A stretch of 63,272 nucleotides of DNA, filler included, from a bacterium (GTDB taxonomy: Bacteria > UBA9089 > CG2-30-40-21 > SBAY01): the NCBI GenBank assembly GCA_040757115.1. It is 3 parts of 3 records of this genome, joined end to end, with 100 filler letters (N's around TTAATTAATTAA, not from the genome) between each part and the next. Parts side by side here need not be neighbours in the genome. Positions count along the whole stretch, not along the records: positions 43,676 to 63,272 come from JBFLYA010000055.1; 2 more parts are not named here. The stretch is one strand, 5' to 3'. This document shows positions 1-63,272 of the stretch, piece by piece. Position numbers and translations under genes: made by a program. Position 1 is the stretch's first letter; the number at the start of each line of letters is the position of its first letter. Below the pieces are notes generated by a model that was not told where the DNA came from, did no database searches, and was given only the letters and a program-made list of their open reading frames with translations.

Positions 1-181
1 TATTATTAAAAAAATTGAAATTAATAGAAACTAATAGAAATTTATGGAAATTTGTTGTTTTCCACAATCAATTTCTACCTATTTCTATAAATTTCAATCT
101 ATTTCTATTATCTTATCTCCATATCCCTCTTATCTCCTTATCCCCTTTCTTACACTTTTGATATATAGCCTGAACGGTTAC
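1..181. mobile_element. Right part of an IS66-like miniature element with internal short inverted tandem repeats
   Basis: Ends in CCTGAACGGTTAC (169-181), the terminal motif of elements at 37352, 45273 and 54125; internal TAGAAA repeats mirrored by TTTCTA repeats; left end lies outside the window. Confidence 0.6.
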
Positions 182-213
182 CTACATTATTGATATTGAA
201 TGGTAGGAATATA

Positions 214-1521
214 ATGGATGTATTAACATTTAAAGGCGGGATTCATCCCAGAGATGAAAAAGTCTGGACACAAGATAAAGTTATCCGTGAGATGTCATTG
301 CCGGGTAAAGTGGTTATTCCTCTAAGACAACATATTGGTGCCCCTTGTGAACTATGTGTAGCAAAAGGAGATGAGGTTAAAACAGGCCAGGTAATCGGCA
401 AGAGTCCAGGTTATGTCTGTGCTAATGTGCATGCGACTATTTCTGGTAAAGTAATTGAGATAGGTCAGATGCCACATCCTGTTCTTGGTAGTTGTTTGGC
501 TATTACCATTGAATCTGATAATGAAAATAAATGGGTAGAATTAGAATCTCACCGTGATTGGGAAAGATTTCCGAAAGAAAAATTACGCGGCATAATCAAA
601 GAGGCAGGTATTGTTGGTTTAGGGGGTGCTGGATTCCCAACCCATGTAAAATTATCTCCACCAGAAGATAAACCTATTGATACGATTATATTGAATGGTG
701 CTGAATGTGAACCATATCTTACTGCAGACCAACGAATTATGATAGAAAGGGCTAAAGATATAACCGTAGGGTTGAAAATTATTATGAAGGTATTAGAGGC
801 TAAAAAGGCACTTATTGCTATTGAAATAAATAAACCTTCTGTCCTATCATTAATGGCAAAAGCGACTAAAGAGGAAAAAAATATCAAGGTAATTCCACTT
901 CAAACAAAATATCCACAGGGTGGAGAAAAACAACTTATTAAGGCGGTATTATCTCGTGAGGTGCCATCAGGGGGGCTTCCTTTAGATGTGGGTGTCGTTG
1001 TGCAAAATGCCGCCACAACATTAGCCATTATGGAAGCAGTTATTTTAGGCAAACCGCTCATAGATAGAATAGTCACAGTCACGGGGTTAGCTATCAAAGA
1101 ACCACAAAATCTACGAGTAAGGATTGGCACTTTATTCCAAAATGTCATAGATGCCTGTGGTGGTTTTGATAAAGAGCCAGGAAAAATAATTATGGGTGGG
1201 CCAATGATGGGACTATCTCAAAAAAATACTGAAGTGCCAGTGATAAAAACTACCTCTGGAATCTTAGTTTTGCCTAAAAAAGAAACCAGAATATCATCTC
1301 ACCGCGACTGTATTAGATGTGGTCGATGTATTGAAGTCTGCCCAATGCGATTGATGCCTAATATGCTTAGTATCCTGGTTGAACGAGGAAGATTTAATGA
1401 GGCTAAAGATTATCACCTGTTAGATTGTATAGAATGTGGTTGCTGTGGGTATGTATGTCCGTCTAATCGCTCATTAGTGCATTTTATTAAATTAGGTAAG
1501 TTTAAGATAAGTAAGAAGTAA
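214..1521 (+). CDS. rnfC: Rnf electron transport complex subunit C
   Basis: FKGGIHP N-terminus, GIVGLGGAGFPT, NGAECEPYLTAD and two CxxCxxCxxxCP ferredoxin motifs; ATG at 214 preferred over TTG at 190. Confidence 0.95.
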   Translation: MDVLTFKGGIHPRDEKVWTQDKVIREMSLPGKVVIPLRQHIGAPCELCVAKGDEVKTGQVIGKSPGYVCANVHATISGKVIEIGQMPHPVLGSCLAITIESDNENKWVELESHRDWERFPKEKLRGIIKEAGIVGLGGAGFPTHVKLSPPEDKPIDTIILNGAECEPYLTADQRIMIERAKDITVGLKIIMKVLEAKKALIAIEINKPSVLSLMAKATKEEKNIKVIPLQTKYPQGGEKQLIKAVLSREVPSGGLPLDVGVVVQNAATTLAIMEAVILGKPLIDRIVTVTGLAIKEPQNLRVRIGTLFQNVIDACGGFDKEPGKIIMGGPMMGLSQKNTEVPVIKTTSGILVLPKKETRISSHRDCIRCGRCIEVCPMRLMPNMLSILVERGRFNEAKDYHLLDCIECGCCGYVCPSNRSLVHFIKLGKFKISKK

Positions 1522-1544
1522 TTTACAATGAAAAGGTAGAAAAA

Positions 1545-2387
1545 ATGGATAATAAAATTAAAACTCTTAAAAGATATTTTAATGGAAAGGAGGAAGTATT
1601 ACTTGCATTTATCTTTGGCTCAAGGGCTAAAAAAACTCAAAATGTATCCTCTGACTGGGATATTGCGGTCTATTTTAATCCTTATCAAGACGCAGAGATA
1701 GAAACAAAAAATGATTATCCCTTAGAAAATAAGATTTGGGCAGATATAGAAAGAGTTTTATGCTCTGATAATGTTGATTTATTGATTTTAAATAGGGCAA
1801 AACCATCTCTTGTCTTCTCTATATTAAATTCTGGAATTCCACTTGTCATAAAAAATAGAAATCTTTATTTAAAACTTTTAATTAAAACCCATTATGAAGC
1901 GGTTGATTTCTGGAATTTTACAAAGGAGTTTTTTGAAATAGGGCAAAGGGCAAAATCGTTATCTGAAGAAGATAAATCTCTTTTAAGAGAACATATTAGA
2001 TTTTTAGAAAACGAATTTGAGGATTTAGAAGAACTTACAAAATTAACTCAAAATGAATATATTCAAGATAGAAATAAAAGAAGAAATATAGAAAGATGGG
2101 TTGAGAATCTGGTGATGTCAGCAATAGACATTTCAAAGATAATTTTAGCCTCTGAAAAAAGTAATATTCCACAAACTTATAAAGAGGTTTTATTATGGCT
2201 TGGTCTGAAATTTATGGATGAGGAGATAGCCAATAGATTTTCTGAATTCGCTTATTTAAGAAATATTGTTGTGCATGAATACTTGGATATTAAATGGGAA
2301 CGAATAAAAGGCTTTATTAAAGATGCCAGACAGATTTTACCCGTTTTTATTGATGAAGTGAAAAATAGATGGTTATTGGGGGAATAA
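1545..2387 (+). CDS. Fused minimal nucleotidyltransferase (MntA-like) and HEPN/DUF86 RNase (HepT-like)
   Basis: N-terminal FGS-x10-DWD nucleotidyltransferase motif; C-terminal RNIVVHEY (Rx4HxY) HEPN motif. Confidence 0.88.
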   Translation: MDNKIKTLKRYFNGKEEVLLAFIFGSRAKKTQNVSSDWDIAVYFNPYQDAEIETKNDYPLENKIWADIERVLCSDNVDLLILNRAKPSLVFSILNSGIPLVIKNRNLYLKLLIKTHYEAVDFWNFTKEFFEIGQRAKSLSEEDKSLLREHIRFLENEFEDLEELTKLTQNEYIQDRNKRRNIERWVENLVMSAIDISKIILASEKSNIPQTYKEVLLWLGLKFMDEEIANRFSEFAYLRNIVVHEYLDIKWERIKGFIKDARQILPVFIDEVKNRWLLGE

Positions 2388-2392
2388 ATACT

Positions 2393-3340
2393 ATGGATAA
2401 ATTAGTCGTTTCAAATTCGCCTCATATTAAAAATATAGAATCTGTTCCGAGGATAATGTGGGGGGTGAATTTTGCTCTATTCCCGGCAATTGTAGGGGCA
2501 GTATATTTCTTTGGGATTTATGCCTTATGGGTAATTTTATCCTCAGTCATAAGTGCGGTCATCACTGAAGCAATAATACAAAAATTCCTGTTAAAAAAAC
2601 CTGTGACTATTTCAGATGGCAGTGCGGTGACAACGGGAATTTTGCTGGCATTTAGCATTCCGCCTGCTGTGCCACTCTGGTTACCTGCTGTTGGCTCTTT
2701 TGTGGCGATTGCTATTGCCAAGCAATGCTTTGGTGGGTTAGGCTGGAATATATTTAACCCAGCAATGATTGGTCGGGCATTTTTATTAATCTCCTGGCCC
2801 GTAGAAATGACTACCTGGACTTCACCCGTAGATAGTGTTACCGGTGCATCTCCTCTTGGCATTTTAAAAGAAGAAGGATTTGAAAAGGTAGTAGAATTCT
2901 TTGGCGATAGATGGACAATGTATGCAGACCTGTTTACTGGGAACATTCGAGGTTCATTAGGTGAAACATCCTGTTTGCTTTTAATCCTCGGAGCGATTTA
3001 CCTGCTCTATAAAGGTTATATCTCCTGGCAGATTCCCATTAGTTTTCTTGGCACAGTATTTTTACTAAGCTGGATAACTGGCGGTGACCCTTTATTTGCT
3101 ATCTTATCTGGGGGCTGTATTTTAGGGGCGTTTTTTATTGCCACGGATATGGTTACTTCACCAGTAACAAAAACAGGACAATTAATCTTTGGTGCAGGAA
3201 TTGGCGTTTTAATTGTCTTAATTCGCGCTAAATCTGGCTATCCAGAAGGTGTTTGCTATGCAGTTTTATTAATGAATACCCTCACGCCTTTAATCGATAG
3301 ATATATTAAAACTAAACCGTATGGAGTTGTTAAGAAATGA
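2393..3340 (+). CDS. rnfD: Rnf complex subunit D
   Basis: SPHI, KQCFGGLGWNIFNPA, FMN-site-like VTGASPL, GSLGETS, ATDMVTSP; multi-pass hydrophobic. Confidence 0.95.
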   Translation: MDKLVVSNSPHIKNIESVPRIMWGVNFALFPAIVGAVYFFGIYALWVILSSVISAVITEAIIQKFLLKKPVTISDGSAVTTGILLAFSIPPAVPLWLPAVGSFVAIAIAKQCFGGLGWNIFNPAMIGRAFLLISWPVEMTTWTSPVDSVTGASPLGILKEEGFEKVVEFFGDRWTMYADLFTGNIRGSLGETSCLLLILGAIYLLYKGYISWQIPISFLGTVFLLSWITGGDPLFAILSGGCILGAFFIATDMVTSPVTKTGQLIFGAGIGVLIVLIRAKSGYPEGVCYAVLLMNTLTPLIDRYIKTKPYGVVKK

Positions 3341-3897
3341 TTAAGAATATCTTTAAAATTGGCATTAATTTGATGATTATCAGTTTAATTGGTGCAGTTA
3401 TTTTAGCCATTACGGATGCGGTAACTAAACCTAAAATTAAAGAGGTAGAAGAAATGGCTAAATTAAAAGCCCGTCAAACTGTTTTACCACAGGCACTTGA
3501 ATTCAAAGAATTTAAAACGAAAAAAGGGTTCTTTAGAGGATTTGATTGCGAAGACAAATTAGTTGGATATGTTATTTCCTGTCTGGCTGAAGGCTATAGT
3601 GGTGGATTCTGGATTATGGCAGGTGTAAATAAGGAATTCAAAATTGTGGAAATAAATATATTAACTCACAAAGAAACTCCAGGACTGGGTAATAAAATCG
3701 AAGAGGCAGAATTCCGTAATCAATACAAATCTAAAGGCATAGAAAACTTAGAGGTAGTTAAAGTGCCAACTAAAGATAAGATTCAAGCAATTACTGGAGC
3801 GACTATTTCCTCTAAAGCCGTAACCGAAGCAGTGAAAAAGGGATTAGAGGAATTAGAAAAAAATGTAACTATTCAGCGACTGATTAACACGGATTAG
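3337..3897 (+). CDS. rnfG: Rnf complex subunit G
   Basis: N-terminal TM, GYSG, HKETPGLG, ITGATISS flavinylation motif; last ~10 codons come from the inserted element. Confidence 0.93.
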   Translation: MIKNIFKIGINLMIISLIGAVILAITDAVTKPKIKEVEEMAKLKARQTVLPQALEFKEFKTKKGFFRGFDCEDKLVGYVISCLAEGYSGGFWIMAGVNKEFKIVEINILTHKETPGLGNKIEEAEFRNQYKSKGIENLEVVKVPTKDKIQAITGATISSKAVTEAVKKGLEELEKNVTIQRLINTD

Positions 3898-4105
3898 CAC
3901 GGATAAATACAAAGGTCAGAAGACAGATAAGAAAGGGGAAAACGGGGAAACGGAGAAAGGGAGAAACGGAGAAGGAGAGGAGACACGAGGCACTATACCT
4001 GAATTTTCAGCCATCAGCCTTCAGCCTGATTACGGACACGGAAAATGGATACGATTTACGAATTTTCCGTGTTTCATCCGTGTTCAGCCGCGGCTGAACA
4101 GTTAC
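3865..4105. mobile_element. IS66-like miniature element
   Basis: GTAACTATTCAGC...GCTGAACAGTTAC termini; internal sequence nearly identical to 13357-13584 and partly to 55796-56284. Confidence 0.75.
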
Positions 4106-4229
4106 CAATATACGAGCGGCTAAGTTTTCGTGATAGTGGAAGATATAAAGGGATGAGTCCACATCAGGCTATGAATCCTGATATATAGCAGTTATTAGTC
4201 AAAACTTTACTCAGAGTGGATAAGTAAAA

Positions 4230-4427
4230 AAAATCCCAAATCCCAAGCACCAAATCTCAAATAAACACCAAATTCCACATACCAAAAAGCGAATTAGAGA
4301 TTAGTGAATTAGAGATTAGATTTTACTAATTCGCTAATTCGTTTAATTCACTAATTCACTAAATAGAATTTGTGATTTGGAATTTCATAGCCATATCTAT
4401 GTCAAATTTCGATTAATAAGTGCTATA
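4230..4427. repeat. Dispersed palindromic short-tandem repeat; inverted copy at 21662-21787
   Basis: GAATTAG/CTAATTC mirror repeats followed by ...CATAGCCATATCTATGTCAAATTTCGATTAATAAGTGCTATA, whose reverse complement starts at 21662. Confidence 0.75.
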
Positions 4428-4642
4428 CGGATAGGATGGGTTGATTGGCTAATGATAGATTGGGTAGAGGATTATAATAGTTTGTCACCGTCTCTAAATA
4501 GGCTAAAAATGTCAAACGACAGAAAAGGGGTAGAAAAATGGGGTAAAATGGCAAAATCCCCTTGAAAAATCTATAAACTAACCATAAGTCCCAAATTGTG
4601 AACGCTCCCCATAATTCTATCTGCACAGGTCGCAAATTTTTG

Positions 4643-4671
4643 TTGACATTTATCTTCCTATCATGTATAAT
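4643..4671 (+). promoter_or_regulatory. Sigma70-type promoter of the sugar biosynthesis operon
   Basis: TTGACA-17 bp-TATAAT, perfect consensus, ~160 bp upstream of 4831. Confidence 0.75.
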
Positions 4672-4830
4672 ACTAATAATGGCAAAGATGGAAATCTTTA
4701 TTTCCATCGATTGTAGTAGTTGACAGGAACACAGAAACATAATAAAACATAGAAAATAGACCGAAGTGAATCTTTTAACAAACTAAGTGAGAGAGAGGTT
4801 AGATATTCATCATAAAGGAATAATCACCAA

Positions 4831-5820
4831 ATGAGGAATATATTAATTACCGGAGGAGCAGGTTATGTAGGAGCTGTTTTGGTCCCTAAACTGCTTGAGA
4901 AAGGGTATGGAGTAAAGGTTATTGACCTGTATATCTATGGGGAAGATGTCTTAGATAGCGTCAAAGACCATCCAAACCTTGTTCAGATAAAAGGGGATAT
5001 TAGAGAGAGAGGGCTTCTTGAAAGAGAGATTGTAGGCTACAGCGACATAATCCACCTTGCCTGTATATCTAATGATCCAAGCTATGAGCTGAATCCCGAG
5101 CTTGGCAAATCAATAAATTATGATGCCTTTGTCCAATTGGTAGATGTAGCAAAGGGAAATAGGGTAAAGCGGTTTATCTATGCTTCAAGCTCCAGTGTAT
5201 ATGGGATCAAGGAGGAACAAGAAGTAACAGAGGACCTTCCCCTGGAACCTTTGACGGATTATTCCAAATACAAAGCTAAATGCGAGGAGGTTTTATTAAA
5301 GGCTGCTGCTGCTGATTTTGTAGTAACGGTTATCAGACCTTCGACCGTATGTGGTTACTCACCTCGAATGAGGCTCGACCTTACAGTTAATATCTTAACC
5401 AACTACGCTATTAACAAAGGAGAGATTACTGTTTTTGGGGGAGAGCAGATGCGTCCCAACATCCACATTGAAGATATGGTAGACCTTTATGTCTATCTAT
5501 TGGAACTGCCTGCTGAAAAAATAGACAAAAAAATCTACAATGCCGGATATGAAAACTACAAGGTTAAAGATATTGCAGAAATGGTCAGGGAGGTGATTGG
5601 GAAACAGGTGATAATTAAGACTATCCCAAGTGATGATATGAGGTCATATCATGTCTCTTCAAAAAGAATCAAGGAAGAAATATGCTTTGTTCCTAAACAT
5701 ACAGTTAAAGAAGCAATCCTTGATTTAAAGAGGGCTTTTGAAGAGGGTAAGATTCCGAATTCTATGACAGATATACGGTATTACAATATTAAAGCCATGC
5801 AGGCATTGAATCTTAAATGA
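4831..5820 (+). CDS. NAD-dependent epimerase/dehydratase (extended SDR)
   Basis: TGGAGYVG, ASSSSVYG, YSKYK (YxxxK). Confidence 0.92.
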   Translation: MRNILITGGAGYVGAVLVPKLLEKGYGVKVIDLYIYGEDVLDSVKDHPNLVQIKGDIRERGLLEREIVGYSDIIHLACISNDPSYELNPELGKSINYDAFVQLVDVAKGNRVKRFIYASSSSVYGIKEEQEVTEDLPLEPLTDYSKYKAKCEEVLLKAAAADFVVTVIRPSTVCGYSPRMRLDLTVNILTNYAINKGEITVFGGEQMRPNIHIEDMVDLYVYLLELPAEKIDKKIYNAGYENYKVKDIAEMVREVIGKQVIIKTIPSDDMRSYHVSSKRIKEEICFVPKHTVKEAILDLKRAFEEGKIPNSMTDIRYYNIKAMQALNLK

Positions 5821-6941
5821 AGACAGATGTAAAAGTGCCCTATGTAAATATTGTTGCTCAACATAAGCCAATTAAAGACGAGCTCTTAAGCGCTATAGAT
5901 AAAGTAATTAATCATGGCCAGTTTATCTTTGGCGATGAAGTTGTTGAGTTTGAACAGCGGTTTGCTGAGTTGTGTGATGTGCAGTACGCCATAGGTGTTA
6001 ATTCTGGCACCGATGCACTTATTTTAGCCCTCAGGGCTTTGGGGATAGGACAAGGCGATGAAGTAATCACTCCTCCAAACTCTTTTGTTAGCACTTCCAG
6101 TTGTATCGCACTTCTTGGCGCACGACCTATTTTTGTAGATGTAGGAGATGATTACAACATAGACCCCGCTTTAATCAAGGAAGCTATCACACCCTGTACG
6201 CGGGCTATAATCCCGGTACATCTCACTGGTCGGCCGGCAGATATGGATGCAATTAGGAAAGTGGCGGCAAAACATAACCTGTATGTGATTGAAGACTGTG
6301 CCCAGGCAATAACAGCAGAGTATAAAGGCCGACGGGTTGGTTCAATGGGTAGCGTGGGGTGTTTTAGTCTTCACCCATTAAAAACTTTGAATGCTTGTGG
6401 CGACGGTGGTATGTTAACCACCAACGACAAAAAGCTATATGAAAAACTCAAAATTATGCGCAATCTTGGCCTGAAAAATCGCAATGAGTGTGTAATATGG
6501 AGTGGGAACTCTCGATTAGATACCTTGCAAGCAGCTATTCTACTGGTTAAGCTGAAGTATCTGGATGAATGGACAGAAAAGCGGCGGGCCAATGCCGCTT
6601 TTTACCAACAAAGACTGAATAGTATTCCCCAGATGCGAATACCAATAGATAAAATATATGAGAAGGCAGTTTATCACACCTTTGTTATTCAATGTGAGCG
6701 TCGTAATGAGCTGCAGGAATATTTAGCCGTGCAAGGAATAGAAACGGCCATTCATTATCCGATTCCTATCCATCTCCAAAAAGCAGCTTCAGAACTTGGT
6801 TATCAGGAAGGCAGTTTTCCGGTAGCCGAAGAGCAAGCAAAGAGAATTCTTAGTTTGCCGATTTATCCAGAACTCACGAGCAATGAGCTGGAATATATTG
6901 TAAAATGTTTATCTAATTTTTATCAAAGGAAGGGGAAATAA
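5817..6941 (+). CDS. DegT/DnrJ/EryC1/StrS sugar aminotransferase
   Basis: [20 protein letters not shown] (PLP lysine), GDGG, NSRLD. Confidence 0.93.
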
Positions 6942-8047
6942 TGCAAGTACCGTTTTCTTACCTTGACCGTCAATTTGCCGATATTGATCTATATCTTAAT
7001 GATGTTAGGGAGCTGGTAAAAAGTGGTGATTTTACATTGGGCAGACAGCTTCTTGAATTTGAGAAGCGTTTTGGGGAAATAACAGGTATCCCTCATGCCA
7101 TAGGGGTAGCCAGTGGTACGGATGCACTCATTCTTTCTTTAAAAGTTCTTGGTGTTGGGCCGGGGGACGAGGTTATTACTACTCCAATGACTTTTATCGC
7201 CACAGTAGGTGCAATCGTAATGGCAGGAGCCAAGCCTGTATTTGTGGATAGTGAAGATGGGTTTGTCATTGACCCGGCAAAGATTGAGGCAGCAATTACA
7301 CTCCAAACTAAAGCAATTCTTCCGGTACACTATACTGGAAATGTACCAGATATGCCTGCGATTGCCGAAATTGCCAGGCGACATAATCTAATAGTAGTAG
7401 AGGATGCTTGTCAGGCTATTTTAGCAGAGTTGGATGAAAAACCGGTGGGTTCATGGGGTCAGACAGCCGCTTTTAGCTTACATCCCCTTAAGAACCTGAA
7501 TGTCTGGGGCGATGGTGGAATGATCGTTACCCGCTCGGCAGACCTGGCGGAAAAACTGCGATTGCTTCGTAATCACGGACTTACCAATAGAGATGAAGTC
7601 GCTATTTTTGGAGGCAATTCCCGCCTGGATACATTACAGGCAGTCATCGGTAACAGACTGATTAAGGAGGTAGAATTTATTACCGAACAACGTATTACTA
7701 ATGCCAAACGGTATGATGAGTCCTTTTCGCAAATGAGTGAGTTCATCCATATTCCCAAACGACGGCCTGGGGTGAAACATGTTTTCCACCTTTATATGAT
7801 ATGCGCCAAATACCGCGACGAACTGCTGACCTATCTGTGCGAAAATGGGGTTGAAGCTAAGATTCATTATCCCATTCCCGTACATTTACAGAAAGCAGCT
7901 CGATATTTAGGGTACAAAGAGGGTGATTTCCCAGTGTGTGAAGAAGATTGCCGGAATATTATTACCTTACCTGCCCATCAACACTTAACAGAATTGGAAA
8001 TAGATTATACCATCGATATGGTTCATAGGTTTTATAAAAGGAAGTAA
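6941..8047 (+). CDS. DegT/DnrJ/EryC1/StrS sugar aminotransferase (second paralog)
   Basis: [28 protein letters not shown]. Confidence 0.93.
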
Positions 8048-8049
8048 TC

Positions 8050-8865
8050 ATGCTGGAAAATAAAGGGATTTTTTTAAGAGAGAAGGCTGACTATATTAGA
8101 AAGGACATTGTAAGGATTTGCGTGCCGAACGGTGCAGGGCATATTGCACCGTCACTGTCATGTGTGGATATATTGGTGGCTTTATATTACGGGGCACTCT
8201 CTTATGACGATAATAACCCGTTCTGGGATGAGCGAGATAGATTGGTTTTTTCAAAAGCTCATGGGTGTTATGCCCTTTATTCTATTTTGGCGGATAAAGG
8301 TATAATTCCTGGGGAAGAATGGGAAAACTTTTATAAAGAAGGAAGAAGTAGTTTGTCCGGATGTGTTGAGAGAGAAATAAAATATGGGCTTGAAGCAGGC
8401 TGTGGTTCCCTTGGTCATGGATTGCCTATAGCTACAGGCATAGCCTTTGGCGCAAAATTACAGACCAAAATTTATCATACATTTTGTCTAGTTGGGGACG
8501 GTGAATTGCAAGAAGGAACTACCTGGGAAGCATTACAGTTTGCCGTAAAGCATGAATTAGGTAATTTAATAATCGTGGTTGATCGTAATCACCTTCAGGC
8601 CATGGACTTTATTGTTAACATACTTGACAGAACTGATGAAGATATTATTAAAAGATTAAAAGGGTTTGGAGTGGATATTGAGATTTGTCTAGGGCACGAT
8701 GTGGTCAGGCTTTTTCATCTTTTTCAAGAATTAAAATCAAAAGTTAGTAATGTTCCAAAGGTGGTTATTGCTGAGACAATTAAAGGGTTTGGTTTGAAAT
8801 GGATGGAGAATGTACCCAGATTTCATTTCTGTGTTCCTACTGAGGAAGAACTGAAGGAAGGATAG
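8050..8865 (+). CDS. Transketolase N-terminal (ThDP-binding) subunit
   Basis: GHIAPSLS, DRLVFSKAH, GSLGHGL, GDGELQEG...DRN, TIKG. Confidence 0.92.
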   Translation: MLENKGIFLREKADYIRKDIVRICVPNGAGHIAPSLSCVDILVALYYGALSYDDNNPFWDERDRLVFSKAHGCYALYSILADKGIIPGEEWENFYKEGRSSLSGCVEREIKYGLEAGCGSLGHGLPIATGIAFGAKLQTKIYHTFCLVGDGELQEGTTWEALQFAVKHELGNLIIVVDRNHLQAMDFIVNILDRTDEDIIKRLKGFGVDIEICLGHDVVRLFHLFQELKSKVSNVPKVVIAETIKGFGLKWMENVPRFHFCVPTEEELKEG

Positions 8866-9350
8866 TGATGGTCAATTACCGCAAAGATATTATAAATGCT
8901 GCTATCCCCTATTTCCATGAGGATGAACGATATTATCTTCTGGTGGAAGATATGGGGTTTGGGGCAATTGATTTACTCAAGAAAGAATTTCCTTCAAGGG
9001 TAATAAATTGTGGTATAATGGAACAGAGTACGGTTGGTATTGCTGCGGGGATGAGTATGTCCGGTTTAATACCTATTGTATATTCAATAGTAAACTTTTT
9101 AGTTTTTAGAGCACTTGAGCAAATCAGGAACGATGTTATCCTGCAAAATCTTAATGTAAAATTTGTCGGTACTGGATGCAATAATTATTTTAAATTTCTC
9201 GGGCCTTCACATTGTTGTGGAAGTGATGATATTACCTTAATGGACTTAATTGGCCTGAAGGTATATGATCCTTATGCTGAAACAAAATCTTTTTCTGAGG
9301 TTGTTGAGGAATGGATATGTAGTACCAGCCCGGGATATATACGGGTTTGA
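8865..9350 (+). CDS. Transketolase pyrimidine-binding subunit (short, no C-terminal domain)
   Basis: NCGIMEQ, RALEQIRND, GPSH motifs; 161 aa. Confidence 0.85.
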   Translation: MMVNYRKDIINAAIPYFHEDERYYLLVEDMGFGAIDLLKKEFPSRVINCGIMEQSTVGIAAGMSMSGLIPIVYSIVNFLVFRALEQIRNDVILQNLNVKFVGTGCNNYFKFLGPSHCCGSDDITLMDLIGLKVYDPYAETKSFSEVVEEWICSTSPGYIRV

Positions 9351-9373
9351 AAAAAATAAAGGGGATGCGAAGA

Positions 9374-10906
9374 ATGAAAGATAAGAAGATCCCTTCAAAG
9401 ATCTTAGATCTTAAGACGATAGCCGGACTCTGTGCTAAGGCTAAAAAAGAAGGCAAAAAGGTCGTTTACTGCCATGGGTGTTTTGATCTGATGCACATTG
9501 GGCACATTAAATATCTCCAGGCAGCCAGGAAGAGAGGTGATGTTTTAGTGGTGACCATCACCCCAGATCGTTATGTAACCAGGGGTCCTGGCCGCCCGGT
9601 TTTTACCGAAATTCACCGTTTGGAGTCGATTGCTGCTCTTGACTGTGTTGATTATGTGGCTCTTAATCAATGGCCTACCGCAGTGGAGTCAATTCATCTC
9701 CTCAAACCGAATTTTTATATCAAAGGTAGCGATTTTGGTTCGGTAGAAGGTGACCCAACCGGTCGCCTGGTTAAGGAAGAAGAAGCCGTTAAATCTATTA
9801 ATGGGGAATTAGTTTTCACCAATGAAGAGGTATTCTCTTCAAGCAAGCTTCTCAAAGATTATTTTGGTGTCCTGCCTAAGGAGTTGGAGAAATTTTTGGT
9901 GGGTTTTACTCAGAGGTTTAACACTAATGATATCATTGGGGTCTTTGATAGCATAAAGGATTTGCGTGTTCTGGTGATAGGAGAACCTATCATAGATGAA
10001 TACAATTTCTGTAGTCTCCTCCAACGGGCATCCAAAGCCCCAACGGTGGCCACAAGATGGGCTTCTTCGGAAACATACGCGGGCGGGTCACTGGCTGTGG
10101 CTAATCATCTGGCAGGACTTGTCAAGGAGGTGGGGCTTATCGGACTACTTGGCAGGAAAGACTCACGGGAGGAATTCATTCGGGCGAATCTGCAACCAAA
10201 TATTCAGTTTTTTCCATGCTTTCGTGATGATAGCTCAACAATAATAAAAACCCGCTTCCTTGAAGAGGCATTTAAACAGAAAATGTTTGAGGTATGCTAT
10301 TTTAATGATTATCCTATCAATGGTAAAACAGAAGAGGAGACCATCAGTCTACTAAAAAAACTACTTACTAACTACGATCTTGTAATCTCGGCAGACTTTG
10401 GCCATGGTTTTATAACCAGAGAAATCATTAATCTGCTGTGTAAAGAAGCTCCCTATCTGGTAGTCATGGCCCAGTCGAACAGTGCCAATCTTGGATTTAA
10501 CCCGGTGACCAAATATCATCGGGCAGACTATATTGTGGTAGATCATGTGGAGATAAGATTGGCCTGTCATGAGCAGCATTCTGATCTTGAGCCGCTGGTA
10601 AGGAATATATCCAAACGACTTAAATGTCCCCGGATTAATGTAACCCTTGGTCATGAGGGAACTCTTTATTACCATAGTAATACTTTTTATCGGGTACCGG
10701 TTGCCTCCTGGAAAGTGGTTGATACCATTGGTGCTGGGGATGCGGTTCTGGCAGTGACATCCCCTTTAACTTACTTAAATCTGGATGCGCAGGTAGTAGC
10801 ATTTATTGGTAATTGTGCCGGCGCATTGGCTGTTCAGTACCTTGGGAATAAGGAGAGGATTAACCCGGCTCATCTGAGAAAGTTGATTGAGACATTGATG
10901 AAATAG
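9374..10906 (+). CDS. Bifunctional nucleotidyltransferase / PfkB sugar kinase (HldE-like, reversed domain order)
   Basis: N-terminal HGCFDLMHIGH and YIKGSDF; C-terminal DTIGAGDA PfkB signature; start could be 9347 or 9365. Confidence 0.88.
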   Translation: MKDKKIPSKILDLKTIAGLCAKAKKEGKKVVYCHGCFDLMHIGHIKYLQAARKRGDVLVVTITPDRYVTRGPGRPVFTEIHRLESIAALDCVDYVALNQWPTAVESIHLLKPNFYIKGSDFGSVEGDPTGRLVKEEEAVKSINGELVFTNEEVFSSSKLLKDYFGVLPKELEKFLVGFTQRFNTNDIIGVFDSIKDLRVLVIGEPIIDEYNFCSLLQRASKAPTVATRWASSETYAGGSLAVANHLAGLVKEVGLIGLLGRKDSREEFIRANLQPNIQFFPCFRDDSSTIIKTRFLEEAFKQKMFEVCYFNDYPINGKTEEETISLLKKLLTNYDLVISADFGHGFITREIINLLCKEAPYLVVMAQSNSANLGFNPVTKYHRADYIVVDHVEIRLACHEQHSDLEPLVRNISKRLKCPRINVTLGHEGTLYYHSNTFYRVPVASWKVVDTIGAGDAVLAVTSPLTYLNLDAQVVAFIGNCAGALAVQYLGNKERINPAHLRKLIETLMK

Positions 10907-10922
10907 AAGGAAGCAGGAAGCT

Positions 10923-11480
10923 ATGAGACCATGGCTGAAAAACTATATTGAAGACCATATAAAGATAATTCAAGCGCTTGACCAAGAAAGAACGGCCAAT
11001 CTCATTGAACTGGTTAAGGAAACCCGTGATTTGGAGAGGCAAATTTTTGTAATAGGTAACGGTGGAAGTGCCGCCTGTAGTTCCCATCTGGCAGTTGACT
11101 TAGGAAAGGGTGCTTCTCTAAATAAGAAGAGGCGTTTCAGGATCTTTTCACCGGTTGACCATATCCCCTGGTTAACGGCTTTAGGCAATGATCTGAGTTA
11201 TGATGATATATTCTCGGAGCAAATTGAGAATTTTGCTCAGGAAGGAGACCTACTTCTGGCAATTAGCGTCAGTGGTAGCTCTCCAAATCTTGTCAAAGCA
11301 GTTGAGCGGGCAAAGCACCTTAAACTTAAAACAGCAGCTTTAGTGGGGGATAAGAATGGGAAGCTAATCAATATGGTAGATCTGGTGATTGTCATTCCGT
11401 CTAAACACTATGGCCATGTTGAAGATATACAAACTGCTATCTGCCACATGATCAGTTATTATTTTATAGAGAGAGAATAA
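10923..11480 (+). CDS. SIS-domain phosphosugar isomerase (GmhA-like)
   Basis: GNGGSAA, ALGND, ISVSGSSPN, VEDIQ...H. Confidence 0.88.
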   Translation: MRPWLKNYIEDHIKIIQALDQERTANLIELVKETRDLERQIFVIGNGGSAACSSHLAVDLGKGASLNKKRRFRIFSPVDHIPWLTALGNDLSYDDIFSEQIENFAQEGDLLLAISVSGSSPNLVKAVERAKHLKLKTAALVGDKNGKLINMVDLVIVIPSKHYGHVEDIQTAICHMISYYFIERE

Positions 11481-12466
11481 TGAAGGGACTTGATAAGTTT
11501 GATCGGTCATCTTTACATATTTTGCCTATTTCGGAACGCCAATCCGACTTAAGTATTAAAGATTTCTCTAATAAGGTCGAAATACCATATCACCATTCTG
11601 ATTTGAATATATTAGCTGGTAAAATAGTTAAAGCCTATGAGGATAAGAGACAAACCATCCTTATGATGGGAGCTCATGTAATTCGTTCAGGGGTATCAAG
11701 ATATATAATTGAGCTTATGGATAAAGGGGTGATAACTCATATTGCCATGAATGGGGCCGGTCCTATTCATGAATATGAGTTAGTGAGGTTTGGCTGGACA
11801 ACAGAATCTGTCGCTTATTATATAAAAAAAGGGCAGTTTGGACTGTGGAAAGAGATAGGAGAGCTAAATGAGGTAATTAATACGGCTTATAAAAAGGGGA
11901 TTGGTTTTGGAGAGGCAGTAGGGAGATTTCTTGAGGAAAGCAACTGGCCACATAAAGATATAAGTATTTTAGCCGCAGGATACAGACTTAAGATTCCTGT
12001 AACAGTTCATGTAGGTATAGGATATGATATATTGCATGAGCATCCCAACTGTGATGGGGCAGCCATTGGAGCTACTTCATACAAAGATTTTTTGAGATTT
12101 GCCATGAGTGTTCAAGAGCTTGAAAAAGGGGTGGTTATGTGTTTTGGCACCGCAGTCATGGGTCCAGAGGTGTTCCTCAAGGCCCTTTCTATGGCCAGAA
12201 ATATTGCTCATCAAAGAGGAGAAAAGATATCCTCCTTTACAACCGCAGTATTTGATCTGATAGATATAGAGGGGGACTATCATAAGGAACCCTCTAACTC
12301 CAGTCCAATGTATTACTATAGACCATGGAAGTCACTCCTTGTTCGGACTGTTTCAGAGGAAGGACAAAGCTTCTATTTTAAAGGAGACCACAGGGCAACC
12401 ATCCCTGCCCTATATCACTTAATTATGGAAGGAATTGCTCCTCAAAAGGAGAAAACTTATGAATGA
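11480..12466 (+). CDS. Conserved hypothetical, deoxyhypusine-synthase-like fold
   Basis: MGAHVIRSG, AMNGAG..HEYE, GTAVMGPEVFLKALSMARN; translationally coupled; fold assignment is an inference. Confidence 0.55.
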   Translation: MKGLDKFDRSSLHILPISERQSDLSIKDFSNKVEIPYHHSDLNILAGKIVKAYEDKRQTILMMGAHVIRSGVSRYIIELMDKGVITHIAMNGAGPIHEYELVRFGWTTESVAYYIKKGQFGLWKEIGELNEVINTAYKKGIGFGEAVGRFLEESNWPHKDISILAAGYRLKIPVTVHVGIGYDILHEHPNCDGAAIGATSYKDFLRFAMSVQELEKGVVMCFGTAVMGPEVFLKALSMARNIAHQRGEKISSFTTAVFDLIDIEGDYHKEPSNSSPMYYYRPWKSLLVRTVSEEGQSFYFKGDHRATIPALYHLIMEGIAPQKEKTYE

Positions 12467-13274
12467 AGATGACAATAAAAGACTGGTTGTTTCTGTTATC
12501 ATGCCAGCCCTTAATGAAGAGAAGAATATTCTGGCGGCGATTAATAACATACTAAAAGCTCTGGAAGATTTTAATATTAATGGTGAAGTTATTGCTGTTA
12601 ATGACGGGAGTACCGATGCTACAGAAGAGATGGTGCGCGATATTATGAATAAAGATAATCGGGTCAGGATGTTGAGGCATGAAAAACCTCAAGGCATAGG
12701 GACATCATTCTGGGACGGGGTGGATAATGCTAAGGGAGATATAGTTATTATGCTTCCTGGGGACAATGAGAACGACCCCTGGGAGATTTTGCGTTATTAC
12801 GAGCTGCTTGACCATGTAGATATGATTATCCCCTTTATTTTCAATAAAGAAGCGAGGTCATTATTTCGAAATGTGCTCTCTTTTATTTATCGTTTTATTA
12901 TTAATACCACCTTTCTTGTCTATTTTAATTACACCAATGGCACGGTTCTTTATCGAAAATCCATTCTAAAAGAACTGGAGTATAGAAGTCACAGTTTCTT
13001 CTTTCAAACCGATATTTTAATAAGGTTAGTAAAGAGGGGGTATCTTTTTGCTGAAGTTCCCTACAGGCTTGGTTTAAGAAAAGAAGGAGTATCCAAAGCC
13101 ATTACCTTTCCTTCTTTATTACAGGTTACAAAGGGCTATTTTCAGCTCCTGAACGATATTTATTTTAAGAAGAAGAATAAGGCTTGTTTTTCGGATGATT
13201 CTCAAACAGCACTCAGGCGACAAAAAGCAGATGAGTTAGGGTTCTGCAAAATAGGATTTGGGGGAGACAACTGA
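12459..13274 (+). CDS. GT2 glycosyltransferase (polyprenol-phosphate sugar synthase-like)
   Basis: SVIMPALNEE, VNDGSTD; final 12 residues come from an inserted element. Confidence 0.9.
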   Translation: MNEDDNKRLVVSVIMPALNEEKNILAAINNILKALEDFNINGEVIAVNDGSTDATEEMVRDIMNKDNRVRMLRHEKPQGIGTSFWDGVDNAKGDIVIMLPGDNENDPWEILRYYELLDHVDMIIPFIFNKEARSLFRNVLSFIYRFIINTTFLVYFNYTNGTVLYRKSILKELEYRSHSFFFQTDILIRLVKRGYLFAEVPYRLGLRKEGVSKAITFPSLLQVTKGYFQLLNDIYFKKKNKACFSDDSQTALRRQKADELGFCKIGFGGDN

Positions 13275-13716
13275 GAGTTAGACCTGAAATTAGAGATAAA
13301 AAATCAAATATCAAATAGCAAAATGCAAAATTACAAATCAAATTTCAAAAAGGACTGTAACTATTCAGCCACTGATTGACACGGATTAGCACGGATAAAT
13401 ACAGAGGTTAGAAGATAGAGGTCAGAGGACAGAGGAGAAAGGGAGAAACGGAGAAGGAGAGGAGACACGAGGCACTATACCTGAATTTGCCTTCAACCTT
13501 GAGCCTAATTACGGACACGGATACCGGACACAGATTCACGAATTTTCCGTGTTTCATCCGTGTTTATCTGTGGCTGAACAGTTCAGATAATTTTACATTT
13601 TGATATGTAATTTTTATATTTGCTTTTTGCATTTTGATCTTTGGAGGAAATTGATAAAAATAGAGGTTTTAAATACCCGCTTAAAAATTACAGTTTCCTA
13701 ATTTTGCAGAACTCTA
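13237..13716. mobile_element. Non-autonomous element with 11-bp target duplication and nested elements
   Basis: TIRs TAGGGTTCTGCAAAAT / ATTTTGCAGAACTCTA; direct repeat AGCAGATGAGT at 13226-13236 and 13717-13727; IS66-like element nested at 13357-13584. Confidence 0.85.
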
Positions 13717-13743
13717 AGCAGATGAGTAATAAAGGACTTTTTG

Positions 13744-14847
13744 ATGAGTGAACTAATCCTTGATGGCCACAAATTGGCTTGGCATAAAGAAAGAGTGAAT
13801 GCCTGGTTAAAAGGAGAAAGGATTGCACCTATCACTATTGATTGTGCTTTGACCAGACGATGCACTTATAGATGTGTCTATTGTTACGGTCAACTCCAGG
13901 CTAACGATGAAAAAAGGATGACACAGGATGTAATATTTAGATTCTTAGATGATGCGGCTGAGATTGGTGTAAAAGCCATAAGTTTTGTCAGTGATGGAGA
14001 AAGCACCTGCTCTCCCTATTTAACCCAGGCAATTATAAGGGGTAAAAAAAATGGTCTGGATATGGCCCTGGGAACAAATGGCTATTTATTAAAGGATGAA
14101 AAATTAGAGGAAATTCTGCCCTGTTTGACTTATCTTAGATTCAATATTTCTGCAGCCAGCCCTTCCCGCTACGCTCAAATAATGGGCTGCAAAGAAAAAT
14201 GTTTCCATAAAGTATACCATACTATAAAAGAGTGTATCAGAATAAAAAAAGAAAAAAACCTCCATGTAACTATAGGATTACAAATGGTCTTGCTACCTCA
14301 ATTTTCCGACCAGGTTATTCCCTTTGCCAACATTGGTAAAGAATTAGGAGTTGATTACTCAGTTATTAAGCATTGCAGTGATGATGAGGAGGGAAGTTTA
14401 GGGGTGGATTACGATAAATACCTTAATTTGGTTGATATTCTAAAGCAGGCAGAAAGCTGCTCAACTGAAGGATACTTAGTCAAGGCAAAATGGTCTAAGA
14501 TTTTAAGTAAAGGAAAGCGTAAATATTCCCAATGTTATGGTCCACCGTTTATTACCCAGTTTTCCGGTTCTGGGCTGGTTGCCCCTTGTGGGATGTTGTT
14601 TAACAGGAAGTATAAAAGATTTCATATCGGTAATATTGCCAATACATCTTTTAAAGAAATCTGGCAAAGCGAGCGTTATTGGGAGGTCATGAATCTTATT
14701 GCTTCAAGTAAGTTTGATGCCAAAACGATGTGCGGTACTTTATGTCTTCAGCATAAGGTAAATGAGTTTCTCTGGGATTTAAAACAAGGAAAGACTTCCC
14801 TTAAAGAAGGAATGGGTGAGACTCCAATGCATATAAATTTCATTTAA
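13744..14847 (+). CDS. Radical SAM protein with SPASM/twitch domain
   Basis: CTYRCVYC (CxxxCxxC); C-terminal C...GLVAPCG...IGNI..SFKEIW. Confidence 0.9.
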   Translation: MSELILDGHKLAWHKERVNAWLKGERIAPITIDCALTRRCTYRCVYCYGQLQANDEKRMTQDVIFRFLDDAAEIGVKAISFVSDGESTCSPYLTQAIIRGKKNGLDMALGTNGYLLKDEKLEEILPCLTYLRFNISAASPSRYAQIMGCKEKCFHKVYHTIKECIRIKKEKNLHVTIGLQMVLLPQFSDQVIPFANIGKELGVDYSVIKHCSDDEEGSLGVDYDKYLNLVDILKQAESCSTEGYLVKAKWSKILSKGKRKYSQCYGPPFITQFSGSGLVAPCGMLFNRKYKRFHIGNIANTSFKEIWQSERYWEVMNLIASSKFDAKTMCGTLCLQHKVNEFLWDLKQGKTSLKEGMGETPMHINFI

Positions 14848-14854
14848 TTCTACT

Positions 14855-15556
14855 ATGTCTATTATTATAGCCGCTAAGTGCGCACCTCAAAAAGAAATAC
14901 TCTATAATATTGAGAGAGCAGGTCTGAAAGCAGTAGAGTTATATCTATCAGAAGAGATACTGAATGATTTGGATAAAACTATACAACTATGCAGAAATTT
15001 TTCTTTCATATATGCTTTTCATGCACCAACAGAGGGATGCAAACTGGATAAGCTGGCAGAATTGGTCAAGGCTATTGGTGGGAAGATAGTTGTGTTTCAT
15101 AACATCTATTGGGAAGAGGAGTGGAAGAAGATAGTAAGAACTTTTAGAGATGTTGAGGCTAATCTGTGCATGGAGAATACCTATAGTGTGCATGAGCCGG
15201 TAAAATTTATGCAAAGATATGGGGTGGGTAGATGCTTGGACCTGGAGCATTTACAGATGGAATGTGCGGGGGTCTACGAGGAAGTGTTTATTCCTGTTAT
15301 AAAACAGGCTTCTCATATCCATTTAACCGGTTATACTTATGGCTCACAACTATGGCATACTCATATCCATTATTCACAGGAGCATAATTTGTATATGTTG
15401 GATTTGTTGAAGAAAGCAGGTTATTCGGGTCTTCTTGTCTCTGAAGCCAGAGAATCACTTCAGACTTATGAAGAGTTTAAGAAATTAAATAATTTTTTTA
15501 AAATATGGGAATCTCGTGACAAACATGAAGTTGGGAATTGGGATTCCCGATTCTAA
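14855..15556 (+). CDS. Xylose-isomerase/AP-endonuclease-2-like TIM barrel protein
   Basis: VELY, FHAP, CMEN, LDLEH, HIHL and terminal Glu metal-ligand pattern. Confidence 0.6.
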   Translation: MSIIIAAKCAPQKEILYNIERAGLKAVELYLSEEILNDLDKTIQLCRNFSFIYAFHAPTEGCKLDKLAELVKAIGGKIVVFHNIYWEEEWKKIVRTFRDVEANLCMENTYSVHEPVKFMQRYGVGRCLDLEHLQMECAGVYEEVFIPVIKQASHIHLTGYTYGSQLWHTHIHYSQEHNLYMLDLLKKAGYSGLLVSEARESLQTYEEFKKLNNFFKIWESRDKHEVGNWDSRF

Positions 15557-15577
15557 TTAAGAAAAGGTCGATATCTT

Positions 15578-16087
15578 ATGAAGGTATTATTTTGGGGTTC
15601 AACTATTTTTTGTCTGGCTTTCTTTTTACATCTAATCGTCTGGAAGATACATTTACCCAAAAGACAAACAAAAGCTTTATTGGAAATATTTTTTGGTACT
15701 TTAATTATAAGTATTCTTACTTTATGGAATAGTGCATCATTTGGAATATTTGTTGTGGAAAGTTTTTTAGAATATTTTCATATTTGCCTGTTTTTTATTT
15801 CTTTCACACTAGCTTATATAATTACTTATTCAGGGATAGAGGCGGATAGTCCTTCGCTGGTAATAATAAGAAAAGTTGCCGAGGCTGGTTCAGAGGGGTT
15901 AGATCAAAAAGAGTTTGATCGAATGATGAGAGACGACCTTTTGATAAAACCAAGAATAAAAGACCTTCTTAGTGATAAAATGGTCTATATGGAAGGGGAT
16001 AAGTATAAATTGAGGTCAAAAGGTGCTTTGATGGCACGCATATTTATTTTCTATCGCCAGCTGTTAAATGCTCCCAAAGGTGGTTAA
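15578..16087 (+). CDS. Small membrane protein with C-terminal wHTH-like segment
   Basis: Three hydrophobic helices then IEADSPSL...PRIKDLL...YKL..KG; paralog at 18663-19179. Confidence 0.7.
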   Translation: MKVLFWGSTIFCLAFFLHLIVWKIHLPKRQTKALLEIFFGTLIISILTLWNSASFGIFVVESFLEYFHICLFFISFTLAYIITYSGIEADSPSLVIIRKVAEAGSEGLDQKEFDRMMRDDLLIKPRIKDLLSDKMVYMEGDKYKLRSKGALMARIFIFYRQLLNAPKGG

Positions 16088-16093
16088 TCGCAT

Positions 16094-16621
16094 ATGTCTT
16101 ACCATGCTATGCAAGTTCTGGATCCGGTTATCGGGTTGATGGTAAATGTTCTGGTCCAGATACTTGGCAGTCGTTTTGTTCCTGGATTGGGGATGTTAAA
16201 ATCTGTTGTTTTAGGGTTCATCACCGGGGGGCTCAGTGTAATCCTGACTGAATTATATTTGTTGGTGGGCAGTGGAATGCCCATAGGTGATGCCCTGGGC
16301 AACATGGTCACTAACCTGATAATTTATGCTTGCCTGGGATATTGTTATTTTCATTTTATAAACCTGGGGGAAACAGCCCGCAGGATTAGAATATTAAGAG
16401 AATTGTACGATTCTAAAGAAGGTCTTTCTATGGATGAGATTCTAAAACGATATAATGCCAGAGATATAGTTAAGATAAGAATTAACAGGCTGGTTAATAA
16501 TGGTCAGATAATATTCAAAAATAACAGATATTACATTGGCAAGCCAATTATGTTGTTAATGGCAAAGATTATAATCAGAATGAAGTTAATGGTTCTTGGT
16601 AAAGAAAGTGAGTTTGATTGA
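16094..16621 (+). CDS. Small membrane protein with C-terminal wHTH-like segment
   Basis: Three TM helices then ETARRIRILREL..GLSMDEIL..RINRLV..GQI. Confidence 0.7.
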   Translation: MSYHAMQVLDPVIGLMVNVLVQILGSRFVPGLGMLKSVVLGFITGGLSVILTELYLLVGSGMPIGDALGNMVTNLIIYACLGYCYFHFINLGETARRIRILRELYDSKEGLSMDEILKRYNARDIVKIRINRLVNNGQIIFKNNRYYIGKPIMLLMAKIIIRMKLMVLGKESEFD

Positions 16622-16651
16622 TTTTAACTTACATTAACCAGGAGGCAAAGA

Positions 16652-18352
16652 ATGATATTAGGAAATAAATTCATGAGAAAGGTTATAGAATACAAATTTC
16701 TAATTTTTATTCTTATTATAGGAAGTTTTTTACTTTTTTTTAATTTAGGCACTAATAGGTATCTTAATGGGGATTCAGCAAATGAGGGATTATTGGCAAA
16801 AAGTATATGTTCCTGTGGACTCCCAAATCATTGGGATGGAAAGAATATATTCGCTGATGCATATGGTAATGAGTTTAAACGAGTGGGAAATTATTATATT
16901 TTGTCTCACCATCCTTGGTTACATTTATATGTAATTGCTGCTTCATATCTACTTTTGGGGAGAACTGCATTTTCAACACTTTTCCCCGGGGCATTGGTTG
17001 CACTTTTTACTATATTTTTATCTTACTTTTTTGCTATTAAAATATCAAGGGATAAAGAGATTGCTATCATAACAACTCTATTATTACTCTTATCTGTTCA
17101 ATTCTTGCTATTTGGAAGAGGGGATAGGTATTATGCGTTAATAGCACTTTTTACACTTTTAATGTTATATTTTTATTTAAAGTTTTTAGAAGATAAAAAA
17201 GGAAGTATGATTGGATTTGGAATTTCTGCTATATTGTTCTTTCACAGTAATTATGTACCTTTCATAGCAGTAATGGGGGGAATAATGACACATTTCTTTT
17301 TATTTGAATTTAAGAAAGAAAGATTAAAATCAATTTTACTTTCATTACTTACTATATCCCTTTTTACTACCCCATGGATTTTATTTTTTCATCCTTCTTC
17401 AAGTGTAATACAAAGTTGGAGTAGTCTTGGGGCATATAATTCAATAAAAGAGTTTTTATTTGTATTTACACATACTTTATTAAAAATAAATAATCATCTC
17501 TTTCCTTTCCTATTATTTGTATTAGTTCCCTTTATTATGATAAAAAGAACGGGGCATAAATTAGTTGTTAATAATCGATATATTCTTATATTGTTAGTAA
17601 TATGTTTCATATTATTAACTTTTTTATTACATGATGTAGGACGTAGTTTTAATAGCATGATTCCTTTATTTTGTTTATTATCTGCAAGTATTTATAAATT
17701 TATTAAAGGGAAAAATAGAATAATTGCATATGTATTCTTAATCCTATTATTATTTACAAATATTATAAATGTTACACCTACTATATTATTCAAGAGTTGT
17801 ATTTCTACAAACAACTTTGCCAATATTATATCCTTTATCATTCATGGAGATAAAGAAAAAGTGTTAGAAAAATTAAAAGAAAGGGATGCAGAAAAGAAGA
17901 TTGAAGAATATGCAAAGATAAAATTCCTAATTTGTGATTTTCTATATGAAATTACTCATGATTATGATAACGCTATAGAGGGCATAATTAAATACTTGCA
18001 AAAATATGGGAAGAAAGATGAGACTGTAATGATTCGGTGTGTAGAAGGATTAGCAAGTAATATCATATTTTATACAGGGATGAAGGTTATCTATAAAGTT
18101 AGTGATAACGAGGTTCTTTTCCCACCTACAGAGGATTTCTTAAAACTAAATCAAATGCCTCCTCGGGGAATAGATTGGTATATAAAAATACCATCTGAAC
18201 CTCTAGACTATATGCCTGAAGGTAAATATGAGAAAATAATTATTGATTATCCAGAGACAGTGTTTGATAATTATCCATTCTTACCAAGTCATCAATTTAA
18301 AACATTAAATGATGGACCCAAAGTAGTTATTTATCACAAGATGAACGACTAA
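16652..18352 (+). CDS. GT-C fold integral membrane glycosyltransferase (ArnT/PMT-like)
   Basis: About 12 TM helices, loop with HHPWL, RYY motif; AGGAGG Shine-Dalgarno. Confidence 0.75.
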   Translation: MILGNKFMRKVIEYKFLIFILIIGSFLLFFNLGTNRYLNGDSANEGLLAKSICSCGLPNHWDGKNIFADAYGNEFKRVGNYYILSHHPWLHLYVIAASYLLLGRTAFSTLFPGALVALFTIFLSYFFAIKISRDKEIAIITTLLLLLSVQFLLFGRGDRYYALIALFTLLMLYFYLKFLEDKKGSMIGFGISAILFFHSNYVPFIAVMGGIMTHFFLFEFKKERLKSILLSLLTISLFTTPWILFFHPSSSVIQSWSSLGAYNSIKEFLFVFTHTLLKINNHLFPFLLFVLVPFIMIKRTGHKLVVNNRYILILLVICFILLTFLLHDVGRSFNSMIPLFCLLSASIYKFIKGKNRIIAYVFLILLLFTNIINVTPTILFKSCISTNNFANIISFIIHGDKEKVLEKLKERDAEKKIEEYAKIKFLICDFLYEITHDYDNAIEGIIKYLQKYGKKDETVMIRCVEGLASNIIFYTGMKVIYKVSDNEVLFPPTEDFLKLNQMPPRGIDWYIKIPSEPLDYMPEGKYEKIIIDYPETVFDNYPFLPSHQFKTLNDGPKVVIYHKMND

Positions 18353-18390
18353 TACTTTAAAAGTATTATTGAGATAAGAGCAATAGTATT

Positions 18391-18485
18391 AAGAGTCTAT
18401 CCGAAAAGTTGGAAGGCAAAACTTATTCTTGGCATTTTCCCTCAACAAGTTGAGTCATCCGTTGGTTTTTTTCGGAGAGGTTCTA
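18391..18485. mobile_element. Possible small miniature inverted-repeat element
   Basis: Imperfect inverted ends AGAGTCTATCCGAAAA / TTTTCGGAGAGGTTCT. Confidence 0.4.
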
Positions 18486-18662
18486 AAAGCAAGTCTCTTG
18501 GATAAAAATGAAGGAGCAAGGGGAAAAGACCTTGTTCCTTCATGAAGAATGAGGAATAATTGTTATCTTTATGATGCATAACTTAAGTAAAATTAAGAGA
18601 CAAATTAATTTATCCACTCACATTCTTTTAAAAAAATATGTAGGAATTTTATTGTATTAAAA

Positions 18663-19179
18663 TTAGCCACCTTTTTTGTCTCTTCTTAAAAGCCTTCTAT
18701 ATTTGATAAATATCTTGGAAATTAAAATGCCTTTTGGGGTAAGTCTATATCTCGTTTTGTCTTTATATGCCAGACCGCTATTGATAAGATCTTTTATTCT
18801 GGGTATTACCAAAATTTCATCATTCATCTTCTGCTCAAATAGACCTTTATCAAGCCCTTTGGGCTCTGTTTCGGCAATACTCATTATCATCACAAGCGAA
18901 GGACTGTCTGCTTCAATTGCAGGGTAGGTAACTATATAGGCAAAGGCTAAGGAAATATACATAAAAGAAAGTTGAATATATTCATAAAATCTAGCAGGGG
19001 GCCCCTATGCCAAACAGCAAGATAAACGCTTTAAATAAATATATACCTACAATAAGATTAATAAAAAATATTAACAATAAAGTTTCAGCTTGCCTTTTTG
19101 GCAGATGTATTTTCCAAATAAAAAAATGTATCATAAAGGCACACATAAATAGTAATATCCCATAAAATAACACACTCAT
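18663..19179 (-). pseudogene. Frameshifted paralog of the 15578 membrane protein
   Basis: N-half MSVLFYG..WKIHLPKRQ and C-half IEADSPSL..PRIKDL..KKGG are in different frames; span is 3n+1; deleting one base of the G run at 18997-19001 restores one ORF. Confidence 0.8.
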
Positions 19180-20279
19180 CTTTTGACTGCCTGTCTGGTT
19201 TTCATCACAAATAAGCGAAACCATTCGCGGATAATCATAGGATAAAACTTTGGGCTATATAATAGATTCAGGGCTGTTACATTCTCCCATGTACAATAGC
19301 ATTTTTTGTTTTGGCTTATATTTTCTATTACTGTTCTGTTTCTTTGGGAAAACAAAATTTGCTTTATATCGTAATTGGCCTGCCTTAGATTTCCTAATTT
19401 ATGCCCTAAGATTTCGCAGGGATAAACATCGCCATTCTCATAGATAACTAATAATTTTCTTCCTGCTTGACAAGGAACGGTTTGTTTCTTATCTACATAA
19501 TTATCTACCACTATCTTATTAACAACCATCTCAAGCGCTTCTTTAAGGGCTAAAGAAGAAAATGGGCTGATATTGTTATCTACTTGATATTTAAAATTTC
19601 TGTAAAAATCGCGGTATCTTATATAATCGATGACCTTCTCTTCTTTATCTTTAACATCGCCGCGTATAAAGGCCAAGGAAGGTTTAACACTACCTATATT
19701 GTTTTGTATAAATCTTATAGTATCCGCAAATGAATCAATTGTTGAATGGCTGAAGATGGTGCTTGTTATTAAATTCAGATTTTTAAATTTGTCTTTCAGT
19801 TTCTTTAATCCATCTATAGTCTCAAGGATTTTATCAAAACCGCCTTTTACGCCTCGAAAACGGTCATGTCCATCCTTTATACCGTCTATAGAAATACAGA
19901 CAATTACGCCTAAATCTTTAAATTTGTCTAAAACATTCCCAACTGTATCAACAACTTTTTTAGTCAGAAAGGCGTTAGTATGAAAAGAGATATACTGAAT
20001 CCTGTTATTCTTATAAAATACAGAGACAATCTCTGCTAAATCATCTCTTAAAAACGGCTCTCCGCCACTAATTACTAAAACTTTTATATGTCCAAAATTT
20101 TTTGAAATCTTTTCGATTTCATCAAGGCTCAGTTCTTCTTTTAAGCTAGCTTCTTGCTGTCTTTGATAATTAAAACAGTGGGGGCACGATGCGTTGCATT
20201 TTGAAGTAGGATAAAATATCACATAGAACGGCAATCTATTAAATAAAAATTTAAATTCTTTTAAAAAAGTAGGCGCCAT
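19176..20279 (-). CDS. Radical SAM protein with SPASM/twitch domain
   Basis: CNASCPHC, SGGEPFLR, SIDG, CQAG...GDVYPCE...LGNL...CYC. Confidence 0.9.
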   Translation of the reverse strand: MAPTFLKEFKFLFNRLPFYVIFYPTSKCNASCPHCFNYQRQQEASLKEELSLDEIEKISKNFGHIKVLVISGGEPFLRDDLAEIVSVFYKNNRIQYISFHTNAFLTKKVVDTVGNVLDKFKDLGVIVCISIDGIKDGHDRFRGVKGGFDKILETIDGLKKLKDKFKNLNLITSTIFSHSTIDSFADTIRFIQNNIGSVKPSLAFIRGDVKDKEEKVIDYIRYRDFYRNFKYQVDNNISPFSSLALKEALEMVVNKIVVDNYVDKKQTVPCQAGRKLLVIYENGDVYPCEILGHKLGNLRQANYDIKQILFSQRNRTVIENISQNKKCYCTWENVTALNLLYSPKFYPMIIREWFRLFVMKTRQAVKR

Positions 20280-20286
20280 ATTTTTC

Positions 20287-21303
20287 TTATACCCTGTAAT
20301 CCTTCTGCCTCAAAACAAAATATATATATATTGCCTTAAGTATCCCCAATAACCTGGGCAGCATAATAGTAAAATCGGCAACTGCCCTTTTCATCGCAAA
20401 AAAGATACCTTTTTCTTTCAATAGGAAAAATAGAAATTTATAGATATTAATTATATATATAAGCAGAAGTATTATGAATAGAATTAAGGCAAGCCTTGCC
20501 TTAAAAAATAGCAAAAAGAAATTTATACCCATCAACGATATTATTATTATGCTGAGTTTGTCCTGTAAGGGGACAGAATTGCTGTGTAACTTCATAAAAT
20601 CCTTGTTTTTAGCCTGAAACGAAAGGATAGAAAAATTGATTGTTCTTCTGTATATCTTCTTTAATGCTGGCAATATATTCCCAAATCCGTGTTCAACAAA
20701 TATATCTGGATAATAAAATATCTTATATCTAGCCAGAAGGCGTATTCCGAGTTCGTGTTCCTCTCCGCCAGAAAACTTATATCCTTCATTAAATCCTTTA
20801 AAATAATTAAATACTTCTTTTCTAATCCCAAGGCAGCCTGTCTCAAGGTTTGCCGCCTCAATGCGTCTTTTGTCCTTAAACAAACCCGCAAAATTATACG
20901 TATACTTTAATAAAAAAAATTCCGAAGAAAATGTTGAAATTGGTGACTTTCTATCCCACCTGCCCTGAATAATATAGGCGTCCGTATCTTCTTCAAAATG
21001 TCTCAGAAATTTTTCTAAAGTATCTTTTTTTAGAATTACATCAGCGTCAAAAAAGAAAATAATATCTCCTTTTGCCTCTTTGATTCCAAAATTCCTTGCT
21101 GCAGCAACACCGGATTTTTCTATTCTAAGATATCTGCACGCAAACTCTTGCACAACCCCAGCAGTATTATCTGTGCTGCCGTCATCCACAATTATAACTT
21201 CAAAAGGAACTTTTATGTTGCTTGAAAAAATGGAATCAAGGCAACGGCCTATAGTTTTTTCTCCATTATAAACAGGGATTACAATAGATATCTTAGATAG
21301 CAT
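20287..21303 (-). CDS. GT2 glycosyltransferase with C-terminal TM segments
   Basis: SIVIPVYN, VDDGSTD, ARNFG, FFDAD. Confidence 0.92.
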   Translation of the reverse strand: MLSKISIVIPVYNGEKTIGRCLDSIFSSNIKVPFEVIIVDDGSTDNTAGVVQEFACRYLRIEKSGVAAARNFGIKEAKGDIIFFFDADVILKKDTLEKFLRHFEEDTDAYIIQGRWDRKSPISTFSSEFFLLKYTYNFAGLFKDKRRIEAANLETGCLGIRKEVFNYFKGFNEGYKFSGGEEHELGIRLLARYKIFYYPDIFVEHGFGNILPALKKIYRRTINFSILSFQAKNKDFMKLHSNSVPLQDKLSIIIISLMGINFFLLFFKARLALILFIILLLIYIINIYKFLFFLLKEKGIFFAMKRAVADFTIMLPRLLGILKAIYIYFVLRQKDYRV

Positions 21304-21394
21304 AGCAATTTATTAGAGATTGGGAATTATATTTTAAGATTGAGTGTTTTGGGTATTTTTGGGTATTATATCCATTTGTACTCATTGTGAGGAT

Positions 21395-21423
21395 ATTTTA
21401 CCACAAATTTTATCCTTTGTCAA
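21395..21423 (-). promoter_or_regulatory. Sigma70 promoter of the minus-strand GT2-rSAM operon
   Basis: Minus strand TTGACA-17 bp-TAAAAT with TG extension. Confidence 0.65.
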
Positions 21424-21787
21424 CAAAAATTTTTAACTGATCACCAAAAAGATCAAAAATTAGGTAAATTAGGTTCAAAAATAAGTTTGATGAGACAAAA
21501 ACGAGAAAGTTTCATTTTAGCCATCAGATTTTGGACACACTTATCCTACGGAAGGTCCTTGGAAGATCATAAAAGAAAGGACTAAAAAGTAGGTGAGAAT
21601 TATGAAGGGTATCATCTTCCATGCCAGGAACCATTATAAAACCATTTCTTAGCCTCTGGCATATAGCACTTATTAATCGAAATTTGACATAGATATGGCT
21701 ATGAAATTCCAAATCACAAATTCCAAATTCCATTTAGTGAATTAGTGAATTAAGCGAATTAGCGAATTAGTAAAATCTAATCTCTAA

Positions 21788-21887
21788 NNNNNNNNNNNNN
21801 NNNNNNNNNNNNNNNNNNNNNNNNNNNNNNNTTAATTAATTAANNNNNNNNNNNNNNNNNNNNNNNNNNNNNNNNNNNNNNNNNNNN
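21788..21887. other. Artificial contig spacer
   Basis: N run with central TTAATTAATTAA, 100 bp. Confidence 0.97.
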
Positions 21888-21915
21888 AAGGAAAAGACAG
21901 CGAATCAAAGTTTTT

Positions 21916-22047
21916 GTCTAACCCTGCGTTGCAGTTGACGGCGGGGGACTGTGCCGTGGTCAGAGTTTTGTGGTCTCTCAAAGTTTTATCTTGCTATCAA
22001 ACTTTTGTGGTAATCCTCCCCGCCGCACCTGAACTTTATCGTTAGAA
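21916..22047 (+). mobile_element. Integron attC site (132 bp)
   Basis: GTCTAAC...GTTAGAA ends, internal imperfect palindrome (GCGGGGG/CCCCGC); near-identical copies at 22240 and 22971. Confidence 0.85.
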
Positions 22048-22239
22048 CAATAAAAATAATCACACAGAGACACAAAGTCACAAAGGAATTGAATAAAACA
22101 ATAAACCTTTGTGTTCTTTGTGGCTTTGTGTGAGAAAATAAAAAGGAGATATTTTAGGGTCAACCGTGAATGTGGAATGCACAATAATTCGGTGAGGCAG
22201 AGGAAAAGGGAAAGGGAAAGACAGCGAATCAGAGCTTTT

Positions 22240-22371
22240 GTCTAACCCTGCGTTGCAGTTGACTGCGGGGGACTATGCCGTAATTAGAGTTTTGTGGTCT
22301 CTCAAAGTTTTATCTTGCTATCAAACTTTTGTGGTAATTTTCCCCGCCGCACCTGAACTTTATCGTTAGGT
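22240..22371 (+). mobile_element. Integron attC site (132 bp)
   Basis: GTCTAAC...GTTAGGT, same repeat family. Confidence 0.85.
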
Positions 22372-22414
22372 TCATGGTGGATGAAGTATTTATCTCGGTG
22401 TAAAAAGGTGGGTT

Positions 22415-22687
22415 ATGTACATTAACAAGTTAGAGTGGGACGATTATCGCATTGAGCATATTGCTCGGCATAATGTTGAACCTCGTGAAGTATGGGAAGT
22501 ATGTGAAGATTTGTTCCATCTGGCTCACCGTGAAGGACTTGATCGCTATCGATTATACGGCCAGACTGCAGAAGGTCGTTACCTATTCGTCGTATTAGAG
22601 CAAGTCAAAAAGACAGTGTATAAACCTATCACAGCTCGAGATATGACTGATAAGGAAAAGCGAAATTACAGGAGATTAATAAAATGA
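22415..22687 (+). CDS. BrnT-family toxin (cassette)
   Basis: LEWDD..IEHIARHNV...EV.E, YGQTAEGRYLFVV, ITARDM.DKEK..Y. Confidence 0.85.
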   Translation: MYINKLEWDDYRIEHIARHNVEPREVWEVCEDLFHLAHREGLDRYRLYGQTAEGRYLFVVLEQVKKTVYKPITARDMTDKEKRNYRRLIK

Positions 22688-22968
22688 ATAAGTTGCAAGT
22701 ACCAGAATTCAAAACTTACGAAGAGGAAGCAGCCTTCTGGGATAATCTCGATACCTCTGCTTTCATGGAAGATGATGGAGAATGGTTTCGATTTGAGACG
22801 CCTAATAAACGAGCGATTCGTATTACGGTTCTGCCAGAGGTCGCGGATGAACTCATACGGCGAGCTCATGCCCAAAGGGTGTCAGTTGAAACGCTGGTGA
22901 ACGTCTTACTATTGGAGCACATACGTAAATTCACTGTCGCAAGAGTAAATAAGGATGGCGATCAATAA
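22684..22968 (+). CDS. BrnA/CopG-like antitoxin
   Basis: PEFKTYEEEAAFWD motif, C-terminal RHH-like segment, ATGA-type overlap with toxin. Confidence 0.8.
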   Translation: MNKLQVPEFKTYEEEAAFWDNLDTSAFMEDDGEWFRFETPNKRAIRITVLPEVADELIRRAHAQRVSVETLVNVLLLEHIRKFTVARVNKDGDQ

Positions 22969-22970
22969 AA

Positions 22971-23102
22971 GCCTAACCAAGCGTTGCAGTGGACGGCGGG
23001 GGACTGTGCCGTGGTCAAAGTTTTGTGGTCTCTCAAAGTTTTATCTTGCTATTAAACTTTTGTGGTAATTCTCCCCGCCGCACCTGAACTTTATCGTTAG
23101 AC
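22971..23102 (+). mobile_element. Integron attC site (132 bp)
   Basis: GCCTAAC immediately after the stop codon...GTTAGAC. Confidence 0.85.
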
Positions 23103-23129
23103 GGTAAGTAAATAAAAGGAGGGAAAGCG

Positions 23130-23375
23130 ATGCTTTACAAACTCCCAGTGATACTTTCACCACAACAGGAAGGTGGATATACGGTGACTTCCCCGCTGTT
23201 ACCAGAATTGGTTACGGAGGGAGATACTATCGAGGAGGCATTGATTAACGTTCGTGACGCGTTCACAGCCGTGGTTGAAGCCTATCAAGAACTAGGTCGG
23301 TTGCTACCTGTGAATACGAAGCTGACAGATGCCAATAGCCCTGTGTGGTTAGAGACGGTGGTTACTACTCCATGA
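23130..23375 (+). CDS. hicB: HicB-family antitoxin
   Basis: EGGYTVTSPLLPELVTEGDTIEEAL.N.RDA. Confidence 0.85.
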   Translation: MLYKLPVILSPQQEGGYTVTSPLLPELVTEGDTIEEALINVRDAFTAVVEAYQELGRLLPVNTKLTDANSPVWLETVVTTP

Positions 23376-23584
23376 TCTATCGCGAAGTAACTCGTAAGTT
23401 TATTGTCTTGGGTTGCTACGAATTGCCTTGGCGAAGTGCTGGATCTCATCGTAAGTGGTTCAACCCAAATACACAACGAGTCACCTCCTTACCTGACTGG
23501 GGCGGTCGTGATCTGAAGTTGGGGACCATCCGAGCGGCTGTTCGACAATTGGGTATAGATTGGTATAGTTTTGAAAATGCCTGA
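23372..23584 (+). CDS. hicA: HicA-family toxin
   Basis: GSHRKW catalytic motif, DLKLGTIRAAVRQLGI. Confidence 0.85.
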   Translation: MIYREVTRKFIVLGCYELPWRSAGSHRKWFNPNTQRVTSLPDWGGRDLKLGTIRAAVRQLGIDWYSFENA

Positions 23585-23643
23585 GTTGTGATTTGATATA
23601 GAGTCCGTTTAACAACTTGTTAGGCGAAAAGAGGAATAGTGAA

Positions 23644-24039
23644 ATGGTTAGACTTTTTTCAGATTTGGTTGAAGAGGCGGATCCTGGAGAAAAATCAGCA
23701 ATTCGTGCGCTTCAGGCGTGGCAATTTTTAGCTGGCAAGGCAAACAATCGCCAAACAGTGAGATATGGAGATCTTGCGAATTTAATGGGATACGCAGATA
23801 ACCGCCCACTGTCTTCTATTCTTGGGCACATCATGTATTTCTGCAATCAGAATAATCTTCCCCCATTAACTATTATTGTCGTTAACAAAGATGGCACGCC
23901 AGGCGAAGGATTCACTGATGCTGTCCCAGATGAATTTCACAAAAAGCGTGAAGATGTATTTTTATACGACTGGTTCGGAACTCTGCCACCAACAATTCAG
24001 GAATTTCAGGAAGCGTGGAATGTTGGTAAGAGCAATTAA
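23644..24039 (+). CDS. Hypothetical cassette protein, possible HTH/nucleic-acid-binding fold
   Basis: TVRYGDLA helix and LPPLTIIVVNKDGTPGEGF; GAGG SD; bounded by attC-like ends. Confidence 0.6.
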   Translation: MVRLFSDLVEEADPGEKSAIRALQAWQFLAGKANNRQTVRYGDLANLMGYADNRPLSSILGHIMYFCNQNNLPPLTIIVVNKDGTPGEGFTDAVPDEFHKKREDVFLYDWFGTLPPTIQEFQEAWNVGKSN

Positions 24040-24118
24040 GCAGTGAGTTAGGGTCAGCCTTTGTTTATGGAATACAGAAATAAGAAGAAAAGAAAAAAGA
24101 CGGCGAAGTGAATCTTTT

Positions 24119-24188
24119 ACCTAACACTTGCTGCAGCCGACCCGCCTCTGTTGGCGCTCCGGCGGGCGGCTGAGCTTGGTCGTTAGGC
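24119..24188 (+). mobile_element. Integron attC site (70 bp)
   Basis: ACCTAAC...CAGCCGACCCGCC...GGCGGGCGGCTG...GTTAGGC hairpin with an extrahelical base. Confidence 0.85.
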
Positions 24189-24230
24189 AACATTGTGCTG
24201 CAACGAAGACTATAAGGAGGTCAAAAAACG

Positions 24231-24626
24231 ATGAGTACTTCAAGCGAAATGGTCAAGAAAGTTGAGGAAGGAAAGATTGTCTATTTTGAAAAAGAGGTAA
24301 ATGTAAAAGATTTGGAATGGAATGCACATTCAGTATTCAAGGGTGTCTCATTAAAGCATCTTGTGAAAGGAGAATCTACAAATGGTAAATTCAGTTGTCA
24401 TTTGGTGAAGGTAGAATCTGGTTGTCAAATTGGAGAGCATATCCACGAGGATAAATGGGAGTTACATGAGATAATTGGTGGAAAAGGCAAAGGTATTCTT
24501 GCTAATAAAGAAATTTTCTATGAAGTAGGTGTTTCTGTTGTAATTCCTGAAGGGAAAAAGCATAAAGTTATTGCTGCCGAAGAAGACTTATATTTGCTGG
24601 CAAAATTTGTTCCAGCATTAGTTTAA
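24231..24626 (+). CDS. Cupin domain protein (cassette)
   Basis: HIHEDKWELHEI...IPEGKKHKV cupin motifs; AGGAGG SD. Confidence 0.85.
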   Translation: MSTSSEMVKKVEEGKIVYFEKEVNVKDLEWNAHSVFKGVSLKHLVKGESTNGKFSCHLVKVESGCQIGEHIHEDKWELHEIIGGKGKGILANKEIFYEVGVSVVIPEGKKHKVIAAEEDLYLLAKFVPALV

Positions 24627-24658
24627 ACAGCACTCACAAACGGTACTTAGAGATGATA

Positions 24659-24722
24659 ATCTAATAGATTTCTGCACCTGATGCTATTGTACTGACGATC
24701 CATAGCGGCAGAGTTGTTAGGT
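24659..24722 (+). mobile_element. Degenerate attC site
   Basis: ATCTAAT...TCTGC...GCTAT/ATAGC...GCAGA...GTTAGGT. Confidence 0.6.
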
Positions 24723-24747
24723 GTACGGAAACAAAACGAGGTGAAAC

Positions 24748-25020
24748 ATGACAAAATTACTTGAGAAAGCTTTTAAGGAGGCATCCAGACTCCCCAATGT
24801 CGAGAAAAAGTTACCACGAATTAAACGAATTTTACGAATGAATACTAATTATTAGAATATTGTAACCGTTCAGGTGGTCTGGTGTCTATGTGTCTGAGTT
24901 ACATAGACTACCAGACACTTAGACACATTTTTATTCGTCCAATTCGTGAAATTCGTGGTATATTTTATACTTTCCTATATGATCGAGCAAAACATAGTGG
25001 CTAATTGGTTGCTTGAAGCA
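24748..25020 (+). pseudogene. Small antitoxin-like cassette gene interrupted by repeat elements
   Basis: MTKLLEKAFKEASRLPNVE resumes as EQNIVANWLLEA at ~24985 after a ~180 bp palindromic insert; TCGAG on both sides. Confidence 0.55.
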
Positions 25021-25187
25021 GGAAAGCGAACCTAAAGGTTCGCACTACATTTATCGAATGTCACAGATTAATTCGTGTCCATTTGTGGCTAATTTCTCTA
25101 ATTCTCTGTGAACTCTGTGCCTCTGTGGCTGAACGGTTAAGTTATTTTAATATAGCCACCAAAAGAAAAAAATACGAGAGGTAAGAG

Positions 25188-28184
25188 ATGAAATTACATG
25201 GAATATGGATTTTAGAAGATGAGATTGTAGCAAAAGGTAAACTTTTCCTATGGGCAGAACAGTTAAAACCTTACCTGCCTACAAAGCCAAAGAAAACTAA
25301 TATTCATCCTTATGCACTGCCTTCAAAAAAGATACTTGAATCTATTAAAATTTCTGCAACTTCGCATCAACAGGTTTTACTTCTTCCATCTTATCCAGCA
25401 TTTCCTATCCCTTCGTCTTTGATGGAGATAGACGATAAACCAGAGCTTAAGGAATGGAAGGTACCAGGTGTTGTAGTAAATGACGATGAGATTTTACAAT
25501 TTCTTATTTTGCTTGATGAGACGGAATTAAAAGAAAAGAAAATATTACTGGGTGAAGATATACTATTTTTAAGTAAGGTAGTTAGATTTGGCATTGAATT
25601 ACTTACCAGACAAAGATTCATTCCTTATCTTAAGATTACAGAAGATAAAAGCCTTGCGTGTCTTTGGCAGCCTGTATTTATAAATGAGGAAGAGAAAAAG
25701 TTATTTTCTTACCTTAAAGATTCTATGCCTGATGCTATCAGATGTGCAGTTACTAAGAAAAGCATTCCATCAAAAGAAAAATTTATCTTAGGTTTTTTGA
25801 CCTTCCTGATTAACCATACAATTAGAAATTCTATAACCTATAATTTAAGTGAATTTTTCGTAGGAGAGGGATATCCTGCTGCACAAAGAAAAGATGATTA
25901 CCTATTGGATGTAGCAAGGCAAGATGTTATTTACTCCCAGTTTAAGGATTGGTCATCTCCTCTTAAAATAAAACCTCAAGCAAAAGGCTTCAGAACATGC
26001 TTTCGGCTTGAACCTGCAAAAGGGAATAATGAACCCTGGTATTTAAAATTCCTTTTCCAGGCAGAAGACGACCCAAGTCTCCTGATTGATGTGAAGGATG
26101 CCTGGGAGAAAAAGAATAAGGTAGAAAAGGTTGGTTTGAAAGGAGATTTCCATAACAGGCTTCTAACAGACTTAGGAGTTGCTATGCGGCTTTTTCCTCA
26201 AATAGAACGGGCATTAAATGAACCTAAACCGTACGCATTAAAGATTGATACAATTGAAGCTTATTCATTTTTACAAGAGGCTTCATTATTATTTAAAGAG
26301 TGTGGTTTTGGTATATTCGTCCCATCTTTCTGGGATATGCAGCGTAAAAGGGGAACACAAGCTGGGGTAATGATGAAGGTTGCACCCTCTACAAGTAGCT
26401 CTAAATTCGGGCTTTCTCAACTTATAAAATTCGACTGGCAAATAGCAGTAGGTGATGAAACTATTCCTAAAGAGGAATTTGAGAAATTGGTCAAGCTTAA
26501 GATTCCATTGGTCAATATAAGGGGGCAATGGGTTGAACTTCAACCTGATGCAGCAGAACATATATTAAAATATCTTAAGACAAACAAAGAGATACCTCTG
26601 AATGAATTTATTCGGCTTTCCTTAGGAGGTGGAGATAAGGAGGGATTGTTGTTTGCTGGTTTTGAGGCAGAAGGCTGGCTTGCAGAATTATTGGAAGGGT
26701 TGAAAGGTGATGTCAAAATCAAAGAGATTCCTCAGCCAAAAGATTTTATTGGAACTCTTCGTCCATATCAAATAAGGGGTTTATCATGGATGGACTATAT
26801 GAACAGATTTGGGCTTGGTGTGTGTCTGGCGGATGATATGGGTCTTGGAAAAACTATTCAGTTTATTGCATTATTACTTCATCAGAAAAAGCAGGGGATA
26901 ACCGGACCTTCACTATTGGTCTGCCCTACATCAGTGATGGGTAACTGGGAAAGGGAATTAGCCAAATTCTCTCCCAACCTTAATGTATTACTTCATCATG
27001 GACATACAAGACTTAAAGGCAAGGAATTTAAAAAAGAGGCAAAAAATAAAGATGTTATTATCACCAGTTTCTCTTTGATACATCGAGATAAAGAAAGCCT
27101 TCAAAATCTTGATTTTAGATACATAGCTCTTGATGAGGCACAGAATATTAAGAATCCCTATACCAGGCAGGCACAGGCTGCTCGTAGCATTAAAGCAGAC
27201 CTAAAGGTTGCACTTACAGGTACACCTATTGAAAACAGACTCTCAGAACTCTGGTCGATTATGGAATTTTTAAATCCAGGATATTTAAGAGGTGTTACTG
27301 AATTTAGAAAAGAATTTGCTATTCCTATAGAGCGGTATAATGATGAGGAGAAAGCAAATAGGCTTAAAAAGGTAATTTCACCATTTATCCTGCGGCGACT
27401 AAAAACCGACCCCAGGATAATCACTGACCTGCCAGAAAAAGTAGAGGCAAATACATTCTGTCCACTTACCAAAGAGCAAGCAACACTGTATCAAGCCACG
27501 GTGGAAGATATGATGAAAAAGATTGAATCAAAAGAAGGAATAGATAGGAAAGGAGAGGTATTAGCTTTACTTATGAAACTAAAACAGATATGTAACCACC
27601 CTGCCCTATTCTTGCATGATAGGAGTAAACTTGAGTCCCGCTCTGCGAAATTGGAAAGGCTCAAAGAGATGCTTGAGGAGGTATTAGAGGAAAATGATAA
27701 TGCCTTGATATTCACCCAGTTTGCCGAGATGGGTAAGATGATAAAGGATTACCTTGAGGATATTTTCCTTTGTGAGGTGCTTTTTCTTTATGGTGGAGTA
27801 TCGAGGAAGAAGCGAGAAGAGATGATTGCCAGATTCCAACAAGAAGATGGCCCACGACTATTCGTGCTTTCCCTTAAGGCAGGCGGCCTGGGATTGAATC
27901 TTACCAGAGCTAATCGTGTATTTCATTTTGATAGATGGTGGAATCCTGCAGTAGAAAATCAGGCAACAGATAGAGCCTTTCGTATTGGACAGAAGAAGAA
28001 TGTTATGGTGCATAAGTTCATCTGCCAGGGAACGGTTGAGGAAAGGATAAATGAGCTATTAGAAAAGAAAAAAGGGTTGGCAGAGAAGATTGTAGGTGCA
28101 GGGGAAAATTGGATTACAGAGCTTTCAACAAAACAACTACGCCAGCTTTTTACACTGCGTAAAGAGGCAGTGATGGAGGAATAA
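25188..28184 (+). CDS. SNF2-family helicase/ATPase
   Basis: LRPYQ, LADDMGLGKT, LDEAQNIKN, TGTPIEN, SLKAGGLGLNL, WWNPAVENQATDRAFRIGQ. Confidence 0.95.
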   Translation: MKLHGIWILEDEIVAKGKLFLWAEQLKPYLPTKPKKTNIHPYALPSKKILESIKISATSHQQVLLLPSYPAFPIPSSLMEIDDKPELKEWKVPGVVVNDDEILQFLILLDETELKEKKILLGEDILFLSKVVRFGIELLTRQRFIPYLKITEDKSLACLWQPVFINEEEKKLFSYLKDSMPDAIRCAVTKKSIPSKEKFILGFLTFLINHTIRNSITYNLSEFFVGEGYPAAQRKDDYLLDVARQDVIYSQFKDWSSPLKIKPQAKGFRTCFRLEPAKGNNEPWYLKFLFQAEDDPSLLIDVKDAWEKKNKVEKVGLKGDFHNRLLTDLGVAMRLFPQIERALNEPKPYALKIDTIEAYSFLQEASLLFKECGFGIFVPSFWDMQRKRGTQAGVMMKVAPSTSSSKFGLSQLIKFDWQIAVGDETIPKEEFEKLVKLKIPLVNIRGQWVELQPDAAEHILKYLKTNKEIPLNEFIRLSLGGGDKEGLLFAGFEAEGWLAELLEGLKGDVKIKEIPQPKDFIGTLRPYQIRGLSWMDYMNRFGLGVCLADDMGLGKTIQFIALLLHQKKQGITGPSLLVCPTSVMGNWERELAKFSPNLNVLLHHGHTRLKGKEFKKEAKNKDVIITSFSLIHRDKESLQNLDFRYIALDEAQNIKNPYTRQAQAARSIKADLKVALTGTPIENRLSELWSIMEFLNPGYLRGVTEFRKEFAIPIERYNDEEKANRLKKVISPFILRRLKTDPRIITDLPEKVEANTFCPLTKEQATLYQATVEDMMKKIESKEGIDRKGEVLALLMKLKQICNHPALFLHDRSKLESRSAKLERLKEMLEEVLEENDNALIFTQFAEMGKMIKDYLEDIFLCEVLFLYGGVSRKKREEMIARFQQEDGPRLFVLSLKAGGLGLNLTRANRVFHFDRWWNPAVENQATDRAFRIGQKKNVMVHKFICQGTVEERINELLEKKKGLAEKIVGAGENWITELSTKQLRQLFTLRKEAVMEE

Positions 28185-29060
28185 ATGAGATATTGGGATT
28201 ATTATCCTCGTTATACACCAGCAAGACCAAAGGCTGTAAAGGATGGTCTGCGAACACGAAAGAAGGCAGGCGAAATAGGTGAGACATGGTGGGCAAAACG
28301 ATTTTTAGAGGTATTGAATAATTTTGGCTGGTCAAATAGGCTTGGACGAGGTAGAAGTTATGCCAGAAAAGGTCAGGTGATAGACTACAACATAGATTAT
28401 GGTATTATCACATCAAAGGTGCAGGGCACACAAAGAAGACCATATTCAATAAAGATACAGGTAAAGACTTTATCAGATAAGGAGTGGGCAGAGGTAATAA
28501 AAACTATGTCACAACAGGCACGATTTTCTGCAAAGCTGTTGGCAGGACAGATGCCTCATGATATTGAGAAGGTGTTTGAGGAAACAAAGGTTTCTTTATT
28601 CCCCACCTCTGAGAAGGATTTTGTGGCAGATTGCTCTTGCCCAGACTGGGCAAATCCATGCAAGCATATTGCCGCAGTGTATTATATAGTTGGTGAGGCA
28701 TTTGACCGCGACCCATTTTTGATATTCCATCTAAGAGGTCTTAAGAAAGATGAATTGTTAGAGGCATTAAATAAAGAAAGAGGTAGTGTGCAGAGAGAAA
28801 TTGAAGAAGTTGTTGAAGAAGAGAAAGAGGCAGCCGAGCCAATCGCTTGTGACCCGGCTATATTTTGGAAAGTAAATAAAGAGATAGATTATCACTTCGA
28901 GTTAAATCCCCCACCTTTAAATGCAGCTATTCTGCATCGGCTTGGTGTCCCACAGTTCTGGATGGGAACTGAAAAAGACTTCTACAAAACGATGGAGAAG
29001 ATATACAAAGATGTAAGTAACTCAGCCATAAAAATTGCATATTCATCAAAAGAGGTGTAA
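28185..29060 (+). CDS. SWIM zinc finger protein (usual SNF2 partner)
   Basis: RLGRGRSYAR.G.V and CSCPD...PCKH. Confidence 0.92.
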   Translation: MRYWDYYPRYTPARPKAVKDGLRTRKKAGEIGETWWAKRFLEVLNNFGWSNRLGRGRSYARKGQVIDYNIDYGIITSKVQGTQRRPYSIKIQVKTLSDKEWAEVIKTMSQQARFSAKLLAGQMPHDIEKVFEETKVSLFPTSEKDFVADCSCPDWANPCKHIAAVYYIVGEAFDRDPFLIFHLRGLKKDELLEALNKERGSVQREIEEVVEEEKEAAEPIACDPAIFWKVNKEIDYHFELNPPPLNAAILHRLGVPQFWMGTEKDFYKTMEKIYKDVSNSAIKIAYSSKEV

Positions 29061-29082
29061 AAAAGGAAAAAGGAAAAAATTT

Positions 29083-29269
29083 CGACCTGTGCAATTAGAA
29101 ATAAAAGGATAATTGATTAAACAGATTACATTTTTTATTGTAAGCGGATTGAACAGATTGAGCGGATTTTTTTTATTTCCTTTTCCGCTAAATCCGTTAA
29201 ATCCGCTTACTAAATCCACCCGCTGACTATTAAAAATCTGCTCCCTTAATTTTCTACCTGCACAGGTCG
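29083..29269. mobile_element. Miniature element, CGACCTGTG-ended family
   Basis: CGACCTGTGCA...TGCACAGGTCG; internal GCGGATT/AATCCGC mirror repeats. Confidence 0.7.
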
Positions 29270-29357
29270 ATATTTTTCCTTTGCATCTGTGCGATGAATT
29301 AGTCTAATCGCACAGGTGGAAGTTATTCATCTCTATTTCAGAGGTTTCTAAGAAGGC

Positions 29358-29840
29358 ATGAAAAAATCAAAAATGACAGAAGGTAGGGTTGTTGGTGTTT
29401 GCATAAGTAAAAAACGGGGTGTTTCAAAAGAGAATGTTAGCAGCGGTATCTTGCAAAAAGATTATGGGCTTGTCGGTGATGCTCACGCAGGGACAAATAA
29501 GCAGGTGAGTTTGCTGACTCAGGAAGATATCGAAGAAGCAGACATCCCTGCATCTCCAGGCAATTTTGCTGAAAATATTACCACCAGAGGTATTGATCTG
29601 CTGGCACTAAAGATTGGGGGTGAATTGCAAATAGGGTCCGCTCTGATTTCAATTACTCAGTTTGGCAAAACCCCAGAAGAGATGTGTGGGCACAGCTTTT
29701 CTTACCAGGGAATTGCCCTTCTGCCCACAAAAGGTGTTTTTGCTAAGGTGATAAATGGTGGGGAAGTGGAGGTTGGGGACAAAATCAGGGTAACGAGGAG
29801 GGATAATTCAGTAAGGAATTGGGGTTGTAAATATGAATAA
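29358..29840 (+). CDS. MOSC domain protein
   Basis: GLVGDAHAG, QVSLL, PGNFAENITT.G, GVFAKV..GG.V.VGD. Confidence 0.88.
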   Translation: MKKSKMTEGRVVGVCISKKRGVSKENVSSGILQKDYGLVGDAHAGTNKQVSLLTQEDIEEADIPASPGNFAENITTRGIDLLALKIGGELQIGSALISITQFGKTPEEMCGHSFSYQGIALLPTKGVFAKVINGGEVEVGDKIRVTRRDNSVRNWGCKYE

Positions 29841-30375
29841 ACCAATGTCTGATTTTCATTTCAAGCTTATGTCGTCTATTGGAATAAAGATCAGGAACCT
29901 GTTTTTATCACCCGCAAAGATCATAAAAGAAGTGAAAATCGAGCCAGGTTTTCAGGTTCTTGATTTTGGTTGTGGGCCGGGATATTTCACCATCATGGCT
30001 GCTGAAATAGTGGGAGAGTCAGGGAAAGTTTATGCTCTGGATATTCACCCACTTGCAGCTAAAATGGTTGAAAAAAGAGCGAAGAAAAAGAAATTAGCTA
30101 ATGTAAAAACTATCCTTTCTGATTGCCAAACTGGTTTGCCTGATAATACCATGGATGTTATTCTATTCTACGATACTTTTCATCTCTTAAGTGAGCCGAA
30201 TAAAGTATTAGTAGAATTACATCGGGTTTTGAAGCCAAATGGAATCCTGTCTTTCAGCGATCACCATATGAAGGAGGATGAAATCATATCCAAAGTAACA
30301 AATAGAGAATTGTTCAGGCTGTCGAGAAAGGGTAAAAGAACATATAGTCTTTTGAAGGAGGAACCGAAGAAATGA
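29833..30375 (+). CDS. Class I SAM-dependent methyltransferase
   Basis: VLDFGCGPG, YALD, RVLKPNG. Confidence 0.9.
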   Translation: MNKPMSDFHFKLMSSIGIKIRNLFLSPAKIIKEVKIEPGFQVLDFGCGPGYFTIMAAEIVGESGKVYALDIHPLAAKMVEKRAKKKKLANVKTILSDCQTGLPDNTMDVILFYDTFHLLSEPNKVLVELHRVLKPNGILSFSDHHMKEDEIISKVTNRELFRLSRKGKRTYSLLKEEPKK

Positions 30376-30539
30376 ACATCTTCAAAAAGATTATGGCTGT
30401 GGGGTGTCGGGTTTGCCCTCTTTGCTGGTATGCTCGTAAACACCCAAAGAATTGGTTGGGCAGGCTCATGCAGTGGCATGGCAAGTGGTGTCCTGTCTGG
30501 AATGCCCATGAAGAATTTTATGGAGAAAAGAGAGATTGA
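30372..30539 (+). CDS. 55-aa Cys-rich protein (not in the ORF track)
   Basis: MNIFKKIMAVGCRVCPLCWYARKHPKNWLGRLMQWHGKWCPVWNAHEEFYGEKRD; overlaps both neighbours by 4 nt; upstream AAGGAGG. Confidence 0.7.
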   Translation: MNIFKKIMAVGCRVCPLCWYARKHPKNWLGRLMQWHGKWCPVWNAHEEFYGEKRD

Positions 30540-30820
30540 TAACTTTTAAAAACCTTGATGAAGCAAGAAGAATATTGGGTCTGGATGAAGAGGTCAGCTT
30601 AGAAGAAATAAAAGAAGCATATCACAATAAAGCTAAAAAGCTTCATCCGGATAAAGGTGGAGAAGAAGAGCAGATGAAGAGGCTAAACCAAGCATACAAA
30701 TTGCTTATCTCCTATTGCTCAAACTATAAAATCTCCTTTAGACAAGAGGATTACAAACGGGCTAACCCAGATGTGATGGAACGATTTATGCATGACTGGA
30801 TGTGGGGTGATGGGGTGTGA
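30536..30820 (+). CDS. Small DnaJ-domain protein
   Basis: ILGL...EIKEAY...LHPDKGG...LNQAY. Confidence 0.85.
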   Translation: MITFKNLDEARRILGLDEEVSLEEIKEAYHNKAKKLHPDKGGEEEQMKRLNQAYKLLISYCSNYKISFRQEDYKRANPDVMERFMHDWMWGDGV

Positions 30821-30933
30821 TATACTTTAAAAGCTCACAAACTGTGATTTTTTAAAAGCCAGCTCCTGATAGGCTTAGGAGTTAGGTCAGGATAGTTGTG
30901 CAAAAAGACTAACTTTATAACCCCTAAACCAAA

Positions 30934-31312
30934 CTAGTGCTCTGTCGCTACTCAATTGATGTCCCCCGCTGGCGGGGGATTAAGGGGGTGGAATATGAAA
31001 TCTGAAATAGAAGAATCCACCCCCCTACCCCCGCCCTTATCGTTACCCACATCTTGAGAGAGGGAAGATTTTTGAGGGGAAGTACTGCGAAATAACAGAG
31101 ATATGCAGCCCCCAATAATTAACAATTGATAATTTACAATTAACAATTGACCATTATTTGTTAATTTTGTCAACATCAAATATTAATTGTGAATTGATAA
31201 TGGCTAATTGATAATTGTCAATTAACTATATTTGGACTTGTGGGTAACGATAAGACCCCCGCCAGCGGGGGACAACGGCCAATCAATCACTTGAATGGCG
31301 ACAGAGCACTAG
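30934..31312. mobile_element. Nested miniature inverted-repeat element
   Basis: Perfect outer IR CTAGTGCTCTGTCGC/GCGACAGAGCACTAG; inner IR CTTATCGTTACCCACA/TGTGGGTAACGATAAG; core of AATT-rich heptamer mirror repeats. Confidence 0.8.
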
Positions 31313-31440
31313 CCTACTAACCATAACCCTTTCACCAAAAACTCCTAAATATATCCCTTTATCTCCTTTATCTCCATATCTCCTTTTTGGACACAGGTCT
31401 ATTTGTTAACTGCACAGGTGGAAATTTTTTAAAAAAATAC

Positions 31441-31496
31441 TTGACAAAAAAATTACATTGTGGTATAATAATTGAAATTGATTCTTAATTGCAATT
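31441..31496 (+). promoter_or_regulatory. fur promoter with Fur-box-like operator
   Basis: TTGACA-17 bp-TATAAT with TG extension, followed by AATTGAAATTGATTCTTAATT; similar site at ~31962-31990. Confidence 0.65.
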
Positions 31497-31507
31497 GGTG
31501 TTTAAAA

Positions 31508-31947
31508 TGATGACCAAAGAAGAGATATTTAGAGACTATTTGAACCAGAAGGGGTTGAAGTTTACCCCAGAGAGAGAGGTTGTTTTGGAGGAGGTATTCT
31601 CCACCCATAAACATTTTGATGTAGATCAGCTTTATGATCGTTTGCGTAAGCGAGACGAACATATCTCAAGAGCTACTATTTATAGAACTCTTCCTTTATT
31701 AGTTGAGAGTAATCTGATTAAAGAAACCTTCCGTTACCAAGGTAGGGCGAGTTATGAACATACCTTTGGACATGACCACCATGATCACCTATTCTGTATA
31801 GAGTGCGGTAAGGTCATTGAATTTAAGGAAGAGCAGATTGAAAGATTGCAAGATGAAATTTGCAAAAGGTATGGGTTTGAACCTGTTGAGCATAGATTAG
31901 GTATTAGAGGGTATTGTAAGATGTGTAATAAGGATTCCAATACTTAA
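31508..31947 (+). CDS. fur: Fur-family transcriptional regulator
   Basis: GLKFTPER..VL, ISRATIYRTL, HHDHLFCIECG, GYCKMC; start approximate (ATG near 31507-31510). Confidence 0.9.
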
Positions 31948-31961
31948 GATTTTTTTAAAAT

Positions 31962-31990
31962 TATAATTGCGATTGCGTCTCAATTGTAAT
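31962..31990 (+). promoter_or_regulatory. Fur-box-like site upstream of the feo remnant and TonB genes
   Basis: TATAATTGCGATTGCGTCTCAATTGTAAT, similar to the site in front of fur. Confidence 0.5.
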
Positions 31991-32008
31991 TAAAGGAGGC
32001 TTAAAATC

Positions 32009-32271
32009 ATGGCTTCTAGACCTTTGAAGGAGCTTTTACCTGGCCAGAAGGGTAAGATTACAAAGGTTACAGGGTCTGGTTCTATTCATCGACGGATTTT
32101 GGATATGGGGATTATCAAATTTATATAGCCTGCATAGCTACGATTGCAGTAATAAAGAGGGAGACAAATTCCTGTCGCTGGCCTTTCTTTGCTGCATTTT
32201 ATACCACTGCAGTTGCCTGGGTAGTATTCTTCATTATCTATCAGGGAGGAAGGCTCTTGGGATTAGAATGA
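32009..32271 (+). pseudogene. feoAB: Deleted feoA-feoB remnant
   Basis: FeoA N-terminus ([36 protein letters not shown]) joined out of frame to the FeoB C-terminus ([49 protein letters not shown]). Confidence 0.85.
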
Positions 32272-32522
32272 GGAGGTGATAAAAGCAATGACACTATCAA
32301 GTATTTAAAGTGATGATGGGTAACGAGTTACCCAATTACAAAAAAAGGAGGTGATAAGATTGTTAGGAAGCAAAAGTTTCATACGGGGATGTCCCCCAGA
32401 AAGTAAGAAGGCGGCTCCGCAACCAGAAAAGCAGAAACCGCCTTCAGCCGGAACCCGGCATGATAAACACACCAGTCCCACGCATAAGTATACCATAAGT
32501 GCGGGGTTGGTGTCAACTAAAA

Positions 32523-32620
32523 ATTGGTAATTGGTAATTGGTAACTGGTGATTGGTAACTGGTGATTGGTGATTATTTAACCAGTTACCATTTAACCATT
32601 TACCATTTAACCAATTACTA
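32523..32620. repeat. Heptamer mirror repeat (TGGTAAY)n...(TTACCAK)n
   Basis: Visible tandem heptamers; copies at 34816-34897, 46252-46282 and 53465-53545. Confidence 0.8.
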
Positions 32621-32637
32621 AAACATGGAGGTGTACT

Positions 32638-34815
32638 ATGTTAACAAGGTTAACAAAAACAATGCCAGTAATCATTCTGGCAGGAGTGATGGGGTTCTAC
32701 CTACCCCAATCAGTTTTAGCAGAGGAGGCTATTGAACTGGAAAAGGTAGTGGTAACAGCCACTAAGGGCGAAAGGGTAATAGCAGATGTCCCTGTGCGCA
32801 CTGAGGTGATTACCAGCAAGGAAATTGAAGCAAAAGGGGCAACAAATCTTTACGAGGCTTTAGAAGGAACACCTGGAATAAGGGTAGAACAACAATGTTC
32901 CTATTGTAACTTCAGCGTTTGCAGAATGCAAGGATTAGAAGCAGGACATGTCCAGATATTGATTGATGGACAACCGGTATATTCCGGGCTGGCATCCGTA
33001 TATGGTTTACAGCAGGTGCCAACTGCAAATATCGAGCGTATCGAGGTGGTAAAAGGTGCAGGGTCTGCCCTTTACGGGGCAAGTGCTATTGCCGGGGTGA
33101 TTAACATCATCACTAAAAAGCCAACTAAAGAGCCTACAATGAATGTAAATATGAGCTTTGGAGAGCATAAAACCAATAATTATGAAATATTTGCCTCTAC
33201 CAAAAAGGCAAATATGGATATGATGCTCACTGCTCAGAAGACTACCGGTGATGAAATATTAGAGGATGATTCAGGTCTTTCAAAAGAGGAAGAACGATTG
33301 ACGGATAGAGTGAAAACCGACAATGTTGCTGGGGGAGTAGAGATAAACTGGTACGATGTGTTTGGAGATGACAAACTCAGTTTTTCAGGAAGAACCACAA
33401 ATGAGCAGCGCCAGGGTGGTGATGTAGACACATTTGAAAATTTCTATGCAGAATCAGCAGAGAATATTAAGACTACTCGGTATGAGGCAGGAATTGGTTA
33501 CAGAAAAAATCTTTCAGAAGACCAAATAGTAAATCTTAACCTCAGTTACTGCACCCATCATCGCAACGCCACTAATGATTCCTTTGTGGGTGACTATAAA
33601 GACACTCATAATGACGCATTTCCACCCGTAGATGAAATGCGACCCTATCTGGCAGATGAAAAACTTTATGTGCTGGATTTGAACTATGCCTGGCTGGCAG
33701 GAGAAAAACATCGCCTGTTAGCAGGGGTTCAATACGGCAAAAATGAGCTGGAGGAGTCAGGCAAGTATGTAATCCTTGAAGGTCCAGACCCCGCTACTGG
33801 AAGCACCTATCTCTCCACAAGCAAAAAGAGTGCGGATGAGATAGGGATTTATCTCCAGGATGAAGTATCTCTAAACGATACCCTGGAGTTGGTAGTAGGG
33901 GCAAGGTATGACAGGCATAACTCAGAGGATGATTTTGGAGGTTCTGGTGATGCTGCTCCCAAGGATAGGATTAAACTTACCTACGACGAAAAGGCATTTA
34001 GTCCCAGAGCGGCGTTAATGTATCGTCCAAATCCTCAAACTACCGTCCGCACAAGTCTTGGCACAGGTTTCCGTGTACCGTATGGATTCAGTGAAGATTT
34101 GCATCTTTGCAGTGGCTCGCCAAGAGTTTATAAAGGTGCAGGCTTAAATCCTGAAAAATCGGTAAGCCTAAATTTTGGCGTAGATTATGAGGCAGAAAGA
34201 TATAGATTATCTGCCAATATCTTTCGCACAAACCTTAAGGATAAGATTGGCTTTACTGATGCCAGTGATAAGGCTACAAAGTTAGGATATACCTATGAAT
34301 GGGCAAATATAGGTGACGCCTATACCCAGGGCATAGAATTGGGTCTGGTAACTCGCTTAGCCGAAAATCTCAATCTCGACTGCAATCTGGCTTACACCGA
34401 TGCCCAATATAAGAAAGAACGAGCGGATTGGGTAAATTCTCATGGAGGTAAATATGCCTCTGACAGTAAGTATATCCCTCGTGTTCCAGAGCTTACAGCA
34501 GGCGTTAAGCTGGATTATAACAAGGTGAACTGGAACCTTGTATTAGACTGTAACTATACGGGTAGAATGTACATTGATTATTGCCAGGAGGAAGAGGTAG
34601 AGAATCCTAATAGCAAAATTAAGCATACAGAGCCGTTCGTAGTAGTCAATAGCAAAATATCCAGAAGTTTTCCAGATTATGGACTTACTACCTTTGTAGG
34701 TGCTAAAAATCTATTTGATGAAGTACAGGATGAGAAGCATCCGGATGATGCGGCATTTATGTACGCACCTTACACGGGCAGGATGCTTTACGCTGGAATG
34801 GAAGTAGCATTTTAA
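32638..34815 (+). CDS. TonB-dependent outer membrane receptor
   Basis: Signal peptide, TonB box EKVVVTA, plug IERIEVVKGAGSALYG..AIAGVINIITK, C-terminal Phe; QQCSYC in the plug. Confidence 0.93.
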   Translation: MLTRLTKTMPVIILAGVMGFYLPQSVLAEEAIELEKVVVTATKGERVIADVPVRTEVITSKEIEAKGATNLYEALEGTPGIRVEQQCSYCNFSVCRMQGLEAGHVQILIDGQPVYSGLASVYGLQQVPTANIERIEVVKGAGSALYGASAIAGVINIITKKPTKEPTMNVNMSFGEHKTNNYEIFASTKKANMDMMLTAQKTTGDEILEDDSGLSKEEERLTDRVKTDNVAGGVEINWYDVFGDDKLSFSGRTTNEQRQGGDVDTFENFYAESAENIKTTRYEAGIGYRKNLSEDQIVNLNLSYCTHHRNATNDSFVGDYKDTHNDAFPPVDEMRPYLADEKLYVLDLNYAWLAGEKHRLLAGVQYGKNELEESGKYVILEGPDPATGSTYLSTSKKSADEIGIYLQDEVSLNDTLELVVGARYDRHNSEDDFGGSGDAAPKDRIKLTYDEKAFSPRAALMYRPNPQTTVRTSLGTGFRVPYGFSEDLHLCSGSPRVYKGAGLNPEKSVSLNFGVDYEAERYRLSANIFRTNLKDKIGFTDASDKATKLGYTYEWANIGDAYTQGIELGLVTRLAENLNLDCNLAYTDAQYKKERADWVNSHGGKYASDSKYIPRVPELTAGVKLDYNKVNWNLVLDCNYTGRMYIDYCQEEEVENPNSKIKHTEPFVVVNSKISRSFPDYGLTTFVGAKNLFDEVQDEKHPDDAAFMYAPYTGRMLYAGMEVAF

Positions 34816-34897
34816 CTGGTGATTGGTAATTGGTAACTGGTAACTGGTAAGTGGTAATTGGTAACTATTTAACCAGTTACCATTTAACCAGTTACCA
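34816..34897. repeat. Heptamer mirror repeat
   Basis: (TGGTAAY)n-ATTTAACCAGTTACC... Confidence 0.8.
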
Positions 34898-34917
34898 AAA
34901 AAATGGAGGTGTTTTTT

Positions 34918-35586
34918 ATGCTTGAGTTTATTTCAAAAGGTGGGGTATTGATGTATCCCATTGTTCTATGTTCGATAGTGGCTATTGCTATTATCTTAGA
35001 GCGGGCGTACCACTTTTTTCGGATAAAGACAAATGTATCTCAATTCTTGCTTCAAATCGAGCAGACACTGCAATCTAATAAAATAGAAACTGCATTAAGG
35101 CTGGCAAAAAATGCTACAGGCCCAGTAGCCTCTGTAGTGGAAGCTGGCATAAGCAACTGCCAAAAAGATGCAGAGAGGTGGGAAAAGGCAGTAAGTGGAG
35201 TGGGGACGAAGGAATTAGTCAGGTTAGAAAAAAACCTGCGTGTATTGGGAATTATTGCCCATGTATCGCCCCTTTTAGGGCTTCTGGGGACGGTGACCGG
35301 GATGATTAAAGCGTTTATGAAAATACAGGAGTTAGGGGGCAGGGTTGATGCCTCGGTTTTAGCCGGTGGTATCTGGGAGGCACTTTTGACTACTGCCGCT
35401 GGACTATCTGTGGCCATACCTGCTATGTTTGCCTATCATTATTTTGAAGGTAAGGTGGATAATTGTGCTATTGCCATGAAAGAGGCTGGACTACTTGTTT
35501 CTGAATGGTTGGGAGTCGGAAAGCCAAAAGAAGAAGGCAAAAATTACTCTGAACATTCAGGGGAGGATGTGGACTATGGAATTTGA
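34918..35586 (+). CDS. exbB: ExbB/TolQ/MotA proton channel protein
   Basis: GGVLMYPI, SPLLGLLGTVTGMIKAF, GIWEALLTTAAGL.VAIPA. Confidence 0.92.
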   Translation: MLEFISKGGVLMYPIVLCSIVAIAIILERAYHFFRIKTNVSQFLLQIEQTLQSNKIETALRLAKNATGPVASVVEAGISNCQKDAERWEKAVSGVGTKELVRLEKNLRVLGIIAHVSPLLGLLGTVTGMIKAFMKIQELGGRVDASVLAGGIWEALLTTAAGLSVAIPAMFAYHYFEGKVDNCAIAMKEAGLLVSEWLGVGKPKEEGKNYSEHSGEDVDYGI

Positions 35587-35986
35587 GCGACGCAAACGAA
35601 TAAGCCAGCATCTGGATATTGCTCCATTAATAGATATAGTATTTTTGCTTTTGATATTTTTCATGCTTACAGCTAATTTCATCATGCAGCCCGGAATAAA
35701 GATCACCCTGCCGCAAGCTAAAACCAGTCAGCCGCAGGAAGAAAGAATTGTTGTGTTTATAGGTGAGAATAGCCAGATTTATCTTAATGAAAAACAGGTG
35801 GATATTTCGCTTTTAGAAGATGCCCTAAAACTAAAATTACAAGAAGTGCAAAAGAAAACTGTAGTTATCAAAGCAGATAAAAAGATAGACCTGGGGTTGG
35901 CTGTCAAGGTGATGGATATTGCTAAGGGAGCGGGAGCAGATGCCCTGACAATTTCAACTGAAAAAGGTGATGAGGATGCTAAGTGA
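35576..35986 (+). CDS. exbD: ExbD/TolR
   Basis: APLIDIVFLLLIFFM, IKADK. Confidence 0.92.
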   Translation: MEFERRKRISQHLDIAPLIDIVFLLLIFFMLTANFIMQPGIKITLPQAKTSQPQEERIVVFIGENSQIYLNEKQVDISLLEDALKLKLQEVQKKTVVIKADKKIDLGLAVKVMDIAKGAGADALTISTEKGDEDAK

Positions 35987-36656
35987 TAATCCCTTGAAAG
36001 TTACCATTCTTGTTTCTATTCTTATCCATGTGCTGTTTTTGGGGATACCAGAAGGGATATTAAAATTCCTCTCACCTGAGGTTGAGGCATCCAGAGAGTT
36101 TATAGCCCAAATAGCAATAGAAAAGCCACCGCCACCACAAAAAATAGAAAAGCCCAGGCCAAAACCCAAACCAAAAGAACCTGAGCCGGAGGCAGAAGAG
36201 GCAAAACCAAAACCAAAAGAGCCAGAAGAGGTTATTGAAGAACCAAAACCTGCGTCTTTGCCAGAAGAGAAGCCAGTGGTTGAACCTGTACAAGTAGAAG
36301 AACCTCAAGTTACTCCCCAACCAGTTGAACAAGTAACCATAGCGAAGATTGATGTTGCTAAGATAGCGATTCTAAACTATCAAACAAAGGTTAGAAGGAA
36401 GATCGAGCAGGCAAAAAGATACCCTGCTTTTGCCAGAAAGAACGAGATTGAGGGAGTAGTTAAGGTTAGATTTACGATTCTTTCGGATGGGAGTGTAGAC
36501 AAGATAGAGATATGTCAGTCTTCAGGCAGCAGCCTTCTTGATAAGGAAGCCTGTAGCACCATCAAGCGAGCTGCTTCTTTTCCACCTATACCAGAAGAGG
36601 TAGGGAGAAGTCAGATTCAGATGCAGGTGAATATTGTGTTTACTTGCATTGATTGA
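35976..36656 (+). CDS. tonB: TonB energy transducer
   Basis: N-terminal TM with SxxxH, KP/EP-rich linker, YPAFAR..EG.V.V.F, SSGSSLLD. Confidence 0.9.
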   Translation: MLSDNPLKVTILVSILIHVLFLGIPEGILKFLSPEVEASREFIAQIAIEKPPPPQKIEKPRPKPKPKEPEPEAEEAKPKPKEPEEVIEEPKPASLPEEKPVVEPVQVEEPQVTPQPVEQVTIAKIDVAKIAILNYQTKVRRKIEQAKRYPAFARKNEIEGVVKVRFTILSDGSVDKIEICQSSGSSLLDKEACSTIKRAASFPPIPEEVGRSQIQMQVNIVFTCID

Positions 36657-36665
36657 GGATTGTAA

Positions 36666-37298
36666 ATGAAGAGTGAAGAGTTATTCGATCAGTATGCTGA
36701 GAAATATGATGAATGGTATGAAATGAATCGCCTGGCATACCTTTCAGAGCTTGAGGCGGTGAGAAGTGTTTTGCCTCAGGGTAAAGGTTTAGAGGTAGGT
36801 GTAGGCACAGGTAGATTTGCTACCCCCCTTGGGACATCAGTCGGCATAGACCCATCTTACAAAATGCTTAAAAAGGCTGCGGAACGAGGGATAAGCGTGA
36901 TACAGGCACTCGGAGAGCACCTTCCTTTTAAGGGGGCTGAGTTTGATTATCTGCTCTTGATTGTTACCCTGTGTTTCGTGGATAACCCTCAGGCTGTCTT
37001 AGCAGAGTCTAAATGGGTGCTTAAGCCGGGTGGTAGGCTCATTATTGGCATAGTGGACAAAGATAGCTTTCTTGGTAAACTCTATCAGAGTAAGAATAGT
37101 GTGTTTTACAAGGTAGCCAGATTTTATTCGGCTCAGGAGGTTATAGAGTTGCTGAAGGTGAACGATTTTAAGGAGATAACAACTATCCAGACCATCTTTT
37201 GTTTGCCGAAGATTTTAAAGGAAGTAGAACCCCATCGGCAGGGATACGGTCAAGGTGGTTTTGTGGTTATATGCGGGATAAAAAGTAATCAGTATTAA
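36666..37298 (+). CDS. Class I SAM-dependent methyltransferase
   Basis: LEVGVGTGRF, GIDPS, VLKPGG. Confidence 0.9.
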   Translation: MKSEELFDQYAEKYDEWYEMNRLAYLSELEAVRSVLPQGKGLEVGVGTGRFATPLGTSVGIDPSYKMLKKAAERGISVIQALGEHLPFKGAEFDYLLLIVTLCFVDNPQAVLAESKWVLKPGGRLIIGIVDKDSFLGKLYQSKNSVFYKVARFYSAQEVIELLKVNDFKEITTIQTIFCLPKILKEVEPHRQGYGQGGFVVICGIKSNQY

Positions 37299-37351
37299 GT
37301 TGACTGAAAAATTATGATTGACTATTATACTTCTTTAGGTTATAATAATTC

Positions 37352-37835
37352 GTAACTATTCACCCTGTAGGAAAGTAGGAGAGTAGGGAAGTAGGAAAGG
37401 GAAAGAAAATGAATGAGAAGTTAGATGATTTTAGACAACTTGTAGTATGGCAAAAAACCATCATTTAGTGATAAGAATATACGAAATAACCAAAAACTTC
37501 CCCACTGAAGAAAAATATGGATTGGTGCAACAGATGTGCCCAGCGGCTGTTTCTATTCCAGCAAATATTGTAGAAGGTTTTAAGAAACAAGGCATAAAGA
37601 ATAAGTTAAATGCCTATAATATAAGCCAGGGATCTCTTGAAGAACTAAGGTATTATCTAATTCTATCTAAAGATCTTAATTATCTGCCAGATTTTCAATC
37701 CATTTGGGATATATCTGAAGAAGTGAGTAGGATGCTTATAGGTTTAATCAAATCAATTAAGAGTAAAATAGTATGAAGTATTTTCCCCCTTTCCTACTTC
37801 CTACTTCCTACTTGCTTGGTATGCTGAATAGTTAC
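37352..37835. mobile_element. IS66-like miniature element carrying a four-helix-bundle gene
   Basis: GTAACTATTCA...TGAATAGTTAC; 8-bp duplication AATAATTC at 37344-37351 and 37836-37843; inner (GTAGG)n/(CCTAC)n mirror repeats. Confidence 0.85.
37409..37776 (+). pseudogene. Four-helix-bundle (23S rRNA IVP-like) protein, frameshifted
   Basis: MNEKLDDFRQLVVWQK shifts frame at the A run (~37452) into HHLV..IYEITKNFPTEEKYGL..Q...AAVSIPANIVEG...SQGSLEELRY. Confidence 0.8.
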
Positions 37836-37965
37836 AATAATTCTTATCAGCGTTGGGTAAATTTTTTAAGGAGAATCTATACCCATAGAGAGAAATGTAC
37901 GAATTCTTTTGATAATATACAAGATACACCATGCCGTGCCTGAGACTATATGGAGGATAAAATAA

Positions 37966-39639
37966 ATGGCAACGCTAAATTTTAAAGGAAAAACATTTGT
38001 CCAGAATCATCATCTATCGGTGAAGTATCATCAGCTTGTCCCTAAAAAAGATAAAAGTTTGACTGATAAAGTTAGCCTTAATGATAACCTCATACTTTAT
38101 GGGGATAATCTCAAAAGCCTAAAAGCCCTTCTCCCCACTTATACCGGCAAAGTGAAATGTATCTATATCGACCCACCATACAATACCGGAAATGAAAGAT
38201 GGGTCTATAACGATAATGTCAACTCTCCGATGATGCAGGAGTGGCTCGGTAAGGTGGTTGATATTGAGGACTTGACCCGCCATGATAAATGGCTTTGTAT
38301 GATGATGCCAAGATTGAAACTTCTGCGAGAGTTATTAAGAGAAGATGGTGTGATTTTTATAAGTATTGATGATAACGAAGTCCACCGTTTGAGAATGTTA
38401 ACGGATGAGATTTTTGGTGAACAAAACCTTATTTCTCAAATTATTACAGTAGCAAATAAGGGAGGACAGGATTATTTGGATATTGCGAAGACCCATGAAT
38501 ATATTCTTTGTTATGGCAAAACAGATTTTGTTAAAGTAGGTGAGTTACCTAAAGATATATCTGAGTTTCCTTTTAAGGATAAAGAAGGTAACTACCAATT
38601 AAGAGAGTTGCGGAATAGAAATCCTAAATTTAATCGGCAAAATCGTCCGAATTTGTTTTATCCAATCTATATCAACCCCAATTTATGTGATACAAATAAA
38701 CATTGCGCTATAACTTTAGAAAAAGATAATAATTTTCATATAGAGGTATTCCCTAAAAACAGTGAGGGGAAAGATAGTTGCTGGCGGTGGAGTCAAGAAT
38801 TACTGCTTAGAAATATTTCAAAGAGACCAGAAGATAGTACTGTGATAGCAAGGCAGAGAAAAGACGGTGGTTGGAATATTTATGAAAAAAATCGAAAGGC
38901 AACCCAAAAAGCAAAATCAGTGTGGGATGAAAAAGAAATGAGGACAGAATTAGGAACGCGTATACTTAGAGAAATTTTTGGTGAGTCAAATCTGCAATTT
39001 CCAAAACCAGTTGAATTGATTAAAAAAATAATTCTGCTAAGCACGGAGAAAGAAGATATTATTCTTGACTCCTTTGCTGGCTCTGGCACAACAGCCCATG
39101 CAGTTTTAGACCTAAACAAAGAAGATGGCGGCAATCGTAAATTCATCCTGGTTGAATGTGAAGATTATGCAGACAGAATAACCGCAGAAAGGGTGAGAAG
39201 GGTTATCAAGGGTGTCCCAAATGCAAGAGATGAGAAATTAAAAGAAGGCTTAGGTGGCACATTCAGCTATTTTGAACTTGGTGAGCCGATTGAGATGGAG
39301 AGTATTTTAGAAGGCGATAAGCTGCCCACCTACCTTGAGCTTGCAAGATATGTCTTTTATACTGCTACAGGTGAGGAATTTGACTCATCAGAAGTTGATG
39401 AGAATAAAAACTTTATCGGTGAATCAAAGGAATACGAGGTTTATTTGTTTTACAAGTCAGATATTGAATATCTTAAATCCACCGCACTTACGCTTGATAG
39501 GGCAAAGAATTTAGGGACTTACAAGGGCAAAAAGCGATTGGTTTTTGCACCCAGCAAATACCTTGATACCGAATATCTTTTAGAATACCGGATTGATTAC
39601 TGCCAATTGCCGTTTGAGATTTATAAGTTGAAGGAGTGA
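37966..39639 (+). CDS. mod: Type III R-M methyltransferase (Mod)
   Basis: IYIDPPYNTG, FPKP, LDSFAGSGTTAHAV (beta-class order). Confidence 0.92.
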   Translation: MATLNFKGKTFVQNHHLSVKYHQLVPKKDKSLTDKVSLNDNLILYGDNLKSLKALLPTYTGKVKCIYIDPPYNTGNERWVYNDNVNSPMMQEWLGKVVDIEDLTRHDKWLCMMMPRLKLLRELLREDGVIFISIDDNEVHRLRMLTDEIFGEQNLISQIITVANKGGQDYLDIAKTHEYILCYGKTDFVKVGELPKDISEFPFKDKEGNYQLRELRNRNPKFNRQNRPNLFYPIYINPNLCDTNKHCAITLEKDNNFHIEVFPKNSEGKDSCWRWSQELLLRNISKRPEDSTVIARQRKDGGWNIYEKNRKATQKAKSVWDEKEMRTELGTRILREIFGESNLQFPKPVELIKKIILLSTEKEDIILDSFAGSGTTAHAVLDLNKEDGGNRKFILVECEDYADRITAERVRRVIKGVPNARDEKLKEGLGGTFSYFELGEPIEMESILEGDKLPTYLELARYVFYTATGEEFDSSEVDENKNFIGESKEYEVYLFYKSDIEYLKSTALTLDRAKNLGTYKGKKRLVFAPSKYLDTEYLLEYRIDYCQLPFEIYKLKE

Positions 39640-39644
39640 TTGAG

Positions 39645-39794
39645 ATGTCTATAGTGTTAAATGACCAGGAGATATTGCAACTTATTCAAGAAAAAAAGAC
39701 TCTTCCAAAAGAATACAATGAATTGTTCCAGATGAAAGAAAAGAGAGGTCATAAAGAGAGGGAACTGACATTTAAAATTGTTTTAAGGAGGTAA
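39645..39794 (+). pseudogene. Truncated 49-aa ORF, probably the partner of the downstream gene
   Basis: MSIVLNDQEILQLIQEKKTLP...KRGHKERE with an AAGGAG SD; ends abruptly in the next gene's SD. Confidence 0.5.
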
Positions 39795-39798
39795 TACG

Positions 39799-40575
39799 AT
39801 GGACATTTTATCAATTGAGAAAGATTTTAGAGAAAAGGTTTGCGATAAAATAAAGATTGTTCAAGAAGGAAAAGAGCGATTCAGAATATCCACTCCCTTT
39901 ATGTTTGAAGATGGTGACCATTTAGTTTCTTTGTTGAAAAAATCGGATAGAGGCTGGGTTATTTCGGATGAAGGGCATACCTATATGCATTTAAGTTATG
40001 ACCTTGATATGAAAGATTTAGAAAGGGGGACAAGGCAAAAGATTATTGAATCTGCTTTATCAATGTTTGACATCAAAGATAAAAACGGTGAGTTGGTAAC
40101 AACAGTAGAAAATGAAGCCTATGGAGATGCACTTTATAGTTTTGTTCAAGGGGTATTAAAGGTAACTGATGTATCCTATCTTTCACAGGAAAGAGTCAAG
40201 TCTACTTTTATGGAAGATTTCAAATCTTTTATCGCTGAAAAAGTTCCTGAAGATAGAAGGGTTTTTGATTATTATGATAAGAGATACGACCCTGAAGCAA
40301 AATATACTGTTGATTGTAAGGTGAATTGGAGGGGAGAGCAACTCTTTATATTTGCTATACCCAACGATGACAAATGCCGTGATGCAACAATAAGTTTATT
40401 ACAGTTTGAGAAATGGAATATACCATTTTATTCAATGGCTGTTTTTGAAGACCAGGAGACTATCGGCAGAAAAGTTTTAGCAAGGTTTAGTGATGTTTGC
40501 GAAAAGCAATTTTCAAGTTTTACCTTAAATAAAGACCGCATTGAAAAATATCTAATTTCGAGGGATGGGACTTAA
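39799..40575 (+). CDS. DUF1828-like protein
   Basis: ISTPF.FEDGDHL...ISDEG.T motif; C-terminal nuclease-like fold is an inference. Confidence 0.65.
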   Translation: MDILSIEKDFREKVCDKIKIVQEGKERFRISTPFMFEDGDHLVSLLKKSDRGWVISDEGHTYMHLSYDLDMKDLERGTRQKIIESALSMFDIKDKNGELVTTVENEAYGDALYSFVQGVLKVTDVSYLSQERVKSTFMEDFKSFIAEKVPEDRRVFDYYDKRYDPEAKYTVDCKVNWRGEQLFIFAIPNDDKCRDATISLLQFEKWNIPFYSMAVFEDQETIGRKVLARFSDVCEKQFSSFTLNKDRIEKYLISRDGT

Positions 40576-40579
40576 AAAG

Positions 40580-43102
40580 ATGGAACTTAAAGAGTATCAG
40601 AAAAAGACATTAGAGCAGATTAAGCGTTATCTTGACTCCCTTGCTGAATTTAGGGCAAAGAATGCAAAGGCAATAGAACTAGACCCCGAACTGTCAATTA
40701 ACTTTCCGCTTAAAGCCTGGGAAAAGGTTGTTGAAACAGCCTATCACTCCAAGAAGAATGGACTGGGTGAGGAATTGCCAAATTTCTACCTTAAGATTCC
40801 AACAGGTGGTGGCAAGACAATACTTGCCTGTCATACCATTGACTTAATAAATAGGACTTATCTAAAGAAACAAACAGGGATTGTCTTATGGATTGTGCCA
40901 ACCACACAAATTTATAAGCAAACACTTGCCAGCTTAAAAAATCGTGAACATCCATATCGTCAGGTTTTGGATATTTCAAGTGCTGGCAGAACGATTATCT
41001 TAGAAAAAACAGATAGGTTCACTAAATTAGATGTAAAAGAAAATCTGGTGCTCATGCTACTTATGTTGCCATCAGCCAGCAGGCAGAATAAAGAGGTATT
41101 AAAGGTCTTTAAGGATAATGGTGGTTTTGGTGAATTTTTCCCTGAGGAAGATGATAGAGAAGGAAATAAAAAGCTCTTAGAAGAATTTACAAATTTAGAT
41201 TGTTTTGGGGATGAAAAAGGGTTTTGGGGTAGGGTGGTAAAGACTTCTCTTGGGAATACCTTGAGAATACTAAAGCCTATAATTATCATTGATGAAGGGC
41301 ATAAGGCATACAGTGAGGTTGCTCAAAAGACAATCAGAGATTTCAATCCGGAGATATTAGTAGAATTATCAGCCACTCCACCTAAAAACAGCAATATTCT
41401 GGTAAATATTAGTGGGCAAGAACTTAATCGGGAAGAGATGATTAAGCTTGATTTGCACATTACCAATAAAGCAAGCCTTGACTGGAAAGATGCAATGCTG
41501 GCGGCTGTTGAGAAAAGAAACTTTTTAGAAGAAAAAGCCAAACAATATGAGGCCAATACCAGCGAGTATATCCGGCCTATTTGCCTTATCCAAGCGGAAA
41601 GAACAGGTAAAGAACAGAGAGGAACAAGGTATATCCATGCAGAGGATGTAAAGGAATATCTGATTAAGCAATGCGGAATTTTAGTAGAAGAAATAGCTAT
41701 AAAGAGTAGTGAAAAGGATGATATTGAGGGAATTGACCTTTTAAGCAGAGATTGTCCAATCCGCTATATCATTACCAAACAGGCATTGCAGGAAGGTTGG
41801 GATTGTGCCTTTGCCTATCTTCTTGCAATCCTGACCAATCCGAGTTCTCAATTGAGTATTACTCAATTAGTGGGAAGAATCTTGAGGCAACCGAAGGCAA
41901 GAAAAACAAAGGTAAAAGAGCTTGATGAGAGCTATGTCATCTGTTTTCGCCCAAAGGCAACAGAGCTTTTGGAAAATGTAAAAGGAGGTTTTGAATCAGA
42001 AGGATTAGGAGATCTGGCTGGAAGGGTCTCTGTAGATGAAGGAGATCTGGAAAGTATAGAGGCAACAAGAGAAAGAACTGTTGGTTATAGAGAAAGGTTT
42101 AAAAAGTTTGAAGGAAAGATTTATCTGCCGAAGTTTGTTATTCAAGAAGGGGAAAGTTGGCGTGATGTTAATTATGAAATGGATATTTTGAGTAGAATAG
42201 ACTGGAGCAAAGTTAATCTTACGGTATTAACAGATATTCTTCTGGCAGAATCACAGACTGAAGAACAAGAAGTTATTGTTGGGCTTAGTAAGGATACAAA
42301 AATACTGATTGAAGAGAAAGGGCGAGTTTCTAAAGAAGGGGGATTGGAAATTAATAAGGTTTTTCTCACCAGACAAATTTTGGATATTGTTCCAAATTCC
42401 TGGGTAGCTTATGAAATTGGTAAAAAAGCAATCGATATTTTTTTAGAGAACTACGATGAAAAAACGGTTGCTAATAATCTTGCTTTTGTTATCGAAGAGT
42501 TAAGAAAACACCTTACAAAGGAAAAAGATAGACTATCAGAGCAAGTATTTAGAAAGCTGATTGAGCAAAAAGTCCTTTGGTTCTTTTTACTTTCTGATAG
42601 GGGTGGATACAAATTGCCAGGGAGGATAAGTGTAAAGAAGAGTTCTAAATTATTGGTAAGGCATGATAACACCCCAATACAACTAAGCCTATTTGATTCT
42701 GTCCCAGAGGAGGAGTTTAACGAGTTGGAAAAATCCGTGGCTCTTTACCTTGATGAGCAGGAAAAACTCCTGTGGTGGTATAGGAACTTATCGAGGCAAG
42801 ATTACTATGTTCAAGGTTGGAAGAAACACAGAATTTATCCCGATTTTATTCTTGCTGATACCGATGACAAAAAACAAGATGATTACAATAAGGTGTATGT
42901 AGTTGAGGCAAAAGGTATACATCTAAAAAATGAAGATACTGATTATAAAAAGAATGTCTTTGATTTCTGTAATAGATTGGGACAACAGAGGGATTGGAGA
43001 GAATTGAATTTAGACTTTGCCCAAAAGAAATTTGAATTTCAGGTAATTTTTGAAGATGAATGGGAGGCAAGAATCAATAAAATATTCAGTACTAATGTGT
43101 AG
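40580..43102 (+). CDS. res: Type III R-M restriction subunit (Res)
   Basis: LKEYQ, PTGGGKT, IIDEGH, SAT, EGWD, QLVGRILRQP, C-terminal YPDF...VEAKG (PD-D/ExK). Confidence 0.9.
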   Translation: MELKEYQKKTLEQIKRYLDSLAEFRAKNAKAIELDPELSINFPLKAWEKVVETAYHSKKNGLGEELPNFYLKIPTGGGKTILACHTIDLINRTYLKKQTGIVLWIVPTTQIYKQTLASLKNREHPYRQVLDISSAGRTIILEKTDRFTKLDVKENLVLMLLMLPSASRQNKEVLKVFKDNGGFGEFFPEEDDREGNKKLLEEFTNLDCFGDEKGFWGRVVKTSLGNTLRILKPIIIIDEGHKAYSEVAQKTIRDFNPEILVELSATPPKNSNILVNISGQELNREEMIKLDLHITNKASLDWKDAMLAAVEKRNFLEEKAKQYEANTSEYIRPICLIQAERTGKEQRGTRYIHAEDVKEYLIKQCGILVEEIAIKSSEKDDIEGIDLLSRDCPIRYIITKQALQEGWDCAFAYLLAILTNPSSQLSITQLVGRILRQPKARKTKVKELDESYVICFRPKATELLENVKGGFESEGLGDLAGRVSVDEGDLESIEATRERTVGYRERFKKFEGKIYLPKFVIQEGESWRDVNYEMDILSRIDWSKVNLTVLTDILLAESQTEEQEVIVGLSKDTKILIEEKGRVSKEGGLEINKVFLTRQILDIVPNSWVAYEIGKKAIDIFLENYDEKTVANNLAFVIEELRKHLTKEKDRLSEQVFRKLIEQKVLWFFLLSDRGGYKLPGRISVKKSSKLLVRHDNTPIQLSLFDSVPEEEFNELEKSVALYLDEQEKLLWWYRNLSRQDYYVQGWKKHRIYPDFILADTDDKKQDDYNKVYVVEAKGIHLKNEDTDYKKNVFDFCNRLGQQRDWRELNLDFAQKKFEFQVIFEDEWEARINKIFSTNV

Positions 43103-43322
43103 TGAGAGTAGATCGGCAGAGCGTATAACAGCAGTTTGTGAGCAGACATTGTCAAGGGATATTTTAGATTTGAAAACCCCGAGTCCCGATTTTCAGGAGA
43201 AAGGAAGTTTCACGCCAAGCACGCAAAGAACGCAAAGGGAAATAAGGGGAAAAATTACCTTTGCGTCCTTTGCGTGAAAAAACTATTTTCAGGAGAATCA
43301 TGAAAGAAGTATATAAACTTAC

Positions 43323-43425
43323 ACATTTCTTTATTCCGGTCCTGCTATAAATGTACTGGCAATCATTTTAACTGCATGTGTTTTGGGAATGGAAATGGGT
43401 ATTGCAAGAACATTAGGAGCCATAA
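43323..43425 (+). pseudogene. Internal fragment of a DUF318/ArsP-like permease
   Basis: Isolated frame TFLYSGPAINVLAIILTACVLGMEMGIARTLGAI with no start. Confidence 0.55.
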
Positions 43426-43575
43426 AGGTTTTCAAAAAATAAATTAACAGATGTGCGGTATAATGTCAAGTAAAAAAAGACAGACTATCCCCCAGCAAGA
43501 TATAACTAAATTTAAAAAAACTAAAATTTGAGATAAATCTTGTTAACATAATCTGCTCTTTGATAATTTATTTAA

Positions 43576-43675
43576 NNNNNNNNNNNNNNNNNNNNNNNNN
43601 NNNNNNNNNNNNNNNNNNNTTAATTAATTAANNNNNNNNNNNNNNNNNNNNNNNNNNNNNNNNNNNNNNNNNNNN
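43576..43675. other. Artificial contig spacer
   Basis: N run with central TTAATTAATTAA. Confidence 0.97.
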
Positions 43676-43769
43676 AGATAATGAATAATAAAATTAAGAC
43701 CGTTAAGGCAGTGCCTAAAAATAATGTTTTCTTGACAATCTGTTCTATAAAGAGCGGCTTGATTCTCAT
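43676..43769 (-). CDS. pstA: Probable PstA N-terminus, truncated by the contig end
   Basis: MRIKPLFIEQIVKKTLFLGTALTVLILLFII with GGAGG SD, downstream of pstC. Confidence 0.6.
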
Positions 43770-43909
43770 GCCCTTTGCCTCCCTCCCAGTGTTGAAGTTG
43801 ACGAGGAAACAAGGTAATAGGACGCAGATTTTCGCAGATTAGCAGGATAATAAAAAAATGAATAATCTGCGCATATCTTCTCTAAAATCTGTATTTATCT
43901 GCATACTAT

Positions 43910-44317
43910 CTATTTTCCAATATTATCAAATGCCTTTCGTTTAACTTCTGGTTTAGGTCCAAAATTAAGTAATAATCCCACTTCTATCTCTGTTGCTTTA
44001 AGATAATTTAAAAGTTGTGCCTCGTGTTCGTCTGCAAGGCACTTTGTAGATTTAAGTTCTACAATCACTTTGTTATTGACCAAAATATCTGCTAAATAAT
44101 CCCCAACAACCTTCCCCTCATAAATAACCTTGATAGGAGATTGAGGTATTGCCGGAATATCTAACTTTGTCAATTCAATCACCATCGCATTCTCATACAC
44201 CTTCTCCAGAAAACCATATCCCAGTGTATTATAAACTTTGTAGAATGCCTTTATGATCTTCTCGGTTAATTCTTTATGTTTAAAATCTTGAAAATCTGCG
44301 TTCATCTGCGTCCCCAT
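43910..44317 (-). CDS. GxxExxY protein (PD-(D/E)xK-like), flanked by inverted repeats
   Basis: LGYGFLEKVYE, ADILV...VELK, AQLLNYL..LLNFG; IR GGACGCAGAT (43820) / ATCTGCGTCC (to 44313). Confidence 0.92.
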   Translation of the reverse strand: MGTQMNADFQDFKHKELTEKIIKAFYKVYNTLGYGFLEKVYENAMVIELTKLDIPAIPQSPIKVIYEGKVVGDYLADILVNNKVIVELKSTKCLADEHEAQLLNYLKATEIEVGLLLNFGPKPEVKRKAFDNIGK

Positions 44318-44373
44318 AAATGAAATTCTTCTGCCCTTAAGTTAAAAAGTAATAACTTGTTTCCTTGTTTCTT

Positions 44374-45219
44374 TTATACCTCCCGTCTTGCCATAAAATT
44401 GGCAATGGTATTTAAAATCATAATGATAATGAATAAGACAATTCCTGTGGCAAACAGTGCCTGGCGGTGTTCTCCAATAGCAAAACTCATTTCTAAGGCA
44501 ATATTTGCTGTCAGGGTGCGAGCCGGGTCAAGTATTGAATCAGGAATGATAACTGAATTTCCAGCAATCATAATGACCGCCATTGTCTCTCCCACTGCCC
44601 GTCCTACACCGAGGATAATACCTGCAATAATGCCCGAGCGTGCCGCCGGGAGGACGACCATTTTTATTGTTTGCCATCGCGTTGCCCCTAAGGCTAATGA
44701 CCCCTCCCGATATAAATGTGGAACAGCCTTAAGTGAATCAATTGAAATACTGGTAATCGTCGGTAAAATCATTATCCCAAGAATGATTGAGGCGGCTAAA
44801 ATACAAGGTCCCGGCCCACCCAGATAATTACGAATCACTGGAAATAATATTACTATCCCCATAAATCCATAAACTACGGATGGGATGCCCGCTAAAAGTT
44901 CAATTATTGGTTTAAGAATTTTACTTGTCTTCTGTGTGGAAAATTCAGCTAAGTAAATAGCACAGGCAAGACTTAACGGCAGACTAAATATAAGAGCACC
45001 AACAGTTATCCATAATGAGCCCATAATCATTGGGAATATCTCAAATCTTCCTTCTCTGGGTGACCAATTAGTCCCACAAATAAAATCCTTTATTCCTGCT
45101 TTTAGAATAATCGGCAATCCTTCTTTTAAGATAAATAAAGCGATTAAAATAAGGATAGCGATGGTTGAAAAGGCGGTAATTAACAAGCCAAACTGAATAA
45201 ATCGTTCACGATACCTCAA
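44374..45219 (-). CDS. pstC: Phosphate ABC transporter permease
   Basis: IELLAGIPSVVYG, EGSLALGATRWQTI, RAVGETMAV. Confidence 0.92.
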   Translation of the reverse strand: MRYRERFIQFGLLITAFSTIAILILIALFILKEGLPIILKAGIKDFICGTNWSPREGRFEIFPMIMGSLWITVGALIFSLPLSLACAIYLAEFSTQKTSKILKPIIELLAGIPSVVYGFMGIVILFPVIRNYLGGPGPCILAASIILGIMILPTITSISIDSLKAVPHLYREGSLALGATRWQTIKMVVLPAARSGIIAGIILGVGRAVGETMAVIMIAGNSVIIPDSILDPARTLTANIALEMSFAIGEHRQALFATGIVLFIIIMILNTIANFMARREV

Positions 45220-45272
45220 ATTTATTACTCCTTGTCCCTTGAACCTACGGTCTTACCTTGGGTAAATAATTA

Positions 45273-45430
45273 GTAAGCGTTCAGCCATCAGGTATCAGCA
45301 ATCAGTTAACATCCAGGAAATCAGGATAGTAACAAATCCTACAATTTTGCGTAAAGGGTGTCTATGTGTCTGGTAGTCTATGTAACCCAGACACTTAGAC
45401 ACCCAGATACCAGACTACCTGAACGGTTAC
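45273..45430. mobile_element. IS66-like miniature element
   Basis: GTAAGCGTTCAG...CTGAACGGTTAC; 8-bp duplication AATAATTA on both sides. Confidence 0.85.
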
Positions 45431-45442
45431 AATAATTACCAT

Positions 45443-46231
45443 TTATTTAACCGGAATCAATCCGTAGTCTGAGATTAGTTGTTGCCCTTGTTCAGAAAGG
45501 ATAAATTCTATAAATTCTCCTATTTTTCCTTCCGCTGGTCCTTTCGTAAGCAAGAAAATCGGTCGAATGATTTTATACCTGCCTTTTTTGATATTTTGTA
45601 AGGTGGGCGACACTCCATCTATTTTTAAGGATTTTACCCTGTCAGTAACAAGTCCATAAGTGAGGTAACTAATAGAATTTGGGTCATTTTCAACCATTGT
45701 TCTAACAGCACCACTTGAATCCTGAATAAGAGCACCAGCACTAACTTTGGTTCCGGCTAACAGTAATTCTTCAAAGGAGACCCGTGTTCCAGAACCTTCT
45801 TCTCTTGAAATGACCGTAATTGGTTTATCTTCCCCACCTACTTCTTTCCACTTTTTTACCTGACCGCTAAATATTTGTTGGATTTGGAGTGGCGTTAAAT
45901 TCGCAATTTTATTATTTGGATGAACAATCAACACCACGGCATCTTTTGCCACAACAACAGTATTCAATCCTTGCGCCTCTTTTGGCAATGTGACCATATC
46001 TGCCATACCAATTTGAGCCACACCGCTTTGTGCCGATTGAATTCCTACCGCAGAACCTCCTCCTTGAACATTAATTCGAACATCATTCTTCCCTGCCATA
46101 TATTCTTCCGCGAGTTTCTCTGCAAATGGTTGAAAAGCCGTCGAACCAGCTATATTTATCGTTTCAATATTAGATTTTGCACATCCAATTGCCAGACAAG
46201 AAAATAACATACAAAAAATTAACCGATACAT
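45443..46231 (-). CDS. pstS: Phosphate ABC transporter substrate-binding lipoprotein
   Basis: Lipobox-like LAIGC, AGST, QGGGSAVG, REEGSGTR. Confidence 0.92.
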   Translation of the reverse strand: MYRLIFCMLFSCLAIGCAKSNIETINIAGSTAFQPFAEKLAEEYMAGKNDVRINVQGGGSAVGIQSAQSGVAQIGMADMVTLPKEAQGLNTVVVAKDAVVLIVHPNNKIANLTPLQIQQIFSGQVKKWKEVGGEDKPITVISREEGSGTRVSFEELLLAGTKVSAGALIQDSSGAVRTMVENDPNSISYLTYGLVTDRVKSLKIDGVSPTLQNIKKGRYKIIRPIFLLTKGPAEGKIGEFIEFILSEQGQQLISDYGLIPVK

Positions 46232-46315
46232 TCAAAAACCTCCTTCTTTTGTTGGTAATTGGTAACTGGTAAAATGGTAATTAGCATAATCTACCCTCAA
46301 TACTCTTTTCCTTTC

Positions 46316-46939
46316 TTACTCACTACTCCTATGGTGAAGATGACGTTTAATAAAGATATAGAGTAAGATAATGATACATATACCTATTAAGACATCAAAT
46401 TTATGGAATATAGGTGATAATGTTGAGTGCCATTTTGCTCCAAAAATCATCCCAAAGTATGTCAGAGCAATATTCCAGGGCACAGAACCAAGAGTGGTAT
46501 AAAGACAGAATTTAAGGAAATTCATTTTGGCTATGCCAGCAGGCAATGAGATAAATGTTCTGATAACAGGCATATTGCGGGTAAAAAATATGGTTAAGTC
46601 ACCGTATTTGTTAAACCATCGCTCAGCTACATCCATATCATGCCGGGTCATCAGGATATATTTACCATATTTCAAGATAAAAGGTCTTCCTCCTATTAAT
46701 CCAACCCAATAAGCGATGATTGACCCAACCAGGTTACCTAATGTGCCAGCAACCACTACCCAAAATATCTGAAATCTACCTTCTGATATGAGATATCCTG
46801 AAAAAGGCATAATAATTTCAGAGGGTAGGGGAATACACGCACTTTCAATAGCCATAGCTATTCCTATTCCCCAATATCCTGCGGCATTAATAATTGCGAC
46901 AACAATTGATGCTAAAAATTCAAGTATTTTTGTTACCAT
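46316..46939 (-). CDS. DedA family membrane protein
   Basis: ESACIPLPSE, R.MPVIRTFISLPAG; true start at MVTK. Confidence 0.9.
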   Translation of the reverse strand: MVTKILEFLASIVVAIINAAGYWGIGIAMAIESACIPLPSEIIMPFSGYLISEGRFQIFWVVVAGTLGNLVGSIIAYWVGLIGGRPFILKYGKYILMTRHDMDVAERWFNKYGDLTIFFTRNMPVIRTFISLPAGIAKMNFLKFCLYTTLGSVPWNIALTYFGMIFGAKWHSTLSPIFHKFDVLIGICIIILLYIFIKRHLHHRSSE

Positions 46940-46942
46940 ATC

Positions 46943-47057
46943 TTCTCCTGAAAATAAGGAAGTAGAAAGTAGAGAGTAGAAAGTAGAAAGTAAAGAAAAC
47001 ATCATTCCTCACGCCTATCTCCTTACCTCCCACCTTCTATCTCCTACCACTATTTTT
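46943..47057 (-). repeat. Dispersed repeat; inverted copy at ~50090-50202
   Basis: GGAGATAGAAGGTGGGAGGTAAG...(TCTACTY)n...TTTTCAGGAGAA. Confidence 0.8.
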
Positions 47058-47361
47058 CGACCTGTGAAATAGGTCGACATGGGAAAACAAAATCGTAAGC
47101 GTTCAGGTCATTGCGAGATATCTAATAATAATGTAAAATGGGCAATGTAAAATGAAAAATGTAAAATGAGAGGATGGATGAAATGAAAGGTGATGATATT
47201 ACTGAAAGACTAATTGACTTTACAGAATTGACTTTTAAATTTTTAATTGCTCATTTTACATTTTAGAGTTATTTTTTTAAGTAGCTGAACGCTTACTCCT
47301 TTATTCTCTTATCCCCCTTCTTATATTAACCACGATCAAAATATTCCTATTTCACAGGTCG
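47058..47361. mobile_element. CGACCTGTG-ended element with a nested IS66-like element (47095-47296)
   Basis: TIR CGACCTGTGAAATAGG/CCTATTTCACAGGTCG; 8-bp duplication CTATTTTT; inner GTAAGCGTTCAG...CTGAACGCTTAC. Confidence 0.8.
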
Positions 47362-47444
47362 CTATTTTTTATCCTCCTTTGTGTCCACCCTGTGGACATG
47401 GCCGTTTCTCCTTTCTTACATCTGAAAGATGCAAGAGTTCACAT

Positions 47445-48152
47445 CTAAATTATTCTCAATATTGCGGGATTTCTTTGAGTGGAGAGACTTTTTAGGTCAT
47501 TTATAATATTGACATATTCATCGACACCGCCCTGGACACCTTTTTCTCGTCTTTCTTCCTCAGTTATTTTAATTCTCCTGCCAATCACAGGTCCAGTGCC
47601 GGTATTTTCTCCAAACTGGTCTGTCAGTTCTACAACAGCTAAGCTTTCATCAAATATGGTCATATGTTGAAGTTTTCGACATAGAACGGGTTGCCATTCT
47701 TTAAATTCATTTCTTAAGATAACTATAATTTCGGCACGATTGTTTTCAAAGATTAATTCCCGACGATGGCTTCGGATAATCTCTTTGACGCGGTCTTTAC
47801 CAAATGTATCTTTGGACATAACAAAAAAGTGAAATATCTTTATCTGTCTATCTCTGCGTTGTAATAAGGCTTTATTGATGGCTAACATTTTTTGCGGAAA
47901 TCCTTCAGTTCGCCATCGCTCAACCCAAAAATCCACGCAGGCTAATTCTTTTTGTACCTCTTCTGATTCCTTTAAAAGTAAATTATACAATTCTCGTCTA
48001 TCATCTATAAAACACCAACCTTTCTCGGACATATCTTTGGCTCGATGCAACCATTTATTTAATCCATCTTCGATAATAGTTACTTCACGAATAGCAACTT
48101 TGCGTAAATATGGGTCATCAATACCATCTGCAATCTTTCTTAAATCTTCCAT
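47445..48152 (-). CDS. Hypothetical protein, divergent from the ubiquitin-like operon
   Basis: 235-aa ORF with AGGAGG SD and its own promoter; no family recognised. Confidence 0.7.
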   Translation of the reverse strand: MEDLRKIADGIDDPYLRKVAIREVTIIEDGLNKWLHRAKDMSEKGWCFIDDRRELYNLLLKESEEVQKELACVDFWVERWRTEGFPQKMLAINKALLQRRDRQIKIFHFFVMSKDTFGKDRVKEIIRSHRRELIFENNRAEIIVILRNEFKEWQPVLCRKLQHMTIFDESLAVVELTDQFGENTGTGPVIGRRIKITEEERREKGVQGGVDEYVNIINDLKSLSTQRNPAILRII

Positions 48153-48204
48153 ATTGAAAATCCTCCTTATATTTGGTAATTGGTTAGGATAATTTAACGA
48201 AATT

Positions 48205-48287
48205 ATTTTAATGAATTAATAGCGATTTGTCAAGTAAAAAATTAATTTAAAAAATCAGTTGACGAATTAAATTAAATAAGTTATAAT
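48205..48287. promoter_or_regulatory. Back-to-back divergent sigma70 promoters
   Basis: Minus: TTGACA(48233-48228)-17-TAAAAT; plus: TTGACG(48259)-17-TATAAT(48282). Confidence 0.65.
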
Positions 48288-48299
48288 TAATGTGCATTA

Positions 48300-49475
48300 A
48301 TGGAAGAAAAAATCGTCATTAGTGATTTAGATAAAGATAGATATTCACGATTGGGGCTTATTCCCTGGTGGAATCAGGAAAAGCTGAAAAACACATTGGT
48401 TATGGTTGTTGGCGTTGGTGCATTAGGAAATGAGGTTGTAAAAAACTTAGCCCTTTTAGGCGTAGGGAAAATAATTATTGTTGATTTTGACCAGATAGTC
48501 AATGCTGATTTAACCCGCTCTGTTCTTTATCGAAAAGAAGATGATGGTAAAAAAAAGGTTGAAATAGCGGCAGAAAGAATTCAAGAAATTAATCCTGAGG
48601 TTAAAATACAACCTTTAGCCGGAAATATCCTCTGGGATGTAGGATTAGGGATATTTAGACAAGTAGATATAGTTATTGGTTGTGTGGATAACCGTGAGGC
48701 AAGATTAGCTATTAACCAGGCTTGCTGGAGAACAAATACCCCATGGATTGATGGAGGAATAGATGTCTTAAATGGAGTAGTAAGTATCTTTTGCCCACCA
48801 GAAAACGCATGCTATGAATGCACCTTGACAGATTTAGATTATAATATTCTCGGCGTCAGATACTCCTGCCCATTACTTAGATATGATGATTTATTAGAAG
48901 GAAAGACACCTACAACCTCAACTATTGCCTCGATTATTGCTGGAATTCAAGTTCAGGAGGCAATAAAATTAATCCATTGTCTTGAAGTCCCAAAAGGAAA
49001 AGGAATAGTTTTTAATGGATTAACCTATGAATGCTATCTTATTGAATATTCTAAAAAAAATGACTGCTTAAGTCATGAATATTATGCAGAAATTGTTGAA
49101 TTGAATAAAGGAGTAGAAAATACTACATTTAGAGAATTACTTGAATTAGCCCGGGAATCACTGGGTAAAGAGGTTATATTAGAATTAGACCGAGATATAG
49201 TCACTAAATTACACTGTAGTAAATGCCAGGAAGATACGAATATTTTTAAAGTATTAGGTAAGGTAACCATAGAAGACGGCAAATGTCCAAAATGTGAAGG
49301 GATAAGAAATGTAAGTATGACCAATATAATTTCTCTTGAGGAGAAATTTATAGATAAAAATTTAGCAGAGGTAGGAATTCCCCCATTCCACATCATTGGA
49401 GCAAGAAATGGTAAAAAGACTAAATATTTCGAACTTACTCAAGATAGGAAAAAGACTTTAGGGGAGGTAGTGTAG
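48300..49475 (+). CDS. E1 ubiquitin-activating-like enzyme (ThiF/UBA family)
   Basis: DRYSR, GVGALG, DFD.I..ADLTRSVLY, CVDNREAR, CYEC, candidate catalytic YSC, C-terminal extension with CSKC...CPKC. Confidence 0.92.
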   Translation: MEEKIVISDLDKDRYSRLGLIPWWNQEKLKNTLVMVVGVGALGNEVVKNLALLGVGKIIIVDFDQIVNADLTRSVLYRKEDDGKKKVEIAAERIQEINPEVKIQPLAGNILWDVGLGIFRQVDIVIGCVDNREARLAINQACWRTNTPWIDGGIDVLNGVVSIFCPPENACYECTLTDLDYNILGVRYSCPLLRYDDLLEGKTPTTSTIASIIAGIQVQEAIKLIHCLEVPKGKGIVFNGLTYECYLIEYSKKNDCLSHEYYAEIVELNKGVENTTFRELLELARESLGKEVILELDRDIVTKLHCSKCQEDTNIFKVLGKVTIEDGKCPKCEGIRNVSMTNIISLEEKFIDKNLAEVGIPPFHIIGARNGKKTKYFELTQDRKKTLGEVV

Positions 49476-49688
49476 ATGTTTAATTTATTTGGGGCTAATA
49501 AGCCAACGCCTGTGTTATTAGTTTATTCGCAAACACCAATTGAGTGTGCGTATTGTCATACACCAGTAAAAACAGAAAGTATAGTTGTCAGATGTCCTAT
49601 GTGTAACACCATTCACCATCCACAATGTTGGAAAGAAGGAAAAGGGTGTAGTGTTTTTGGTTGTAAAAATGCGCCGAAGAAAAAATAA
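49476..49688 (+). CDS. Stand-alone prokaryotic RING finger protein (Prok-RING-like, candidate E3)
   Basis: C-x2-C-x12-C-x2-C-x4-H-x2-C(W)-x6-C-x4-C; GGAGG SD, abuts the E1 stop. Confidence 0.8.
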   Translation: MFNLFGANKPTPVLLVYSQTPIECAYCHTPVKTESIVVRCPMCNTIHHPQCWKEGKGCSVFGCKNAPKKK

Positions 49689-49705
49689 TTTGGAGGAAAA
49701 AAATA

Positions 49706-49975
49706 ATGAGAATTGTTAATATTGAAATAGAAGATGTGACAGGGGCTAAAAGGCAACGAGCGGACATCCCGGATGATGTCCCATTAAAAAGGGTTATTTC
49801 CGCTTTAGTTTCAAAAATGAAGTTGCCAACAGTTAGCCCAAGTGGTTCTCCGTTGAATTATCAATTACATCATAAAGCATCAGGTAGGTCTTTAAGTGAA
49901 AGTGATACATTAGCCAGTGCAGGAATACGAGAAGGAGCTGTTTTGAAAATACATCCCGTTGTTGTCGCTGGATAA
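49706..49975 (+). CDS. Ubiquitin-like beta-grasp protein (YukD/EsaB-like) ending in Gly
   Basis: Ubl pattern ...L.ESDTLASAGIREGAVLKI; C-terminus VVVAG-stop; GGAGG SD. Confidence 0.85.
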   Translation: MRIVNIEIEDVTGAKRQRADIPDDVPLKRVISALVSKMKLPTVSPSGSPLNYQLHHKASGRSLSESDTLASAGIREGAVLKIHPVVVAG

Positions 49976-50204
49976 TTAGATGAGGAAGGTTAAGGTTAGG
50001 GAAGAGAAAGTCTCCTCTTCTTCCCTTCCTTAACCTAAATCTTTTATGGAGAAACGGATATGCTAACCCGCTGGCATAAAGGACAATGAAAATAGTAGGT
50101 AGGAGATAGAAGGTGGGAGGTAAGGAGATAGGCGTGAGGAGTGATGTTTTCTTTACTTTCTACTTTCTACTCTCTACTCTCTACTTCCTATTTTCAGGAG
50201 AAAG

Positions 50205-50714
50205 ATGGAATATCAATCCCCAAGAAATTTACGATTAGAAGAAGATTATAAAAAGATGCAAGAATTGGTGAAAAAAAGCCCATTTATTACCTTTGAAGTC
50301 TCTGGTGATCCACCTAACAGGTATATTATTAACTATACCTGTCGAGGATTAAGGTTAGATGAGATAAGTAAACAGGTAATTATTGCTAATTTTCATCAAG
50401 TAGAAATTTATCTACCAACCGCTTATCCCAGAATAAGACCAAATTTAGAGTGGCTGACACCAATATATCATCCCAATATTGGAACAAATAATCAAGTCTG
50501 TCTTGGTGGTTGGGCACCTTCAGAAAGTCTGGATAGACTTTGTGTCCGATTAGGGGAGATGATTCAATATAAGAATTTTGATGAATATGACCCAATAAAC
50601 GCCAGTGCCGCGGCCTGGGCTTTGAAAAATCACGATAAATTACCTATTGACCCACGACCATTAGAGGCGGATGAACCACAATTAAAAGGAGCATACGAAA
50701 TTAAATTATCATAA
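50205..50714 (+). CDS. E2 ubiquitin-conjugating (UBC-fold) enzyme
   Basis: RLEEDYKKM helix, YP..RP, TPIYHPNI..NNQVCL (HPN plus catalytic Cys), WAPS, PINASAA. Confidence 0.92.
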   Translation: MEYQSPRNLRLEEDYKKMQELVKKSPFITFEVSGDPPNRYIINYTCRGLRLDEISKQVIIANFHQVEIYLPTAYPRIRPNLEWLTPIYHPNIGTNNQVCLGGWAPSESLDRLCVRLGEMIQYKNFDEYDPINASAAAWALKNHDKLPIDPRPLEADEPQLKGAYEIKLS

Positions 50715-50776
50715 TCAGTGAACAGTGCTGTACCTGTTTAGCGTGGTCAGAGAGCACAAATGAATGGTACTGACTT

Positions 50777-51140
50777 AGTGCGAAACCACTTCAAACACAA
50801 CAAATTGTGTAATACAAAATCAAAAATTAAATATTAAAATGCAAAATGACATATCAAATATCAAAAAATCTTGACTTCGTGTTTAATTTATTGCCTTACA
50901 AGTATACAGGTTTGCAAAAACTTTCTTGAAAGAATTCAAGGGGTCAAGGGATCCAGGGGTCGAGTGAACACCTTATTTTTCACCTTCCTTGAATCCTTGA
51001 CCCCTCGAATCCTTGATCCCTTTTTAGAGCAAAATATTTGCAAACTCAATTTATTTGGGTATATTTTTGCATTTTGCTTTGTCCTTTTGATTTTTACATT
51101 TTGATATTTGCATTAAACTCCTTGTGGAATATTTCGCACC
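50777..51140. mobile_element. Nested palindromic repeat element between E2 and JAB
   Basis: GTGCGAAA/TTTCGCAC outer ends, (CAAAAT)n/(ATTTTG)n layer, inner octamer TCAAGGGG/CCCCTCGA mirror repeats. Confidence 0.65.
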
Positions 51141-51226
51141 AGTATCCTATTGTTTAACAAAGGTTACTTCTCAAATCAACGCAATTTGGAACACTCTAAA
51201 CATGTACCTGAATTAGGAGAGTTTGA

Positions 51227-51883
51227 ATGAATACCTTTTCAAATGATGAGGAAATATTAAAAATTAGACTAACAAACGAAGAGATAGTTAAACCTATCCC
51301 TGAAAAAATGCCACTACATAATCCAAATTATGCCATTAGATTATGTGTGGATAAACCAGAATATGCCTTGAAGATATTTGTTCCTATAGAGATAATGAAG
51401 CAGATACTTGATTACTCTAAAAAAGATACTACTCGAGAATTAGGTGGGGTCTTAATTGGTGATTATTGCCTTGATAATAAGATTAAATCTATAAAAATAT
51501 CGGATTTTATTGAGGCAAGAAATACTCAAGGTGACAATAGTCATATTAGATTTAACCATGAGACATGGAATGCGATTGAACAGGAGAAAAAAACAAAGAA
51601 AATTCCTGAAGGAAAACAGATGGTCGGTTGGTTTCATACACACCCTGGCTGGGGAATATTCCTTTCAGAGGATGATTTATTCATTCATCAAAATTTCTTT
51701 AATCTTCCCTGGCAGGTAGCAATGGTCGTTGACCCGCTTCAAAAAGAACAAGGATTTTTTATCTGGGAAAATGATAAAATTATAAAATCAAGGGATTTTT
51801 ATCTTTATACTATAAAAGAAAGGGAGAGTGAACTAATATCTTTTGTCCATTCACTTTCTCAAAGTAGAAAACTTGACCGATAG
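51227..51883 (+). CDS. JAB/MPN+ (JAMM) metalloisopeptidase
   Basis: ELGGVLIG...VGWFHTHPGWGIFLSEDD (E...HxH-x7-S-x2-D), VVDP. Confidence 0.92.
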   Translation: MNTFSNDEEILKIRLTNEEIVKPIPEKMPLHNPNYAIRLCVDKPEYALKIFVPIEIMKQILDYSKKDTTRELGGVLIGDYCLDNKIKSIKISDFIEARNTQGDNSHIRFNHETWNAIEQEKKTKKIPEGKQMVGWFHTHPGWGIFLSEDDLFIHQNFFNLPWQVAMVVDPLQKEQGFFIWENDKIIKSRDFYLYTIKERESELISFVHSLSQSRKLDR

Positions 51884-51938
51884 AAAATAAGTTGATAAGG
51901 CAGAAACTTGTTTTCTTGTTTCTTTAAAAGGAGGAATT

Positions 51939-52655
51939 ATGCCAAAACTTGGAGTAAATGTTGACCATGTGGCAACAGTCAGACAGGCACGAAAAGTTAA
52001 AGAACCGAACCCAATTATTGCCGCAATGATTGCTGAACTCGCTGGTGCGGATTCTATTGTCGTCCATTTAAGAGAAGATAGAAGGCATATTCAGGAACGC
52101 GATGTGCGAGTTTTACGCGAGATAATTACGACTAAGCTAAACTTAGAAATGGCCTCTACAGACGCTATGGTAAAATTTGCCCTATCTTTAAAACCTGACC
52201 AGGCAACTTTAGTTCCGGAGCGCCGTGAAGAATTAACCACCGAAGGTGGTTTAAATGTTATTGAAAATAAAGAGAATTTAGCCTCAGCCGTTAATTTATT
52301 ACAAGATGCGGGAATTGTTGTCAGTTTATTTGTTGACCCGGATATTTCACAGATTAAAACCTCCTCAAAGATAAATGTTACTGCGATAGAATTACATACT
52401 GGAAACTATGCTAATGCTACCAGTCCTCAACAGGCTCAAGAAGAATTAGAAAAATTAGAGGATGCCGCTTCTTTTGCCATAAAACAAGGTTTAGTCGTCA
52501 ATGCTGGTCATGGGTTGAATTATCAAAATGTTATACCAATCGCTTCCATTCACGGAATAAATGAACTGAACATAGGACATTCAATCATTGCCCGGGCGAT
52601 TTTAGTTGGGATGGACGAGGCAGTAAGAGAGATGTTGGAACTTGTAAGGAGATAG
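51939..52655 (+). CDS. pdxJ: Pyridoxine 5'-phosphate synthase
   Basis: [48 protein letters not shown]. Confidence 0.97.
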
Positions 52656-52664
52656 AGACAAAAA

Positions 52665-53366
52665 ATGTTAAAACCAGAAGATTTCTTTGATTTGTCTCAT
52701 TTTGGACATAAAGCAATATTTGAAGATGTAGAGTATGTTTGGGAAGTATTGAAGAAAATCGAAACTTACATTAAGCAGGTGATTAAACCGCAGATTTCAG
52801 GCACAATTATGGATGGTGCGTTTTTAATCGGCGATAATATCCAGATTGGAAAAGGAACAGTAGTCGAACCAGGTGCTTTTATTGCTGAACCTACCATTAT
52901 TGGCAAAAATACACAGATTAGACAGGGGGCTTATGTCCGCGGGAGTGTTATTGTTGGAGATGAATGTGTCGTTGGTCATACGACCGAAATGAAGAATGCG
53001 ATTATGTTAAATAAGGCTAAAGCAGGTCATTTTGCCTATATTGGCGATTCTATTTTAGGAAATGAGGTTAATTTAGGGGCAGGAACTAAACTGGCTAACT
53101 TTAAATTTGAAAATCTCTCATCCACCGTAGATGTAAGGTGTAACGATAAAATTTATAAAACAGGATTGAGAAAATTCGGTGCTATCTTAGGAGATAAAAC
53201 CGAAACAGGTTGTAATTCAGTGATGACACCAGGTACTCTTTTGGGACCTAAATCCATTGTCTATCCTAATACTACCGTTAAAGGTTATTATCCTGCTCAT
53301 TCCATTATAAAATTAAGACAAAATTTAGAAGTAATTATTCAGCCACTGATTAGCACGGATAAATAA
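52665..53366 (+). CDS. Hexapeptide-repeat (LbH) acyltransferase, GlmU C-terminal-like
   Basis: Hexapeptide repeats, HFAYIGDSILG..VNLGAGT, TGLRKFGA. Confidence 0.85.
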   Translation: MLKPEDFFDLSHFGHKAIFEDVEYVWEVLKKIETYIKQVIKPQISGTIMDGAFLIGDNIQIGKGTVVEPGAFIAEPTIIGKNTQIRQGAYVRGSVIVGDECVVGHTTEMKNAIMLNKAKAGHFAYIGDSILGNEVNLGAGTKLANFKFENLSSTVDVRCNDKIYKTGLRKFGAILGDKTETGCNSVMTPGTLLGPKSIVYPNTTVKGYYPAHSIIKLRQNLEVIIQPLISTDK

Positions 53367-53402
53367 ATAGATAGCAGAAGATAGAGGTCAGAAGACAAAA
53401 GT

Positions 53403-53583
53403 TAGTGTGGTGTTGAGTAAGTTTTGCACGGCGTATCATCAGATTTCATAACCTGCAAACGGATAACTGGTAACTGGTTAAATAGTTTCGTCCTGAGATC
53501 AGCCAAACGGTATTTAATTACCAGTTACCAATCACCAGTTACCAGAATCAAATTCCGTGCGTTATTTGTTCAACACGACATTA
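53403..53583. mobile_element. Miniature element with heptamer core
   Basis: TAGTGTGGTGTTGA / TCAACACGACATTA inverted ends; inner GCACGG/CCGTGC and TGGTAAC/GTTACCA. Confidence 0.65.
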
Positions 53584-53632
53584 GAAGATAGATGAGAACG
53601 GAGATTCGCAAAATTAGAGGGAGGTAAAGATA

Positions 53633-54058
53633 ATGGGAAAAATTATGGTAAGGATGAGAATAAGAAACCTTTTTGATGAAGTAAGGGCAAAGAGTGGACT
53701 AATTAAAGAGGAGGAAGTCAGGGATATTACGGTTAATAATGCCCTGGTTGATACAGGGGCAACAATGCTTTCTCTACCTATAACCCTTATTGAGGAATTG
53801 GGGCTTGAACAATCTGGAACAAGAGAGGTTAGAACAGCAAATGGTATAGTTACAAGAAGGGTCTTTAGTGAAGTAAGAGCTGAAATTCAAGGAAGAGAAG
53901 GAGGATTTCAGGTTTTAGAGCTGCCAGTAGATGTTGTGCCTCTGGTTGGTCAGATTGTCCTTGAGCAGCTTGACTTATACCCTGACCCCCAGAATCAAAG
54001 ACTTACTGGAAGACCAGATGCCCCTGACCATATGGTGGTGGAATGCTATCTATCTTGA
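53633..54058 (+). CDS. Clan AA (retropepsin-like) aspartic protease
   Basis: ALVDTGAT, RTANG, LVGQIVLEQLDL. Confidence 0.88.
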   Translation: MGKIMVRMRIRNLFDEVRAKSGLIKEEEVRDITVNNALVDTGATMLSLPITLIEELGLEQSGTREVRTANGIVTRRVFSEVRAEIQGREGGFQVLELPVDVVPLVGQIVLEQLDLYPDPQNQRLTGRPDAPDHMVVECYLS

Positions 54059-54124
54059 GGATTTCTTCCTGTTTAGAGCAAAATATTTGCAAACTCAATT
54101 TATTTGGGTATAGTTACAAAGGGG

Positions 54125-54364
54125 GTAACCGTTCAGGATATAGCCACAGAGTCACAGAGAACACAGAGGGAATATATAACCACGAATGAACACAAATACA
54201 AAAAGATTTGTAGTGCGAGGCGTTAGATTCGCTTCTGGCAAGCCAAAAGGCGAACTTAAAGGTTCGCACTACATTTATGGGATGTCAGAGGTTAATTCGT
54301 ATCCATTTGTGACTAATTTCCTTAATTCTCTGTGAACTCTGTGTCTCTGTGGCTGAACGCTTAC
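54125..54364. mobile_element. IS66-like miniature element
   Basis: GTAACCGTTCAG...CTGAACGCTTAC; 8-bp duplication CAAAGGGG at 54117-54124 and 54365-54372. Confidence 0.85.
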
Positions 54365-54382
54365 CAAAGGGGATTATTTGTT

Positions 54383-55726
54383 ATGTCAGGATTATTTGGT
54401 ACCGACGGGATACGGGGCGTGGCTAATCAGTATCCTATGACTGGACAATTTGCCGTCCAACTGGGATTTGCCGCCACCAGGAAACTTTCACAAAGACAAA
54501 AAGCAAAAATAGTTGTGGGAAAAGACACACGCGTTTCTTCAGATATGCTTGAGGCAGGTTTAATTGCTGGAATTACATCCGCAGGCGGCGATGTCCTGAA
54601 AGTAGGGATTCTTCCTACCCCAGCAATTGCCTATCTAACAAAATCATTATCTGCCTGTGCGGGCATTGTTATCTCCGCCTCTCATAACCCATTTCAGGAT
54701 AATGGAATTAAATTCTTTGGCCCAGATGGACTGAAACTTAAAGATGAAATAGAAAACGAAATAGAAAATGCCTTATCAGAAGATTTCAACTATCCACCCG
54801 CAGAAAATATTGGTCGAGTTATCGAAATAAAAGATGCAAATATCCAATACTTAAATTTTGTAAAAGAAATGGCAGGTGATTCATTATCTCTTAAGGGAAT
54901 GAAAGTGGTTATTGATTGTGCCAATGGAGCGACAAGTTTTATCGCACCAACCTTATTTCAAGAAATAAAGGCAGAGGTTATTTCCTTGAACTATCAGCCT
55001 GATGGGAAAAATATTAATTTTGATTGCGGCTCACTTCATCCAGAAAAAGCCAGCCAAATGGTAAAAAATCAAAATGCCTCAATCGGTCTTTGTTTTGATG
55101 GGGATGGAGATAGGGTAATTGCCATAGATGAAGAAGGGAAAATCGTGGATGGCGATTTTATAATGGCTATCTGCGCCAAACACCTTAAAGAAAATGAGAT
55201 GTTAAATAACAACTTAGTTGTAACCACCGTAATGAGTAATATCGGATTTTATCTTGCTTTAAAAAGATTAAATATCGATACAATTACAACTAAAGTTGGC
55301 GATAGATATGTTGTTGAACAGATGTTAGAAAAAAAGGCTGTTTTAGGTGGTGAACAATCTGGCCATATTATATTTTTAAACCATTTTCCTACTGGAGATG
55401 GAATGGTTACTGCCTTGCAACTTCTCACCGTTATGCAAAAGACTTCCTTGCCTCTATCTAAATTAACCCAAATAATGAAAAAATATCCACAGGTATTGAT
55501 AAATATTCGGGTTAAGGACAAAAAAACCGACCTTGAGTCTATTTCGGAAGTCCAATCTGCCATTAAATCAGGACAAGAATCTTTAAAAGAAGAAGGCAGA
55601 ATATTAGTGCGATATTCCGGAACAGAATATTTAGCCCGAGTGATGGTAGAGGGTCCTACCGAAGATGAAATCAATAAAATAGCCAACAATATCGCCAATA
55701 TCATAAAAGAAAAAATAGGGGTGTAA
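54383..55726 (+). CDS. glmM: Phosphoglucosamine mutase
   Basis: FGTDGIRG, ISASHNP, FDGDGDR, GGEQSGH, RYSGTE; upstream GTG extension is repeat-derived. Confidence 0.95.
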   Translation: MSGLFGTDGIRGVANQYPMTGQFAVQLGFAATRKLSQRQKAKIVVGKDTRVSSDMLEAGLIAGITSAGGDVLKVGILPTPAIAYLTKSLSACAGIVISASHNPFQDNGIKFFGPDGLKLKDEIENEIENALSEDFNYPPAENIGRVIEIKDANIQYLNFVKEMAGDSLSLKGMKVVIDCANGATSFIAPTLFQEIKAEVISLNYQPDGKNINFDCGSLHPEKASQMVKNQNASIGLCFDGDGDRVIAIDEEGKIVDGDFIMAICAKHLKENEMLNNNLVVTTVMSNIGFYLALKRLNIDTITTKVGDRYVVEQMLEKKAVLGGEQSGHIIFLNHFPTGDGMVTALQLLTVMQKTSLPLSKLTQIMKKYPQVLINIRVKDKKTDLESISEVQSAIKSGQESLKEEGRILVRYSGTEYLARVMVEGPTEDEINKIANNIANIIKEKIGV

Positions 55727-55795
55727 TGAAAATTTTTCGACCTGTGCAGTTAAGATAAACCACGAAGGGCACGAAGACCACGATGAAAAAATATT

Positions 55796-56284
55796 GTAAC
55801 TATTCAGTAATTATTCAGCCACAGATTAACACAGATTGACACGGATAAATAGCAAAGGGCAGAAGGCAGAGGGCAGAAGGCAGAGGGCAGAGGAGACAGA
55901 AGACAGAGGTCAGAGGCGGATTATCCCCCGCTGGCGGGGGTTAGGGATGACTACCTCATTTGGTGAATATTTCAGAATCGATTATCCCCCGCTGGCGGGG
56001 GTTAGGGATGACTACCTCATTTGGTGAATATTTCAGAATCGATTATCCCCCGCTGGCGGGGGTTAGGGGGTAGAAATTTCCTCCACTGACACAGATGAAA
56101 TCAGGCTCGGGGCACCCATGCAGAGCATGGGTCGTGCGCCTACCAGCCTTCCCGAGTCCCGAACCCCGAGTCCCGAGTCCCGATTTTCAGAAGAACCCTT
56201 CAGCCTAATTACGGACACGGATACCGGACACGATTTACGAATTTTCAGTGTTTCATCCGTGTCCATCTGTGGCTGAATAGTTAC
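55796..56284. mobile_element. Composite IS66-like element containing a 61-bp tandem duplication
   Basis: GTAACTATTCAG...CTGAATAGTTAC; 61-bp unit at 55919 and 55980, partial at 56041. Confidence 0.7.
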
Positions 56285-56292
56285 TTTTTTTA

Positions 56293-56321
56293 TTGACATG
56301 AGATAAAATTTTTGGTAAAAT
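56293..56321 (+). promoter_or_regulatory. Strong sigma70 promoter heading the second cassette array
   Basis: TTGACA-17 bp-TAAAAT with TG extension. Confidence 0.65.
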
Positions 56322-56674
56322 ATCCCCGGAATGAACAAAACTGAAGGTAACATCCGAATTCGAGCAAAGCGAGAATCCGTAAGAATGTTGCGTAAGCAAA
56401 ATGTTGCGAAGCAAAAAATGCCCCAAAAAGCAAATTCCTATCAGTTAAAGAGTCCACTGGATACCTTGAACCTGAAGAAAGGAAGGTGAGAGGTGGCAAA
56501 AGATTGTTAATAGAAGGAGTATTCTCGCTTTTCAGCCAGAGTTGGGATATCCGAAGTACTTCGGATATCACCCCAAAATTGGGGGTATATCCGAACTTGT
56601 TCGGATATAAACAAGTTATCTGCCATTGCGGATATATGATAATCTATGGTAAAATATAGAGAGGAGAAACTCAA

Positions 56675-57154
56675 ATGAAGAAAGAAAGTTTGTATCTTGA
56701 TACCTCAGTTCCCAGTGCTTATTATGATGAGAGGGTAATGTGGCGACTTGCATATACAAGAGAGTGGTGGAGGGATGAACTTTCTAAATATGATATTTTC
56801 ATCTCAGAGATAGTGATTGCTGAAATAAGAGGCACAGAGGAATCAAGAAGGAGAACTGAATTATTAGAGTTAGTAAAAGAATTTGGAGAACTTAAGTTAT
56901 CTCCTGAAATAGAAGAGATAGCCAAGGGATATGTTAATCAAAAGGTTATCCCTCAAACTCATTTTCCAGATGCTTTGCATATAGCCCTTGCCTCATTCCA
57001 TAAGATTGATTTTTTGATTACATGGAATTGTGAACATCTCGCAGAGGCTCATAGACGAAGGAAGGTTAGGTTATTCAACACCTCTGCAGGTCTGTTTGTC
57101 CCTGAAATAGTAACTCCAATGGAACTTGTAGAGGGAGGTGAAGAAGATGTATAA
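56675..57154 (+). CDS. PIN-domain (VapC-like) toxin (cassette)
   Basis: YLDTSV, ISEIV..E, DALHIA.A, LITWNCEHLA. Confidence 0.88.
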   Translation: MKKESLYLDTSVPSAYYDERVMWRLAYTREWWRDELSKYDIFISEIVIAEIRGTEESRRRTELLELVKEFGELKLSPEIEEIAKGYVNQKVIPQTHFPDALHIALASFHKIDFLITWNCEHLAEAHRRRKVRLFNTSAGLFVPEIVTPMELVEGGEEDV

Positions 57155-57329
57155 AAGAGACCCTATGTTAGAGGAGATTCATAAGATTAGAAGGAAAATA
57201 TGGGATGAAAGTGAACATAATCCTCATTCTTTGGTAGAGAATATCCAAAAAGAAGCCAAGGAGTTTATTGAAGAGTGTGGATACAGATATGTGGATACAG
57301 GAGACGGTTATAGAAAGATTGTCAAGTAA
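57147..57329 (+). CDS. Small putative antitoxin
   Basis: DPMLEEIHKIRRKI motif; overlaps the PIN gene; GGAGGTG SD. Confidence 0.65.
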   Translation: MYKRDPMLEEIHKIRRKIWDESEHNPHSLVENIQKEAKEFIEECGYRYVDTGDGYRKIVK

Positions 57330-57353
57330 GATAAAATGCAGACCCGCAACAGC

Positions 57354-57658
57354 AGATAACACGGTGTAAAAGACTACACTTCGTTCCGTCCAAATTCTGC
57401 TTACGCAGAACTTCTTTTACACCGAAAACGATAACCAAAATGTCGCTTCGCTCCATTTTGGTTATGGGGATGCGGATGAGCGAAAGGCGAAAGCTTTATG
57501 TAACTCAAAGGGGATTTTTTGAAAAAGGGAAGTTGCGAAGCGTCACTTCGGCTATCAGCGGCGGGGCACCTGCTTGCGGGTCGGGGCTGAAGCCAAAATG
57601 CCCCCCGACCCACTTCGTGGGTACCCCGGGCACTTCGCTCATCCGCATCCAGTTAGGC
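57354..57658 (+). mobile_element. Long attC-like site (305 bp)
   Basis: GCAGATAAC complements GTTATCTGC (56615); ends GTTAGGC; long IR GGATGCGGATGAGCGAA/TTCGCTCATCCGCATCC; related copy at 62095-62419. Confidence 0.7.
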
Positions 57659-57700
57659 GACATTTTGCTTGGTGAACTATACGATTAATGAGGTTGTAAA

Positions 57701-58522
57701 ATGGACAAAATACATCCAAATAATAAATTAAATGATTTACCAGGGGATAAATGGATTTTTTTAACCCAGTCTGTTATTAAAACAAATTATCCCAAAAATC
57801 ACGGATTTTTACTTCGTCAGCAACACGGTGCAAATAAACCACCAGAACTTATGAAAGATTTGATTCTATTTTTTACTAAAAAAGACTCAACGGTTTTTGA
57901 TCCTTTTGCAGGGGTTGGAGGAACTTTATTAGGTGCATCTTTATGTGGGAGAAAAGCTTTAGGAGTTGAGATAAACCCAAAATGGATTTCAATATATAAA
58001 GAAGTATGCAAAGATGAAAATATTAAGCAACAAGAGATTATTGAGGGTGATTGTCTTGAGATAATGGATGCTCTTATACATGCGAAAAAAAAGTTTAGTC
58101 TGATTCTTACAGATCCTCCCTACAATATTAATCTTGAAAGAACAATGTGCCGTGGGGACTATCCTAATAGAAATAGACATACAGATTTTAAAGAGTTTTC
58201 TAAATATGCCCAAGATTTCAGCAATTGTAAAACATATGAACACTATTTAGATAAGATGGCACTTTTTATTGAAAGAAGTTTTAAGTTGCTATTCAAAAAT
58301 AAATATTTGATAATACTGACTAAAAATGCTTACCAAAATGGCAAATATATATTAGTAAACCAAGATATAGCAAAAATAGCACAATCTCGCGATTTTACTT
58401 TGAAAGGTGAAATCATCTGGTGTCAAAATGGTGTTCGTTTACGTCCCTATGGTTATCCGTTCAGCTATGTACCAAATATAATTCATCACAACATACTTAT
58501 CTTTAAAAAAGAGGTGTTATAA
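57701..58522 (+). CDS. N6A/N4C DNA methyltransferase
   Basis: HGANKP, FDPFAGVGG, GVEIN, LTDPPY. Confidence 0.88.
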   Translation: MDKIHPNNKLNDLPGDKWIFLTQSVIKTNYPKNHGFLLRQQHGANKPPELMKDLILFFTKKDSTVFDPFAGVGGTLLGASLCGRKALGVEINPKWISIYKEVCKDENIKQQEIIEGDCLEIMDALIHAKKKFSLILTDPPYNINLERTMCRGDYPNRNRHTDFKEFSKYAQDFSNCKTYEHYLDKMALFIERSFKLLFKNKYLIILTKNAYQNGKYILVNQDIAKIAQSRDFTLKGEIIWCQNGVRLRPYGYPFSYVPNIIHHNILIFKKEVL

Positions 58523-61101
58523 TGGATCTACCCCGTAATCCTTTCGATATCATAAGAACTGAAGATTTTAATACCAATTATAAAATCATAGCTCAATATT
58601 TTAGTGACCCACATGCTACTTATTATTCAAATCTGACAAGAAGAGGAAATGTAATTCTTGTTGGTACACGCGGGTCTGGTAAGACGATGCTATTAAAATC
58701 ATTATATCTCCCAGTGCAAATTGAAATCATGAAGAAAGAAGGTAAAGACCCATGCACTCATTCATTAGATTTTATTGGGATATTAGTTAATTGTGAGAGG
58801 TATGAGTTTAAGATATTCCGAGAAAATATTTACAGTTATCAGATGGAGCATAATAACGAAGAAAAAATAAGGTACTTCTGGAAACAATGTATGGGACATT
58901 ACTTTGCTCTTTTTATAATTGAGGAAATGCTAAACACAGTTATTAATTATGGAGCAGATATTGGATTAAACTTGCAAGACCCATTATATGAAATATTATC
59001 AAACCAAATCTGTGAGATATGTCGTATAGAACTATCTGCCTCTTTTGATTCTTTAGGTGATATATTAAAAAGGAAACGATTAGAGTTTTCACAACTACTT
59101 TCAATGTCTATACTTAATTTAGATTATTCCATTGCGAACAACCGCTTCGATTTATCTGCGGTTATTGAAGTTGGCAATACCTTAAAGAAAATCCCAAGAT
59201 TCAAAAATGCAAGATTTTATATCCTGTTAGATGACTTTTTCTATCCAAATTTAGCTGATGAGCAACAAAAAATTCTTCTGGAATTAATTCGGGTAAGGAA
59301 TGAACCTCTTGCTTTCAAAATAGCGACACTCCCTGGAGGTATGGTATTTACAGATGCCAGTGGATTTGAATTAATGGGGCGAGGTGATGATTTTACTATT
59401 GAGTCCATAGAATATTCTGAATTAGGAGAAAGAAGTGATTATTATAAACTCATTAAAGACATAGTTAATAATCGTGTGAAAGACTATGAATTAGTAGCTG
59501 ATGATCTATTTCAAAAAAGCAATGATACTATAAAAGATTTTTTGTCAAAACTAAAAGGGGAAGTAGGAAAAGGTCATATTAGACCTGAATATGCAGGATT
59601 TGATAGTTTAGTCCATATGAGTTCCGGTGTTGTTAGAACATTCTTAGTATTAGCTAAAAAAATCTTGGATAAACAGCTACAGCAAAAAAATGCAGAGCGA
59701 TTAGATAGAACTATTTTACCTATCCCAGTTGATATTCAGTCAGAAGTGGTATATTCAGAATCTTCACTATTTTTAGATGCAATTGCGAGTAGAGAAAAAG
59801 GATCACTTATATCAAAGATTGTTTATTTTGTTGGTAATGAATCAAGGCAAAAACTCTTAAATAATCAAGTCGCTAATGAGTATATACAATTGCAAATAAA
59901 AAATTATGTTGATATTAAACCAGAAGTACAAGAGATACTAACTAAAGCAGTAACCAATAATGTTTTCCATACATACCAGTTATCCCATAGAACAACAAGA
60001 AGAGGAGCAGTATCTATAGAGTCCCTTATCCTTAACAGACTATTAACTCCTGCATTAAGAATCCCTTATCATGATCGGTGGCGGATGGATATAGATGCAC
60101 AACAAATTAATAAGATACTTGGTGATATTGCTCCGATTGACATTTCTTACCACAAACCGCAACCACAAAAGAGTTTTATTAGTCAATATTGTCCAGTAAT
60201 ATCTGGTGACTGTGATAGAATAGACCCAAATCTTAAAGAAGATGGTTGCTTTTATGCCTCACCAATAAGAAACGATTGGACATCTTTCGCAAAAGATTTA
60301 TTTAAGAAGCAATTTTCTAAATTTGAAGTTGCAATTGAACAGCCACCAAAGGGTGATTTAACCTGCAAAATCTGTGAGATGATACATAATGCCCATTTTG
60401 GTATATACGAATTAACAGATCTTAATGAAAATGTAGTCTTTGAACTTGCCCTTGCATTATCTCGAGAAAAACATTGTTTTTTTGTTGCTAACACTGAATA
60501 TCCGGTAGAGCAAATTGAGGCTATGCTGGGCAAAGAGTATATACCTTATCAGGTAGTAGATAGTGAAATTGAAAAACTGTGTCAAGAAAAAATTCTTCCT
60601 ATTGTAAATTCTGGAGATGAACCATGGAATACAAAGATAATAAAAGGAATAAATACTGTTCCTGCAAACAAAACTGTATTACTGGCTATGCCAAAAGAAT
60701 CTCTTTATTATGAGAAAACATTAACCAATGGAGTCAAAGACATTTTAGAGAAAGAATTAGGTTTGGAAGTAATCATTCCTTCTCAATATTCTATCGGCAA
60801 TTGGTTCTCGAATTTAGTTAATGATGTAAAAAGAACAAAATATTGTTTCATTGATACAACTTTACCGAGTCAATATAATAACTTTAATGGAAGATTTTCG
60901 CCTAAAGAACTTGATTATTTACAAAGAGTATTCATATTCGGACTTAGCGTTGGTTTTAGAAAAATAATTTTACATGGATATAATACTGCATATAGTAAAA
61001 AGATATTTACAGATATGCAAGGACATTGCCATTTTGAATATTCTGATTCCAAACTGTTTGAAGAGATTAGAAAAAGGGTACCAGAGGTGTTCCATGAATA
61101 A
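58522..61101 (+). CDS. Large P-loop ATPase (ORC/CDC6-like) with C-terminal TIR/NDT-like modules
   Basis: GTRGSGKT Walker A, FYILLDD Walker B; C-terminal KICEMIHNAHFGIYELTDLNENVVFELALA and a second degenerate copy. Confidence 0.7.
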   Translation: MDLPRNPFDIIRTEDFNTNYKIIAQYFSDPHATYYSNLTRRGNVILVGTRGSGKTMLLKSLYLPVQIEIMKKEGKDPCTHSLDFIGILVNCERYEFKIFRENIYSYQMEHNNEEKIRYFWKQCMGHYFALFIIEEMLNTVINYGADIGLNLQDPLYEILSNQICEICRIELSASFDSLGDILKRKRLEFSQLLSMSILNLDYSIANNRFDLSAVIEVGNTLKKIPRFKNARFYILLDDFFYPNLADEQQKILLELIRVRNEPLAFKIATLPGGMVFTDASGFELMGRGDDFTIESIEYSELGERSDYYKLIKDIVNNRVKDYELVADDLFQKSNDTIKDFLSKLKGEVGKGHIRPEYAGFDSLVHMSSGVVRTFLVLAKKILDKQLQQKNAERLDRTILPIPVDIQSEVVYSESSLFLDAIASREKGSLISKIVYFVGNESRQKLLNNQVANEYIQLQIKNYVDIKPEVQEILTKAVTNNVFHTYQLSHRTTRRGAVSIESLILNRLLTPALRIPYHDRWRMDIDAQQINKILGDIAPIDISYHKPQPQKSFISQYCPVISGDCDRIDPNLKEDGCFYASPIRNDWTSFAKDLFKKQFSKFEVAIEQPPKGDLTCKICEMIHNAHFGIYELTDLNENVVFELALALSREKHCFFVANTEYPVEQIEAMLGKEYIPYQVVDSEIEKLCQEKILPIVNSGDEPWNTKIIKGINTVPANKTVLLAMPKESLYYEKTLTNGVKDILEKELGLEVIIPSQYSIGNWFSNLVNDVKRTKYCFIDTTLPSQYNNFNGRFSPKELDYLQRVFIFGLSVGFRKIILHGYNTAYSKKIFTDMQGHCHFEYSDSKLFEEIRKRVPEVFHE

Positions 61102-62080
61102 CATTCTCAAATACTTTGAAGCGGGTAGACCAAATATCTATTTTTGTGGATACGGTTTTGAAGAGAGATCCATTGGTTTGCTTTCTATTATTCGTGGAAA
61201 AGCATCATTTGACTACGCCTTTTCTATTGGATTTCCCTCGTCATTTTTAGGAACTACCCTTCTTTGGAGACAAAATAAAGCATTTACTGATGATTGTCTT
61301 GCCACAATGGCTAAAAATTATGAAGTCATAGATATATCTGTAAAACAACCAGTTGAGGTAAGACAAAATCTAAATGAGAAAATAAAAAAGTTTAATTTAA
61401 ACTTTCAGAAATTTAAAACAATTGTAGATATAACTTCATTTCCTAAATCAACATTATTTATGCTTTTAAAAGAATTAGTTGAGTCTAAAGCTTCTGGCTA
61501 TCTTTTTTATATAGAGCCTATTGATTATGAACTTCCAATCTCTTTGGGTGTTAAAGACATCAGAACTTTGCCCTTTTTTGGTGATAACTACGACTCAAAG
61601 AAACAAAAATTACTTATTGAAATATTGGGGTTTGAGGGGCTTAGAGCCTATGCGATATGGGAGACATTTGATCCACATAAAACAATAGCATTTATTGGAG
61701 TGCCATCTTTATTGAATCAAAAATGGAAGAATATTGCTGAACAGGAAAATGGATTGCTTCTATCTAGACCAAATGTTATCAAGAGAGAAATTTCCTTTAC
61801 TAGTATTGAAGAGGCTACCAATACCTTAGAAGAAATATATGAAGAAGAGGGTGATAAATACAACATAATTGTAAGTTCATTGGGGACGAAACTTTCAGCT
61901 ATATCACTTTTTTATTTTGCAAATCGCCATAAGAATGTATTTGTTACATTTTCTAGGCCTGAGGAACATACGGAACACTATTCATATGGTTGCAAGAAAT
62001 TGATTGTCATTGCTTTCAATTGTAAGGCTGCTGATGTTATAGATTCGTATGATTTTAAAAATAAAAATGAAAATGAATAA
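61094..62080 (+). CDS. Hypothetical two-domain Rossmann/CARF-like protein
   Basis: GFEERS, VDITSFPK, LGFEG.RA, SSLGTK; overlaps the ATPase stop with GAGGTG SD. Confidence 0.6.
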   Translation: MNNILKYFEAGRPNIYFCGYGFEERSIGLLSIIRGKASFDYAFSIGFPSSFLGTTLLWRQNKAFTDDCLATMAKNYEVIDISVKQPVEVRQNLNEKIKKFNLNFQKFKTIVDITSFPKSTLFMLLKELVESKASGYLFYIEPIDYELPISLGVKDIRTLPFFGDNYDSKKQKLLIEILGFEGLRAYAIWETFDPHKTIAFIGVPSLLNQKWKNIAEQENGLLLSRPNVIKREISFTSIEEATNTLEEIYEEEGDKYNIIVSSLGTKLSAISLFYFANRHKNVFVTFSRPEEHTEHYSYGCKKLIVIAFNCKAADVIDSYDFKNKNENE

Positions 62081-62094
62081 TAAGCAAAACGGTC

Positions 62095-62419
62095 GCCTAA
62101 CAGCGTGTTTACGCAAGGGCTAAAGCCACATTGCTCCCTACGGTCGCAACGTCGTAACCACGCAAATCGATAACCAAAATGTCGTTTCGCTCCATTTGGG
62201 TTATCGGGATGCGGATGAGCGAAAGGCGGAAGCTTTATGTAACTCAAAGGGGATTTTTTGAAAAAGGGAAGTTGCGCTGCGTCACTTCGGCTATCAGCGG
62301 CGGCGGGGCACCCACGAAGTGGGTCGCGCTTGCGGGTCGGGGCTGAAGCCAAAACTTGTAGTGAGCCTGTCGAACCTATGCCCCTGTGGAGCACTTCGCT
62401 CATCCGCATCCCGTTATAC
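62095..62419 (+). mobile_element. Long attC-like site (325 bp)
   Basis: TCGCCTAAC complements GTTAGGCGA (57652); ends GTTATAC; homologous to 57354-57658. Confidence 0.7.
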
Positions 62420-62453
62420 GCAATGCCGTGCCTAAAGAAATTTGGAGGTAAAG

Positions 62454-62933
62454 ATGGCATACAAAGTTTTTATAAGTCACAGCACTCGAGATCAGCGATT
62501 AGTAATTACACTTGCAAATATCCTTTCAAAATTTGGAGTGGATGTATCAGTTGCAGAGTGGTATCTATCTCCAGGACAACAACTTGATAAGAAAATATTT
62601 GAAAAGATAGAGAATTCTGATTGTGTGATTGTTTTATTAACACAAAATGGTATCCGGTCAAATTGGGTACAACAAGAAATAGGGTATGCATTGAAGTCTG
62701 GTAAATCTCTTATTCCTCTTGTAGAGAAAGGGATAAATCAAAAAGAGTTAGCATCGTTGCAGGGTAAAGAGTATATTGAATTTGATTCTTATCAACCTCA
62801 ACAATCGCTGATTAAAACTTCTACTTTTGTGAAGTCACTGAAGTTAAAAAAGGAGCAACAAGAGAAAGCATTACTCATTACAGGGGGTATTCTTGCTTTC
62901 CTGTTATTACTTTCTGGAGGAGAAAAAGAATGA
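62454..62933 (+). CDS. TIR-domain protein with C-terminal hydrophobic helix (cassette)
   Basis: KVFISHS..D, SDCVIVLLT...SNWVQQEIGYA (catalytic-type Glu); ALLITGGILAFLLLL tail. Confidence 0.88.
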   Translation: MAYKVFISHSTRDQRLVITLANILSKFGVDVSVAEWYLSPGQQLDKKIFEKIENSDCVIVLLTQNGIRSNWVQQEIGYALKSGKSLIPLVEKGINQKELASLQGKEYIEFDSYQPQQSLIKTSTFVKSLKLKKEQQEKALLITGGILAFLLLLSGGEKE

Positions 62934-63211
62934 AAACGATTTCATATCTGCCTCTTAAGGATAAGTTATCATTGAAGCTTCGCACTGTGAAAGGCAAGCC
63001 TACAAAAGAGGTTGGACGATTTAAATTATGGTGGAATAAACAAGGTGTTATTTATGCTCTTGATATTGACCAATTCTTAGAGGAACTAAAGGAATTTGAA
63101 AAAGCACGAGGTTGGATACAGTTAGGAGGCATCTGGAAAAACATAACTATTACTCGATGTTCAAGTTTTTGGATAGGACTCAATATGATAGAAGTTTTTG
63201 GCACGAATTAG
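62930..63211 (+). CDS. Small hypothetical protein
   Basis: ATGA overlap with the TIR gene; no family recognised; 3' end may be disrupted. Confidence 0.45.
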   Translation: MKTISYLPLKDKLSLKLRTVKGKPTKEVGRFKLWWNKQGVIYALDIDQFLEELKEFEKARGWIQLGGIWKNITITRCSSFWIGLNMIEVFGTN

Positions 63212-63272
63212 CTAAATAAAGAAAGGTCTTTTGCCGATAGTAGAAATAGTGTGAAGACACGAAATTTACTAT

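Follow-up and report, generated by a model that had tools for sequence, protein, structure and literature searches.

Five adjacent, co-oriented ORFs on the + strand of the genome of a candidate-phylum bacterium (assembly GCA_040757115.1), at positions 48300-51883 of the window, i.e., the whole stretch of 63,272 nucleotides that was analysed, are ordered E1-RING-Ubl-E2-JAB and probably encode a working cassette of the Prok-RING tri-ligase class for attaching and removing a Ubl, one that is core to a single order and inherited vertically there. Judging from homology and from comparison among relatives, we place the probability of this reading at roughly 0.7. The class has been known since 2011 by computational prediction, and the present cassette is a genuine, well-conserved example of it.

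Layout of the cassette

The first-pass annotation, made from the DNA alone, had proposed this five-gene set, and we recovered all five ORFs where it had placed them on the + strand. All five proteins exceeded the curated cut-offs in a Pfam HMM search, and the motifs it had named were present and kept in relatives (alignments of E1, RING, E2, and JAB). The features, in window coordinates, are:

48259-48287, + strand: sigma-70-like promoter match, TTGACG-17-TATAAT (11/12 positions)
48300-49475, + strand: E1, Ubl-activating enzyme (391 aa; ThiF)
49476-49688, + strand: RING, candidate E3 (70 aa; Prok-RING_1)
49706-49975, + strand: Ubl (89 aa; YukD-type beta-grasp; C-terminal VVAG, then TAA)
49987-50036, unstranded: hairpin directly 3' of the Ubl stop, then a short U-rich stretch (folding of the 118-nt spacer)
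50098-50194, unstranded: 97-nt dispersed repeat unit (I2) in the Ubl-E2 spacer (53 matches in the genome)
50205-50714, + strand: E2 (169 aa; UBC fold; UQ_con)
50900-51110, unstranded: composite dispersed repeat in the E2-JAB gap (42 matches in the genome)
51227-51883, + strand: JAB, Rpn11-type JAMM metallopeptidase (218 aa; JAB and Prok-JAB)

Sigma-70-like matches occur frequently in this AT-rich region (31 vs 21.9 ± 5.0 in shuffles); the -10 hexamer of the match listed lies 12 nt from the E1 ATG, and a transcript from this predicted promoter would therefore have a very short leader. The Ubl-E2 (229 nt) and E2-JAB (512 nt) spacers are both occupied by dispersed repeat elements and hairpins, which leaves the one promoter of the first-pass annotation a putative one. 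The 118-nt spacer with the post-Ubl hairpin folds at -36.1 kcal/mol (z -2.7), and this hairpin may be an attenuator or mRNA stabiliser, though a control found a 100-nt stretch at ≤ -30 kcal/mol in 14 of 28 spacers, i.e., strong hairpins are ordinary in this genome. The 97-nt repeat has an inverted copy at 46952-47048 (96% complementary), the E2-JAB gap of relatives measures mere tens of bases, and both the 97-nt repeat and the composite repeat are outside the conjugation system.

Conservation and descent in the order

All of the order's genomes (12 of 12) have the cassette, with the same gene order and beside pdxJ wherever contigs allow: four loci with all five genes show the order E1-RING-Ubl-E2-JAB-pdxJ, and six more are consistent with it up to the contig end. 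The order's other genomes all have the E2 (11/11), and of 25 genomes from the phylum, 12 had a match to the Ubl profile. Records of the same order are titled Candidatus Desantisbacteria. Co-conservation in relatives, a check suggested with the first-pass annotation, came out positive, gene order being kept in every relative of the order with a long-enough contig; because of this, and of dN/dS values of 0.02-0.23, the cassette is more than a chance arrangement. All five genes are under purifying selection (dN/dS: E1, 0.09-0.13; RING, 0.16-0.23; Ubl, 0.02-0.03; E2, 0.07-0.17; JAB, 0.11-0.15; neighbouring pdxJ, 0.07-0.08); the Ubl is the most constrained of the five and also the best conserved, its identity within the order being 87-96%. 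Members of the order group as a single clade in both the E1 tree (100/99) and the E2 tree (98/98), both trees divide that clade into the same two families, and the cassette is a core trait, vertically inherited in the whole order.

Cellular role

The immediate neighbours are a VTT-domain (DedA-type) protein, pdxJ, a hexapeptide transferase, and an ORF at 54332-55726 that we take to be a putative glmM, a name carried over from the earlier annotation. The housekeeping surroundings described there hold for these neighbours. A defence-like cluster (PIN, DNA methylase, ORC/Cdc6-like ATPase, TIR) begins ~4.8 kb downstream of JAB. The genome holds one proteasome-family match, which offers no evident degradation partner.

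On the sequence evidence, we favour a housekeeping or regulatory role over phage defence: because the cassette is fixed in place and lineage-wide, and its tag is very strongly conserved, it would more likely help to regulate the cell's own proteins or control their quality than form a mobile anti-phage module. The earlier preference for a regulatory over a defensive role is supported, rather than established, by a distribution that is core and vertical in the order, as against the genome's own accessory Ubl locus (contig C222), which has a full-length match only in G000 among the order's 12 genomes, and as against the sporadic spread of such operons reported in PMC4197634.

We think it unlikely that the cassette instead works in conflict, against phages or otherwise, as Bil does, with the Ubl being attached on infection to an effector or to a protein of the invader. 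E1 and JAB match PADLOC models of CBASS-type E1-E2 and JAB, but the E1 matches span the shared adenylation domain only, and E2, Ubl, and RING had no PADLOC match. In the sister family, the cassette also contains a STAND NTPase with TPR repeats and a second JAB (4/4 loci; 5/6 genomes), whereas the STAND gene occurs in 0/6 genomes of the present cassette's own family at E ≤ 1e-10. Defence systems are usually patchy; this cassette is core, single-copy, and position-fixed in all 12 genomes, the trees are congruent, and selection constrains the Ubl more tightly than a housekeeping enzyme, which would not be expected of an arms race. The defence-like cluster downstream speaks for conflict, as do precedents: according to PMC10557695 and PMC11601596, every bacterial Ubl conjugation system characterised to date (Type II CBASS and Bil) is phage defence, and PMC7159879 places Prok-RING tri-ligase sets in predicted FtsH-ternary conflict systems.

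The RING finger

The RING protein scores 31.4 bits against Prok-RING_1, 2.3 bits over the cut-off of 29.1, with C4HC3 ligands C24, C27, C40, C43, H47, C51, C58, and C63; across 17 sequences the first seven of these and W52 are invariant, and C63 is nearly so. Y26, W52, and K64 presumably occupy the positions of the E2-contact residues and linchpin, and, in a manual mapping, we take the first-Cys-pair residue, Trp52, and Lys64 to correspond to archaeal I30, W58, and R69. The protein is the finger alone, with no membrane or other domain, and no substrate-binding part is evident in its 70 aa. It is present in one copy per genome in 12/12 genomes of the order and in 0/13 genomes elsewhere in the phylum, and its small homologues amount to just 7 clusters among 5.8 billion proteins.

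The full E1-E2-E3 Ubl cycle of the first-pass annotation stands as a parts list, by homology; within it the RING is a candidate E3, a role suggested by family membership, conserved contact-type residues, and linkage. We consider it quite unlikely that the protein is instead a C1- or PHD-like binuclear finger serving as target, adaptor, or regulator in an E1-E2-JAB-only system like Bil. The RING model (pLDDT 84.3) has a C1 domain as its top Foldseek match (E 5.6e-3; none at 1e-3), and its four best VIA matches are all E2-binding RING-H2 domains (ZNRF1, Z 6.2; Ark2C, 6.0; RNF165, 5.9; RNF12, 5.9), which are tied within 1 Z with C1 domains (Z 5.5-5.0), all in the middling range. At the level of Pfam, the Prok-RING_1 score barely clears its cut-off, and C1_2 and PHD_4 match weakly. 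In cyanobacteria, related cassettes gave no RING with the RING profile (4 loci), while in Planctomycetota, Anaerolineae, and Bacillota the cassette comes with a Prok-RING (10/22 distant loci). The finger sits between E1 and Ubl, its ATG abutting the E1 stop codon, and is kept once per genome throughout the order. The Tyr, Val, or Ile between the first two Cys (CPIC or CPVC in Pirellulaceae), the invariant Trp52, and the Lys64 after the last Cys also argue for an E2-binding finger.

Activating enzyme, conjugating enzyme, peptidase and tag

E1 (175.2 bits against Pfam ThiF, E 1.6e-51) has a single adenylation domain (~9-260) and a C-terminal domain (~265-382) with a four-Cys cluster. Invariant in 13 sequences are the Gly-rich loop, R73, D130, C171-x2-C174, C190 of YSC, C256-x2-H259, and also the C-terminal cluster, C306-x2-C309...C329-x2-C332. 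In the E1 model (pLDDT 86.3, pTM 0.87; loop 192-204 below 50), Cys190 lies in a flexible crossover loop and is a candidate catalytic Cys; since ThiF likewise carries a loop Cys, this feature alone cannot separate E1 from ThiF. By profile, E1 is nearer UBA7 (7e-44), UBA1 (2e-42), SAE2, and UBA3 (both ~1e-37) than MoeB (4e-34) or ThiF (2.5e-32), and structure alignments to the model extend through residue 382 for SAE2, UBA3, and UBA1, whereas MoeB and ThiF end near 260. In the alignments, the C-terminal domain falls on the UFD region of canonical E1s.

E2 scores 38.3 bits against UQ_con (E 1.3e-9), with P90, N91, and the catalytic Cys99 invariant in the alignment, H89 nearly so, and a loop-7 motif W103-A-P105-S; a residue-level alignment gives the same HPN-to-Cys spacing as in yeast Ubc13, and Ubc13 and UbcH5 are the best profile matches (~1e-12). 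The JAB protein (Pfam JAB, 46.7 bits, 3.2e-12; Prok-JAB, 4.4e-7) has E71, H137-x-H139, S147, and D150 invariant in 12 sequences, and its best profile matches are yeast Rpn11 (1.6e-19) and Caldiarchaeum CsRpn11 (6fjv; 2.9e-19). In these profile comparisons, the affinities of E1, E2, and JAB are eukaryote-like.

By its profile affinities, the Ubl is a YukD-type beta-grasp protein (Pfam YukD, 49.6 bits, E 6.7e-13) and not a ubiquitin homologue: CsUb and ubiquitin were absent among the 8 matches listed for its profile against PDB sequences at E ≤ 1, of which the best ubiquitin-like one was the RAD23 UBL (0.13). It ends Ala88-Gly89 immediately before the stop codon, with no C-terminal tail; an AG end is shared by 127 of 131 family members, and Lys15 is the only lysine kept family-wide (86%). 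The proposal that JAB acts as a true deconjugase fits this genome, where the Ubl is tail-less, but 5 of 11 relatives have unrelated 3-15-aa tails after the Ubl Gly, which means that precursor processing must be another task of the peptidase family.

A MoeB-MoaD- or ThiF-ThiS-like pathway for sulfur transfer or cofactors, with the Ubl merely thiocarboxylated, is barely credible. MoeB and ThiF do give the best superpositions of the E1 adenylation domain (Z 30.3 and 29.7), and E1 hits the NCBIfam models for ThiF and MoeB with E-values of 1e-39 to 1e-32, but those scores are far below the cut-offs (ThiF, 135 vs 275; MoeB, 111 vs 377), the Ubl is YukD-type and not ThiS or MoaD, the intact HPN-Cys E2, RING, and Rpn11-type peptidase, all co-conserved, would be superfluous, and, as had been remarked at first pass, sulfur-transfer genes are absent from the surroundings (no rhodanese domain; no thiamine or molybdopterin genes nearby).

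Proposed mechanism

The conjugation cycle that we propose is drawn at every step from homology. Gly89 of the Ubl, which in this genome would be made tail-less and ready for use, would be adenylated by E1, and the Ubl would be held as a thioester on E1 Cys190 in the flexible crossover loop. The UFD-like C-terminal domain of E1 would recruit E2, with the Ubl passing to E2 Cys99. The 70-aa RING would bind E2, with Tyr26 and Trp52 as candidate contacts to E2 loops 4 and 7 and Lys64 as linchpin, and would promote discharge onto lysines of target proteins, possibly also onto Ubl Lys15. The Rpn11-type JAB would remove the tag and, in sister genomes, trim precursor tails too, the whole presumably serving regulation or quality control of the cell's own proteins.

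Comparison with known systems

Prok-RING_1 (PF14446) tri-ligase Ubl operons are reportedly to be credited to computational work by Burroughs, Iyer and Aravind (Mol Biosyst 2011). The present cassette shares with them a linked YukD-type Ala-Gly Ubl, ThiF-type E1, UBC-type E2, Prok-RING, and JAB, and the first-pass annotation had placed it correctly beside the computationally predicted RING operons and the Ca. Caldiarchaeum subterraneum system. Tri-ligase sets were also found in Pirellulaceae, Anaerolineae, and Syntrophomonadaceae; distant loci differ in gene order and embed the RING in larger proteins (206 aa or more, up to 308 aa), of which one type also has zinc ribbons and an RDD membrane domain, whereas here there is only the 70-aa finger. 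The citing literature calls these operons uncharacterised, and we found no experiment on the bacterial Prok-RING tri-ligase class in the literature. PMC4197634 describes tri-ligase-type operons as sporadically scattered and often absent from close relatives, unlike a cassette that is core to a whole order.

The Caldiarchaeum operon (Ub, E1, E2, small RING, Rpn11) has been reconstituted in vitro, and its E1/E2/small-RING cascade requires the RING and its I30, W58, and R69, according to PMC5654768 and, for the reconstitution, also PMC6043591. Shared with it are a minimal set of five parts whose RING is small and stand-alone, the Rpn11-type JAMM (CsRpn11, as above), an E1 with a C-terminal Ubl-fold-type domain, and an E2 with HPN-Cys and loop-7 Pro-Ser (cf. 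archaeal PS103/104). The differences are that the host is bacterial rather than archaeal, that the archaeal tag is a ubiquitin homologue ending Gly-Gly whereas ours is YukD-type with Ala-Gly, that the archaeal precursor has a 9-residue tail whereas the Ubl of this genome is tail-less, and that the archaeal Rpn11 is transcribed oppositely whereas JAB here is co-oriented with the operon.

Bil (BilABCD; PMC10557695, PMC11601596) is genuine bacterial protein conjugation with separate Ubl, E2, JAB, and E1 genes, but it is without a RING, its E1 has tandem inactive and active adenylation domains where ours has one, and it is patchy and defensive where the present cassette is core. The only Bil-named PADLOC match of the cassette is BilD (E 4.7e-7, ~110 residues); Ubl and E2 were unmatched and JAB hit generic JAB models only, with no Bil-named model for these three. 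Type II CBASS Cap2/Cap3 shares E1-type adenylation chemistry, an E2-type cysteine, and a JAB peptidase, but Cap2 is an E2-E1 fusion conjugating the CD-NTase, whereas here E1 and E2 are separate genes and are accompanied by a dedicated Ubl and a RING; the cassette neighbours scanned include neither a CD-NTase nor an effector gene. FtsH-ternary tri-ligase sets (Kaur et al., eLife 2020, PMC7159879) likewise have JAB, E1, and a prokaryotic RING-type E3, but also a Ubl-E2 fusion, EAD1 adaptor domains, caspase-like effectors, and AAA+ partners, all of which the present cassette lacks; the accessory C222 locus of the same genome looks closer to that type. Particular to the present cassette are its minimal soluble RING, its lineage-wide rather than sporadic occurrence, and its tail-less Ubl.

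Gene content and surroundings of the cassette

Reading of the open reading frames confirmed the five co-oriented genes of the first-pass annotation at the same coordinates, and the HMM search it had proposed as a check placed ThiF, Prok-RING_1, YukD, UQ_con, and JAB all above cut-off, with all five proteins passing the curated Pfam cut-offs.

Genes of the cassette, with their Pfam matches
48300-49475, + strand: E1, 391 aa; ThiF, E 1.6e-51, 175 bits
49476-49688, + strand: RING, 70 aa; Prok-RING_1 (PF14446), 31.4 bits, cut-off 29.1
49706-49975, + strand: Ubl, 89 aa; YukD, E 6.7e-13, 49.6 bits
50205-50714, + strand: E2, 169 aa; UQ_con, E 1.3e-9, 38.3 bits
51227-51883, + strand: JAB, 218 aa; JAB, E 3.2e-12, 46.7 bits

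The RING start codon directly abuts the E1 stop, and GGAGG-like ribosome-binding sites could be read from the sequence ahead of RING, Ubl, E2, and JAB each. The cassette lies on contig C414, the third of the window, from a 4.3 Mb assembly of 462 contigs (99.87% complete). N spacers occupy 21788-21887 and 43576-43675, and nothing before position 43676 physically neighbours the operon.

Its near neighbours are a VTT-domain (DedA-type) protein, pdxJ, a hexapeptide transferase, an aspartyl protease, and an ORF named glmM by the first-pass annotation only, while glmS lies directly upstream of E1 in two same-family genomes. The claim that the operon sits among housekeeping genes thus holds for these close neighbours, but not further out, where a PIN/methylase/ORC-Cdc6-like/TIR cluster starts 4.8 kb downstream, beyond the ORF called glmM.

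Defence-like cluster, window positions 56675-62933
56675-57154: PIN-domain protein
57701-58522: N6/N4 DNA methylase
58522-61101: ORC/Cdc6-like ATPase, 859 aa
Listed between the ATPase and the TIR protein: 368-aa protein with no family name assigned
62442-62933: TIR-domain (ThsB-like) protein

A PD-(D/E)XK nuclease gene was also seen at 43910-44317. The divergent 235-aa ORF at 47445-48152 was considered as a further part of the system and rejected, as it has no Pfam family and stands beside the cassette only in a same-genus genome; a protein atlas yielded only unnamed clusters for it (0.93). No Rfam family reached threshold within 40000-63272.

Intergenic repeats and hairpins

In the source genome, a hairpin plus one 97-nt repeat unit lie in the gap between Ubl and E2 (229 nt), and a composite repeat in that between E2 and JAB (512 nt); both gaps are short in relatives. 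One promoter for all five genes, as the first-pass annotation had it, is thus only a possibility. Long, strong hairpins occurred in the Ubl-E2 spacer of all five genomes tested, immediately 3' of the Ubl stop in four of them. Half of the window's spacers (14 of 28) are equally structured, folding at <= -30 kcal/mol per 100 nt, and we therefore read the hairpin as an ordinary repeat insertion; a conserved regulatory element was rejected on this ground and because the five hairpin sequences are unrelated. The 97-nt unit forms an inverted repeat (46952-47048 and 50098-50194) that brackets the block of unknown ORF, E1, RING, and Ubl. It was likewise rejected as the mark of an invertible or mobile segment, given its 53 matches genome-wide and the lack of copies at these places in relatives.

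The source genome abounds in dispersed palindromic, MITE/REP-like repeat families (53 matches to the 97-nt unit, 42 to the 211-nt composite), and copies in the window lie at 46952-47048, 50098-50194, 50900-51110, and in many other spacers. One of them (46952-47048) covers the first ~18 codons of the longest version of the VTT-domain, DedA-type ORF (46316-47005), and translation probably begins at the internal Met of '...GEDMVTKILE' instead. Separately, a 61-nt unit is repeated three times in tandem at 55919-56101 (two copies identical, one at 61%), each copy with a short GC-rich hairpin.

Conserved features of the E1, E2, and JAB proteins

Catalytic residues were examined in alignments of homologous genes drawn from related genomes. 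Across 13 E1 sequences from five phyla, the ATP loop (G38, G40, G43), Arg73, Asp130, and Cys190 were invariant, as were Cys171-x2-Cys174, Cys256-x2-His259, and a C-terminal four-Cys cluster; Cys190 is the 'YSC' cysteine that had been put forward as the catalytic candidate. Profile scores were best for UBA7 (7e-44) and UBA1 (2e-42), followed by SAE2 and UBA3 (~1e-37), and lower for MoeB (4e-34) and ThiF (2.5e-32), while scores against the NCBIfam ThiF and MoeB models all fell far below their cut-offs (TIGR02356, 135/275; TIGR02355, 111/377; NF004281, 126.5/266). The structural model (pLDDT 86.3, pTM 0.87) has a single adenylation domain and a disordered crossover loop around Cys190. Aligned to this model, MoeB and ThiF stop at about residue 260, whereas SAE2 (299 residues aligned), UBA3 (310), and UBA1 (298) reach residue 382. 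Because these alignments run through the C-terminal regions of the eukaryotic proteins, the whole-protein model points to a putative UFD-like, E2-recruiting domain at the C-terminus of this E1.

The E2 is of the UBC type, in line with the first description (UQ_con, 38.3 bits), with Pro90, Asn91, and Cys99 invariant and His89 nearly so among relatives, and its active site is in register with that of yeast Ubc13, along with the loop-7 Trp-x-Pro-Ser motif. The JAMM peptidase assignment also held: beside the Pfam match (JAB, 46.7 bits), the full signature (E...HxH...S..D) was invariant in 12 sequences. The best solved relatives by profile were proteasomal Rpn11 (1.6e-19) and Caldiarchaeum CsRpn11 (2.9e-19), with CSN5 (4e-10) nine orders behind.

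The RING finger

An alignment of 17 RING sequences bore out the C4HC3 pattern with its conserved Trp in the 70-aa protein: C24, C27, C40, C43, H47, C51, C58, and Trp52 were invariant and C63 nearly so. Structural comparison was less specific. With the RING model (pLDDT 84.3), Foldseek returned nothing at E <= 1e-3, its best match being a C1 domain, and VIA, a second fold search independent of Foldseek, placed four E2-binding RING-H2 domains first (ZNRF1, Z 6.2; Ark2C, 6.0; RNF165, 5.9; RNF12, 5.9), with C1 domains within one Z unit of them and all in the 'middling' range. The RING profile matched nothing significantly among PDB chain sequences.

The residue between the first two cysteines is Tyr, Val, or Ile, and Lys64 follows the last. 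Together with Trp52, these positions presumably correspond to I30, W58, and R69 of an archaeal small RING protein. In passages of the archaeal study, the cascade rebuilt in vitro worked less well when I30, W58, and R69 were mutated (PMC5654768). In a set of 5.8 billion proteins, just seven clusters of small stand-alone RING homologues were found, with lengths of 70-77 aa throughout. Of the five proteins, the RING has the least secure assignment, and it is its context that speaks for this candidate E3.

The Ubl tag and its tails

The Ubl is YukD-type, with YukD as its sole Pfam family, and ends in Ala-Gly. Its profile found no ubiquitin or CsUb chain among PDB chains at E <= 1, and nothing significant; as far as sequence can tell, the tag is not a ubiquitin homologue. 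The family is large, with 1024 clusters represented at E <= 1e-3, and the 'AG' end is its hallmark, present in 127 of the 131 representatives that reach the end of the profile.

That the Ubl already ends in Gly, making JAB a true deconjugase, fits the source genome, but does not extend to all relatives. Read to the true stop, six of 11 Ubls end at Gly (the source genome's included) and five carry unrelated tails of 3-15 residues; in the wider family, 111 of the 131 representatives have tails. Given these tails in sister genomes and in most of the wider family, the JAB peptidase must also trim precursors there. The five tailed Ubls belong to loci L018, L019, L022, L034, and L040 of related genomes and are near-identical over the rest of the protein; in at least one of them (L018) the tail extends into a palindromic repeat after the gene, as though the original stop had been lost when the repeat inserted.

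Distribution, descent, and selection

The cassette is conserved throughout the order. One RING profile match was found in each of its 12 genomes and in none of the 13 other genomes of the phylum; E2 was found in all 11 other genomes of the order (14 of the 41 genomes searched overall), and the Ubl profile matched in 12 of 25 phylum genomes. Gene order, E1-RING-Ubl-E2-JAB-pdxJ, was kept wherever the contig suffices (four loci with all five genes, six more consistent to the contig end), so the synteny check came out in favour of co-conservation. The order formed one clade in both the E1 (100/99) and E2 (98/98) trees, with the same two-family split. Public records of the same-order relatives are named Candidatus Desantisbacteria, and we found no literature linking Desantisbacteria with ubiquitin. 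Several records of the source genome's family go by 'Nitrospira sp.', 'Nitrospirota bacterium', or simply 'bacterium'. For loci L026, L028, and L033, assigned to this family or order, record titles that name other taxa ('Nitrospira sp.', 'Nitrospirota bacterium', 'Marinifilum sp.') probably stem from binning or labelling errors.

Compared with two same-family genomes, dN/dS was 0.09-0.13 for E1, 0.16-0.20 for RING, 0.02-0.03 for Ubl, 0.07-0.10 for E2, and 0.11-0.15 for JAB. The neighbouring pdxJ gave 0.07-0.08, and the Ubl is thus under tighter constraint than a vitamin-B6 enzyme, a pattern that, by analogy, echoes the behaviour of ubiquitin in eukaryotes.

Beyond the order, Pirellulaceae, one Anaerolineae genome, and Syntrophomonadaceae/Gelria have all five functions as well, with different gene orders and with the RING embedded in larger proteins (from at least 206 to 308 aa), one type of which bears an RDD membrane domain together with zinc ribbons. 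At four cyanobacterial loci the RING profile found no RING.

Sister-family genes and a second Ubl locus

Sister-family cassettes (L019, L020, L021, and L022) have two additional genes between JAB and pdxJ at all four loci, one for a second JAB and one for a STAND NTPase. The second JAB is a paralogue ~30-34% identical to the source genome's JAB, and the NTPase (718-733 aa) combines NB-ARC/AAA_16/nSTAND matches and C-terminal TPR repeats with 215 N-terminal residues of no family. The STAND gene was found in five of six sister-family genomes and in none of the six genomes of the source genome's family.

The source genome also holds a second, divergent Ubl system (locus L025) on another contig.

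Second Ubl locus, contig C222, positions 6317-12218, - strand
E1, 432 aa; ThiF, 4.8e-46
Membrane-anchored protein, 223 aa, that has hydrophobic segments plus a Cys-rich finger; no Pfam family
371-aa protein, unknown
E2, 286 aa, its N-terminus much extended; UQ_con, weak
JAB, 630 aa

This locus looks accessory, since its E2 was matched at full length only in the source genome among the 12 of the order, and it resembles the tri-ligase sets of predicted conflict systems. Its distribution matches the scattered occurrence described for such operons (PMC4197634).

Proposed mechanism and role

We favour the reading of the cassette as a Prok-RING tri-ligase system for Ubl conjugation and deconjugation, inherited vertically as a core trait of the order (probability about 0.7). 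By homology and archaeal precedent, Gly89 of the Ubl would be adenylated by the E1 and the Ubl then taken onto Cys190; the E2 would be brought in by the UFD-like domain and receive the Ubl on Cys99; the RING would activate E2~Ubl for transfer to lysines; and JAB would reverse the modification.

As for its biological role, we moderately favour one in regulating the cell's own proteins or in their quality control, because the cassette belongs to the core genome, keeps its position, and evolves slowly. A more far-reaching proposal, which we make tentatively and hold to be possible rather than probable, is that a minimal, soluble, eukaryote-style E1-E2-RING-Ubl-Rpn11 cycle serves the entire order as a housekeeping system, with a tag held as constant as eukaryotic ubiquitin. 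It would then be true ubiquitin-like signalling or protein quality control directed at proteins of the cell itself rather than phage defence. In the source genome's family, where the cassette lies between glmS and pdxJ/glmM, it might act on enzymes of cell-envelope precursors. A search for a proteasome partner gave one match to the family PF00227 in the genome, and a single copy would fit HslV.

A defence system would be in keeping with the STAND association in the sister family and with the precedent of CBASS and Bil, which passages of two papers describe as phage defences (PMC10557695, PMC11601596). Set against the lineage-wide, position-fixed conservation and the slowly evolving tag, which make this the best case we have seen for non-defensive, cell-internal, RING-dependent tagging in bacteria, we judge defence unlikely; if true, it would be the first defence system with a RING E3. 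Non-defensive tagging of this kind would bear on the origin of eukaryotic E1-E2-RING logic. The cassette is also probably the easiest member of its class to test, with five small proteins, no predicted membrane parts, a tag that needs no processing, and a RING that is the finger alone; its bare RING, vertical conservation, and ready-made tag together make it unusually convenient for testing a bacterial RING E3 biochemically for the first time.

Comparison with known systems

To our knowledge, a RING E3 is missing from every bacterial Ubl conjugation system examined to date, namely Type II CBASS, Bil, and Bub. Bacterial operons with E1, E2, RING E3, Ubl, and DUB appear in passages of reviews and Corbett-laboratory papers citing Burroughs, Iyer and Aravind 2011, where they are called uncharacterised (PMC10557695, PMC11601596, PMC4197634), and as 'sporadically dispersed... 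often missing in close relatives' in one of these (PMC4197634); an excerpt of Kaur et al. 2020 places tri-ligase sets within conflict systems (PMC7159879). In the literature searched, to which the original 2011 paper did not belong, no experimental study of a Prok-RING operon from a bacterium was found.

Several known systems differ in their parts. In Type II CBASS (Cap2/Cap3), an E2-E1 fusion stands beside a CD-NTase and effector, whereas here E1 and E2 are encoded by separate ORFs, only the adenylation part of E1 is matched by the PADLOC E1-E2 models, and no CD-NTase was found among the neighbours scanned. The BilD-type E1 has tandem domains and ours one adenylation domain; the PADLOC BilD match (4.7e-7) covers only ~110 residues, PADLOC models match neither Ubl nor E2, and JAB matches generic 'JAB' models only. 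Unlike the sulfur-carrier activators MoeB and ThiF, the E1 misses the equivalog cut-offs and has as its partner a YukD-type Ubl, not ThiS/MoaD. The Caldiarchaeum/Asgard-type operon shares the Rpn11-like JAMM, but its tag is of the ubiquitin family and ends Gly-Gly, while the tag here is non-ubiquitin and ends Ala-Gly; the RING here is a stand-alone protein of 70 aa, whose RING-H2 matches (Z 6.2-5.9) are tied with C1 domains.

The Prok-RING_1 tri-ligase Ubl operons predicted in 2011 match in binuclear finger, UBC E2, ThiF E1, Ala-Gly Ubl, JAB, and linkage; that the RING binds the E2 and stimulates Ubl transfer is a prediction. The cassette is a further member of this class, known from computer prediction since 2011, and is set apart within it by its bare, soluble 70-aa RING, its order-wide vertical conservation, and its ready-made tag.
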